Source: a virus
Taxonomy: Duplodnaviria; Heunggongvirae; Uroviricota; Caudoviricetes
IMG/VR virus record: IMGVR_UViG_2713896729_000005
DNA length: 27,673 nucleotides
Reading direction: 5' to 3' (one strand)
Part shown: positions 1-27,673 of the stretch, piece after piece
How the letters are laid out: the number at the start of each line of letters is the position of its first letter
Position numbering within the stretch: the first letter of the stretch is position 1
Position numbers and translations under genes: made by a program
Notes under the pieces: model-generated
What the model was told of the DNA's origin: nothing
The model's input: the letters and a program-made list of their open reading frames with translations, nothing else
The model's database searches: none

Positions 1-1284
1 TTACTTCTTCGCCTCTGCAACCACTTTACTACCCACGCCGCGGTTATTGTATTCCCACATGCGGTTGTAGTTAGTGTCATTCAGATTGCGCTGTATTTCG
101 TCGTTATCATCTACGCTGCCGGTATTACCCGCAAACGGACGATTAGAGATCACCGCATCGGCCCACGGTTTAGCCGTGTTAAAACCTTCGTTGATGGCGC
201 TATCACGGATCACCACCTGACCGTTGGTATTGGCATCAACATCCAGCGAGCGGCCCAGTTGCGCCACACCATCACCGAAAGCATTGAAACGGCTGTTTAC
301 GGCGAGGAAACCGTAGTAAATGTTGGACAGCGTAGCCGGTGCAAACACATACGCTTCTTGCTGAGTACGTGAGTTCACCACGCGGAATTCGGTGTTATCG
401 AACACCACTGCGCCGCGACCAGAAACGATATCCACATCCCCTTCAATGTAGCTGTTGGTCACCAGCGTACGCGGCTGACGATTCGTTTCCAGACGGTTCT
501 GCACACCGCTGTTGGTGACAAAGAAGGTGTTCTGACGACCGAGAATGTTAACGTTGTTAATCTGTACCTGGTCACCATCAGTACGCAGTGCCACCGCCGG
601 ATGGTTACCTGCATCTACGCTATCGCCCAGCGTGTTTTCGATGGTCAGATTTTGCAGTTGCAGGCCATTGTTTTGTGACCAGAAGACCGCAGAGCAGAGA
701 ACACCGATACTGTCGCTGCGTTTGCTCTGGCAGCTATCGTACATATACCACGCTGGTTTACCTGGCATATATTTGCCGCGCGGGTTGACGTCGTGACGCC
801 AGTCGGCAGGGCTCATGCCACCATCAAGGGAAAGCCCAATCTTCACATCAATCGGTTTTTCACCTGTACCGTACAGAGTAATTCCACCCGGAGCGGCAGG
901 GACATATACCGTTCCCTGATACTCACCAGGCATCACGGCAATATACTGGCGCTTGTTGGTACGCTTGATAATTGCCGCATCTACCGCCGCCTGAATCGTG
1001 GTATGCGTTACACCTTGAGTGCCCGCCGGGCCGACAACAAAGTCAGGTTGCGCAGGCAGGGTAATCGGGGAAGGATTCCACGCTGCAGCACCTGGTGTCA
1101 GGGATGCAAAATAGTGTTGAGCATCGAAATTCTGCGCTTCTTTTGCCGACAGAATCGGGCGAGAAGAGGTACCAGGCGCGGTTTGATCAGAAGGACGTTG
1201 ATCGGGCGGGGTTGAGCTACAGGCGGTCAGCGTCACGCCAAAAGCCAATGCCAGCGCCAGACGGGAAACTGAAAATGTGTTCAC
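1..1284 (-). CDS. ybhC: YbhC, pectinesterase-family lipoprotein; host gene flanking the lambda attachment site
   Basis: 427-aa ORF with N-terminal lipoprotein signal (LTAC lipobox) and pectinesterase-like repeats; recognised from memory as the E. coli gene next to attB-lambda, consistent with the att core found 47 bp away. Confidence 0.85.
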   Translation of the reverse strand: MNTFSVSRLALALAFGVTLTACSSTPPDQRPSDQTAPGTSSRPILSAKEAQNFDAQHYFASLTPGAAAWNPSPITLPAQPDFVVGPAGTQGVTHTTIQAAVDAAIIKRTNKRQYIAVMPGEYQGTVYVPAAPGGITLYGTGEKPIDVKIGLSLDGGMSPADWRHDVNPRGKYMPGKPAWYMYDSCQSKRSDSIGVLCSAVFWSQNNGLQLQNLTIENTLGDSVDAGNHPAVALRTDGDQVQINNVNILGRQNTFFVTNSGVQNRLETNRQPRTLVTNSYIEGDVDIVSGRGAVVFDNTEFRVVNSRTQQEAYVFAPATLSNIYYGFLAVNSRFNAFGDGVAQLGRSLDVDANTNGQVVIRDSAINEGFNTAKPWADAVISNRPFAGNTGSVDDNDEIQRNLNDTNYNRMWEYNNRGVGSKVVAEAKK

Positions 1285-1330
1285 AGGTTGCTCCGGGCTA
1301 TGAAATAGAAAAATGAATCCGTTGAAGCCT

Positions 1331-1345
1331 GCTTTTTTATACTAA
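1331..1345. other. attL: attL core (lambda att common core GCTTTTTTATACTAA); left prophage/host junction
   Basis: Exact 15-bp lambda core sequence, followed by sequence I recognise as the lambda P' arm (GTTGGCATTATAAAAAAGCATTGCTTATCAATTTGTTGCAACGAACAGGTCACTATCAGTCAAAATAAAATCATTATTTGATTTC) leading into int. Confidence 0.85.
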
Positions 1346-1418
1346 GTTGGCATTATAAAAAAGCATTGCTTATCAATTTGTTGCAACGAACAGGTCACTA
1401 TCAGTCAAAATAAAATCA

Positions 1419-2489
1419 TTATTTGATTTCAATTTTGTCCCACTCCCTGCCTCTGTCATCACGATACTGTGATGCCATGGTGTCCGACTTATGCCCGAGA
1501 AGATGTTGAGCAAACTTATCGCTTATCTGCTTCTCATAGAGTCTTGCAGACAAACTGCGCAACTCGTGAAAGGTAGGCGGATCCCCTTCGAAGGAAAGAC
1601 CTGATGCTTTTCGTGCGCGCATAAAATACCTTGATACTGTGCCGGATGAAAGCGGTTCGCGACGAGTAGATGCAATTATGGTTTCTCCGCCAAGAATCTC
1701 TTTGCATTTATCAAGTGTTTCCTTCATTGATATCCCGAGAGCATCAACATGCAATGTTGTTGGGATGGCAATTTTTACGCCTGTTTTGCTTTGCTCGACA
1801 TAAAGATATCCATCTACGATATCAGACCACTTCATTTCGCATAAATCACCAACTCGTTGCCCGGTAACAACAGCCAGTTCCATTGCAAGTCTGAGCCAAC
1901 ATGGTGATGATTCTGCTGCTTGATAAATTTTCAGGTATTCGTCAGCCGTAAGTCTTGATCTCCTTACCTCTGATTTTGCTGCGCGAGTGGCAGCGACAGG
2001 GTTTGTTGTTATATGGCCTTCAGCTATTGCCTCTCGGAATGCATCGCTCAGTGTTGATCTGATTAACTTGGCTGACGCCGCCTTGCCCTCGTCTATGTAT
2101 CCATTGAGCATTGCCGCAATTTCTTTTGTGGTGATGTCTTCAAGTGGAGCATCAGGCAGACCCCTCCTTATTGCTTTAATTTTGCTCATGTAATTTATGA
2201 GTGTCTTCTGCTTGATTCCTCTGCTGGCCAGGATTTTTTCGTAGCGATCAAGCCATGAATGTAACGTAACGGAATTATCACTGTTGATTCTCGCTGTCAG
2301 AGGCTTGTGTTTGTGTCCTGAAAATAACTCAATGTTGGCCTGTATAGCTTCAGTGATTGCGATTCGCCTGTCTCGGCCTAATCCAAACTCTTTACCCGTC
2401 CTTGGGTCCCTGTAGCAGTAATATCCATTGTTTCTTATATAAAGGTTAGGGGGTAAATCCCGGCGCTCATGACTTCGCCTTCTTCCCAT
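1419..2489 (-). CDS. int: Lambda-type tyrosine integrase Int
   Basis: 356-aa translation (MGRRRSHERRDLPPNLYIRNNGYYCYRDPRTGKEFGLGRDRRIAITEAIQ...) matches remembered lambda Int in length and sequence; adjacent to att core. Confidence 0.95.
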   Translation of the reverse strand: MGRRRSHERRDLPPNLYIRNNGYYCYRDPRTGKEFGLGRDRRIAITEAIQANIELFSGHKHKPLTARINSDNSVTLHSWLDRYEKILASRGIKQKTLINYMSKIKAIRRGLPDAPLEDITTKEIAAMLNGYIDEGKAASAKLIRSTLSDAFREAIAEGHITTNPVAATRAAKSEVRRSRLTADEYLKIYQAAESSPCWLRLAMELAVVTGQRVGDLCEMKWSDIVDGYLYVEQSKTGVKIAIPTTLHVDALGISMKETLDKCKEILGGETIIASTRREPLSSGTVSRYFMRARKASGLSFEGDPPTFHELRSLSARLYEKQISDKFAQHLLGHKSDTMASQYRDDRGREWDKIEIK

Positions 2490-2685
2490 TTCTGATCCTC
2501 TTCAAAAGGCTACCTGTTACTGGTCGATTTAAGTCAACCTTTACCGCTGATTCGTGGAACAGATATTCTCTTCCATCCTTAACCGGAGGAGGGAATATCC
2601 TGCATTCGCGCACCCATCGACGAACTGTTTCAAGGCTTCTTGGGCGTCGCTGGCGAGCGTTCCACTCCTGAAGTGTCAAGTACAT
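2467..2685 (-). CDS. xis: Lambda-type excisionase Xis
   Basis: 72-aa ORF MYLTLQEWNARQRRPRSLETVRRWVRECRIFPPPVKDGREYLFHESAVKVDLNRP..., overlaps int start as in lambda. Confidence 0.92.
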   Translation of the reverse strand: MYLTLQEWNARQRRPRSLETVRRWVRECRIFPPPVKDGREYLFHESAVKVDLNRPVTGSLLKRIRNGKKAKS

Positions 2686-2903
2686 CGCAAAGTCTCCGCA
2701 ATTACACGCAAGAAAAAACCGCCATCAGGCGGCTTGGTGTTCTTTCAGTTCTTCAATTCGAATATTGGTTACGTCTGCATGTGCTATCTGCGCCCACAGC
2801 ATCCAGTGGTCATAGCAGTCGCTGATGTTCTCGGCTTCGATAACTCTGTTGAATGGTTCTCCATTCTATTCACCTGTGACTCGGAAGTGCATTTATCATC
2901 TCC

Positions 2904-2960
2904 ATAAAAAAACTCGCCGTAGCGAGTTCAGATAAAAGAAATCCTCGTCAGTGCGAGGAT
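2904..2960 (-). terminator. Two tandem hairpins with T-runs on the minus strand (intrinsic-terminator-like) upstream of xis
   Basis: Inverted repeats AACTCGC-CGTA-GCGAGTT (2911-2928, followed on minus strand by a T-run) and ATCCTCG-TCAGTG-CGAGGAT (2941-2960). Confidence 0.4.
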
Positions 2961-3132
2961 GCTGTTCATTGCTGCTATACACTTTTTTGCTCTCAACGTA
3001 AGCGGTAGCCCATTCTGTTGGGTTGGTGCAGTTGCTTTTAGGAAATGCTATTTACCCCTTAAATGTCGGCTGAAAGAGCTAAAATCCATGCAAAAAATTT
3101 ACGCAATTTTGTGTATTATTGTGCAGTAAGTA

Positions 3133-3735
3133 ATGAGCTATTTTCTGCGCAAAAAATGGATGGTAAATTTGTCCGGGTCAGGAAAAATTTTATGGGCGCT
3201 AAACATGAAAAAAGATTCGTATCCTTATTTGATTTGCATGACAGTTTCAGGGCTGATCTTTATTTTCCTTTTCTTCTGGTGGCGGGCAGATATCTACAGG
3301 GTCACGTTTCTTAATCAGAGTATATCCCACTATTACATTCTGTTTAGCATGGGAATAGCTTTTCTGTTATCTCTGTTTTGGGTTAAGAAGGGGATAGTAA
3401 AACAAAGCGGCTGGAAGAGTCTGTCAGCATACCTTAAGGTTTATGCAGGGATGTGCATATTTGCTGGATTTTTTCTGATTATACCCCTTACGACACTAAC
3501 TTATTTTTTGCCTGGAGAGACATCGTCTTACGTTGCACCGTATCGGTATACTTCCGGTAGTTCAAAAAGTTGTTCTGGAGCTGAGGTGGATGACCCCGAT
3601 CTACATGAGAATATTCGCATTTGCTATCCGTATGGCAATTATGAGTACGATAATATTATCTATGTTGAAAAGAAAATTAATATATTAGGTGCGGTAGTGA
3701 CATATGCACAGACCGCGCGTGATGATACTGAATGA
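3133..3735 (+). CDS. Hypothetical polytopic membrane protein (3 predicted TM helices, about 70-aa hydrophilic C-terminal domain); AT-rich opposite-strand insertion
   Basis: 200-aa ORF; hydrophobic segments LICMTVSGLIFIFLFFWW, YYILFSMGIAFLLSLFWV, VYAGMCIFAGFFLIIPLTTLTYFL; start ambiguous (alternative ATG at 3205, MKKDSYPYL...); a second overlapping frame (3063..3314) is less convincing. Confidence 0.6.
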   Translation: MSYFLRKKWMVNLSGSGKILWALNMKKDSYPYLICMTVSGLIFIFLFFWWRADIYRVTFLNQSISHYYILFSMGIAFLLSLFWVKKGIVKQSGWKSLSAYLKVYAGMCIFAGFFLIIPLTTLTYFLPGETSSYVAPYRYTSGSSKSCSGAEVDDPDLHENIRICYPYGNYEYDNIIYVEKKINILGAVVTYAQTARDDTE

Positions 3736-3769
3736 TATAGTATATAGCGGGCAAGTTTTAGTTAATTTA

Positions 3770-3793
3770 TCGAGGTAATATAATTTACCTCGA
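3770..3793 (+). terminator. Hairpin downstream of the membrane-protein ORF (possible intrinsic terminator)
   Basis: Perfect inverted repeat TCGAGGTAA-TATAAT-TTACCTCGA 35 nt after the stop codon; T-rich sequence follows. Confidence 0.4.
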
Positions 3794-3945
3794 CTCGTTT
3801 GTTCTGGTATTAATATTTCGCTTTACGACCGATTTTTATCTGATGATATCATGCGGTTTTCATATACTGACTTACTGTCTTTTCTCCGTTAGCGATTTTC
3901 TCCTGCTCAGCGATGATTTTATCTTTGGCTTCTAGTTAATTTCGC

Positions 3946-4167
3946 TCACTTCGAACCTCTCTGTTTACTGATAAGCTCCAGATCTTGCTGGCAACTGGCA
4001 CAAGTCCGACAACCCTGAACGGCCAGTCGTCTTCGTTCATCTATCGGATCGCCACACTCACAACAATGAGTGGCAGATATAGCCTGGTGGTTCAGGCGGC
4101 GCATTTTTATTGCTGTGTTGCGCTGTAATTCTTCAATTTCTGATGCTGAATCAATTATGTCTGCCAT
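3946..4167 (-). CDS. TraR/DksA-family C4 zinc-finger protein (lambda orf73-like)
   Basis: 73-aa ORF with CCECGDPIDERRRLAVQGCRTCASCQ four-cysteine motif typical of TraR/DksA. Confidence 0.8.
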   Translation of the reverse strand: MADIIDSASEIEELQRNTAIKMRRLNHQAISATHCCECGDPIDERRRLAVQGCRTCASCQQDLELISKQRGSK

Positions 4168-4265
4168 CTTTCATTAATCCCTGAATTGTTGGTTAATACG
4201 CTTGAGGGTGAATGCGAATAATAAAAAAGGAGCCTGTAGCTCCCTGATGATTTTGCTTTTCATGT

Positions 4266-4547
4266 TCACCGTTCCTTAAAGACGCCGTTCAACATGCCGA
4301 TCGCCAGGCTTAAATGAGTCGGTGTGAATCCCATCAGCGTTACCGTTTCGCGGTGCTTCTTTAGTACGCTACGGCAAATGTCATCGACGTTTTTATCCGG
4401 AAACTGCTGTCTGGCTTTTTTGATTTCAGAATTAGCCTGACGGGCAATGCTGCGAAGGGCGTTTTCTTGCTGAGGTGTCATTGAACAAGCCCCATGTCGG
4501 CAAGCATAAGCACACAGAATATGAAGCCCGCTGCCAGAAAAATGCAT
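4266..4547 (-). CDS. Small early-left protein of the lambda exo-xis region (orf61-like); start uncertain
   Basis: ORF in pL operon orientation between TraR-like gene and orf63-like gene; an internal ATG giving 71 aa (MTPQQENALRSIARQ...) may be the true start. Confidence 0.55.
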   Translation of the reverse strand: MHFSGSGLHILCAYACRHGACSMTPQQENALRSIARQANSEIKKARQQFPDKNVDDICRSVLKKHRETVTLMGFTPTHLSLAIGMLNGVFKER

Positions 4548-4557
4548 TCAGTGGTTG

Positions 4558-4749
4558 TCATACCTGGTCTCTCTCATCTGCTTCTGCTTTCGCCACCATC
4601 ATTTCCAGCTTTTGTGAAAGGGATGCGGCTAACGTATGAAATTCTTCGTCTGTTTCTACTGGTATTGGCACAAACCTGACTCCAATTTGAGCGAGGCTAT
4701 GTGCCATCTCGATACTCGTTCTTAATTCAACGGGAGATGCTTTGTGCAT
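4558..4749 (-). CDS. Small early-left protein, lambda orf63-like
   Basis: 63-aa [26 protein letters not shown]... matching remembered lambda orf63. Confidence 0.7.
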   Translation of the reverse strand: MHKASPVELRTSIEMAHSLAQIGVRFVPIPVETDEEFHTLAASLSQKLEMMVAKAEADERDQV

Positions 4750-4910
4750 ACAGCTCCCCGTTTATTATTTATCTCCTCAGCCAGCCGCTGGGCTTTCAGC
4801 GGATTTCGGATAACAGAAAGGCCGGGAAATACCCAGCCTCGCTTTGTAACGGAGTAGACGAAAGTGATCGCGCCTACCCGGATATTATCGTGAGGATGCT
4901 TCATTGCCAT
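4722..4910 (-). CDS. Small early-left protein immediately downstream of exo (lambda orf60a/orf61-family position)
   Basis: 62-aa [34 protein letters not shown]..., overlaps exo stop; syntenic with lambda. Confidence 0.65.
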
Positions 4911-5581
4911 TGCTCCCCATATACAAAACCAATTTCAGCCAGTGCCTCGTCCATTTTTTCGATGAACTCCGGCACCATCTCGTCAAAACTCGCCATGTAC
5001 TTTTCATTCCGCTCAACCACGACGTAATGCAGGCCTTCACGCTTCATGCGCGGGTCATAGTTGGCAAAGTACCAGGCATCTTTTCGCGTCACCCACATGC
5101 TGTACTGCACCTGGGCCATGTAAGCCGATTTTATTGCCTCGAAACCACCGAGCCGGAATTTCATGAAATCCCGGGAGGTAAACGGGCATTTCAGTTCAAG
5201 GCCGTTGCCGTCACTGCATAAACCATCGGGAGAGCAGGCGGTGCGCATATTTTCGTCGCGATAGATGATCGGGGATTCAGTAATATTCACGCCGGAAGTG
5301 AATTCAAACAGGGTTCTGGCGTCGTTCTCGTACTGTTTTCCCCAGGCCAGCGCCTTAGCATTAACTTCCGGAGCCACACCGGTGCAAACCTCAGCCAGCA
5401 GGGTGTGGAAGTAGGACATTTTCATGTCAGGCCACTTCTTTCCTGAGCGGGGCTTTGCTATCACGTTGTGAACTTCTGAAGCGGTGATGACGCCGAGCCG
5501 TAATTTGTGCCATGCATCATCCCCCTGTTCGACAACTCTCACGTCGATCCCGGTACGCTGCAGGATAATGTCCGGTGTCAT
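4901..5581 (-). CDS. exo: Lambda exonuclease (Red-alpha), 5'-3' dsDNA exonuclease
   Basis: 226-aa translation [65 protein letters not shown]... matches lambda Exo. Confidence 0.95.
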
Positions 5582-6363
5582 GCTGCCACCTTCTGCTCAG
5601 TGGCTTTCTGTTTAAGGAATCCAAGAGCTTTCACTGCTTCGGCCTGTGTCAGTTCTGACGATGCGCGAATGTCGCGGCGAAATATCTGGGAACAGAGCGG
5701 CAATAAGTCGTCATCCCATGTTTTATCCAGGGCGATCAGCAGAGTGTTAATCTCCTGCATGGTTTCATCGTTAACCGGAGTGATGTCGCGTTCCGGCTGA
5801 CGTTCTGCAGTGTATGCAGTATTTTCGACAATGCGCTCGGCTTCATCCTTGTCATAGATACCAGCAAATCCGAAGGCCAGACGGGCACACTGAATCATGG
5901 CTTTATGCCGTAACATCCGTTTGGGATGCGACTGCCACGGCCCCGTGATTTCTCTGCCTTCGCGGGTTTTGAATGGTTCGCGGCGGCATTCATCCATCCA
6001 CTCGGTAACGCAGATCGGATGATTGCGGTCTTTGCGGTAAATCCGGCATGTGCAGGATTCGTTGTCCTGTTCAAAGTCCATGCCGTCAAACTGCTGGTTT
6101 TCGTTGATGATGCGGGACCAGCCATCAACGCCCACCACCGGAACGATGCCGTTCTGCTTATCAGGGAAGGCGTAAATTTCTTTCGTCCACGGATTAAGAC
6201 CGTACTGGTTGGCGACGATCAGCAATGCGATGAACTGCGCATCGCTGGCATCACCTTTAAATGCCGTCTGGCGAAGAGTGGTGATCAGTTCCTGTGGGTC
6301 GACAGAATCCATGCCGACTCGTTCAGCCAGCTTCCCAGCCAGCGTTGCGAGTGCTGTACTCAT
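5578..6363 (-). CDS. bet: Lambda Bet (Red-beta) single-strand annealing protein
   Basis: 261-aa translation [66 protein letters not shown]... matches lambda Bet; overlaps exo start. Confidence 0.95.
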
Positions 6364-6368
6364 CCGTT

Positions 6369-6665
6369 TTATACCTCTGAATCAATATCAACCTGGTGGT
6401 GAGCAATGGTTTCAACCATGTACCGGATGTGTTCTGCCATGCGCTCCTGAAACTCAACATCGTCATCAAACGCACGGGTAATGGCTTTTTTGCTGACCCC
6501 GTGGCGTTGCAAATGATCGATGCATAGCGATTCAAACAGGTGCTGGGGCAGGCCTTTTTCCATGTCGTCTGCCAGTTCTGCCTCTTTCTCTTCACGGGCG
6601 ATCTGCTGGTAGTGACGCGCCCAGCTCTGAGCCTCAAGACGATCCTGAATGTAATAAGCGTTCAT
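6369..6665 (-). CDS. gam: Gam (98-aa GamS form), RecBCD inhibitor
   Basis: 98-aa [59 protein letters not shown]...; the longer GamL N-terminal extension is not in frame here. Confidence 0.9.
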
Positions 6666-6740
6666 GGCTGAACTCCTGAAAATGGCTGTGAAAATATCGC
6701 CCGCGAAATGCCAGGCTGATTAGGAAAACAGGAAAGGGGA

Positions 6741-6947
6741 TTAGTGATTCAGGCCGTTACCGCGTCCGTCGAGAAAAACTTCTACGAGCAAATCACGGGT
6801 ATAAGTGCGCTCGATGCCGCGATGCAGATAAAGCCGTCCGCGTAAATTAGCTGATGCAGTCCAGGTACCATCTTTGTGTTTGACCAGCATTCCTGGCATG
6901 ACCGCACCGCGATTAACGGTCTGCGTTCCGTAATGTTGATGAACCAT
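6741..6947 (-). CDS. KilR-like putative host cell-division inhibitor
   Basis: C-terminal 68 aa of the 136-aa ORF ([68 protein letters not shown]) align by eye with Rac KilR (shared ASAN...LY...VFL.R.G pattern); good RBS (CAGGAG) before this internal ATG. Confidence 0.55.
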
Positions 6948-7168
6948 AAAAACTCCTGCCCGTAAGCTGGGCTGCTGAACATATAGAGACTTCTGCGCGT
7001 ATTCAGGCGGTGGATGGCCGCCGGTTGTCATAACTAAGCCGCCTCGTTGAAGCGACTGAGGTATAAAGTGTTGTGTTGATTTCAGCTGGTCACACCGACG
7101 TTCACGCGTCCGTTTCACCCCTCGCACTCCCCGAAGCCTGCTGAAATTCAAACTGCGGATCTAAGCGG

Positions 7169-7220
7169 TCATCGCAACGGTGAAACAGGTGGTTACCGTA
7201 TCGTTGTGTCGTTGCGATGA
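7169..7220 (-). promoter_or_regulatory. 11-bp perfect inverted repeat (TCATCGCAACG ... CGTTGCGATGA, 30-nt loop) in the leader of the leftward early transcript
   Basis: Seen directly in sequence, between the operator cluster and the Kil-like gene; function unknown. Confidence 0.35.
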
Positions 7221-7224
7221 ATTT

Positions 7225-7290
7225 AATTTAAAACTATAGTTGTTTTATCGTCAACAACAAAAGTTGTTTTGTCGGTTGTTTTAAATATAA
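7225..7290. promoter_or_regulatory. Leftward operator/promoter region (OL-like) with repeated AAAAC...GTTGTTTT sites
   Basis: Sites AAAACTATAGTTGTTTT (7230-7246), AACAAAAGTTGTTTT, CGGTTGTTTT; the 17-mer is nearly identical to a site in the cI-cro intergenic region (8784-8800, opposite orientation). Confidence 0.5.
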
Positions 7291-7394
7291 CTGGTTGTAT
7301 TTAGGATGGATTTATTTTGTGACTTGCATCGCATAGCGATAACTGAAGTGAGGTGTGGTGGTTTTTTGGACGGTATGAGTTATGAGGGGGAGGA

Positions 7395-7420
7395 AAAGAA
7401 AACCCGGCGCGGTTGCCGGG
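7395..7420 (-). terminator. Intrinsic terminator downstream of the lipoprotein gene
   Basis: GC-rich hairpin CCCGGC-GCGGTT-GCCGGG 9 nt after the stop, followed on the minus strand by a T-rich run. Confidence 0.6.
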
Positions 7421-7428
7421 TATGATTA

Positions 7429-7809
7429 TCAGTCAGCCCAACCTGATTTCGAGTTTATTTGGGTTTCTGACATTGTGTATTTCTTAATCGTGTCATCGTT
7501 AAAAAGAATAGTAAGTTCTTTTTTCGTACCGTTCGTTCCATTATGGAATAATCCATAGAATGGAATAAAAGTGGTGCCATTAACTTTTACTTTTGCAAAG
7601 GCGTACTTCCAGATCTCGTTTCCACTGTCAGTATATGAAACAGCATCAGGAGAACCAAAGTAAGATTTAACCTCATTCTTGGTTGTTTTACCTTCCTGAA
7701 GTTTAGACTGGACACTAATTTCAGTTTCATTTTTGAGTTGCTGGTTGCCTGAAGAAGCACACCCAGCCAATACAGATGCCATCATGGCAGCGATTAGGAT
7801 TTTTCTCAT
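7429..7809 (-). CDS. Hypothetical secreted lipoprotein (126 aa) in the immunity region
   Basis: Signal peptide plus lipobox MRKILIAAMMASVLAGC; AT-rich; located between the repressor gene and OL, with its own terminator. Confidence 0.75.
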   Translation of the reverse strand: MRKILIAAMMASVLAGCASSGNQQLKNETEISVQSKLQEGKTTKNEVKSYFGSPDAVSYTDSGNEIWKYAFAKVKVNGTTFIPFYGLFHNGTNGTKKELTILFNDDTIKKYTMSETQINSKSGWAD

Positions 7810-7824
7810 TTTATGTTTCCATTC

Positions 7825-7830
7825 ATTATA
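7825..7830 (-). promoter_or_regulatory. Consensus -10 hexamer TATAAT (minus strand) 15 nt upstream of the lipoprotein start codon
   Basis: Sequence only; no convincing -35 element identified. Confidence 0.3.
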
Positions 7831-8038
7831 ATCAGAAACATCTTAACATAATGATTCGAAATAAAAACCGCTACGAGATAGGGGGACATTTTGCTGACAG
7901 TAGCAACAAATCTCAGCTAACAACGAGAATATTTACTGAAATATGCAAACAGATTTGGCGTTCTTATAGAGAATTTAGTGCAATATCTAATCCGAGTGGT
8001 ATAAACCTTAACCTTCGCTCCCTTAAGTCGTAGATAAA

Positions 8039-8728
8039 TTAACCATGCTTCCTGTACGTCTGCGGCATGCTTCCAATGACCTTACCGAATATGAACACCC
8101 GGTTCATCTCGTCTTTCTCGATCGGGTCCCACGGCGAGTAGCTCTTGTTATCAGAGATAACCAGCAGCTTATCCTTCATCATTTGAAGACGTTTTACATG
8201 GGCAGTGTCGTCGTACAGAAACGCATAGATGCCATCACCGTCGAAAGATTTAACAGTGATATCAACGAACAGCAGGTCACCTGGTTCGATCGTCCCTGAC
8301 ATGCTGTCACCTCGCACGTTAATGATGCGGATATTTTCCGCCTTCCTGCCATCGAACATGTGACGAGCATCGTCAAACGAGTACTCAACCGAGCGTAGAA
8401 CTTCTACAAACTCACGGTTGATTACACCTGGCCCGGCACTGACTTCTATATCAAGAACGTCAATTTTGAAGTATTTGGAATGGCTGACAGTTGATTGTAT
8501 TGGTTGCACTGTACTGTCTGACATATTTCCAACGCCAGAAGATAACCATTCTGCGCGCACACCCAAAGCGTTCGCGATCTCCACGATTTTAGTTGTTTGG
8601 TTAGCTTTCCCTGTTTCGATTTTCTGAATAGCAGCCTGGCTAACCCCGACCAAATCCCCAAGCGCCTTTTGTGTAAGGCCTCGCGCTAATCTGGCTTCTT
8701 TAAGTCTTTCTGAGAGTGTTGTTTTCAT
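8039..8728 (-). CDS. CI-type prophage repressor (N-terminal XRE-family HTH, C-terminal S24 LexA-like autopeptidase domain)
   Basis: 229-aa ORF; HTH segment LTQKALGDLVGVSQAAIQKIETGK; S24 catalytic motifs GDSM and downstream Lys (HVKRL); divergent from cro. Confidence 0.85.
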   Translation of the reverse strand: MKTTLSERLKEARLARGLTQKALGDLVGVSQAAIQKIETGKANQTTKIVEIANALGVRAEWLSSGVGNMSDSTVQPIQSTVSHSKYFKIDVLDIEVSAGPGVINREFVEVLRSVEYSFDDARHMFDGRKAENIRIINVRGDSMSGTIEPGDLLFVDITVKSFDGDGIYAFLYDDTAHVKRLQMMKDKLLVISDNKSYSPWDPIEKDEMNRVFIFGKVIGSMPQTYRKHG

Positions 8729-8832
8729 AGATCAAATGTACAACCAAGGTTTTATTTCATCAAACGAAAATGGTTGTTGACTAAAAACAACCATAGTTTT
8801 AATCTTTATTCGGATTAACCACGGAGGTTGTT
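8729..8832. promoter_or_regulatory. Rightward operator/promoter region (OR-like) between repressor and cro
   Basis: Divergent intergenic region with repeated sites ACAACCAAGGTTTT, AAAATGGTTGTT, AAAACAACCATAGTTTT (8784-8800). Confidence 0.55.
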
Positions 8833-9063
8833 ATGAACCCAGCAATCAAAACAGCGATCAATATCGTTGGTTCACAAAAGAAACTAGGCGATGCCTGCGA
8901 AGTTTCACAGCAGGCCGTCTATAAGTGGCTTCACAACAAAGCAAAGGTATCCCCTGAACATGTCGGCAGCATTGTTACGGCTACTGGTGGAGTTGTGAAG
9001 GCATACCAGATTCGCCCGGATCTTCCGAAGTTGTTTCCACACACCGAAAAGAACGCAGCTTAA
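8833..9063 (+). CDS. Cro-like HTH regulator (YdaS/DicC-like)
   Basis: 76-aa ORF with strong RBS (GGAGG); position and size typical of cro; sequence pattern resembles YdaS-family proteins. Confidence 0.7.
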   Translation: MNPAIKTAINIVGSQKKLGDACEVSQQAVYKWLHNKAKVSPEHVGSIVTATGGVVKAYQIRPDLPKLFPHTEKNAA

Positions 9064-9132
9064 ATTTCCATTTCACGCTCTTTAACAATAAGCAATCAAC
9101 TTAACAGTCAATTCAAACTAAAGGAGTCAATT

Positions 9133-9672
9133 ATGCAACCACTTACATACCAACAGACTAGCGGATTTATTCCGACTGCGGTGATAAATCGTTCTCAAAC
9201 AAAACAAGCTCCAGGCCACGAAAAAATCCGTGATGCCGTCCGCGCCTGGTCGGCTGTAGATAATCAGGATGTCGTTGCCGCACTCATTGTGAATGAGTAT
9301 CGGGAGCAGGGCGACGGCACCATCGATTTCCCTGATGATGTCAGCCGTGCACGCCAGAAGCTGTTCCGCTTCCTCGATAACAAATTCGATTCTGAAAAAT
9401 ACCGAAATAACGTGCGTGAACTGACCCCGGCAATTCTGGCGGTACTACCGCTGGAATATCGCGGTTACCTGGTTGAGCAGGATAGCTTCATGACTCGGTT
9501 GGCTGAAATGGAAAAGGAACTCAGTGAGGCAAAACAGGCTGTCATTCTCAACGCACCACGCCACCAGAAACTGAAGGAAATGAGTGAAGGTATTGTGTCG
9601 ATGTTTCGTGTGGACCCGGATCTGGCTGGTCCATTAATGGCGATGGTGACCACCATGCTGGGGGCAATATGA
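9133..9672 (+). CDS. YdaT-like protein (CII-position regulator)
   Basis: 179-aa ORF with AAGGAG RBS, immediately after cro and before the O gene; shares a HE.IR.A..AW region with the second YdaT-like protein in this window (20318..20743). Confidence 0.55.
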   Translation: MQPLTYQQTSGFIPTAVINRSQTKQAPGHEKIRDAVRAWSAVDNQDVVAALIVNEYREQGDGTIDFPDDVSRARQKLFRFLDNKFDSEKYRNNVRELTPAILAVLPLEYRGYLVEQDSFMTRLAEMEKELSEAKQAVILNAPRHQKLKEMSEGIVSMFRVDPDLAGPLMAMVTTMLGAI

Positions 9673-9758
9673 CAGGTTCAGAAATGGCGAAAGTCGGTCT
9701 GCGGGAACAGAACCGACTTTCAGGTGCAAATCGTAACACACTCATTGCGGGAGGAATT

Positions 9759-10688
9759 ATGGCAAACACTGCTGAGATATTCAATTTTCCAGTGCCGGAT
9801 GCGGCACAAAAGGAGCCGCGCGTGGCAGATCTCGATGATGGTTATACGCGCATTGCAAATGAGTTGCTGGAAGCTGTGATGCTGGCCGGATTAACACAGC
9901 ACCAGCTTCTGGTCTTCCTGGCTGTCATGCGCAAAACATATGGCTTTAATAAAAAACTGGATTGGGTGAGCAACGAGCAACTTTCCGAGTTGACCGGGAT
10001 ATTGCCGCACAAGTGTTCTGCTGCAAAAAGTGTTCTGGTAAAGCGTGGGATTTTTATTCAGAGCGGGCGGAATATCGGCATTAATAATGTGGTCAGTGAA
10101 TGGTCAACATTACCCGAATCAGGTAAGAAAAATAAAGTTTACCTGAAAGAGGTAAATTTACCTGAATCAGGTAAGAAAAGTTTACCCAAATCAGGTAAAG
10201 GCACTTACCCGAATCAGGTAAACACAAAATACAAACTAACAAAAGACAATATAAAACCTTTTTCGTCCGAGAATTCTGGCGAATCCTCTGACCAACCAGA
10301 AAACGATCTTCCTGTGGAGAAACCAGATGCTGCAATTCAGAGCGGCAGCAGGTGGGGGACAGCAGAAGACCTGACCGCCGCAGAGTGGATGTTTGACATG
10401 GTGAAGACCATCGCGCCATCAGCCAGAAAACCGAATTTTGCAGGGTGGGCTAACGATATCCGCCTGATGCGTGAACGTGACGGCCGTAACCACCGCGACA
10501 TGTGCGTGCTGTTCCGCTGGGCATGCCAGGACAACTTCTGGTCCGGTAACGTGCTAAGTCCGGCCAAACTCCGCGACAAGTGGACCCAACTCGAAATCAA
10601 CCGTAACAAGCAACAGGCTGGCGTGATAGCCGGAAAATCAAAACTCGACCTGACAAACACTGACTGGATTTACGGGGTGGATTTATGA
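9759..10688 (+). CDS. O: Replication initiator O (lambda O-like; iteron-binding N-domain, P-interacting C-domain)
   Basis: Translation from ATG 9759 (GGAGG RBS) shows ADLDDGY, LAVMRKTYGFNK and the lambda O C-terminal segment ...WACQDNFWSGNVLSPAKLRDKWTQLEINRNKQQAGV...DLTNTDWIYGVDL; the ORF track extends 30 codons upstream (9669). Confidence 0.85.
   Translation: MANTAEIFNFPVPDAAQKEPRVADLDDGYTRIANELLEAVMLAGLTQHQLLVFLAVMRKTYGFNKKLDWVSNEQLSELTGILPHKCSAAKSVLVKRGIFIQSGRNIGINNVVSEWSTLPESGKKNKVYLKEVNLPESGKKSLPKSGKGTYPNQVNTKYKLTKDNIKPFSSENSGESSDQPENDLPVEKPDAAIQSGSRWGTAEDLTAAEWMFDMVKTIAPSARKPNFAGWANDIRLMRERDGRNHRDMCVLFRWACQDNFWSGNVLSPAKLRDKWTQLEINRNKQQAGVIAGKSKLDLTNTDWIYGVDL
10110..10262. repeat. ori: Phage replication origin: five iterons of about 19 bp (TTACC[CT]NAATCAGGTAA) followed by an AT-rich segment, inside the O gene
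   Basis: Direct repeats at 10110-10126, 10138-10156, 10157-10175, 10181-10199, 10204-10222, each an inverted repeat; AT-rich stretch 10223-10262. Confidence 0.8.
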
Positions 10689-11386
10689 AAAACATCGCCG
10701 CACAGATGGTTAACTTTGACCGTGAGCAGATGCGCCGGATCGCCAACAACATGCCGGAACAGTACGACGAAAAGCCGCAGGTACAACAGGTAGCGCAGAT
10801 CATCAATGGTGTGTTCAGCCAGTTACTGGCAACTTTCCCGGCGAGCCTGGCTAACCGGGACCAGAACGAACTGAACGAAATCCGCCGCCAGTGGGTTCTG
10901 GCTTTCCGGGAAAACGGGATCACCACGATGGAACAGGTTAACGCAGGAATGCGCGTAGCCCGTCGGCAGAATCGACCATTCCTGCCATCACCCGGGCAGT
11001 TTGTTGCCTGGTGCCGGGAAGAAGCATCCGTTACCGCCGGGCTGCCAAACGCCAGCGAGCTGGTTGATATGGTTTACGAGTATTGCCGGAAACGTGGCCT
11101 GTATCCAGATGCAGAGTCTTATCCGTGGAAATCAAACGCGCACTACTGGCTGGTTACCAACCTGTATCAGAACATGCGGGCCAATGCGCTGACTGATGCG
11201 GAATTACGGCGCAAGGCTGCCGATGAACTGGCCTGTATGACAGCGCGAATTAACCGTGGTGAGGCGATACCTGAACCAGTAAAACAACTTCCTGTCATGG
11301 GCGGGAGACCGCTTAATCGTGTTCAGGCTCTGGCGAAGATCGCAGAAATCAAAGCGAAGTTTGGGCTGAAAGGAGCAAGTGTATGA
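10685..11386 (+). CDS. P: Replication protein P (DnaB helicase loader)
   Basis: 233-aa translation MKNIAAQMVNFDREQMRRIANNMPEQYDEKPQVQQVAQIINGVFSQLLATFPASLANRDQNELNEIRRQW... matches lambda P. Confidence 0.95.
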   Translation: MKNIAAQMVNFDREQMRRIANNMPEQYDEKPQVQQVAQIINGVFSQLLATFPASLANRDQNELNEIRRQWVLAFRENGITTMEQVNAGMRVARRQNRPFLPSPGQFVAWCREEASVTAGLPNASELVDMVYEYCRKRGLYPDAESYPWKSNAHYWLVTNLYQNMRANALTDAELRRKAADELACMTARINRGEAIPEPVKQLPVMGGRPLNRVQALAKIAEIKAKFGLKGASV

Positions 11387-11670
11387 CGGGCAAAGAGGCA
11401 ATTATTCATTACCTGGGGACTCATAAGAACTTCTGTGCGCAGGACGTTGCCGCGGTAACAGGCGCAACCGTAACCAGCATAAATCAGGCTGCGGCTAAAA
11501 TGGCGCGGTCAGGAATCCTGGTCGTTGATGGTAAGGTCTGGCGAACGGTGTATTACCGGTTCGCTACCAGAGAAGAACGGGAAGGAAAGGTGAGCACGAA
11601 TCTGATTTTTAAGGAGTGTCGTCAAAGTGCCGCGATGAAGCGGGTGTTGGCTTTATATGGAAGAGAGTAG
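11383..11670 (+). CDS. ren: Ren (Rex exclusion escape protein)
   Basis: 95-aa translation MTGKEAIIHYLGTHKNFCAQDVAAVTGATVTSINQAAAKMARSGILVVDGKVWRTVYYRFATREEREGK... closely matches lambda Ren. Confidence 0.9.
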   Translation: MTGKEAIIHYLGTHKNFCAQDVAAVTGATVTSINQAAAKMARSGILVVDGKVWRTVYYRFATREEREGKVSTNLIFKECRQSAAMKRVLALYGRE

Positions 11671-11734
11671 GTATGAGCAATTATTGTTACTAATTTTAGT
11701 TTTACGACATTCGTGATAACTAAATAATTGATGT

Positions 11735-11989
11735 GTGGAACTGAATTATAAAGGGGATGATGTTTTGGGAAATAAAGAAAATATCGATTGTAAGCACACA
11801 AGAAGCTCATGCTATAAAAACAAGCAGATGAAAGATGTTATTTATATTACATTGCCTAAACTCACTGAAGAAGAAGTAGAAATTTTTAAGGGACCAATGC
11901 ATAAAGCATTGCTTGCAGGGATAAATGTTACAAAAAAGGCAGTTTCTGATGCCCTGCTAAACAAAGGGATAAAAGTTGAATTTAAATAG
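11735..11989 (+). CDS. Hypothetical small protein in AT-rich island; start uncertain (GTG at 11735 or ATG at 11828 giving 53 aa)
   Basis: ORF convergent with the 472-aa gene; lysine-rich; no family recognised. Confidence 0.4.
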   Translation: MELNYKGDDVLGNKENIDCKHTRSSCYKNKQMKDVIYITLPKLTEEEVEIFKGPMHKALLAGINVTKKAVSDALLNKGIKVEFK

Positions 11990-12007
11990 AGTAATTCAGT
12001 GGCAACA

Positions 12008-12031
12008 ATAGCACTCATTTGTGAGTGCTAT
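12008..12031. terminator. Hairpin between the convergent 84-aa and 472-aa ORFs (possible bidirectional terminator)
   Basis: Perfect inverted repeat ATAGCACTCA-TTTG-TGAGTGCTAT. Confidence 0.5.
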
Positions 12032-12040
12032 TGAAATTTA

Positions 12041-13459
12041 TTAGAAAATAATGTTTGCTATATCCGAGATAGCATTTAAAGAACCTCTGTGGTCACTTCC
12101 TGTTTTAGGTAAAATATAGGAATATCGAGGGTCTTCATTATATGTTAACTTCCAGTGTTTTCCATCGCTTGACGCACTGAAACCTAAGTCCTTTAAATTT
12201 CTTTGTGTTGCGCTATCCATGCTTCTGTAACCTGTTAAAGTCCTTTTAAGTAATTGGCGGCGACTCTCGGTTTCTTTATTGTATTCATTATTGGCAATTA
12301 GGGATGATAAGATATGGTAGCTTCTACCAAATTCATTTTTATTTTTTATGGCAGTTTTTAGTGCGTCAATAATTATATTTTTGATTTCTCCATCAAAAAA
12401 ATCAGTCTCTTCACCAGCATTAAGCACAATGCTTCCTTGGGCTGAAGCTTGTGATTGAAGAGTGCGTACTCTGTGCTCTAAAGAGGAGATCTTATGCTTA
12501 AGATCTTCTATTTGGTCATCTTTCGCAACATTATCGGCTTCGTAAAGCGCCATCAGTTCGCGTGTGTATTCTCCTCTTTCTTTGAGTGAGTTAATAGAGT
12601 CTTTCGTTTTTCTGGTTTGTATCTCACTCCATCCACTATCTGAGACAGGAGCCATTGTAGTCGTAGCTCTTACAACATCATCAAATAACTCATCTTCAAA
12701 TTCTTTTGCGGTTTTCTCACCACGGCGATAAAAACTGATATTTTGACCCCGTGGCCAATAGATACCAACAGCACCAGCATAGGCATTTTTAGCATTTGTC
12801 TCATTTTTTAGCTTAATAGAAAATAGTCTATTGCTAGGCTCAATTAATACATGTGCTAATCCGCATACCTTTCTTGCAAGGCGTTCTGGGATGATATTGT
12901 GAGCATGTTCATTAAAAAAATACTTGGAGCTAACGTATATTATTGGTAGTCTGTTGTCAGTTTCACCATTTATAACTTTAGCTGCTATATTTAAATGTTC
13001 ATCAGTATCATCTAAGGAATGAGGTTCGACTGACACCTTGAAAATATCATCAAGACCACCAGAAAATTTATCAATCAATCTCATAACAACTAATGGTTTC
13101 TTAGGTTGCGGGGCTAGATAAGCTGCATCTTGGCTTACAACGCTAGATTCCACCTGAATCCACATGGTATCAGTTTTGAGATTTTTATTAATTGAAATAT
13201 CTGTTACCCATTTGTGTGGCTCAGATATTTTCGAATACCTAAAACAGCCTAAACTAGTATCTTTGTTTTTATAAGTTATTATATCAATTCTTTCATTTTT
13301 AGACTCTATGAAGTACTCCTCGCTTTTATAATCACATACTAATTGTGCTGGAATAAAAGTTGTATGTGGTGAGTCGTTTACCCAAGAAAAACATTCATTA
13401 AAGATCTCAGCTAGAGATGTGGAGTTTGAAACATAAAAACCAGTTGAGAAATATTTCAT
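12041..13459 (-). CDS. Hypothetical 472-aa protein of unrecognised family; accessory gene inserted between ren and ninB
   Basis: Long uninterrupted ORF in a visibly AT-rich segment; RBS (AAGGA) 8 nt before ATG; central coiled-coil-like segment (...DQIEDLKHKISSLEHRVRTLQSQASAQ...); no Walker A, HNH or other motif I recognise. Confidence 0.8.
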   Translation of the reverse strand: MKYFSTGFYVSNSTSLAEIFNECFSWVNDSPHTTFIPAQLVCDYKSEEYFIESKNERIDIITYKNKDTSLGCFRYSKISEPHKWVTDISINKNLKTDTMWIQVESSVVSQDAAYLAPQPKKPLVVMRLIDKFSGGLDDIFKVSVEPHSLDDTDEHLNIAAKVINGETDNRLPIIYVSSKYFFNEHAHNIIPERLARKVCGLAHVLIEPSNRLFSIKLKNETNAKNAYAGAVGIYWPRGQNISFYRRGEKTAKEFEDELFDDVVRATTTMAPVSDSGWSEIQTRKTKDSINSLKERGEYTRELMALYEADNVAKDDQIEDLKHKISSLEHRVRTLQSQASAQGSIVLNAGEETDFFDGEIKNIIIDALKTAIKNKNEFGRSYHILSSLIANNEYNKETESRRQLLKRTLTGYRSMDSATQRNLKDLGFSASSDGKHWKLTYNEDPRYSYILPKTGSDHRGSLNAISDIANIIF

Positions 13460-13477
13460 GAAATTTCCTTATTAAAA

Positions 13478-13493
13478 ATGAGATTAATCTCAT
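13478..13493. promoter_or_regulatory. Perfect 16-bp palindrome ATGAGATTAATCTCAT just upstream of the 472-aa gene RBS
   Basis: Seen in sequence, about 19 bp upstream of the start codon; candidate operator. Confidence 0.35.
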
Positions 13494-13734
13494 TGGCTAT
13501 GATAATTGTTACCCTCCTTTGGATCTAGTGTTCATTTGACATAAGAACCTATTGATTCATCATAATCAACTCGCCATAATCATGTCATCGGAGCCTGAAC
13601 AACTCCGGTGACTTCTGCGCTTTGAGGGGACTCAAAGTGCAAACGACAATCAGAACACCTTTCAACCAGTCACAGATGCAGAAATGCACCTGCGATATCT
13701 TGCATCCAACGTTTGACCTCTGCGGAGGTGAAGC

Positions 13735-14190
13735 GTGAACCTCCCACAAGATGGTATCAAATTGCATCGCGGTAACTTCACCGCTATCGGTCGGCAGATC
13801 CAGCCTTATCTGGAGGACGGCAAATGCTTTCGCATGGTGCTTAAACCGTGGCGCGAGAGACGCAGTCTTTCCCAGAATGCACTCAGCCACATGTGGTACA
13901 GCGAAATCAGTGAATACCTCATCAGCAAGGGTAAAACGTTCGCCACTCCAGCTTGGGTAAAAGATGCTCTCAAACACACATATCTCGGTTATGAAACCAA
14001 AGACCTGGTTGATGTCGTAACCGGTGATATCACCACTATCCAGTCGTTACGCCATACCTCCGATCTTGATACCGGAGAGATGTATGTCTTCCTGTGTAAG
14101 GTTGAAGCCTGGGCGGTGAATATTGGCTGCCACCTGACTATTCCGCAGAGCTGCGAGTTCCAGCTGCTCCGCGACAAGCAGGAGGCGTAA
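13735..14190 (+). CDS. ninB: NinB-family protein (Orf recombination mediator)
   Basis: 151-aa ORF (GTG start in track) with RSLSQN motif aligning to the RSLDQN motif of lambda NinB; first gene of the nin module after ren. Confidence 0.65.
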
Positions 14191-14360
14191 TGGCTACACC
14201 GCTTATTCGTGTCATGAACGGACACATCTACAGAGTACCAGATCGTCGTAAGCGTAAACCGGAGCTGAAGCCTTCCGAAATACCAACACTGCTCGGATAT
14301 ACCGCCAGCCTGGTTGATAAAAAATGGTTGCGACTGGCAGCAAGGAGGAATCATGGCTGA
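14190..14360 (+). CDS. ninE: NinE-like small protein
   Basis: 56-aa ORF (below the ORF-track cutoff) [56 protein letters not shown]; start overlaps ninB stop (TAATG), stop overlaps next start (ATGGCTGA). Confidence 0.7.
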   Translation: MATPLIRVMNGHIYRVPDRRKRKPELKPSEIPTLLGYTASLVDKKWLRLAARRNHG

Positions 14361-14643
14361 TTTGAGAAAAGCAGCGCGTAGTCGGGAATGCCAGGTAAGA
14401 ATCCCTGGCGTATGTAATGGCAACCCTGAAACGTCTGTACTGGCACATATCCGGCTGACTGGATTGTGCGGCACCGGTACCAAACCGCCAGACCTGATTG
14501 CCACCATTGCATGTTCTGCCTGCCACGACGAAATCGACCGCCGCACACATTTTGTCGATGCTGCATATGCAAAAGAATGCGCGCTGGAAGGTATGGCGAG
14601 AACACAGGTTATCTGGCTGAAAGAGGGGGTTATTAAGGCGTGA
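14353..14643 (+). CDS. ybcO: YbcO-like cysteine-rich putative nuclease (DLP12 nin module)
   Basis: About 96-aa product from ATG 14353 ([34 protein letters not shown]...CSACHDEID...); ORF track shows a longer upstream extension that I consider less likely. Confidence 0.65.
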
Positions 14644-15002
14644 ATACCTACAGCATCACATTACCCTGGCCTCCGAGCAATAATCGCTATTACCGCCATA
14701 ATCGCGGGCGCACGCACGTCAGCGCAGAGGGGCAGGCATACCGCGATAACGTCGCCCGAATCATTAAAAACGCAATGCTGGATATCGGCCTGGCTATGCC
14801 TGTGAAAATCCGCATTGAGTGCCACATGCCGGATCGCCGTCGCCGTGACCTGGATAATCTGCAAAAAGCCGCTTTTGACGCACTCACTAAAGCAGGTTTC
14901 TGGCTGGATGATGCTCAGGTCGTTGATTACCGCGTTGTGAAGATGCCTGTTACCAAAGGTGGGAGGCTGGAACTGACCATCACCGAAATGGGGAATGAAT
15001 GA
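14640..15002 (+). CDS. rusA: RusA Holliday-junction resolvase
   Basis: 120-aa translation [120 protein letters not shown] matches remembered E. coli RusA. Confidence 0.92.
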
Positions 15003-15139
15003 TGTTTGAGTTTTATATGGCAGAACGTCTTCGCCACCGCTGGGGGCGTCTGCGCTTATATCGTTTCCCCGGTTCTGTTTTGACCGATTACCGAATACTG
15101 AAGAATTACGCCAAAACCCTGACAGGAGCAGGAGTATGA
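14999..15139 (+). CDS. ylcG: YlcG-like small protein
   Basis: 46-aa [49 protein letters not shown], overlapping rusA stop; matches remembered DLP12 ylcG. Confidence 0.7.
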
Positions 15140-15224
15140 AGTCAGAGATAACAATCAACTAATACTGTTTTGTTGATTTTTGCTTGTAATTGGCGTTCTG
15201 GTCTGATTTTTGTGGAGTAAGTTG

Positions 15225-15269
15225 ATGCGTGATATTCAGATGGTTCTTGAGCGTTGGGGAGCGTGGGCG
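15225..15269 (+). CDS. 5' fragment (15 codons) of a Q-family late antiterminator (QuuD-like), interrupted by the assembly gap
   Basis: ATG followed by MRDIQMVLERWGAWA, matching the remembered N-terminus of DLP12 QuuD; runs directly into the N-run. Confidence 0.6.
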
Positions 15270-15279
15270 NNNNNNNNNN
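15270..15279. other. Run of 10 N: assembly/scaffold gap of unknown true length
   Basis: Ten ambiguous bases; gene content and strand polarity change abruptly across it. Confidence 0.97.
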
Positions 15280-16329
15280 TTAGGCCAGCACACCAATTGC
15301 CAGCGCGTGATCGATAAATCGAAAAATCAGCTCCAGTTGGGAGCCATACTTCTCTTCAAATGCCACGGTATCCGTATGCAGTTCGTCGTGATGCTTTCTG
15401 CATAAAGGCAACACAAAAAGATCATGTGCTTTGGTTCCCATTCCGCCCTGCCCGTGACCAATCAGATGATGCGGATCGTCGGCTGGCATACCGCAGCAAG
15501 CACACGGCTGTGTCTTCACCCAGCGAGTGTATTTCTCCTTAACCCAGCGGCGACGTTTAGGTAGCTTCATGAAAGATTCCGGAGACTCAGGATCAACGGT
15601 GATGCTTACCACCGTCCTTTCCTGTAGTGGGTGTTGTTCCTGGTGGGCGTGAGGCAACAGTGCAAGATTTTTTGTGCGCTGTTTCAATATGCTGGTGGCG
15701 GTCTGCTCTCCCGGTACGATGTCGCTTTCGCGGTACATTGAGCGGATTTTTTCCGCTGGTAATCCCAGCGAGCGACGTAATACCGCTTCAGGTAGCGCAT
15801 CCGCCACCTGATTTCGGACCGCCCACCAGGATAATTCAGCCAGAGATAATTCACGCTCCTGCGTACCGCTTATTGCGTGACCGATGACGTCAATCATCCA
15901 TGCTGACAGGTTTTGATGAGCAAGTTGCTCGAGTGATTCGGATGTCTGGTCACGCAGCTGGTTGTCGCAGTGCCAGCACAACACCATTGCGCCGGTACCA
16001 TAACGGTGAATGACGGTTTCACTGTGGTGATAATCGCCGTGTGGCCACTGGCAGGATTTAATATGGCGCAACAGCCAGTCAGACAATGCACCAGCACCAC
16101 CAGCAGCACGAATCACCCGTGCGTTACTGAAAAACGGCAGCAATGTTTTGTCTTCCACCAGCGGCTGGCGAACGGCAGGAACGACCCCGGACGGCAGATT
16201 ACGCATGCTTTTCGGTTCCGGCTCCACCAGTACCCGGGTATTGTGGAATACCGGCATGGATTCACGGCCCGGCTTAACGATCACCACCCCGAGTTCCGGT
16301 ACCAGAACAGGTCGAAGTAATACCCGCAC
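15280..16329 (-). CDS. YdfU-like prophage protein with cysteine/histidine-rich C-terminal region
   Basis: 349-aa ORF; C-terminal CACCGMPADDPHHLIGHGQGGMGTKAHDLFVLPLCRKHHDELH; stop codon abuts the gap. Confidence 0.65.
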   Translation of the reverse strand: MRVLLRPVLVPELGVVIVKPGRESMPVFHNTRVLVEPEPKSMRNLPSGVVPAVRQPLVEDKTLLPFFSNARVIRAAGGAGALSDWLLRHIKSCQWPHGDYHHSETVIHRYGTGAMVLCWHCDNQLRDQTSESLEQLAHQNLSAWMIDVIGHAISGTQERELSLAELSWWAVRNQVADALPEAVLRRSLGLPAEKIRSMYRESDIVPGEQTATSILKQRTKNLALLPHAHQEQHPLQERTVVSITVDPESPESFMKLPKRRRWVKEKYTRWVKTQPCACCGMPADDPHHLIGHGQGGMGTKAHDLFVLPLCRKHHDELHTDTVAFEEKYGSQLELIFRFIDHALAIGVLA

Positions 16330-16330
16330 G

Positions 16331-16609
16331 TTACCTCCAGATCCGTTGCTGGTATGTGCGGGATGAACGCGGTGGGCGTTCGGAGTAAGGGAGTCTGACT
16401 GAGATTATCCAGTGACGGTAGTCGAGGCTAAGAGCTTTCTTAACCTCGTATCCGCGCCTGCGGTAACACTGAATTATCCATTCCGCCTGCTCTTCAGTGC
16501 ATGGAGGATGCTGGAACCAGTCTGATTTGAATGCGTGAAAACGCCGTCCGCACCTACTGGCAAAGACGGCAGAATCATTAGAATTGTGTAATTTGGTATC
16601 GTGCGCCAT
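16331..16609 (-). CDS. Rem-like small protein; start chosen at internal ATG
   Basis: 92-aa product MAHDTKLHNSNDSAVFASRCGRRFHAFKSDWFQHPPCTEEQAEW...; position between ydfU-like and hok as in Qin; the ORF track shows a 135-aa extension. Confidence 0.5.
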   Translation of the reverse strand: MAHDTKLHNSNDSAVFASRCGRRFHAFKSDWFQHPPCTEEQAEWIIQCYRRRGYEVKKALSLDYRHWIISVRLPYSERPPRSSRTYQQRIWR

Positions 16610-16776
16610 CGGTTGTCTCTGCTGGCGCAGCAGGTGCCAGTTGTTCAGGCTGGCGTGCGAATTGTAAACCAGAATGCCAGGAAAAAACAAAACCCGCCGA
16701 AGCGGGTTACGTGCGGGTGCGTTGAGGATGCCTGACACATCAGAGGTGGCGAGGGATTTCTCCCCCGCCAGGTCTC

Positions 16777-16932
16777 TTACTCCTCAGGTTCGTAAGCTGT
16801 GAAGACAGCGACCTCCGTCTGGCCGGTTCGGATTCGTACCTCGCAGAGGTCTTTCCTCGTTACCAGTGCCGTCACTATGACGGTTAAACAGATGACGATC
16901 AGGGCGATTAACATCGCCTTTTGCTGCTTCAT
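16777..16932 (-). CDS. hok: Hok/Gef-family type I toxin (membrane-depolarising peptide)
   Basis: 51-aa ORF found by manual translation: MKQQKAMLIALIVICLTVIVTALVTRKDLCEVRIRTGQTEVAVFTAYEPEE; below the ORF-track size cutoff. Confidence 0.85.
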   Translation of the reverse strand: MKQQKAMLIALIVICLTVIVTALVTRKDLCEVRIRTGQTEVAVFTAYEPEE

Positions 16933-17190
16933 AGCCTGCTTCTCCTTGACCTTTCGGTCCGTAAGAGGCTAATCTCTATGTGTCGCATAGATATGGCCTC
17001 AGATTAATGTTAAGCGTCTTGCAGGACGCGTAATGTTAACTGGGGCTTTTCTCTATCTGCCTTTTGGTGTTCATGCCTGAGACAGATAGCCTCAAGCACC
17101 CGCAGTCATTCTACTTAACTAAGATTTCCCCGCAAACCGTTTTTGTCCGGCACAGTAAATATCCAACTAAACCAATGGCGTTCGCTGTAT

Positions 17191-17370
17191 TTACCGCCAG
17201 TATTCAATGCACATGACCGCCATGAACACCCCTAAAAAAAGGGCATTTATATATCCAAATATTAATATCAAAACATCAACTTTTTCCATATACCTTGCTG
17301 TGAAGATGATGGGCATACATGATACGAACAACCAGAACGCAACAAACAAAAACTGCAATGCGTTTTTCAT
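17191..17370 (-). CDS. Hypothetical small hydrophobic protein (59 aa, about 2 TM helices)
   Basis: ATG preceded by strong RBS (AGGAGG); MKNALQFLFVAFWLFVSCMPIIFTARYMEKVDVLILIFGYINALFLGVFMAVMCIEYWR; AT-rich. Confidence 0.45.
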   Translation of the reverse strand: MKNALQFLFVAFWLFVSCMPIIFTARYMEKVDVLILIFGYINALFLGVFMAVMCIEYWR

Positions 17371-17599
17371 TATTCCTCCTACAATCAATGTGCAATTACA
17401 TTTAAACACACCTCAATTTGGCCGGACATATAAATATCTAAACCAGAAAAAATCACTTACATAGCGTTACAAACTCTTTAGTCTAAATATTCATCGTAAA
17501 ACATTCCCCATACTTATCAGCCCGTTCTGCGCCAGGTAGCTCATTGCCTTATCTGGGAATCTGTAATCAGGTTTCCGGATGCTGGTGGATTTTCGCGTT

Positions 17600-17857
17600 T
17601 TAGTTGTTCATAAAAGTGCACAGCTTTAACCAGTTCTTCTGATGTAACCGGGACTGGCGGGGCAGTGAATAAGGCCTGAATTTCATAGTTCGGCCTGTCG
17701 TTACAATCCTCTTTTTTCGGTACATATTTCCAGTCACCAGACCACTACTTCCCCTGAAAGTCCGTAACGCCTTTTTTTTCACGTAGCGATATCGCCATGC
17801 CACTGTTTTTGCTTGCCCCGCCGTTTCATGCCCTTCCTGATAATTAACCTCGCTCAT
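17600..17857 (-). CDS. Possible small basic protein (85 aa); weak call
   Basis: Start ATG overlaps the stop of the upstream acidic ORF (ATGA), suggesting coupling, but composition is unusual and the region could be non-coding. Confidence 0.3.
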   Translation of the reverse strand: MSEVNYQEGHETAGQAKTVAWRYRYVKKKALRTFRGSSGLVTGNMYRKKRIVTTGRTMKFRPYSLPRQSRLHQKNWLKLCTFMNN

Positions 17858-18030
17858 TCATCGCCCCACTCATCACAATATGCTTCGACCGGAGTTTTTC
17901 CTGCTTCATAATCATCACGCCATGCTTCAGCATCAGCAGCACTGCCACCACGTAACTCTGCATAGTCCATTAACAGTTCATGCCATTCTTCAAAACTGAC
18001 GTTGTATTTAGTTGAACCAAAATCAGCCAT
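17854..18030 (-). CDS. Hypothetical small acidic protein (58 aa)
   Basis: Manual translation MADFGSTKYNVSFEEWHELLMDYAELRGGSAADAEAWRDDYEAGKTPVEAYCDEWGDE; start overlaps stop of upstream ORF (ATGGCTGA). Confidence 0.5.
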   Translation of the reverse strand: MADFGSTKYNVSFEEWHELLMDYAELRGGSAADAEAWRDDYEAGKTPVEAYCDEWGDE

Positions 18031-18205
18031 TTTGTTCTTCCTCTTCGTCTTTTATTTCGTGATATGAGTAATTGCAGTAGTTAAAGAAAATATCTTTTGC
18101 TTCGTCATGTATTTCATCAGGCGTCGCATCATCATCCACTTCGAATTCATCCTCGAAATCTCCACCGGCTATTCCCGTTTCAATAATTATTTTAAACTTT
18201 CGCAT
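18023..18205 (-). CDS. Hypothetical small, highly acidic protein (60 aa)
   Basis: MRKFKIIIETGIAGGDFEDEFEVDDDATPDEIHDEAKDIFFNYCNYSYHEIKDEEEEQNG; about one third D/E. Confidence 0.5.
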   Translation of the reverse strand: MRKFKIIIETGIAGGDFEDEFEVDDDATPDEIHDEAKDIFFNYCNYSYHEIKDEEEEQNG

Positions 18206-18298
18206 TTAACTACCGCCCTTTCGGGCGGCCTCCTGATGTTCTGAGGGTGCAGAAATCCCTCCGGTTAAGGATTAAATTTTTAACAGAGCTAAATTTAA

Positions 18299-18655
18299 TT
18301 ATTCAGTTCTGGATTTTGTCGCCCTGCGTATCCGCGCTTTCGCGTTACGCTCAATCTGAATTAGCTTTTCTATATTTTTTCGCCTTTCCCGCTCCTCCTG
18401 ACGCAAGAGCCTTACATCATCTGCCAGTCTGGTTTCTCTTTTCGCCACAGAGAGCATCCAGTCAAATGGCTCCACAACTGCACCGCAGATTTTACAGCGG
18501 ACCTGACGCTCTTTTTCGTCAACCCGGACAGAGGCGTGATGACAATATGGTCTTTCCGATGGCTCATAAAGAAAATTAACCTGATTACGAGGGTCATCCT
18601 CTTTTACCGGAAATAAAACGATATTGCTTAACTCATCCTCTGGTTTTATTTCCAT
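18299..18655 (-). CDS. Hypothetical protein with possible zinc-binding motif (HH...CKICG)
   Basis: 118-aa product from internal ATG with strong RBS (AAGGAGAGGAG); the ORF track shows a 19-codon upstream extension. Confidence 0.5.
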   Translation of the reverse strand: MEIKPEDELSNIVLFPVKEDDPRNQVNFLYEPSERPYCHHASVRVDEKERQVRCKICGAVVEPFDWMLSVAKRETRLADDVRLLRQEERERRKNIEKLIQIERNAKARIRRATKSRTE

Positions 18656-18712
18656 GCTCCTCTCCTTTGATGCGAATGCCAGCGGTAATTGAAGCCTGAT
18701 AGCTAATTTCAC

Positions 18713-19135
18713 TCACAGTACCGCCTCCTGAAAATTACCCTGATAGAAAGCCAGTACACGCTGCATAGCTTCACTCTTCCGGCACTCGCGACAGATTATG
18801 TTTAGGCGACTGTCGTAGCGACGTATTTCTCCGTCAGGTGATGACCAGATAAGGTCCGGATCAACCACAGCAGGTTTCTTCACCTTTGCCCTCGAGAGTT
18901 TTTTGCGGGCGTTTTGCCAGTCCTTACGCGCCTGTTCAGAGGGGAATAACCCGTAGCCGGAGTTGTATACATCGCCGCTGGCAACCAGCTCTCTTGCGAG
19001 AACGCTCATCAGATATCTTGTCGCACCTGTCTTGACTTCCAGTTGCCGTAACGTCTCACGCCCACTCTGGCGTACGAGTTCAACAACCTGCCCTTTAATT
19101 TTTTCTCGCTCTTCTTGTGTAAAAACTTTTGCCAC
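18713..19135 (-). CDS. Hypothetical protein with Ren-like C-terminus
   Basis: 140-aa ORF; C-terminal ...ICRECRKSEAMQRVLAFY resembles the ...FKECRQSAAMKRVLALY end of Ren from the first prophage; follows the replication gene. Confidence 0.5.
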   Translation of the reverse strand: MAKVFTQEEREKIKGQVVELVRQSGRETLRQLEVKTGATRYLMSVLARELVASGDVYNSGYGLFPSEQARKDWQNARKKLSRAKVKKPAVVDPDLIWSSPDGEIRRYDSRLNIICRECRKSEAMQRVLAFYQGNFQEAVL

Positions 19136-19175
19136 AAGCCCTCCTGAAAATTACCTCATGACCAGAAATCAACAC

Positions 19176-20252
19176 TTACCCCCTGAAGCCCGGTGGAATT
19201 TCGGTATCCGGTTCAGAAATATGATTCACACAACGCTGGTTGTTCGTGCCGCTTACCGGGAGCAACCAGGGGTTCTCAAAATTCCGGTCCGGTCCAAAAA
19301 ACGTCGTCGCTCGCTGAACAAATTCCGTTCCCGTTTTCCCGGTAGCCGCCAAGTATCTTGCGTAACGCCTCACGCCATCCAGCATGGCCTCTGGTGGCAC
19401 CCCCTCGCGTAATCTGGCCTTCCAGGCACTGAAAGCGGATTTCTTCGGGTTTGCTCCGGCACGCAACGGGTACTCCCGCCAGACCTGTTCGAACACATCC
19501 GGATAATCCACTCGTCCCACAGACAGCCCGGTGTTTTCCGGGACTACCCGATCGGCTTCCCGCTGAATGGCGGAATCGGCTTCAGGCTGCTGCAGTTGGT
19601 GTGATTGCTCCGGCCTTGGGGTCATCACCTGCTGCACAGCGCCCGAATCGGCTTTCAGCGCATACGCTGAATCGGCTTCCGGTGTCGTGCCTGCTGGCTG
19701 ACCAGGATTGACGGTCTGAACATCCCCTGCCTGGTTCGTGGCGTTTTTTACGCCATGGACCATAGTGTTTTGATCTTCTTGATCTGTATCTTTATCTGTA
19801 TCTTTATCTGTCGTGACTCGTCGTGACATGTGCGTGACATTTCGTGACGCGCCGTGACAATCGCCATTTTGTTCCCGCTTTCTTTCCCTCTCTCGCTGCG
19901 CCCTCTTGCGCTCTGCCGGAGATTTTGCGGTTTGCGAAATATTGCCGTTGTCCTCTTTCAGCACCTGGCGTTTTTCCCATCCAGTGATTAAATCACCATC
20001 AAGTACCCGCCCCTGCATCGTCTGCAAAATTGAATCAATTACCTCTTCTGTCACGTCGAGCGCACTTGCCAAATCTTCTGTCGTGACATCAATGTGACCT
20101 CGCGTGACATTTCGTGACGCGCTCACCAGGAGGTGGATATACACTGCCATCACTGTTGCAATTGGCTGCCCTGACACCCTGGCAATTGTTCGCCACTTAG
20201 GGTCATTTGGCATGTCATGCCATAATCTGAGCCAGGCGTTAGCCATACTCAC
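19176..20252 (-). CDS. Putative phage replication initiator / replisome organiser with internal iteron-like repeats
   Basis: 358-aa ORF in the O-gene position (after cro and YdaT); contains two clusters of short direct repeats that translate to the repeated peptide ASRNVT and DKDTDKDTD. Confidence 0.55.
   Translation of the reverse strand: MSMANAWLRLWHDMPNDPKWRTIARVSGQPIATVMAVYIHLLVSASRNVTRGHIDVTTEDLASALDVTEEVIDSILQTMQGRVLDGDLITGWEKRQVLKEDNGNISQTAKSPAERKRAQRERERKREQNGDCHGASRNVTHMSRRVTTDKDTDKDTDQEDQNTMVHGVKNATNQAGDVQTVNPGQPAGTTPEADSAYALKADSGAVQQVMTPRPEQSHQLQQPEADSAIQREADRVVPENTGLSVGRVDYPDVFEQVWREYPLRAGANPKKSAFSAWKARLREGVPPEAMLDGVRRYARYLAATGKTGTEFVQRATTFFGPDRNFENPWLLPVSGTNNQRCVNHISEPDTEIPPGFRG
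19771..19860. repeat. Iteron-like direct repeats (TATCTTTATCTG x2-3; CGTGAC x5) inside the replication gene
   Basis: Seen in sequence; includes the 21-mer GCGTGACATTTCGTGACGCGC at 19832-19852. Confidence 0.6.
20080..20122. repeat. Second iteron cluster; 21-mer GCGTGACATTTCGTGACGCGC repeated exactly at 20102-20122
   Basis: Perfect 21-bp direct repeat of 19832-19852, 270 bp apart. Confidence 0.6.
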
Positions 20253-20317
20253 CTCTTCTGATACCGAATCTTTTTACTCACGAGTTGCCGGAAGCGATTC
20301 GATATGGCTATTGTCAG

Positions 20318-20743
20318 TCAATGTACTGCCACAGCATTTCCTGCCGGGCCACCACGGTTCATCTGATTGAAACCGGCGATTGCCACTGCGACAAAATCAT
20401 CAGCGTCTCTCACCAGTCGCTCCCGCGTCTCCACCAGCTCCCGAAAATAAGCTGAACTGTGGCTGCGCATTCTGGCCACCAGCAAAGGTGGCATTGCCTT
20501 TTCGATCGCTGGTAACAACGCCTGAATTTTTTCAACTGCATCAGGGGTGTCTTTCTCTACCCAGCGGAAAATTTTCTGGGTATTGCGAGCCAGGGCTTCC
20601 GGATGGCTGTCGTCATACAGTTCCGGGAACGTCATTCCCAGCTCGAAATACGCTTTGGTAATTTTCGCAGCCGGTACTTTTTCGCCGTCCGGATGCGCCC
20701 AGGCATTCATCGCCATGCGGATGTGTTCATGCTTGATTTTCAT
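20318..20743 (-). CDS. YdaT-family protein (CII-position regulator)
   Basis: 141-aa ORF beginning MKIKHEHI and ending AVH, matching the remembered start and end pattern of Rac YdaT. Confidence 0.7.
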   Translation of the reverse strand: MKIKHEHIRMAMNAWAHPDGEKVPAAKITKAYFELGMTFPELYDDSHPEALARNTQKIFRWVEKDTPDAVEKIQALLPAIEKAMPPLLVARMRSHSSAYFRELVETRERLVRDADDFVAVAIAGFNQMNRGGPAGNAVAVH

Positions 20744-20970
20744 GAATCCCCCCCTTGGTTAGAAGGCGGATTATGATCAGAACCGGGAATGACAACCGTC
20801 GGTATGTGTAACTCATATTTGAGCGCCCCGGCAGTGACTGCCTGAATTAGCAACGCCCATTTCCACGGAACCTCTTCCCCCCACATGCTGACTGTGGTTT
20901 TTGACGTTCCTAGAGCTGCGGCTGTTTTAACAACTCCGCCAAAATAGCCTAATACTTCTGATTTTTTCAT
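20740..20970 (-). CDS. Cro-like regulator (DicC/YdaS-like), 76 aa
   Basis: MKKSEVLGYFGGVVKTAAALGTSKTTVSMWGEEVPWKWALLIQAVTAGALKYE...; divergent from the repressor gene; internal start chosen, the ORF track extends 16 codons upstream. Confidence 0.65.
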   Translation of the reverse strand: MKKSEVLGYFGGVVKTAAALGTSKTTVSMWGEEVPWKWALLIQAVTAGALKYELHIPTVVIPGSDHNPPSNQGGDS

Positions 20971-21061
20971 GAGTCGCTCCATAAAACTGAACGTCAAAAG
21001 TTTAATAATCAAAACCAAAGAAAGTCAAGAAACAAAACCATCTGTGTTTTAAAATCAAAAC
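20971..21061. promoter_or_regulatory. Divergent operator/promoter region between cro-like and repressor genes of the second prophage
   Basis: 91-bp AT-rich intergenic region with the palindromic element AAAACCATCTGTGTTTT. Confidence 0.4.
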
Positions 21062-21700
21062 ATGAGCAAGCAAACTATATCTGAACGCATAACCCAACGT
21101 ATGCATGCGCTAAACCTGAAAGGCAAAGACCTTGTCAATGGCACTGGCGCATCAAAAGGCTCCGTAAGTCAATGGATGAACGGTGGAGGAGCGCCGTCCT
21201 CGCGTTACATAAGTTCACTGGCAAAAATATTGAAAGTAAACGAAAATTGGCTTCTTAATGGAGGAGAGTTAAATACAGGTGATTCGCTTGATCTATCTTT
21301 ACCGCCGATAAAAACGGTTCCGCTACTATCACTTCAGCAGGCAGCAAGCTGGAGTGATTATATGAAAAATTCCTCAATAACCTCTTGTGTGCAGCTTGTC
21401 GGAGAAATCCCGGTCAATACCTTTGCAGTTGTTCTAGAGAGTGACAGTATGTCAACATCTGGTGGGGGAGTTTCCATCCCAAATGGTTCAACAGTTTTTG
21501 TTGATCCCGATCGAACCGTACAACCAGGAAATATTGTCCTTGCCTTACCCAAAGGGACCACAACACCTGTCATTCGTAAACTGGAGATAGAAGGGCCGGA
21601 TATTCTTTTAGTCCCCACGAATCCTCGCTACCCTTCAATTATGCTGGATGATCTATCTTGCATATTGGGCGTATGCTTTAAAATTCAACAAGATATTTAA
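21062..21700 (+). CDS. CI-type repressor (HTH plus S24 peptidase), heteroimmune to the first prophage repressor
   Basis: 212-aa ORF; S24 motifs ESDSM and downstream Lys (IRKL); N-terminal HTH; sequence unlike the repressor at 8039..8728. Confidence 0.8.
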   Translation: MSKQTISERITQRMHALNLKGKDLVNGTGASKGSVSQWMNGGGAPSSRYISSLAKILKVNENWLLNGGELNTGDSLDLSLPPIKTVPLLSLQQAASWSDYMKNSSITSCVQLVGEIPVNTFAVVLESDSMSTSGGGVSIPNGSTVFVDPDRTVQPGNIVLALPKGTTTPVIRKLEIEGPDILLVPTNPRYPSIMLDDLSCILGVCFKIQQDI

Positions 21701-21992
21701 CCAACCTCATCTATTTGATTAACTGTATGCCATCGTGGTGATGGCTTAACAGCTGCCTGCTTAAAATGTTTTGATAAAAAAACATTGACCTGGAAAGTTC
21801 GTCTTTCTAAACTTCATTCATTCCCTCACCCCATCCTACAGAATGCAGGGCAATACTTCGAGTTACCAGGCAGTGGTCAGGGGTTAAGTAGCCAGCCCGA
21901 GGCGTAAGAACATGACGGCAGGGTTCAACTTTAATAACTATGCAGCAGGTTTTTGTTCCGCTACCCCGGCGTTAAGGGGAAATGAGGTCAGC

Positions 21993-22148
21993 ATGGATAC
22001 TATCGATCTTGGCAACAACGAATCTCTGGTGTACGGCGTGTTTCCAAACCAGGACGGCACCTTCACCGCAATGACGTATACCAAAAGCAAAACGTTTAAA
22101 ACCGAAAATGGTGCCCGTCGCTGGCTGGAAAGAAACTCAGGTGAGTGA
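21993..22148 (+). CDS. ydfA: YdfA-like small protein (51 aa)
   Basis: MDTIDLGNNESLVYGVFPNQDGTFTAMTYTKSKTFKTENGARRWLERNSGE with GAGG RBS; matches remembered Qin ydfA. Confidence 0.65.
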   Translation: MDTIDLGNNESLVYGVFPNQDGTFTAMTYTKSKTFKTENGARRWLERNSGE

Positions 22149-22149
22149 T

Positions 22150-22278
22150 ATGGATTTTGACACAATCATGGAAAAGGCTTACGAAGAATACTTCGAAGGC
22201 CTTGCCGAAGGCGAAGAAGCTCACAGCTTCAACGAATTTAAACAGGCGCTTTCCAGTTCGGCAAAATCTAACGGCTGA
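22150..22278 (+). CDS. ydfB: YdfB-like small protein (42 aa)
   Basis: Manual translation MDFDTIMEKAYEEYFEGLAEGEEAHSFNEFKQALSSSAKSNG; start overlaps ydfA stop. Confidence 0.6.
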   Translation: MDFDTIMEKAYEEYFEGLAEGEEAHSFNEFKQALSSSAKSNG

Positions 22279-22307
22279 TAAGCGAAACAGCACCGCGAGG
22301 AATCAGT

Positions 22308-22526
22308 ATGCAGAAACGAGAACCCGTCATCATCGCGCCAGACTATACCGATGATGAACTTTATGAGTGGATGCGCCAGAAAATTAATGCAGCGCAGGAT
22401 CTGAAATGGGCCAATGAAGCCAGGGCTAAGCAGGCTGAAAATCTGTCCGCTCTGGAGCAGGATATCACCAATCTGGAAAAAGCAGCGGCATTAAGCATTG
22501 CCAGAATGATTACATACCCGCGTTAA
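22308..22526 (+). CDS. ydfC: YdfC-like protein (72 aa)
   Basis: MQKREPVIIAPDYTDDELYEWMRQKINAAQDLKWANEARAKQAENLSALEQDITNLEKAAALSIARMITYPR. Confidence 0.7.
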   Translation: MQKREPVIIAPDYTDDELYEWMRQKINAAQDLKWANEARAKQAENLSALEQDITNLEKAAALSIARMITYPR

Positions 22527-22866
22527 TAGCTAACCAACGAAGCTAAGGTTGGTAATTAAGGAGTTCTCCACGGGTGAGGTGGAGTGCGTGCGCCGGACAC
22601 GGGTGAGCATCCGGCACTGACAGTTTACTGAAAGGATATTTCCCTGAAAAGTCAGACCATAACGCGAAAGCGCACGGCGAGGTAGCTGGTTCATAGATAG
22701 CCTGTCGTTAAATTTTCGTCGACCGTGCGCTTCCGGTTGTGGCAACCCGCGAAATGGTGCGGCGGTAAGTATGGCGGGGTTATTTCTTCCCCGTTGAGGA
22801 CACCGGGTTGTCAGGTTGACCATACGCTTAAGTGACAACCCCGCTGCAACGCCCTCTGTTATCAAT

Positions 22867-22919
22867 TTTCTGGTGACGTTTGGCGGTATCAGTTTTACTC
22901 CGTGACTGCTCTGCCGCCC
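22867..22919 (+). ncRNA. dicF: DicF small RNA (trans-acting sRNA that represses ftsZ)
   Basis: Sequence TTTCTGGTGACGTTTGGCGGTATCAGTTTTACTCCGTGACTGCTCTGCCGCCC matches my memory of the 53-nt DicF RNA; correct position between ydfC and dicB; followed by a T-run. Confidence 0.7.
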
Positions 22920-23093
22920 TTTTTAAAGTGAATTTTGTGATGTGGTGAATGCGGCTGAGCGCACGCGGAACAGTTAAAACCAAAAACAGTGTTATGGGTG
23001 GATTCTCTGTATCCGGCGTTAATTGTTAACTGGTTAACGTCACCTGGAGGCACCAGGCACTGCATCACAAAATTCATTGTTGAGGACGCGATA

Positions 23094-23282
23094 ATGAAAA
23101 CGTTATTACCAAACGTTAATACGTCTGAAGGTTGTTTTGAAATTGGTGTCACTATCAGTAACCCAGTATTTACTGAAGATGCCATTAACAAGAGAAAACA
23201 AGAACGGGAGCTATTAAATAAAATATGCATTGTTTCAATGCTGGCTCGTTTACGTCTGATGCCAAAAGGATGTGCACAATGA
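23094..23282 (+). CDS. dicB: DicB cell-division inhibitor (acts through MinC)
   Basis: 62-aa ORF MKTLLPNVNTSEGCFEIGVTISNPVFTEDAINKRKQERELLNKICIVSMLARLRLMPKGCAQ; the ORF track extends upstream, the internal ATG fits the known size. Confidence 0.85.
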   Translation: MKTLLPNVNTSEGCFEIGVTISNPVFTEDAINKRKQERELLNKICIVSMLARLRLMPKGCAQ

Positions 23283-23470
23283 ATTCAGCATTTGTGCTTG
23301 TTCTGACAGTTTTTCTTGTTTCCGGAGAGCCAGTTGATATTGCAGTCAGTGTTCACAGGACAATGCAGGAGTGTATGACTGCAGCAACCGAACAGAAAAT
23401 TCCCGGTAACTGTTACCCGGTCGATAAAGTTATTCACCAGGATAATATCGAAATCCCGGCAGGTCTTTAA
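23279..23470 (+). CDS. ydfD: YdfD-like small membrane protein
   Basis: 63-aa ORF MNSAFVLVLTVFLVSGEPVDIAVSVHRTMQECMTAATEQKIPGNCYPVDKVIHQDNIEIPAGL; start overlaps dicB stop. Confidence 0.8.
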   Translation: MNSAFVLVLTVFLVSGEPVDIAVSVHRTMQECMTAATEQKIPGNCYPVDKVIHQDNIEIPAGL

Positions 23471-23562
23471 AACAGTTCCGTAATAAATATCCGGTTTCAT
23501 TCTTATATGCCAGCAATGGCAGGGATTTGTTCATCCTTAAATCTGTCATGAGGTTAAAACAA

Positions 23563-26034
23563 ATGAGTAAAGTCTTTATTTGCGCCGCTATTCCTGACGA
23601 ACTGGCAACAAGGGAAGAAGGCGCTGTGGCTGTAGCCACAGCCATTGAAGCTGGCGACGAACGCCGTGCTCGAGCAAAATTTCACTGGCAATTCCTGGAA
23701 CATTATCCGGCTGCTCAGGACTGCGCTTATAAATTTATTGTCTGCGAGGATAAACCTGGCATACCCCGCCCTGCCCTCGATTCATGGGATGCTGAATATA
23801 TGCAGGAAAACCGCTGGGATGAGGAGTCTGCTTCTTTTGTCCCGGTTGAGACTGAATCCGATCCGATGAACGTCACTTTTGACAAGCTGGCCCCTGAAGT
23901 ACAGAACGCTGTCATGGTTAAGTTCGACACATGTGAAAACATCACCGTTGATATGGTTATTAGCGCACAGGAATTGTTGCAGGAAGACATGGCAACATTC
24001 GACGGACATATCGTTGAAGCGTTGATGAAAATGCCAGAAGTTAACGCCATGTATCCGGAGCTTAAGTTGCACGCCATTGGGTGGGTTAAGCATAAATGTA
24101 TTCCTGGTGCTAAATGGCCCGAAATTCAGGCAGAGATGCGCATCTGGAAAAAACGTCGCGAAGGTGAACGCAAGGAAACCGGAAAATACACGTCTGTTGT
24201 TGATCTCGCCCGCGCCAGAGCCAATCAACAGTACACTGAAAATTCAACAGGAAAAATCAGCCCGGTCATTGCTGCCATTCATCGCGAATACAAGCAGACA
24301 TGGAAAACACTGGATGACGAACTGGCCTACGCTCTCTGGCCTGGTGATGTGGATGCCGGAAACATTGACGGCAGCATCCATCGCTGGGCAAAAAATGAAG
24401 TTATCGACAACGACCGCGAAGACTGGAAGCGTATCTCGGCATCAATGCGCAAACAGCCTGATGCCCTTCGCTACGACCGCCAAACTATTTTTGGCCTTGT
24501 CCGTGAGCGTCCGATCGACATTCACAAAGATCCCGTAGCACTGAACAAATATATCTGCGAATACCTGACGACAAAGGGCGTGTTTGAGAATGAAGAAACA
24601 GACCTGGGCACTGTTGATGTTCTCCAGTCATCAGAAACACAAACTGATGCAGTGGAAACTGAGGTATCTGATATCCCAAAAAATGAAACCGCGCCGGAAG
24701 CTGAACCATCTGTAGAGCGTGAGGGGCCGTTCTATTTCCTCTTCGCAGATAAGGACGGAGAAAAATACGGTCGCGCAAACAAACTTTCTGGTCTGGATAA
24801 GGCACTGGCTGCTGGCGCCACTGAAATCACAAAAGAAGAATATTTTGCCCGAAAAAATGGCACATACACGGGCTTACCGCAAAATGTAGATACCGCTGAA
24901 GATTCAGAACAACCAGAGCCGATAAAAGTTACCGCTGACGAAGTAAACAAAATTATGCAGGCAGCCAATATCATCCAGCCTGACGCCGATAAGTTGCTTG
25001 CTGCATCACGTGGTGAATTTGTTGAAGGGATTAGTGACCCGAATGATCCGAAATGGGTTAAGGGGATCCAGACCCGCGATTCTGTGAACCAGAACCAGCA
25101 TGAATCGGAACGGAACTACCAAAAAGCGGAACAAAACAGCCCAAATGCGTTACAAAACGAGCCAGAAACGAAACAGCCTGAATCAGTGGCGCAACAGGAA
25201 GTGGAAAAAGTCTGCACCGCCTGCGGTCAGACCGGCGGCGGCAACTGCCCTGATTGTGGCGCGGTAATGGGCGACGCAACATACCAGGAAACATTCGATG
25301 AAGAGTATCAGATTGAAGTTCAGGAAGATGATCCGGAGGAAATGGAAGGCGCTGAACATCCACACAAGGAGAACACTGGCGGCAATCAGCATCACGATAG
25401 CGATAATGAAACTGGCGAGACGGCAGATCACTCAATTAAGGTGAACGGTCATCAAGAAATCACATCCACCAGCAGGACGTGTGACCATCTAATGATCGAC
25501 CTTGAAACCATGGGAAAAAATCCTGATGCCCCGATCATCTCAATAGGTGCAATATTTTTCGATCCGCAAACCGGAGATATGGGACCGGAATTTAGTAAGA
25601 CTATCGATCTGGAAACTGCTGGCGGAGTCATTGATCGGGACACCATTAAATGGTGGCTTAAGCAATCACGCGAAGCGCAATCTGCCATTATGACCGATGA
25701 AATCCCGTTAGATGATGCACTGTTACAATTGTGGGAATTTATCGACGAAAACTCCGGTGAATTTTTTGTTCAGGTCTGGGGAAATGGAGCCAACTTCGAC
25801 AACACGATTTTGCGCCGTTCATACGAACGGCAGGGGATCCCCTGCCCGTGGCGTTACTACAACGATCGCGATGTACGCACAATCGTTGAGCTGGGGAAAG
25901 CCATAGACTTCGATGCCAGAACGGCTATTCCATTCGAAGGTGAGCGCCATAATGCACTTGATGACGCCCGTTACCAGGCAAAATACGTTTCAGTTATCTG
26001 GCAAAAACTGATCCCGAGTCAGGCTGATTCTTAA
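23563..26034 (+). CDS. Large YdfE/RecE-like protein (823 aa) with internal C4 zinc ribbon and C-terminal DEDDh 3'-5' exonuclease domain
   Basis: Start at ATG 23563 (MSKVFICAAIP..., GAGG RBS); zinc ribbon CTACGQTGGGNCPDCG; exonuclease motifs IDLET, VWGNGANFD and HNALDD near the C-terminus. Confidence 0.8.
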   Translation: MSKVFICAAIPDELATREEGAVAVATAIEAGDERRARAKFHWQFLEHYPAAQDCAYKFIVCEDKPGIPRPALDSWDAEYMQENRWDEESASFVPVETESDPMNVTFDKLAPEVQNAVMVKFDTCENITVDMVISAQELLQEDMATFDGHIVEALMKMPEVNAMYPELKLHAIGWVKHKCIPGAKWPEIQAEMRIWKKRREGERKETGKYTSVVDLARARANQQYTENSTGKISPVIAAIHREYKQTWKTLDDELAYALWPGDVDAGNIDGSIHRWAKNEVIDNDREDWKRISASMRKQPDALRYDRQTIFGLVRERPIDIHKDPVALNKYICEYLTTKGVFENEETDLGTVDVLQSSETQTDAVETEVSDIPKNETAPEAEPSVEREGPFYFLFADKDGEKYGRANKLSGLDKALAAGATEITKEEYFARKNGTYTGLPQNVDTAEDSEQPEPIKVTADEVNKIMQAANIIQPDADKLLAASRGEFVEGISDPNDPKWVKGIQTRDSVNQNQHESERNYQKAEQNSPNALQNEPETKQPESVAQQEVEKVCTACGQTGGGNCPDCGAVMGDATYQETFDEEYQIEVQEDDPEEMEGAEHPHKENTGGNQHHDSDNETGETADHSIKVNGHQEITSTSRTCDHLMIDLETMGKNPDAPIISIGAIFFDPQTGDMGPEFSKTIDLETAGGVIDRDTIKWWLKQSREAQSAIMTDEIPLDDALLQLWEFIDENSGEFFVQVWGNGANFDNTILRRSYERQGIPCPWRYYNDRDVRTIVELGKAIDFDARTAIPFEGERHNALDDARYQAKYVSVIWQKLIPSQADS

Positions 26035-26106
26035 TGTTCAACTGTCGCCGGTTGTGACTGGTATTCTGCAACCGGCGCTCGTCTGATGTAAGAGATAAAG
26101 AAATCG

Positions 26107-26358
26107 ATGAGCGAAGTAATCATGATTGTCTCTCCCGGCAAATGGGTATCCGAAGAGCAGTTAATTGCGCTGAAAGGAATAAAAAAAGGTACGTTAAAAA
26201 AGGCCCGGGAAAAATCGTTTATGGAAGGAAGGGAATATAAGCATGTCGCTCATGACGGTATGCCATGGGATAACAGTCCATGCTTTTACAACCTGGAAGA
26301 AATTGATCGCTGGATTGAGCGCCAGGCATCAGCAAGACCAAGACGTCATCTTACTTGA
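26107..26358 (+). CDS. Putative excisionase / small DNA-binding protein
   Basis: 83-aa ORF immediately upstream of the integrase gene; assignment by position and size. Confidence 0.45.
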   Translation: MSEVIMIVSPGKWVSEEQLIALKGIKKGTLKKAREKSFMEGREYKHVAHDGMPWDNSPCFYNLEEIDRWIERQASARPRRHLT

Positions 26359-26377
26359 CTAAAAGCCACACTAACTA

Positions 26378-27673
26378 ATGAGAGAAATTGAAATGAAATA
26401 TCCGACAGGCGTGGAAAACCATGGAGGGAAATTACGTATCTGGTTTGTTTATAAAGGCGTAAGAGTCAGGGAAAACCTGGGGGTTCCTGACACAGCAAAA
26501 AACAGGCGCGTTGCAGGTGAGCTACGCGCCTCTGTTTGTTACGCAATAAAAACTGGTGTTTTCGACTATGCAAAACAGTTTCCCTCCTCACGCAATCTGG
26601 AAAAATTTGGTGAGACCCGACAAGATTTAACCATAAAAGAACTGGCTGAAAAATTTCTGGCACTGAAAGAAACTGAAGTCGCAAAAACATCACTCAACAC
26701 ATACCGTGCCGTCATCAAAAATATCCTGAGCATAATCGGTGAAAAAAATCTTGCCTCATCGATTAATAAAGAAAAATTACTGGAGGTTCGTAAAGAGCTA
26801 CTGACTGGATACCAGATCCCCAAAAGTAACTATATTGTTACACAACCAGGGAGATCGGCTGTAACTGTAAATAATTACATGACAAATCTTAACGCCGTGT
26901 TCCAGTTTGGTGTTGATAACGGTTACCTGGCAGATAACCCGTTTAAGGGGATCTCGCCATTAAAGGAATCAAGAACCATTCCGGATCCTCTTTCGCGGGA
27001 GGAATTCATCCGTCTTATCGATGCGTGCAGAAATCAGCAAGCCAAAAATTTATGGTGTGTTTCTGTTTATACTGGCGTTCGCCCTGGTGAGCTGTGTGCA
27101 CTTGGATGGGAGGACATAGATCTGAAAAATGGAACAATGATGATCAGGAGAAATTTAGCAAAAGACCGTTTCACGGTACCAAAAACACAGGCGGGAACCA
27201 ATCGGGTCATTCATCTTATTAAGCCAGCAATCGACGCTCTCCGGAGTCAGATGACATTAACGAGACTGAGCAAAGAGCATATCATTGATGTTCACCTCAG
27301 AGAGTATGGCAGAACAGAAAAACATAAATGCACCTTTGTTTTTCAACCTGAAGTGTCAGCGAGAGTAAAAAATTATGGTGACCATTTTACCGTTGACTCA
27401 ATAAGGCAGATGTGGGACGCAGCGATAAAACGTGCCGGACTCCGCCATCGAAAATCATATCAGTCGAGACATACTTATGCCTGCTGGTCGCTGACAGCTG
27501 GTGCTAACCCGGCATTTATAGCAAACCAGATGGGCCATGCAGATGCGCAAATGGTATTTCAGGTATACGGAAAATGGATGTCTGAAAACAATAATGCACA
27601 GGTAGCTTTGTTAAATACACAGTTAAGCGAGTTTGCCCCAACCATGCCCCATAACGAAGCAATGAAAAATTAA
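26378..27673 (+). CDS. Tyrosine integrase of the second prophage
   Basis: 431-aa ORF (alternative start at 26393) with C-terminal catalytic region ...HTYACWSLTAGANPAFIANQMGHADAQMVFQVYGKWM...; stop codon is the last three bases of the window. Confidence 0.85.
   Translation: MREIEMKYPTGVENHGGKLRIWFVYKGVRVRENLGVPDTAKNRRVAGELRASVCYAIKTGVFDYAKQFPSSRNLEKFGETRQDLTIKELAEKFLALKETEVAKTSLNTYRAVIKNILSIIGEKNLASSINKEKLLEVRKELLTGYQIPKSNYIVTQPGRSAVTVNNYMTNLNAVFQFGVDNGYLADNPFKGISPLKESRTIPDPLSREEFIRLIDACRNQQAKNLWCVSVYTGVRPGELCALGWEDIDLKNGTMMIRRNLAKDRFTVPKTQAGTNRVIHLIKPAIDALRSQMTLTRLSKEHIIDVHLREYGRTEKHKCTFVFQPEVSARVKNYGDHFTVDSIRQMWDAAIKRAGLRHRKSYQSRHTYACWSLTAGANPAFIANQMGHADAQMVFQVYGKWMSENNNAQVALLNTQLSEFAPTMPHNEAMKN

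What the first reader, a model, noticed from the sequence alone, without database searches (positions are those of the whole stretch)
2930..3945. Opposite-strand membrane-protein gene inserted between xis and the TraR-like gene
All flanking early-left genes are on the minus strand, but a 200-aa ORF on the plus strand lies in an AT-rich segment at the position where lambda carries ea8.5/ea22. It predicts about three transmembrane helices followed by a hydrophilic C-terminal domain of about 70 aa. It is flanked by hairpins on both sides (2904-2960 and 3770-3793), suggesting an insulated, independently transcribed cargo gene. Candidate exclusion or abortive-infection membrane protein; family unrecognised.
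Basis: partly seen in the sequence, partly recalled or inferred. Interest (0 to 1): 0.55.

Follow-up and report, generated by a model that had tools for sequence, protein, structure and literature searches.

The report
Prophage cargo gene for membrane protein
A real, strongly conserved but uncharacterised 176-residue inner-membrane protein gene sits backwards in this lambda-like prophage as a self-contained cassette; it is already present, unstudied, in classical phage 434, and P2-like prophages carry it at their main anti-phage hotspot, so it is a good but unproven candidate for protecting the lysogen at the cell envelope.

Summary
A plus-strand ORF lies in an AT-rich patch between xis and the TraR-like gene, opposite to all its neighbours.

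What I could establish:
- **Known sequence.** The DNA is 98.5-99.5% identical to phages 434, 2B8 and mEp332. In 434 it was deposited as 'ORF-22+' and later as 'putative membrane protein'. The segment is in 905 of 5,426 complete E. coli genomes.
- **Start codon.** The true start is ATG 3205, giving 176 aa rather than 200.
- **Selection.** dN/dS is 0.08-0.15. The alternative frame 3063-3314 is not conserved.
- **Protein.** Three TM helices, predicted N-in/C-out, followed by a roughly 74-aa periplasmic five-stranded beta-barrel. Its two cysteines are the only invariant residues in the family.
- **Family.** No match in Pfam, NCBIfam, PADLOC or PDB sequences, and no significant fold match.
- **Cassette.** Positions 3068-3825 recur at 76% identity in the GpA-GpQ defence hotspot of E. 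coli P2-like prophages, and more divergent copies occupy the same slot in Salmonella and Klebsiella. This stretch holds three 10-bp-phased repeats, an extended -10 motif, the ORF and a terminator hairpin.
- **Chromosomal copies.** GC-adapted copies sit in a syntenic position in the Enterobacter cloacae complex and as a chromosomal gene in a Klebsiella sp.

Function is untested. My leading guess is envelope-level protection such as superinfection exclusion (about 0.4). A phage-independent envelope role is nearly as likely.

The parts
3205..3735 (+). Coding sequence of the 176-aa membrane protein (stop codon included). True start is ATG 3205.
   Evidence: Homologues of 169-180 aa all begin at the MKK(D/Y)SY motif. 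dN/dS is 0.08-0.15 in this frame. PGAP annotates the 176-aa form in strain PSJ-42 as WP_000711110.1.
3133..3204 (+). In-frame upstream extension that gives the 200-aa ORF. It is not part of the conserved protein.
   Evidence: In-frame stop codons occur here in L025, L014, L013, L017, L004 and in the 96.7%-identical copy L038. It also lies upstream of, or across, the conserved -10 motif.
3223..3282 (+). TM helix 1 (residues 7-26 of the 176-aa protein)
   Evidence: Kyte-Doolittle 19-residue windows score above 1.4. AlphaFold2 gives a helix at residues 5-29 with pLDDT around 90.
3322..3384 (+). TM helix 2 (residues 40-60)
   Evidence: The preceding loop (W-x3-I-x-R-x-T-F-L) is conserved and forms a short strand in the model.
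3442..3510 (+). TM helix 3 (residues 80-102). It is preceded by a Lys/Arg-rich loop that is predicted to be cytoplasmic.
   Evidence: K+R density across the family is 0.245 in loop 2 and 0.225 in the N-tail, against 0.13 in loop 1 and 0.11 in the C-domain.
3511..3732 (+). C-terminal five-stranded beta-barrel domain of about 74 aa, predicted to be periplasmic. The invariant Cys codons are at 3571-3573 and 3622-3624.
   Evidence: The AlphaFold2 domain model has pLDDT 88.3. The two Cys are the only invariant columns across 38 members, down to 17% identity. This domain has the lowest dN/dS, 0.076-0.085.
3161..3169 (+). Extended -10-like promoter element TGGTAAATT. The inferred transcription start is about 3176.
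   Evidence: The motif TGNTAWWWT lies 44-48 nt upstream of the ATG in the window, L038, L025, L014, L013, L017 and L031 (Citrobacter). Function as a promoter is inferred, not shown.
3097..3125 (+). Three direct repeats related to TTGTGCA with a 10-bp period, starting at 3097, 3107 and 3117. Candidate regulator-binding array. It overlaps the TTGT-N6-TTGT that the 434 annotators marked as a CII site.
   Evidence: There are three perfect copies at -106, -96 and -86 in Salmonella L014, and two perfect copies plus TCGTGCA in E. coli P2-like L025. The 434 annotation is shown.
3770..3793 (+). Plus-strand terminator-like hairpin (9-bp stem, 6-nt loop, followed by a T-rich tail) 35 nt after the stop codon
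   Evidence: RNA fold z-score is -2.56. The hairpin is partly retained in E. coli P2-like L025, with an apparent A-U to G-C change in the stem read by eye from the alignment.
3068..3825 (.). The mobile cassette: the stretch of DNA shared with P2-like prophages
   Evidence: blastn gives 76% identity over 761 nt to L025-L029, and 71% over 3072-3703 to L014. Similarity stops at these borders.
2941..2960 (-). Leftward terminator, corresponding to t-L4 of phage 434
   Evidence: It is annotated in M60848 at the corresponding position. The minus-strand stem is followed by TTCTTTTATC.
2910..2929 (-). Second leftward terminator-like hairpin, followed by a T-run on the minus strand
   Evidence: The stem and T-tract are improved in the window relative to 434 and mEp332.

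Best explanation
This is a moron: a self-contained promoter-gene-terminator cassette (3068-3825), AT-rich relative to its host phage, inserted antisense into the pL operon between xis and the TraR-like gene.

It encodes a 176-aa inner-membrane protein with a cytoplasmic N-terminus and three TM helices. Its C-terminal domain of about 74 aa is a five-stranded beta-barrel held by one disulfide and exposed in the periplasm, packed against the conserved first periplasmic loop.

The gene has its own promoter and points against lytic transcription. It is therefore most likely expressed from the repressed prophage.

I propose that the periplasmic barrel binds a partner at the outer face of the inner membrane. 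That partner could be an incoming phage's tape-measure or ejection-protein conduit, or the host inner-membrane protein that phages use for DNA entry. Binding would protect the lysogen against superinfection by blocking genome entry, in the way P22 SieA and HK97 gp15 do.

Shown: gene reality, start codon, cassette borders, predicted architecture, and distribution.

Inferred: promoter activity, prophage expression, topology, and the disulfide.

Speculative: the anti-phage function and its target.
For: **Real gene.** dN/dS is 0.08-0.15, and lowest in the C-domain. There are 74 homologues at E <= 1e-3 in the first search and 61 representatives in the 50%-identity library.

**Cassette.** The same 758-nt unit, with conserved upstream repeats, an extended -10 motif and a downstream hairpin, occurs in lambdoid and P2-like prophages. 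Gene GC is 0.38-0.44 against 0.47-0.54 in the phage flanks.

**Location.**
- In E. coli, Salmonella, Klebsiella and a metagenomic P2-like prophage it lies between GpA and the portal GpQ. PMC13586616 describes that site as the main P2 defence hotspot.
- It is kept intact in a decayed prophage remnant whose neighbours are pseudogenes.
- The segment is found in 905 of 5,426 complete E. coli genomes.

**Topology.** The positive-inside pattern holds across the family. Exactly two invariant Cys residues lie in the C-domain.

**Precedent.** P22 SieA is a 162-164-aa inner-membrane protein with three predicted TM helices that blocks DNA injection (PMC10883804). P22 sieB is likewise an opposite-strand gene with its own promoter inside the pL operon.
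Against: - No experiment exists, and no literature mentions the protein.
- There is no PADLOC hit for it or for its hotspot neighbours.
- There is no homology to SieA, SieB or gp15.
- GC-adapted copies sit in a syntenic chromosomal position in five Enterobacter cloacae complex genomes and as a chromosomal gene in a Klebsiella sp. GC3 is 0.62-0.74 and there are no mobile-element neighbours. That is unusual for a dedicated anti-phage gene and suggests a cellular role.
- Remote members have no conserved partner gene.
- The promoter is only a consensus-level inference; the generic sigma-70 scan did not flag it.
Confidence: 0.4

Rival explanations
1. It is a lysogenic-conversion or envelope fitness factor unrelated to phage defence. 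In this reading the protein family has a housekeeping-type role at the periplasmic face of the inner membrane, for example envelope-stress tolerance or immunity to a periplasm- or membrane-acting toxin (bacteriocin, T6SS or CDI effector). Temperate phages would have captured a host gene that benefits the lysogen directly.
For: - Syntenic, vertically inherited copies with host-like GC3 occur in five Enterobacter cloacae complex genomes, and a GC-adapted chromosomal copy in a Klebsiella sp..
- Chromosomal islets occur in Cedecea and Citrobacter.
- Remote members lie in ordinary chromosomal neighbourhoods.
- There is no hit to any defence model.
Against: - The repeated capture is into the P2 GpA-GpQ hotspot, which according to PMC13586616 is populated mainly by antiviral genes.
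- No toxin or secretion genes are adjacent in any context examined.
- No phenotype is known.
Confidence: 0.3
2. It is an abortive-infection membrane effector: a small pore-forming or membrane-disrupting protein that kills the infected cell when triggered.
For: - It is a small multi-TM protein encoded by a prophage cassette.
- The opposite-strand arrangement resembles P22 sieB.
- There is a weak, non-significant Foldseek match to an S-2TMbeta effector-like viral protein, E = 0.5.
Against: - There is no cytoplasmic sensor domain and no partner gene.
- The only conserved soluble domain is predicted to be periplasmic and disulfide-bonded.
- Stable vertically inherited chromosomal copies are hard to reconcile with a constitutively expressed toxin.
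- There is no homology to SieB or to PADLOC effectors.
Confidence: 0.08
3. It serves the phage's own life cycle rather than the lysogen. For example, it could be a CII-activated gene acting during the lysis-lysogeny decision, or its transcript could act as an antisense RNA against leftward transcription toward xis and int.
For: - A TTGT-N6-TTGT match at 3109-3122 was annotated as a CII site by the 434 annotators.
- P22 has a C1-activated rightward 'aI' RNA at the equivalent xis-proximal position.
- The architecture of three TM helices plus a small C-terminal barrel superficially recalls NfeD proteins, the partners of SPFH proteins. HflK/C, which controls CII stability, is an SPFH complex facing the periplasm (established knowledge).
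Against: - The same repeats and gene occur in P2-like prophages and in chromosomes that have no CII.
- About 6 such TTGY-N6-TTGY matches are expected by chance in a 48-kb genome (my calculation).
- There is no homology to NfeD/YbbJ: hhalign probability 1.45% and no Pfam hit.
- Strong protein-level selection shows that the product, not merely the transcript, matters.
Confidence: 0.07
4. It is not a functional gene. Either it is a chance ORF or degraded remnant, or the overlapping frame 3063-3314 is the real gene.
For: - Annotators disagree on the start: 200, 188, 176 and 112 aa.
- PHROG 1416 covers only the C-terminal 88 residues.
Against: - dN/dS is 0.08-0.15 with saturated synonymous sites.
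- Full-length conservation extends down to 17% identity.
- The AlphaFold2 model has pLDDT 87.5.
- The alternative frame lacks an ATG in 434 and carries stops in Salmonella, Klebsiella and other copies.
- The '112-aa' forms are short gene calls of an intact 176-codon ORF.
Confidence: 0.02

Closest known systems
P22 SieA (superinfection exclusion protein A)
   Same: It is a prophage-encoded protein of about 165 aa in the inner membrane, with three predicted TM helices. It has its own promoter and is expressed from the lysogen. It acts at the DNA-delivery step (PMC10883804). Size, TM count and moron-like organisation all match.
   Different: There is no detectable sequence relationship: hhalign probability is 0.15%. 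The soluble part of SieA lies between TM1 and TM2, and it has no C-terminal beta-barrel and no conserved Cys pair. The genomic position also differs (the immI region of P22). The function of the window's protein is untested.
HK97 gp15 moron
   Same: It is the textbook promoter-gene-terminator moron in a lambda-like phage. [quoted passage not shown] 2012, as cited in PMC13190303; annotation).
   Different: gp15 is 62 aa and sits among the tail genes. There is no homology: hhalign probability is 0.58%.
P22 / lambda SieB
   Same: It is an opposite-strand gene with its own promoter embedded in the leftward early operon and expressed from the prophage.
   Different: There is no homology: hhalign probability is 0.88% and there is no Pfam SieB hit. 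SieB is an abortive-infection-type system with an internal-start antidote (Esc). No such arrangement is supported here.
NfeD family (e.g. E. coli YbbJ)
   Same: The domain order is the same: about three N-terminal TM helices followed by a small C-terminal beta-barrel. The total length is also about 150-180 aa (NfeD architecture from established knowledge).
DUF1093 / YxeA-like small beta-barrel proteins (PDB 3npp, 2k5q)
   Same: These are the best structural matches of the C-terminal domain. They are small membrane-associated beta-barrels of unknown function.
Phage 434 ORF-22+ / CPT_434_36 'putative membrane protein'
   Same: It is the same gene: the DNA is 98.5% identical and in the same position.
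   Different: Nothing structural differs. The 434 records give a partial CDS (M60848) or a TTG-start 188-aa CDS (OL657226). The comparative data here place the start at the ATG that gives 176 aa.

Membership tests
Moron (independent transcription unit added to a phage genome) | Nucleotide composition differs from the surrounding phage genes | tested here: met
   The gene is 0.394 GC against 0.47 for the rest of the window. P2-borne copies are 0.38-0.44 against 0.53-0.54 in their flanks.
Moron (independent transcription unit added to a phage genome) | Present or absent between otherwise homologous phages, and the same unit occurs in unrelated phages | tested here: met
   Among 50,697 phage records, only 434, 2B8 and mEp332 carry it. 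The same 3068-3825 unit lies in the P2-like GpA-GpQ slot.
Moron (independent transcription unit added to a phage genome) | Own terminator downstream | tested here: met
   The hairpin at 3770-3793 is followed by a T-rich tail and has a fold z-score of -2.56. Termination activity was not measured.
Moron (independent transcription unit added to a phage genome) | Own promoter, active in the lysogen | tested here: inconclusive
   A conserved extended -10-like motif lies 44-48 nt upstream of the ATG in seven contexts, together with phased upstream repeats. There are no transcript data, and the generic sigma-70 scan did not call it.
P22 SieA family | Sequence homology to SieA types A-C | tested here: not met
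   hhalign of the family profile against P22 SieA gives probability 0.15%.
P22 SieA family | Inner-membrane protein with three TM helices | tested here: met
   Hydropathy analysis and the AlphaFold2 model both give three TM helices. This is a prediction only.
P22 SieA family | Blocks DNA injection by superinfecting phage | not testable with these tools
   This needs plating and DNA-entry assays.
SieB (Pfam PF14163) | Sequence homology | tested here: not met
   There is no Pfam hit at E <= 10 for 38 members. hhalign against P22 SieB gives probability 0.88%.
HK97 gp15 | Sequence homology | tested here: not met
   hhalign gives probability 0.58%, and gp15 is only 62 aa.
NfeD (Pfam PF01957) | NfeD C-terminal domain detectable by sequence | tested here: not met
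   There is no Pfam hit. hhalign against E. coli YbbJ gives probability 1.45%.
NfeD (Pfam PF01957) | Encoded next to an SPFH (stomatin/flotillin/HflK-like) gene | tested here: not met
   No SPFH/Band-7 family gene appears in any of the neighbourhoods examined.
Known anti-phage defence systems (PADLOC-DB v2) | Match to a defence-protein model | tested here: not met
   There are 0 families at E <= 1. The protein's accession numbers are absent from the DefensePredictor supplements.
PHROG 1416 (unknown function) | Match to the profile | tested here: met
   E = 7e-51 over residues 113-200 of the 200-aa ORF. The profile covers only TM3 plus the C-domain, apparently because it was built from short gene calls.

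The most novel reading that the evidence does not exclude
The protein founds a new, unclassified family of envelope-acting protective proteins. Its architecture is three TM helices plus a disulfide-bonded periplasmic beta-barrel. In this reading the family began as a resident chromosomal gene of Enterobacter and Klebsiella. It was later packaged, with its own regulated promoter (three 10-bp-phased TTGTGCA repeats), into a cassette that two unrelated temperate-phage lineages, lambdoid and P2-like, have captured. It would block genome entry of superinfecting phages by a mechanism unrelated to SieA, Imm or gp15. If true, that would also explain an overlooked phenotype of the classical phage 434 and of about one in six E. 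coli genomes.
Probability: 0.3. Interest if true: 0.6.

Novelty: new variant of a known kind. Interest (0 to 1): 0.45.

Why it matters
The segment is common. It is in 905 of 5,426 complete E. coli genomes, including O157:H7 and O104:H4 strains, and homologues occur in Shigella sonnei and in Salmonella and Klebsiella prophages. It has sat unstudied in phage 434, a classical model phage; its GenBank record M60848 already listed it as 'ORF-22+'.

It belongs to no Pfam, NCBIfam, PADLOC or PDB family. Yet it is under strong selection and travels as a compact cassette into the best-known antiviral hotspot of P2-like phages.

If it is an exclusion protein, it adds a new family and probably a new periplasmic mechanism to the few injection-blocking systems known in enterobacteria. 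It would also be relevant to phage-therapy host-range prediction. If instead it is an envelope fitness factor, it is a widespread lysogenic-conversion gene.

Either way the experiment is cheap, because the cassette is 758 bp and carries its own putative regulatory signals.

Tried and rejected
**Family and sequence searches**
- Pfam, NCBIfam, PADLOC and PHROGs scans gave no informative family. The only match was PHROG 1416, of unknown function.
- A PDB sequence-profile search returned only chance TM matches.

**Fold searches**
- Foldseek against viral structures found nothing at E <= 0.001.
- The afdb50 library was unavailable.

**Direct profile comparisons**
- P22 SieA, P22 SieB, HK97 gp15 and E. 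coli YbbJ (NfeD) were all negative.

**Hotspot neighbours**
- A PADLOC scan of ten neighbours in the P2 hotspot found no hits, so guilt by association rests on the slot itself, not on identified neighbours.

**Literature**
- Searches for 434 ORF55 and xis, mEp332, NleC with 434, and the accession numbers found no functional study.
- The DefensePredictor supplements do not list the protein.

**Broader distribution**
- A profile too diverse for the search for related loci failed. The narrower one returned only 7 loci.
- A 3,074-aa repetitive protein (P0123) matched the C-domain profile weakly in nine repeats. I judged this compositional and did not pursue it.
- Remote members' neighbourhoods (L042, L043) gave no conserved partner.

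**Regulatory readings considered and not adopted**
- I considered CII control. It is unlikely, because the repeats are conserved in CII-less P2-like phages.
- I considered the repeats as DnaA boxes. There is a perfect TGTGCAAAA only in L014.
Full report
**1. What is there**

The window begins with ybhC and the lambda attachment region. A lambda-type int (1419-2489), xis (2467-2685) and the exo-xis genes follow, all on the minus strand.

Between xis and the TraR/DksA-like gene (3946-4167) lies a plus-strand ORF at 3133-3735. It sits in a segment of 0.34-0.41 GC, against 0.44-0.53 in the flanks. In lambda the equivalent slot, between xis and orf73 (the TraR homologue named in the title of PMC9239242, listed), holds ea8.5 and ea22 by my recollection of the lambda map.

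Hydropathy analysis gives three TM segments and an acidic C-terminal tail of 74 aa. Three hairpins are present, at 2910-2929, 2941-2960 and 3770-3793.

**2. It is a known but uncharacterised gene**

The segment 2900-3950 is 99.5% identical to phage mEp332 and 98.5-98.6% identical to phages 2B8 and 434.

In the GenBank record M60848 for 434, the start of this ORF is 'ORF-22+' and the hairpin at 2941-2960 is terminator 't-L4'. The likely source paper is Baker et al. 1991, seen only as reference 80 of PMC13586616; I did not confirm the link. In the 2021-era 434 genome the ORF is 'putative membrane protein' CPT_434_36.

Among 50,697 phage records, only these three phages carry it. By contrast, 905 of 5,426 complete E. 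coli genomes hold at least 80% of the segment. RefSeq calls it 'hypothetical protein'. I found no paper that mentions it.

**3. Gene reality and start codon**

Homologues of 42-78% identity from Salmonella, Klebsiella, Enterobacter, Cedecea and Citrobacter are 169-180 aa long. All start at the motif MKK(D/Y)SY, which corresponds to ATG 3205.

The 24 codons upstream contain in-frame stops in every non-434-type copy, and even in a 96.7%-identical E. coli copy.

The rival frame 3063-3314 has no ATG in 434 and is broken by stops in Salmonella, Klebsiella and other copies.

Nei-Gojobori dN/dS against the measurable homologues is 0.08-0.15. It is 0.076-0.085 in the C-terminal domain and 0.14-0.22 in the TM part. 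Synonymous sites are saturated for the more distant copies.

The '112-aa' proteins seen on thousands of contigs are short gene calls within an intact 176-codon ORF. This probably explains why PHROG 1416 covers only the C-terminal 88 residues.

**4. The protein**

AlphaFold2, run with a 25-sequence alignment, gives pLDDT 87.5. The model has three long helices, a short strand in the first loop, and a five-stranded beta domain. The domain modelled alone gives pLDDT 88.3.

Across 38 members, down to 17% identity, the only invariant residues are the two cysteines of the beta domain. These are C123 and C140 of the 176-aa protein, at codons 3571-3573 and 3622-3624.

Lys/Arg density is 0.225 in the N-tail and 0.245 in loop 2, against 0.13 in loop 1 and 0.11 in the C-domain. 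By the positive-inside rule the protein is N-in/C-out. The beta-barrel and the conserved loop 1 (W-x3-I-x-R-x-T-F-L) then face the periplasm. A periplasmic location fits an invariant Cys pair forming a disulfide. This topology and the disulfide are inferences; I could not inspect the model coordinates.

**5. No recognisable family**

- There is no match in Pfam, NCBIfam or PADLOC, even when every member is scanned at E <= 10.
- The PDB sequence-profile search returned nothing meaningful.
- BFVD gives nothing significant.
- An exhaustive HMM search of 1.84 billion representatives finds only 61 proteins, so the family is narrow.
- Direct profile comparisons with P22 SieA, P22 SieB, HK97 gp15 and the NfeD protein YbbJ are all negative.

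**6. Where the family lives**

There are three settings.

*(a) The lambdoid xis-orf73 slot.* This is the setting in the window, 434, mEp332, 2B8 and many E. coli prophages. It also includes a decayed KplE1-like remnant next to torI and dsdC. There the neighbours are pseudogenes but this gene is intact.

*(b) The P2-like GpA-GpQ slot.* The gene lies between the replication gene GpA and the portal GpQ of P2-like prophages in:
- E. coli (L025-L029),
- Salmonella (L013-L020, two subfamilies at 71% and 59% identity),
- Klebsiella michiganensis (L004-L006),
- a metagenomic 186-like element (L023).

PMC13586616 states that many P2 defence systems lie in exactly this GpA-GpQ hotspot. [quoted passage not shown]

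*(c) Ordinary chromosomal positions.*
- A syntenic position in five Enterobacter cloacae complex genomes (E. mori, E. sp. RIT637, E. intestinihominis, E. cloacae, E. quasihormaechei), with 83-97% identity between them.
- A Klebsiella sp.
- Islets in Cedecea and Citrobacter.

The Enterobacter and Klebsiella copies have host-like GC3 of 0.62-0.74. The phage-borne and islet copies have gene GC of 0.38-0.44 against flanks of about 0.45-0.54. The family therefore has long-resident chromosomal members and a mobile AT-rich lineage.

**7. The cassette**

DNA similarity between the window and the E. coli P2-like prophages runs from 3068 to 3825 at 76% identity and stops there. The shared unit consists of about 137 nt upstream of the ATG, the ORF, and 90 nt downstream including the 3770-3793 hairpin. 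That hairpin is partly retained in L025, with what looks like one compensatory stem change, read by eye from the alignment.

Upstream there are two conserved features.
- An extended -10-like motif, TGNTAWWWT (TGGTAAATT at 3161-3169), lies 44-48 nt before the ATG in the window, L038, L025, L014, L013, L017 and Citrobacter L031.
- Three direct repeats related to TTGTGCA occur at exact 10-bp spacing: three perfect copies in L014, two in L025, and one perfect plus two degenerate in the window at 3097-3125.

A transcription start near 3176 would exclude ATG 3133 and ATG 3160 as starts, which agrees with section 3.

The 434 annotators marked TTGT-N6-TTGT (window 3109-3122) as a CII site. The repeats are conserved in CII-less P2-like phages, and I calculate that about six such matches are expected by chance per 48-kb genome. 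I therefore regard CII control as unlikely. The factor that binds the repeats is unknown.

The two left-hand hairpins are followed by T-runs on the minus strand. One of them is t-L4 of 434. They terminate leftward transcription after it has crossed the cassette in antisense, and they are not part of the cassette.

**8. Interpretation**

*Solid:* this is a moron-type cargo gene. It encodes an inner-membrane protein that presents a small, probably disulfide-bonded beta-barrel to the periplasm.

*Inferred:* expression from the prophage. The gene has its own promoter and is oriented against pL transcription, as P22 sieB is.

*Unknown:* function.

The leading hypothesis, at about 0.4, is envelope-level protection of the lysogen, most simply a block to genome entry. 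It rests on several points:
- repeated capture into the P2 antiviral hotspot;
- retention in decayed prophages;
- high prevalence;
- the analogy with P22 SieA, an inner-membrane protein of about 165 aa with three predicted TM helices that blocks injection (PMC10883804), and with HK97 gp15.

Nearly as likely, at about 0.3, is a phage-independent envelope role such as stress tolerance or toxin immunity. The vertically inherited, GC-adapted chromosomal copies and the absence of any defence-model hit favour this reading.

An abortive-infection effector (0.08) fits poorly, because the only conserved soluble domain is periplasmic and there is no sensor or partner gene. A role in the phage's own decision circuitry (0.07) is possible but not supported by the distribution. 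'Not a gene' is effectively excluded.

**9. Novelty and score**

The gene's existence is not new. What is new here:
- the corrected start codon;
- the family definition and topology;
- the two invariant cysteines;
- the cassette borders and conserved regulatory motifs;
- the link between a phage 434 gene and the P2 defence hotspot;
- the resident chromosomal members.

As a kind, it is a moron-encoded envelope protein of a new family, that is, a new variant of a known kind. It is a sound, inexpensive experimental lead rather than a surprise, so I score interest at 0.45.

Noticed in passing
window 2725-2892 (-): The homologue of phage 434 ORF55, which is annotated as a CDS in 434 and mEp332, has a TAG stop at codon 9 in this window (MHFRVTGE*...). 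It looks like a pseudogene here.
   Followed up: partly
window 2959-3129 (+): This 56-aa ORF is annotated as a 'putative membrane protein' or hypothetical CDS in 434 and mEp332. It is frameshifted in a 92%-identical copy (L038) where the 176-aa gene is intact. Both 434 differences are non-synonymous, and most of the ORF lies outside the cassette shared with P2-like prophages. It is probably not a gene.
   Followed up: yes
window 2908-2930: Relative to 434 and mEp332, the window has a 2-nt deletion and a C-to-T change. Together these make the 2910-2929 stem perfect and lengthen the minus-strand T-run, giving a stronger leftward terminator just upstream of the (here broken) ORF55.
   Followed up: no
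window 15280-21700: A second early-region-like block lies in the opposite orientation. It comprises DUF968/HNH (15280-16329, -), YdaT toxin-like (20318-20743, -) and a second S24/HTH repressor-like gene (21062-21700, +). This is in addition to the CI-like repressor at 8039-8728. It suggests tandem or rearranged prophages within the window.
   Followed up: no
window 7200-7950: This is another AT-rich patch (GC 0.36-0.41), next to the CI-like repressor. It holds a 126-aa minus-strand ORF (7429-7809) with a weak BamE-like hit (E = 1.6e-4, below the Pfam cut-off). It may be another cargo gene at the rex-like position.
   Followed up: no
window 12041-13459 (-) and 23527-26034 (+): There is a 472-aa ORF with no Pfam match, and an 835-aa ORF whose C-terminus is an Rv2179c-like 3'-5' exoribonuclease domain. 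Neither was examined further.
   Followed up: no
L026-L029, positions 5809-6339: The widespread '112-aa' protein (more than 1,000 contigs) of E. coli P2-like prophages is a short gene call starting at an internal GTG of an intact 176-codon ORF. PHROG 1416, a 90-position profile, appears to be built on such truncated calls.
   Followed up: yes
L030 (JARKOR010000073.1): A 3.5-kb contig labelled as a 'Candidatus Nanosynbacter' metagenome-assembled genome is 98-99% identical at the protein level to this E. coli prophage region. This is almost certainly binning contamination.
   Followed up: partly
L026 6477-6812; L014 6703-7083; L004 2281-5623: The neighbours of the cassette in the P2 hotspot vary. 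They include an Ead/Ea22-domain ORF (a lambdoid exo-xis-type gene) in E. coli, a YafO-toxin gene in Salmonella, and a 790-aa AAA_16 protein plus a 279-aa protein in Klebsiella. None matches a PADLOC model.
   Followed up: partly
L024 (P22) 22896-23418; window 2709-2772: P22 has a C1-activated rightward 'aI' RNA at the xis-proximal position, which is a precedent for opposite-strand transcription in this region. Separately, a 64-nt stretch of the window that includes the 2716-2735 hairpin upstream of xis is 98% identical to the P22 aI terminator region.
   Followed up: no

Follow-up and report, generated by a model that had tools for sequence, protein, structure and literature searches.

The window, by which we mean the whole stretch of 27,673 nucleotides that was analysed, holds in its interval 7429-8038 one real gene and one spacer. 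The gene (7429..7809 including the stop codon, minus strand) starts with ATG, has a coding sequence of 381 bp and encodes a prolipoprotein of 126 aa. An AT-rich spacer of 229 bp (7810..8038) runs from the stop codon of the cI-type repressor gene to the lipoprotein start. The repressor gene lies upstream on the same strand (8039..8728) and was recognised by domain matches to HTH_3 and Peptidase_S24. The downstream boundary of the slot is marked by OL/PL (7219..7304, minus strand), where scanning, repeats and inverted matches revealed repeated operator half-sites and a leftward promoter-like site, TTGACG-N18-TAAATT. Four copies of AAACAAC[CT] are found within OL/PL, and the region mirrors OR/PR (8762-8811) through inverted matches of 28 nt and 26 nt. 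The first-pass annotation had placed the gene between a CI-type repressor gene and the leftward operators, a placement that these two landmarks bear out.

Just after the gene, terminator scanning and folding identified an intrinsic terminator (7392..7421, minus strand), consisting of a stem-loop (7421-7402) and a T-tract (7401-7392). Its stem has 6 G-C pairs, then TTTCTTTTCC, and its folding energy is -14.1 kcal/mol (z = -3.2), with none of 200 shuffled sequences folding equally well. The gene had been credited with a terminator of its own; a strong terminator does follow it, but the same terminator also ends the cI transcript. It is the counterpart of the lambda immunity-operon terminator, ending both the lipoprotein transcript and any read-through from cI before PL. 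Since the terminator scan and folding of the window found no terminator between cI and the lipoprotein gene, transcripts from the repressor promoter should read into the latter and stop at 7402.

Local blastn and tblastx showed that only the final ~45 nt of the spacer are conserved with other loci, and the same comparisons with the fetched loci gave no support for the spacer as the leftover of a deleted gene. An ORF on its plus strand (7776-8033, 85 aa) was rejected as spurious, because the spacer is not conserved outside the lineage and tblastx against the fetched loci returned nothing. A search for structured RNA in 6600-9200 gave sub-threshold noise only in Rfam. The 5′ hairpin at 7810-7867 has a folding energy of -12.1 kcal/mol (z = -2.1).

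The first 51 nucleotides of the gene (7759..7809, minus strand) encode a signal peptide (residues 1-16) and the lipid-modified Cys17. In translation the N-terminus reads MRKILIAAMMASVLAG before the mature start CASS, and shows a basic n-region, a hydrophobic core and the lipobox L14-A15-G16-C17 (7770-7759). Cys17 is invariant in all 37 of the diverse homologues compared (37/37). Both gene and spacer are poor in GC (0.38 and 0.34, respectively), whereas cI and the window as a whole both stand at 0.47. The earlier description of an AT-rich gene for a 126-aa lipoprotein with a signal peptide and an LAGC lipobox is therefore confirmed by translation, composition and the invariant cysteine. In E. 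coli, the Lol rule holds that a residue other than Asp at position +2 after the lipidated Cys leads to sorting to the outer membrane. The +2 residue is Ala here, not Asp, and by this rule the mature lipoprotein (~110 aa, ~12 kDa, with a BamE/BLIP-like fold, see below) should be sorted to the outer membrane.

Against homologues of other genera dN amounts to 0.10-0.23, while synonymous sites are saturated and nucleotide identity is 65-75%, a pattern that points to strong purifying selection on the lipoprotein. Judged by this selection and by its homologues, the gene is real and no chance ORF. The low nucleotide identity and the saturation of synonymous sites also imply that the copy in E. coli was not acquired recently from the compared genera.

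The first-pass annotation had further noted a consensus TATAAT upstream of the gene, which lies at 7830-7825 (minus strand). This hexamer is probably not the promoter and was rejected as such: only 15 nt separate it from the ATG, scanning of this strand gave no -35, and homologues read TGCAAT at the same place. As it ends so close to the ATG, transcription starting from it would remove the ribosome-binding site GGAAA (7816..7820, minus strand), located 6 nt before the ATG and with its GGA kept in homologues; the TATAAT probably lies inside the 5′ leader. A better candidate is an extended -10, TGtTAAGAT (7840..7848, minus strand), for which the predicted transcription start falls near 7833-7832, with a 5′ leader of ~24 nt. 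This element sits in an upstream block of ~40 bp around the core TGTTAAGAT that is conserved in loci of E. coli, Salmonella, Citrobacter, Pseudocitrobacter, Scandinavium and Enterobacter, and in many other loci a terminator hairpin precedes the block. Among 55 distinct upstream regions, 32 carry the motif TGnTAnnnT at -38 to -51, compared to ~2% expected per region. The same type of motif also occurs 38-51 nt before the ATG of copies located in tail modules, in upstream regions that are unrelated in sequence (TGCTACCAT, TGCTACGAT, TGTTAGGAT). In most of the loci that do not have the extended -10, the gene begins 48 nt after the cI stop, a distance so short that in these loci it presumably forms one operon with cI and is transcribed together with it. 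In the window, expression of the gene in the lysogen probably has two sources, namely the extended -10 just described and transcripts that read in from the cI promoter.

Escherichia phage PhiR26_1 (PV340555.1) shares 98.8% identity with positions 3988-11661 of the window and 99.9% with the region 7429-8038; in that phage the gene is annotated as “hypothetical protein / putative lipoprotein”. Outside the PhiR26_1-like part there is no such agreement: one end is flanked by a gene of the pectinesterase family together with an integrase of lambda type, and a set made up of a second repressor, a YdaT-like gene and an integrase is found at 20.3-27.7 kb. At least 80% of a query comprising gene and spacer (7380-8040) was matched, at 95-100% identity and always on the chromosome, in 69 of 5,426 complete E. 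coli genomes. These data bear on the idea that the gene is silent or decaying cargo that serves no current function in the prophage of the window. This prophage looks rearranged, and truncated copies of the gene are found elsewhere (loci L039 and L045); however, the ORF is intact, its signals are conserved, dN is far below dS and the gene recurs in the 69 E. coli genomes, so that we regard decay as extremely improbable.

The best 80 IMG/VR loci show how general this location is. In 55 of them the gene is found just downstream of a cI-type repressor gene on the same strand; 23 of these 55 immunity-region loci are near-identical to the window, and the other 32 have the gene behind at least four different repressor types. 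Many of the immunity-region copies begin no more than 48 nt past the cI stop, implying one operon with cI. The “rexAB position” assigned to the gene on first inspection is thus not only correct for the window but holds for most of these loci. All phage matches to the lipoprotein were to temperate phages. Salmonella phages S107, S135 and S137 encode a homologue that is 82% identical, and in S107 its gene is located between cI and N in the order cI, BstA, lipoprotein, the intervening gene being a BstA homologue (phrog_6287, E=6e-114; PADLOC BstA, E=9e-100). In Rac-like prophages of Citrobacter, variable genes separate the repressor from the lipoprotein gene, which is followed by an oppositely oriented gene of 68 aa and then by KilR.

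A second recurrent location is the tail module. In 21-23 of the best 80 IMG/VR loci the gene adjoins the tape-measure gene and follows a DUF6246 gene, which occupies the tail chaperone position. This placement between the DUF6246 gene and the tape-measure gene was found in Serratia and Klebsiella prophages, while for Phytobacter, Raoultella, Rouxiella, Biostraticola and Buttiauxella it was judged by position relative to the tape-measure gene. Tail-module copies often have further variable morons beside them, for example SocA and YafO. Further locations include the neighbourhood of gtrABC-like genes and tail fibres (locus L037), the edge of a P2-like prophage (locus L029), a position adjoining the integrase of Pseudomonas phage D14L, and a genomic island in Modicisalibacter with AlpA, SLATT and TIR-STAND genes. 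Distant members in Pseudovibrio and Robiginitomaculum (~36-50% identity) are located in ordinary chromosomal neighbourhoods, from which it follows that the ancestral role was probably a general envelope function.

The first-pass annotation did not recognise the family and called for homology and structure searches. The family turned out to be recognisable: these searches gave phrog_3135 and a BamE/OsmE/BLIP-like fold, and the protein can be described as a BamE/BLIP-fold lipoprotein of the SEN1984 family. The phrog_3135 HMM matched with E=2.9e-48, residues 1-124 covering profile positions 1-114 of 114; its function label in PHROG is unknown. Most RefSeq genomes label it “outer membrane protein assembly factor BamE”; a recent one, which matches the gene region at 100%, uses the name “SEN1984 family lipoprotein”. 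Close relatives number 228, and an exhaustive profile search recovered 1,848 clusters at 50% identity with E<=1e-3 and 485 with E<=1e-10. The lipoprotein reaches 21.8 bits (E=1.6e-4) with Pfam BamE (PF04355), below the curated gathering cut-off of 23.2, and similarly weak matches were obtained for 31 of 37 family members. Matches in NCBIfam were all far below curated cut-offs and mostly limited to the N-terminal signal-peptide region, and release 20 returned no SEN1984-family model; searching the PDB by sequence gave nothing significant for the lipoprotein.

Structural comparison was more informative. The AlphaFold model, for which 37 diverse members were used, reaches a mean pLDDT of 83.6 (core >93) and presents the BamE-type alpha-alpha-beta-beta-beta fold. 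Structure searches with the model returned a BamE/OsmE/BLIP/BtiO-like fold, and the top PDB matches were BamE/BLIP-like proteins only; Foldseek also picked out lipoproteins labelled “SmpA/OmlA” in two temperate phages of Pseudomonas, PP9W2 and B3. A fold of this kind is a scaffold of periplasmic protein-binding and inhibitor proteins. Inserted in the beta1-beta2 hairpin is a segment that is specific to the family (residues 78-92, GTTFIPFYGLFHNGT; 7534..7578, minus strand), as judged from conservation, alignment and pLDDT. It contains the most conserved motif of the family, FIPFYGLFHNG (residues 81-91), which is absent from BamE. F81, I82, P83, Y85, G86, F88, N90 and G91 are invariant columns of the insertion, and P83 is nearly invariant among the distant members as well. 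The models leave this loop flexible (pLDDT 53-71, compared to >93 in the core). The inserted loop is the likely binding surface.

A BLIP-type scaffold could also belong to a periplasmic immunity protein or inhibitor, neutralising a T6SS effector, a bacteriocin, or a lysozyme or other peptidoglycan hydrolase, including the hydrolases of phage tail tips. T4 Spackle, which neutralises the tail-tip hydrolases of incoming phages, is an example of such an inhibitor. However, no effector or toxin gene was adjacent in any locus examined, and immunity proteins tend to vary and to come with an effector partner, whereas members of this family are 65-89% identical across Enterobacterales genera. We therefore consider such a role quite unlikely.

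The likeness to BamE has its limits. The lipoprotein and E. coli BamE share 24% identity, and hhalign gave a probability of 78%, indicating a remote relationship. The N-terminal segment of BamE does not align, the lipoprotein has an extra conserved SGNxxLxxET segment near its N-terminus, and the conserved hairpin insertion falls on a 13-residue gap in E. coli BamE. The genomic context differs as well: bamE of E. coli K-12 is a housekeeping gene between recN and yfjF, whereas the lipoprotein gene occupies prophage cargo slots. Orthology to BamE was rejected on these grounds together with the sub-cut-off Pfam score, and the protein is a member of a BamE-fold paralogue family, not the housekeeping BamE. 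Clear homology to a housekeeping lipoprotein, named beforehand in the first-pass annotation as an argument against its reading, was thus not what we found, BamE being only a remote homologue and the gene part of the cargo of a prophage. The same differences, namely the Pfam score, the low identity, the unaligned N-terminus and the insertion, weigh against the idea that the lipoprotein mimics BamE and so enters or disturbs the BAM complex, either aiding the assembly of phage outer-membrane proteins or shifting the conformation of BamA. In addition, there is no consistent linkage to genes for phage outer-membrane proteins across the loci, and we find this mimicry highly doubtful.

The slot between cI and PL is occupied by different genes in sister phages. 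PhiR47_2 has a repressor identical to the cI of the window at 228 of 229 positions (99%) and the same PL/kil backbone, but carries in the slot PDC-M11A/B, a PADLOC candidate system of two genes (E=2e-133 and 7e-52). In PhiR5_1 the slot holds the PADLOC candidate PDC-M66A/B. The interval between cI and N has been described as a hotspot of lysogen-expressed cargo that shares the repressor promoter, with lambda rexAB as an example (PMC8585504). The cI-to-PL slot is a genuine hotspot of defence cargo. Within it, the lipoprotein gene is a moron, that is, a self-contained cassette of candidate promoter, coding sequence and terminator in a lambdoid prophage. It stands out from its surroundings in composition (see GC contents above) and in presence/absence, PhiR47_2 carrying other cargo on the same backbone. 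Regarding signals of its own, the terminator is clear, and the promoter is a candidate predicted from the conserved extended -10 motif, present in the 32 of 55 upstream types reported above. The first moron to be described, gene 15 of HK97, encodes a superinfection-exclusion protein (PMC3594210).

The recurrence of the family in moron slots, both after the repressor gene and before the tape-measure gene, suggests, by analogy, a role in exclusion. We tentatively propose, with somewhat less than even confidence and on the basis of position and structure, that the lipoprotein is a lysogen-expressed periplasmic superinfection-exclusion factor. According to this proposal, the gene would be transcribed in the lysogen in the two ways given above, and the product would act as a binding module, anchored in the outer membrane and facing the periplasm, that interferes with the entry of an incoming phage. 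The aromatic loop FIPFYGLFHNG might bind the periplasmic face of a conserved outer-membrane phage receptor, in the manner of Llp (FhuA) and Rtp45 (LptDE). Alternatively, it might bind an ejected siphophage tail protein, e.g., the tape-measure protein, in the manner of Ltp and presumably of HK97 gp15.

There is precedent for periplasm-facing lipoproteins that block a receptor from inside the cell (PMC12685063; see also PMC9586334). [quoted passage not shown] Together with Cor, T5 Llp and Rtp45 are phage-encoded lipoproteins in the inner leaflet of the outer membrane and provide the working model for the lipoprotein described here. The comparison is one of proposed mode of action; no similarity in sequence or fold to Cor, Llp or Rtp45 was found in PHROG, Pfam and PADLOC or in the structure searches of the PDB. 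Rtp45 is ~6 kDa and Llp likewise small, compared to ~12 kDa for this lipoprotein, and both belong to virulent phages, whereas the present gene belongs to a temperate one. Unlike the receptor-masking cor, the family is linked more often to immunity modules than to tail or receptor-binding modules.

Lambda rexAB and bstA of BTP1 lie in the same slot and on the same strand as the lipoprotein gene, and like it they are probably transcribed together with the repressor gene (PMC8585504). RexAB and BstA are, however, cytoplasmic or inner-membrane abortive-infection systems, whereas the present protein is an exported lipoprotein. Position is all they have in common: no homology of the lipoprotein to RexA, RexB or BstA was detected in Pfam, PHROG and PADLOC, and PADLOC gave no match for the lipoprotein at all. 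HK97 gp15 is encoded between the gene in the tail chaperone position and the tape-measure gene, as are the tail-module homologues, and is an independent cassette. The protein belongs to the YebO family, is small and located in the inner membrane, and is no lipoprotein, so that here too the likeness is positional only. Ltp is encoded in a lysogeny module and its target is the tape-measure protein. It differs from the present lipoprotein in its Gram-positive host and its unrelated fold. Ltp, from the temperate Streptococcus phage TP-J34, is described as the prototype of a surface-exposed exclusion lipoprotein (PMC3952083). No similarity of the lipoprotein to Ltp or gp15 was detected in PHROG and structure searches, in which Ltp was compared only indirectly.

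A more specific version of the exclusion proposal is that the lipoprotein represents a third, structurally distinct class of periplasm-facing exclusion lipoprotein, whose loop would dock on the periplasmic face of BAM or LptDE, or on the ejected tape-measure protein, and so exclude phages. Such a protein might also shut out BamA-dependent contact-dependent toxins while leaving the machine working. BamE itself binds BamA/BAM, one of the docking sites proposed for the loop. Taken with all its parts, we consider this version unlikely.

The main competitor of exclusion is a role in lysogenic conversion, in which the lipoprotein would serve the fitness or virulence of the host by improving envelope tolerance (to serum, bile, antimicrobial peptides or osmotic stress), in the manner of lambda Bor/Iss, TraT or OsmE. 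SEN1984, which gives the family its name, is an uncharacterised ORF of the excisable Salmonella Enteritidis island ROD21, and is BamE-like by Phyre2 only (PMC10655114, PMC3198454). The presence of a family member on this virulence-associated island fits a role in host fitness equally well as one in exclusion, and the members in plain chromosomal contexts, too, suit an envelope-fitness role almost as well. On the other hand, no phenotype has been reported for SEN1984 itself; our literature search for the function or phenotype of the family found no published work, SEN1984 appearing only as a BamE-like hypothetical protein. Moreover, the alternative occupants of the slot in sister phages are defence candidates or BstA, and the position beside the tape-measure gene has a precedent in exclusion. 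All in all, we judge a role in host fitness to be somewhat unlikely, and retain superinfection exclusion as the preferred reading.

The family is common in Enterobacterales prophages and is mislabelled as “BamE” in many genomes. The set of phages to which a lysogen is susceptible is determined by those prophage genes that modify its envelope, a matter that bears on host range and on phage therapy. If the exclusion proposal is true, the small group of periplasmic exclusion lipoproteins would gain a fold not yet represented in it and probably also a further target, and the gene would be a simple single-gene marker for the prediction of resistance. If it modulates BAM or the envelope instead, it would offer a phage-borne handle on an essential, drug-targeted machine.

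The interval between the repressor gene (cI) and the leftward operator and promoter, which holds the lipoprotein gene in the window, carries other cargo in sister phages: two-gene toxin-antitoxin-like cassettes are found in the same slot of PhiR47_2 (3229-4657 of its locus; annotated as GevT/GevA; PADLOC candidate PDC-M11A/B) and PhiR5_1 (3257-4830 of its locus; annotated as HipA/HipD; PADLOC candidate PDC-M66A/B). The cI of PhiR47_2 is 99% identical to that of the window, and PhiR5_1 and the window have the PL/kil backbone in common. The repressor-to-lipoprotein interval holds, in a majority of the examined loci from Citrobacter prophages, a 302-aa protein assigned to phrog_4506, a family of unknown function (e.g., 7003-7911 in L008). 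This protein, which had no match in Pfam or PADLOC, is a further uncharacterised occupant of the slot.

Most immunity-region loci present an opposite-strand gene of 68-75 aa, 28-44 nt past the lipoprotein gene, belonging to phrog_3975 or phrog_3946, both of unknown function (e.g., L007, 8413-8619, minus strand; L002, 4423-4650, minus strand); this gene is absent from the window. In Serratia prophages (L020-L023) an ATGA overlap joins the lipoprotein gene to a gene for a 95-aa secreted protein (7381-7668; sequence beginning MKKKLSGIIILSLGFISLSSAASDD), for which no match was found in Pfam or PHROG. The two genes are a two-gene envelope cassette located before the tape-measure gene.

At the 5′ end of the window's lipoprotein gene, an imperfect inverted repeat (7810-7867; 27 nt, 74% complementary, 4-nt loop) covers the candidate promoter and the TATAAT as well as the ribosome-binding site. 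RNA folding of this segment gave -12.1 kcal/mol (z = -2.1), and the hairpin could mask the lipoprotein ribosome site in transcripts reading through from cI.

In the region 6741-7225, no N-type antiterminator gene was found between PL (~7225) and kil. The kil ORF encodes 136 aa, of which only the ~77 at the C-terminus show Kil homology, and annotated Kil lengths are shorter, 125 aa in PhiR26_1 versus 68 aa for the cell-division inhibitor in RefSeq. Together, these observations leave unexplained a ~280-bp leader after PL, which contains an 11-bp perfect inverted repeat (7169-7179/7210-7220).

Two proteins typical of Rac-type prophages, one YdaS-like (76 aa) and the other YdaT-like (179 aa), occupy the cro and cII positions (8833-9672); PhiR26_1 joins them to lambda-type recombination, replication and virion genes. 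Downstream of ren, a 472-aa ORF (12041-13459, minus strand) had no Pfam match and a weak PADLOC match (HEC-07, E=1e-9). At roughly this position PhiR26_1, which the window does not match there, carries the defence gene PD-lambda-1.

The window derives from chromosomal DNA and begins with a pectinesterase-family gene (listed ORF, 1-1284), followed at 1419-2489 by an integrase of the lambda type. Past ~15.3 kb the match to PhiR26_1 is lost. The non-matching part includes DUF968 (15280-16329), the second YdaT-like gene of the window (20318-20743) and its second S24 repressor (21062-21700). It also encodes a protein of 835 aa that has an Rv2179c-like exoribonuclease domain (23527-26034) and, at 26378-27673, another integrase. 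This arrangement points to two prophages, or one rearranged prophage, within the window.

Follow-up and report, generated by a model that had tools for sequence, protein, structure and literature searches.

A HEC-07-related protein with a HicA-like C-terminal domain as candidate anti-phage cargo of a DLP12-type Escherichia coli prophage

The DNA analysed here, a window of 27,673 nucleotides (IMG/VR virus record IMGVR_UViG_2713896729_000005), carries a DLP12-type lambda-like E. coli prophage in which a 1.9-kb AT-rich island lies between ren and ybcN/ninB. The question raised by this locus is what the island carries and what function this cargo is likely to have. Our preferred reading, to which we would give a probability of about 0.6, is that the island, a moron of the DLP12-type lambdoid prophage, is an anti-phage defence cassette with a single gene, whose product would be an autoinhibited sensor-RNase that aborts infection.

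The island and its place in the prophage

The GC content was 0.32–0.37 over approximately 11600–13600 vs 0.50–0.56 (around 0.52) on both sides, which bears out the original prediction of an AT-rich island between ren and ninB. The island (11659..13563, between ren and ylcH-like/ybcN genes) was delimited by GC content and by breaks in homology. Its size of approximately 1.9 kb follows from the fact that homology with other prophages breaks at approximately 11659 and 13542–13563; in comparisons with junctions holding alternative cargo, homology stopped at 11628–11658 on the left and resumed at 13542–13564 on the right. The boundaries carry no direct or inverted repeats that would point to transposition or to site-specific insertion, and an Rfam search of the island gave no match. 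On the left the island is preceded by replication protein P and ren (11383..11670, plus strand), which belongs to the conserved prophage backbone and is annotated as “Ren protein” in records 98–100% identical to it. On the right it is followed by ybcN(ninB-like)-ninE-ybcO-rusA, the first of these genes (13735..14190, plus strand) being annotated YbcN and scoring 21.6 bits against Pfam NinB, slightly below the 23.8-bit cut-off.

The island was found in 24 of 5426 complete E. coli genomes and its flanks in 3728, and elsewhere the ren-ninB junction carries other cargo, which in K-12 is emrE-ybcM (including emrE and ybcL). Comparing this junction across prophages, as had been proposed from the sequence, therefore identifies a variable cargo site. 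Together with the GC content, the rarity of the island and the other cargo found at the site support its description as self-contained, compositionally foreign cargo on the opposite strand.

Both open reading frames of the island were found exactly as predicted: a 472-aa ORF on the minus strand (12041..13459) and a small convergent ORF at 11735..11989. The 472-aa gene has a GC content of 0.356 and a GC3 of 0.27, compared with 0.51–0.55 and 0.55–0.60, respectively, for P, ren, ybcN and rusA. The gene is under purifying selection, as judged from sequence comparisons: against a 77% orthologue dN was 0.16 with dS saturated, and against the allele of strain MB20 there was 1 synonymous and 0 nonsynonymous change. 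Upstream of it, on the same strand, is a sigma-70 promoter-like site, ATGACA-18-TATGAT (13559..13588), which matches the consensus at 10/12 positions in a scan and is a pattern match only.

The small ORF (plus strand, 84 aa) raises the possibility of a two-gene system, in which its product would serve the 472-aa protein as antitoxin or partner. In favour of this, the ORFs lie next to each other, each is rich in AT, and the MB20 allele of the small ORF is annotated as “phospholipase D-like domain-containing protein”. However, the small ORF begins with GTG, is convergent to the 472-aa gene rather than co-transcribed with it and gave no match in Pfam, PADLOC, NCBIfam or PHROG. Its homologues form only 4 clusters, all ≥ 86% identical, 53–88 aa long and from the same island, and no counterpart was present next to 472-aa homologues in nine other contexts. 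For want of family support, and because the homologues are all short and island-specific, we rejected both a truncated PLD nuclease and a partner as explanations of this ORF. A two-gene system is thus very improbable, and the 84-aa ORF is probably an orphan rather than a functional partner. Between the two ORFs there is a perfect 12-bp, terminator-like hairpin (12006..12033, plus strand), which could terminate transcripts of the 472-aa gene, halt rightward phage transcription in the manner of tR2, or do both.

The 472-aa protein and its relationship to HEC-07

The AlphaFold2 model of the 472-aa protein (pLDDT 84) shows folded domains from the N-terminus to approximately aa 270, a long helix at 300–337 and then a C-terminal region, confirming the N-terminal/coiled-coil/C-terminal layout sketched previously. 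All of the following segments are on the minus strand. At the N-terminus is a helix-grip (START/Bet v 1/SRPBCC-like) domain (aa 1–135, 13055..13459), a candidate sensor. It is followed by a thioredoxin-fold domain lacking CxxC (aa 136–270, 12650..13054), the most conserved part of the protein, in which the strongest conservation lies in GxAHVxxEP and NxYGGAVGIYWP. By AlphaFold2 secondary structure, aa 271–337 (12449..12649) comprise helices and the long coiled-coil helix, a probable oligomerisation element. Next come a low-confidence linker (338–357, with pLDDT < 50 at 338–343) and a three-helix bundle (helices 358–371, 379–389 and 396–408), which together make up aa 338–410 of the model (12230..12448); E351, E358 and R379 were invariant in 41 homologues. 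The last segment, aa 411–472 (12044..12229), is a HicA-like domain of dsRBD fold, a putative RNase effector.

No Pfam family matched the protein above threshold, which agrees with the lack of recognisable motifs reported in the original prediction. Whole-protein profile matches in Pfam, NCBIfam and PDB (tropomyosin, SynZip and similar) were coiled-coil noise and were rejected as compositional. A full-length Foldseek search against the PDB returned nothing at E ≤ 1e−3 and was informative solely for the thioredoxin domain; tblastn of 50,697 phage genomes gave no match, and a literature search on the protein accessions found nothing.

The PADLOC models did yield a match, to HEC-07 (E = 1e−9, 35.8 bits, aa 83–334 on model positions 107–366 of 553). 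HEC-07 (PADLOC PDLC04158-04161) is a single-gene anti-phage defence embedded in Hma systems which reduced phage plaquing in E. coli, and its reported domains are an AdoMetDC-like N-domain, a second thioredoxin-like domain without CxxC and a C-terminal RelE-family RNase with a conserved H543 (Payne et al., bioRxiv 10.1101/2024.01.29.577857). The match of the 472-aa protein was not a full-length, high-scoring one: other members of its family, of approximately 470 aa, scored 15–41 bits over part of the HEC-07 model, whereas true HEC-07 orthologues scored 665–677 bits end to end. For profile comparisons, full-length HEC-07 orthologues were taken from genome contigs, as a 133-aa HEC-07 fragment used as query had returned fragments only. 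Aligned to these orthologues with hhalign, a family profile of 127 sequences gave 96.2% probability (E = 2.4e−9), and a smaller profile gave 71% (E = 3.7e−5, aa 82–362).

On this sequence evidence the 472-aa protein is a distant homologue of HEC-07, confidently so over approximately aa 82–335, a stretch running from the last part of the N-domain through the thioredoxin-like domain and the coiled coil; towards the N-terminus the homology is weakly supported. Both proteins are the product of a single gene, have a second domain which is thioredoxin-like without CxxC, contain a helical/coiled-coil segment and carry G[LV]AHV and LYE.DN motifs. They also share an overall logic, in which regulation lies with the N-terminal core and a toxin-type RNase domain, putative in the 472-aa family, makes up the C-terminus. 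The N-domain is described as AdoMetDC-like in HEC-07 and came out as START-like here. The two proteins differ in the C-terminal end, RelE-like in HEC-07 according to the paper and HicA-like here. As the match is partial (35.8 bits vs approximately 670 in true orthologues), the function of the 472-aa protein may have diverged.

The family comprises at least 538 clusters at 50% identity with a uniform architecture and lengths of 462–496 aa, and the C-terminal domain was retained in 128/128 full-length representatives. Its members occur as lone-gene cargo of prophages, both lambdoid and P2-like, of integrase islands and of an ICE. The homologue in the P2-like prophage occupies the S-V moron site, and others were found in integrase-adjacent islands at two chromosomal sites, on another integrase element, in an ICE, in a TA-rich islet and, alongside Schlafen/AlbA-HATPase, AAA-trypsin and radical-SAM genes, in a further island. 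In two of the contexts sampled there were no obvious mobile or defence genes. Across ten contexts, including the window, no conserved partner gene was found beside the 472-aa family.

A moron acting outside defence, in lysogenic conversion, host physiology or the prophage's own life cycle, would fit the non-defence cargo at the K-12 junction (emrE, ybcL) and the two homologue contexts which are unremarkable and chromosomal. Against it are the HEC-07 homology and toxin-type C-terminus, the occurrence of the family at accessory sites in unrelated types of element and the lack of a signal peptide, membrane feature or virulence-family match (Pfam, NCBIfam) in the 472-aa protein. We consider this reading improbable and a defence role the better explanation.

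The HicA-like C-terminal domain

Residues 411–472 have an alpha-beta-beta-beta-alpha dsRBD-like fold, as in HicA. His435 (codon 12155..12157, minus strand), the putative catalytic histidine, was invariant in 129/129 family representatives. In alignments it falls on His23 of E. coli HicA, where beta2 begins, and G433-x-H435 resembles Gly22/His24 of Burkholderia pseudomallei HicA. HicA itself adopts a dsRBD fold, with His23 (E. coli) or His24 (B. pseudomallei) as its conserved RNase histidine (PMC11594946). At the sequence level, the best score of the domain against Pfam HicA PF07927 was 15.9 bits, below the 27-bit cut-off, and at E < 10 this model matched 7/25 and 3/8 family C-terminal sequences and not the window's own. 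When the C-terminal alignment was searched against PDB sequence profiles, HicA was not among the matches; the best was an uncharacterised protein (2m7o, E = 0.017).

The domain thus shares with HicA toxins (type II HicAB; PF07927; PDB 6hpb, 6g26, 5yrz, 4p78, 1whz) the dsRBD-like fold and a G-x-H histidine where beta2 begins. It differs from them in being fused to an N-terminal region of approximately 410 aa, in having no HicB partner, in falling below the Pfam threshold and in having its own motifs (K437, D443, R445, Y446, K452, S455-D456, R458, N462). No HicB was adjacent or fused in the ten contexts, which have no conserved neighbour, and the N-terminal region combines a START-like with a thioredoxin-like domain and lacks the RNase H-like HicB fold.

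We also compared the C-termini of HEC-07 and of our family, because both carry H-x-K-x5-D-x-R-Y at equal spacing. The profile score was 13.9 vs 11.2 ± 2.1 for shuffles, which is at the level of noise, and homology of the two C-termini was rejected. It should be noted that the RelE assignment of the HEC-07 C-terminus was not reproduced from sequence.

Monocistronic genes with a C-terminal HicA-type domain have been described as fused HicA Classes 11–14, proposed to be anti-phage like CapRel(SJ46) (Gerdes 2024 mBio, PMC10865869). Classes 11–12 are fusions of HicA with an RNase H-like HicB, Class 13 proteins are 340–440 aa with a mainly alpha-helical N-terminus and Class 14 is an SMC fusion (PMC10865869). 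The 472-aa protein resembles them in being one monocistronic gene with such a C-terminal domain; however, by their descriptions none combines START-like and thioredoxin-like domains in its core, and Class 13 differs from our family in both length and its alpha-helical rather than beta-rich N-terminus.

These fused HicA-HicB genes (PMC10865869) lend some weight to a different role, namely a fused toxin-antitoxin or addiction module in which the N-terminal part neutralises the HicA-like toxin in cis, and whose main role is to stabilise the mobile elements that carry it instead of protecting against phage. Such a module would be consistent with a toxin-type domain without a separate antitoxin and with a gene on or beside mobile elements; we regard it as unlikely.

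The polarity of the protein could also be reversed, with the C-terminal dsRBD-like domain being a non-catalytic RNA-binding sensor (of phage dsRNA or structured RNA, for example) and the thioredoxin-fold domain the effector or enzyme. The thioredoxin-fold domain is indeed the most conserved, the HicA fold is itself an RNA-binding (dsRBD) fold and catalysis by the C-terminal domain is putative. However, the common core is paired with two toxin-RNase folds, RelE-like in HEC-07 and HicA-like here, as is usual where effectors are exchanged on an unchanging sensor. In addition, the sole 100% invariant residue of the C-terminal domain is the histidine aligning with the catalytic histidine of HicA, and in the thioredoxin-like domain we recognised no catalytic motif of a known type. 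We therefore consider this reversal doubtful, and prefer a C-terminal RNase effector controlled by the N-terminal core.

A proposed sensor-RNase and its meaning

The protein had originally been placed in no recognised family and put forward as an undescribed system. The first claim is not supported, given the HEC-07 match, the profile-level homology and the HicA-like C-terminus, and nor is the second, given its relationship to a system shown experimentally to protect E. coli from phage. The reading as lysogenic-conversion or defence cargo stood in part, defence being the best interpretation. As a distant HEC-07 relative with a different, HicA-toxin-like end which would cut RNA, the protein is probably a variant within a known type of single-protein phage defence. 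The combination of a HEC-07-type core and a HicA-type end is new in that it was found in neither the PADLOC models nor the searchable literature; searches on HicA-fusion defence proteins and on nin-region hotspots turned up no account of this architecture.

We infer the RNase activity, its autoinhibition, its trigger and the defence phenotype as follows. The helix-grip domain, the thioredoxin fold without a redox motif and the coiled coil would form a sensing or regulatory and oligomerising core, and in an uninfected lysogen the RNase domain would be kept inactive in cis. The N-terminal modules would bind a cue of the infecting phage, either a protein or a small molecule, and this would release the HicA-like domain, which may then cut RNA independently of the ribosome and shut down translation. 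The infected cell would yield no phage, through abortive infection or growth arrest. The proposed logic resembles that of CapRel(SJ46), in which one polypeptide holds a toxin domain autoinhibited in cis until a phage product releases it (PMC10865869). The analogy is in mechanism only, as the two are unrelated in sequence and fold and CapRel is a tRNA pyrophosphokinase with the toxin at the N-terminus.

More speculatively, this family, annotated as “hypothetical” everywhere, might be a widespread, so far unrecognised single-protein immune sensor whose START-like domain and redox-dead thioredoxin fold detect a small-molecule or lipid-like infection signal, not a phage protein, unleashing a divergent HicA-type RNase. 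With HEC-07 it might then form a superfamily in which one sensor scaffold takes exchangeable toxin-RNase heads, RelE and HicA and perhaps further types in the approximately 1400 lower-scoring relatives.

The family was missed by the tools which were run, PADLOC giving a partial, low match and Pfam and NCBIfam nothing; if its defence role is confirmed, a large family would be added to the catalogue of single-gene defences. The HEC-07 scaffold would then be modular, taking either a RelE-type or a HicA-type RNase, and a HicA-type domain would be a cis-regulated immune effector without a HicB partner. HEC-07 and the 472-aa family would also be a natural pair for studying how infection is sensed by a START-like/thioredoxin-like core, and the ren-ninB junction of DLP12-type prophages would be a cargo site worth mining for more defence genes.

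The ren-ybcN junction and its cargo

The backbone is a DLP12-type lambdoid prophage adjoining a tRNA-Arg, in the order S24 repressor, cro-like, YdaT-domain protein, O-like, P, ren, island, a 33-codon ORF, ybcN (NinB-like, with a Pfam score slightly below the cut-off), ninE, ybcO and rusA. The gene at the cII position (9133-9672, plus strand) encodes a YdaT_toxin-domain protein (Pfam E = 4e-30), which is labelled 'toxin YdaT domain-containing protein' in related genomes. The two ORFs and the AT-rich composition originally described between ren and ninB are all present in the sequence: GC content is 0.32-0.37 across ~11600 to ~13600, against 0.50-0.56 in the flanks on either side, and this region contains a 472-aa ORF on the minus strand (12041..13459) and, converging on it, an 84-aa plus-strand ORF with a GTG start (11735..11989). 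The 472-aa gene has a GC of 0.356 and a GC3 of 0.27, while GC3 is 0.55-0.60 in P, ren, ybcN and rusA. Pattern matching gave a perfect 12-bp hairpin between both ORFs (12006-12033), and a sigma-70-like site, a consensus match only, lies upstream of the 472-aa gene (13588..13559, minus strand). An Rfam search of the island gave no match.

The ren-ninB junction, put forward earlier as a possible site of variable cargo, proved to be one when compared across prophages. By megablast of 11300-14200 the flanks were found in 3728 of 5426 complete E. coli genomes and the island in only 24. Homology with other prophages ends at ~11659, a few bases short of the ren 3' end, and restarts at ~13542-13564, and the cassette is therefore ~1.9 kb. 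Between the same flanks the K-12 DLP12 prophage has emrE-ylcJ-ybcK-ybcL-ybcM as its insert, and an IS3 within ren. A two-gene cassette of ~1.5 kb, encoding a 186-aa protein and a 150-aa 'membrane protein', is found there in many E. coli, and other strains have a gene for a 164-aa product labelled 'type VI secretion system-associated protein TagO'. The last two kinds of insert (contigs L018-L020) are candidate morons, and the island is real accessory cargo at a variable junction. We looked for repeats at the island boundaries and found none, which makes recombination within the conserved phage genes on either side the most likely route of cargo exchange.

It should also be noted that the 186-aa protein is labelled either 'hypothetical' or 'UDP-N-acetylglucosamine acyltransferase', and that the 'TagO'-labelled gene is followed by ~950 bp without an annotated gene. 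An identical 2.9-kb stretch is present in E. coli EFF60. The island is interrupted or extended in two genomes, E. coli G4/9 and UID2309220033: one has an IS3 transposase inside the 2.9-kb stretch and the other an additional 'P22AR C-terminal domain-containing protein' gene.

Homologues of the 84-aa ORF formed only four clusters, all of them from the same island, with lengths of 53-88 aa and identities of 86% or more; no counterpart lay beside homologues of the large gene elsewhere in the contexts examined, and Pfam, PADLOC, NCBIfam and PHROGs gave no family match. We treated it as an orphan ORF or remnant, and a two-gene system including it is hardly credible. RefSeq labels the allele in E. 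coli MB20 (L001 3436-3690) as 'phospholipase D-like domain-containing protein' and the 99%-identical EFF60 allele as 'hypothetical protein'; we rejected a PLD domain, as none of the four databases backs it.

A run of 10 N is found at 15270-15279, and to its right (15280-27673) lies a different prophage piece in the opposite orientation; this suggests that the window is a scaffold of two joined prophage fragments. Among the products of the right-hand piece are a DUF968/HNHc_6 protein (15280-16329, minus strand), a repressor of S24/HTH type (21062-21700), a protein of 835 aa which contains an Rv2179c-like 3'-5' exonuclease domain (23527-26034) and another integrase (26378-27673). Late genes of the DLP12-like phage are absent from the window.

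A protein family with a HEC-07-type core

Whole-protein profile searches of the 472-aa protein against Pfam, NCBIfam and PDB gave coiled-coil noise only. A word-indexed search found 75 clusters in Enterobacterales, Pseudomonas, Caulobacter and metagenomes, almost all of 466-482 aa and all labelled 'hypothetical' without Pfam domains. With the N-terminal 275 residues as query, an exhaustive HMM search gave 1922 representatives (50% clusters) at E ≤ 1e-3, of which 538 reach E ≤ 1e-30. Among the best 150 of the 1922, nearly all were 462-496 aa long and the C-terminal domain was the same in 128/128 full-length representatives; the protein belongs to a large family of fixed architecture. The gene differs from the MB20 allele by 1 synonymous and 0 nonsynonymous changes and from a 77% orthologue with a dN of 0.16 and saturated dS, comparisons which indicate purifying selection.

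Although its family was originally not recognised, the protein is a distant relative of HEC-07, as profile-profile comparison of 127 family members with a HEC-07 set gave 96.2% probability (E = 2.4e-9). HEC-07, a single gene embedded in Hma systems, was among the 7/9 candidates which cut phage plaquing in E. coli; its product is described as AdoMetDC-like at the N-terminus, then thioredoxin-like but lacking CxxC, and RelE-like at the C-terminus, where His543 is conserved (Payne et al., bioRxiv 10.1101/2024.01.29.577857). A search seeded with residues 1-133 of the P. aeruginosa gene that was tested, taken from that paper's supplement, led to two full-length orthologues on genome contigs (L022, 556 aa; L023, 555 aa). 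These score 665-677 bits end to end on the PADLOC model PDLC04161, against 15-41 bits over the central part only for members of the 472-aa family. The PADLOC HEC-07 match of the 472-aa protein itself (E = 1e-9) covers aa 83-334 and model positions 107-366 of 553, and the confident part of the HEC-07 alignment, ~aa 82 to ~aa 335, takes in G[LV]AHV and LYE.DN. No relation was detectable between the C-terminal domains of the two families (score 13.9 vs 11.2 ± 2.1 for shuffles). The families thus have a common core but differ in the C-terminal effector.

An invariant H-x-K-x5-D-x-R-Y (aa 435-446, 12122-12157) has the spacing of 'HLKGSNSRDRRY' at aa ~515-526 of the L022 orthologue; this could be chance or a very distant relationship. 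Directly downstream of this orthologue, in a Curvibacter MAG (L022 5671-6876), is a gene for a 401-aa protein with DUF3427 and HNH domains, a candidate for a further defence-type gene of that island.

The HicA-like C-terminal domain

Pfam HicA_toxin was the sole family matched by several C-terminal sequences (7/25, best E = 0.005), with all matches scoring less than the 27-bit cut-off. E. coli HicA, whose sequence was checked as identical to 6hpb_A, aligned to a profile built from 129 C-terminal domains with 87% probability (E = 3.7e-6), and the alignment scored 30.1 vs 9.2 ± 2.3 (maximum 19.2) for 100 shuffled HicA sequences. His435, the only fully invariant residue among the 129 domains, aligns with His23 of E. 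coli HicA. RNase activity or toxicity requires this histidine in HicA toxins (His23 in E. coli, His24 in B. pseudomallei, His28 in Y. pestis), and their RNA cleavage is ribosome-independent (PMC11594946). Because two independent sequence tests agree and the invariant His435 falls on His23, we regard the domain as HicA-like with a plausible active site, outside Pfam HicA_toxin proper. PHROGs families of unknown function match the same domain, phrog_2053 (72 aa) at aa 411-467 (E = 9e-8) and phrog_2089 (107 aa) within aa 411-472 (12044-12229; E = 0.009), and therefore stand-alone versions exist in phage genomes, which could be toxins or decoys.

The family's most conserved motifs (LPIxYVS, GxAHVxxEP and NxYGGAVGIYWP) are in the thioredoxin-fold domain, followed by helices, a 38-residue coiled-coil-like helix (300-337), a linker modelled at low confidence, a bundle of three helices and, at the C-terminus, a compact alpha-beta-beta-beta-alpha domain (416-470). 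These motifs would favour a reversed polarity, in which the C-terminal dsRBD-like domain would be an RNA sensor and the thioredoxin-fold domain the effector; with the invariant histidine at the HicA position, we judge this quite unlikely.

Mobility, proposed mechanism and novelty

The gene travels alone, mostly on mobile elements, and is AT-rich vs every host, Caulobacter included (0.44 vs 0.69). In Salmonella/E. coli, islands inserted at two separate positions of the chromosome hold a 77% homologue next to integrases; a Dickeya ICE carries a 62% homologue near an IS110 and an Mrr-type gene, and a Stutzerimonas homologue lies within a small integrase element. A solitary 45% homologue, on the opposite strand, separates tail genes S and V in a Serratia ureilytica P2-like prophage (L026). 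This prophage also has an RVT_1 reverse-transcriptase gene beside its portal gene, and a single P2-like phage thus holds defence-type cargo at two of its accessory sites (coordinates given for this cargo: 10001-11443 and 20076-21443). The most divergent homologue (25% identity, metagenome contigs L015-L017) is in what looks like a variable defence island, with a same-strand block of a small radical-SAM gene, two unknowns, a transglutaminase-core gene and two Schlafen/AlbA-HATPase_c_4 proteins and, in one contig, AAA-trypsin and HSP70-like genes. A Pseudomonas homologue has Fic, HipA and BrnA toxin-antitoxin genes around it. Two contexts, in Caulobacter and in a MAG, were uninformative. With the HEC-07 homology and the occurrence on unrelated types of element, a moron without defence function, such as the emrE and ybcL cargo of K-12, seems very improbable. 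A fused addiction module that plays no part in defence would suit the toxin-type end and the mobile settings, and is judged unlikely.

We favour, at a probability of about 60%, a single-protein sensor-effector in which a HicA-like RNase is released by infection from a HEC-07-like core and aborts infection. Sensing, autoinhibition and oligomerisation would fall to a core, homologous to the HEC-07 one, made up of the helix-grip module, the thioredoxin-fold module and the coiled coil; infection would lift inhibition of the putative RNase, and RNA cleavage would then halt translation. Architecture, homologies, conserved histidine and mobility are observed, while we infer catalysis, autoinhibition, trigger and phenotype, in part from the analogy to HEC-07 and to fused toxins regulated in cis, among them CapRel(SJ46), discussed in PMC10865869.

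Defence cargo is still the best interpretation of the island, as in the original prediction, but the system is not wholly undescribed, being a distant relative of the described and tested HEC-07; the new part is the combination of a HEC-07-type core with a HicA-type end. This combination was not found among PADLOC 2.0 models, in Gerdes's 14 classes of HicA contexts (PMC10865869), in Gerdes's survey of multidomain RelE/ParE toxins or, with incomplete coverage, in a literature search which included protein accessions. Swapping effectors on a common scaffold is an expected theme in bacterial immunity and no mechanistic precedent is broken so far; the protein is a good, cheap target for experiments, and its family hints at a modular superfamily.
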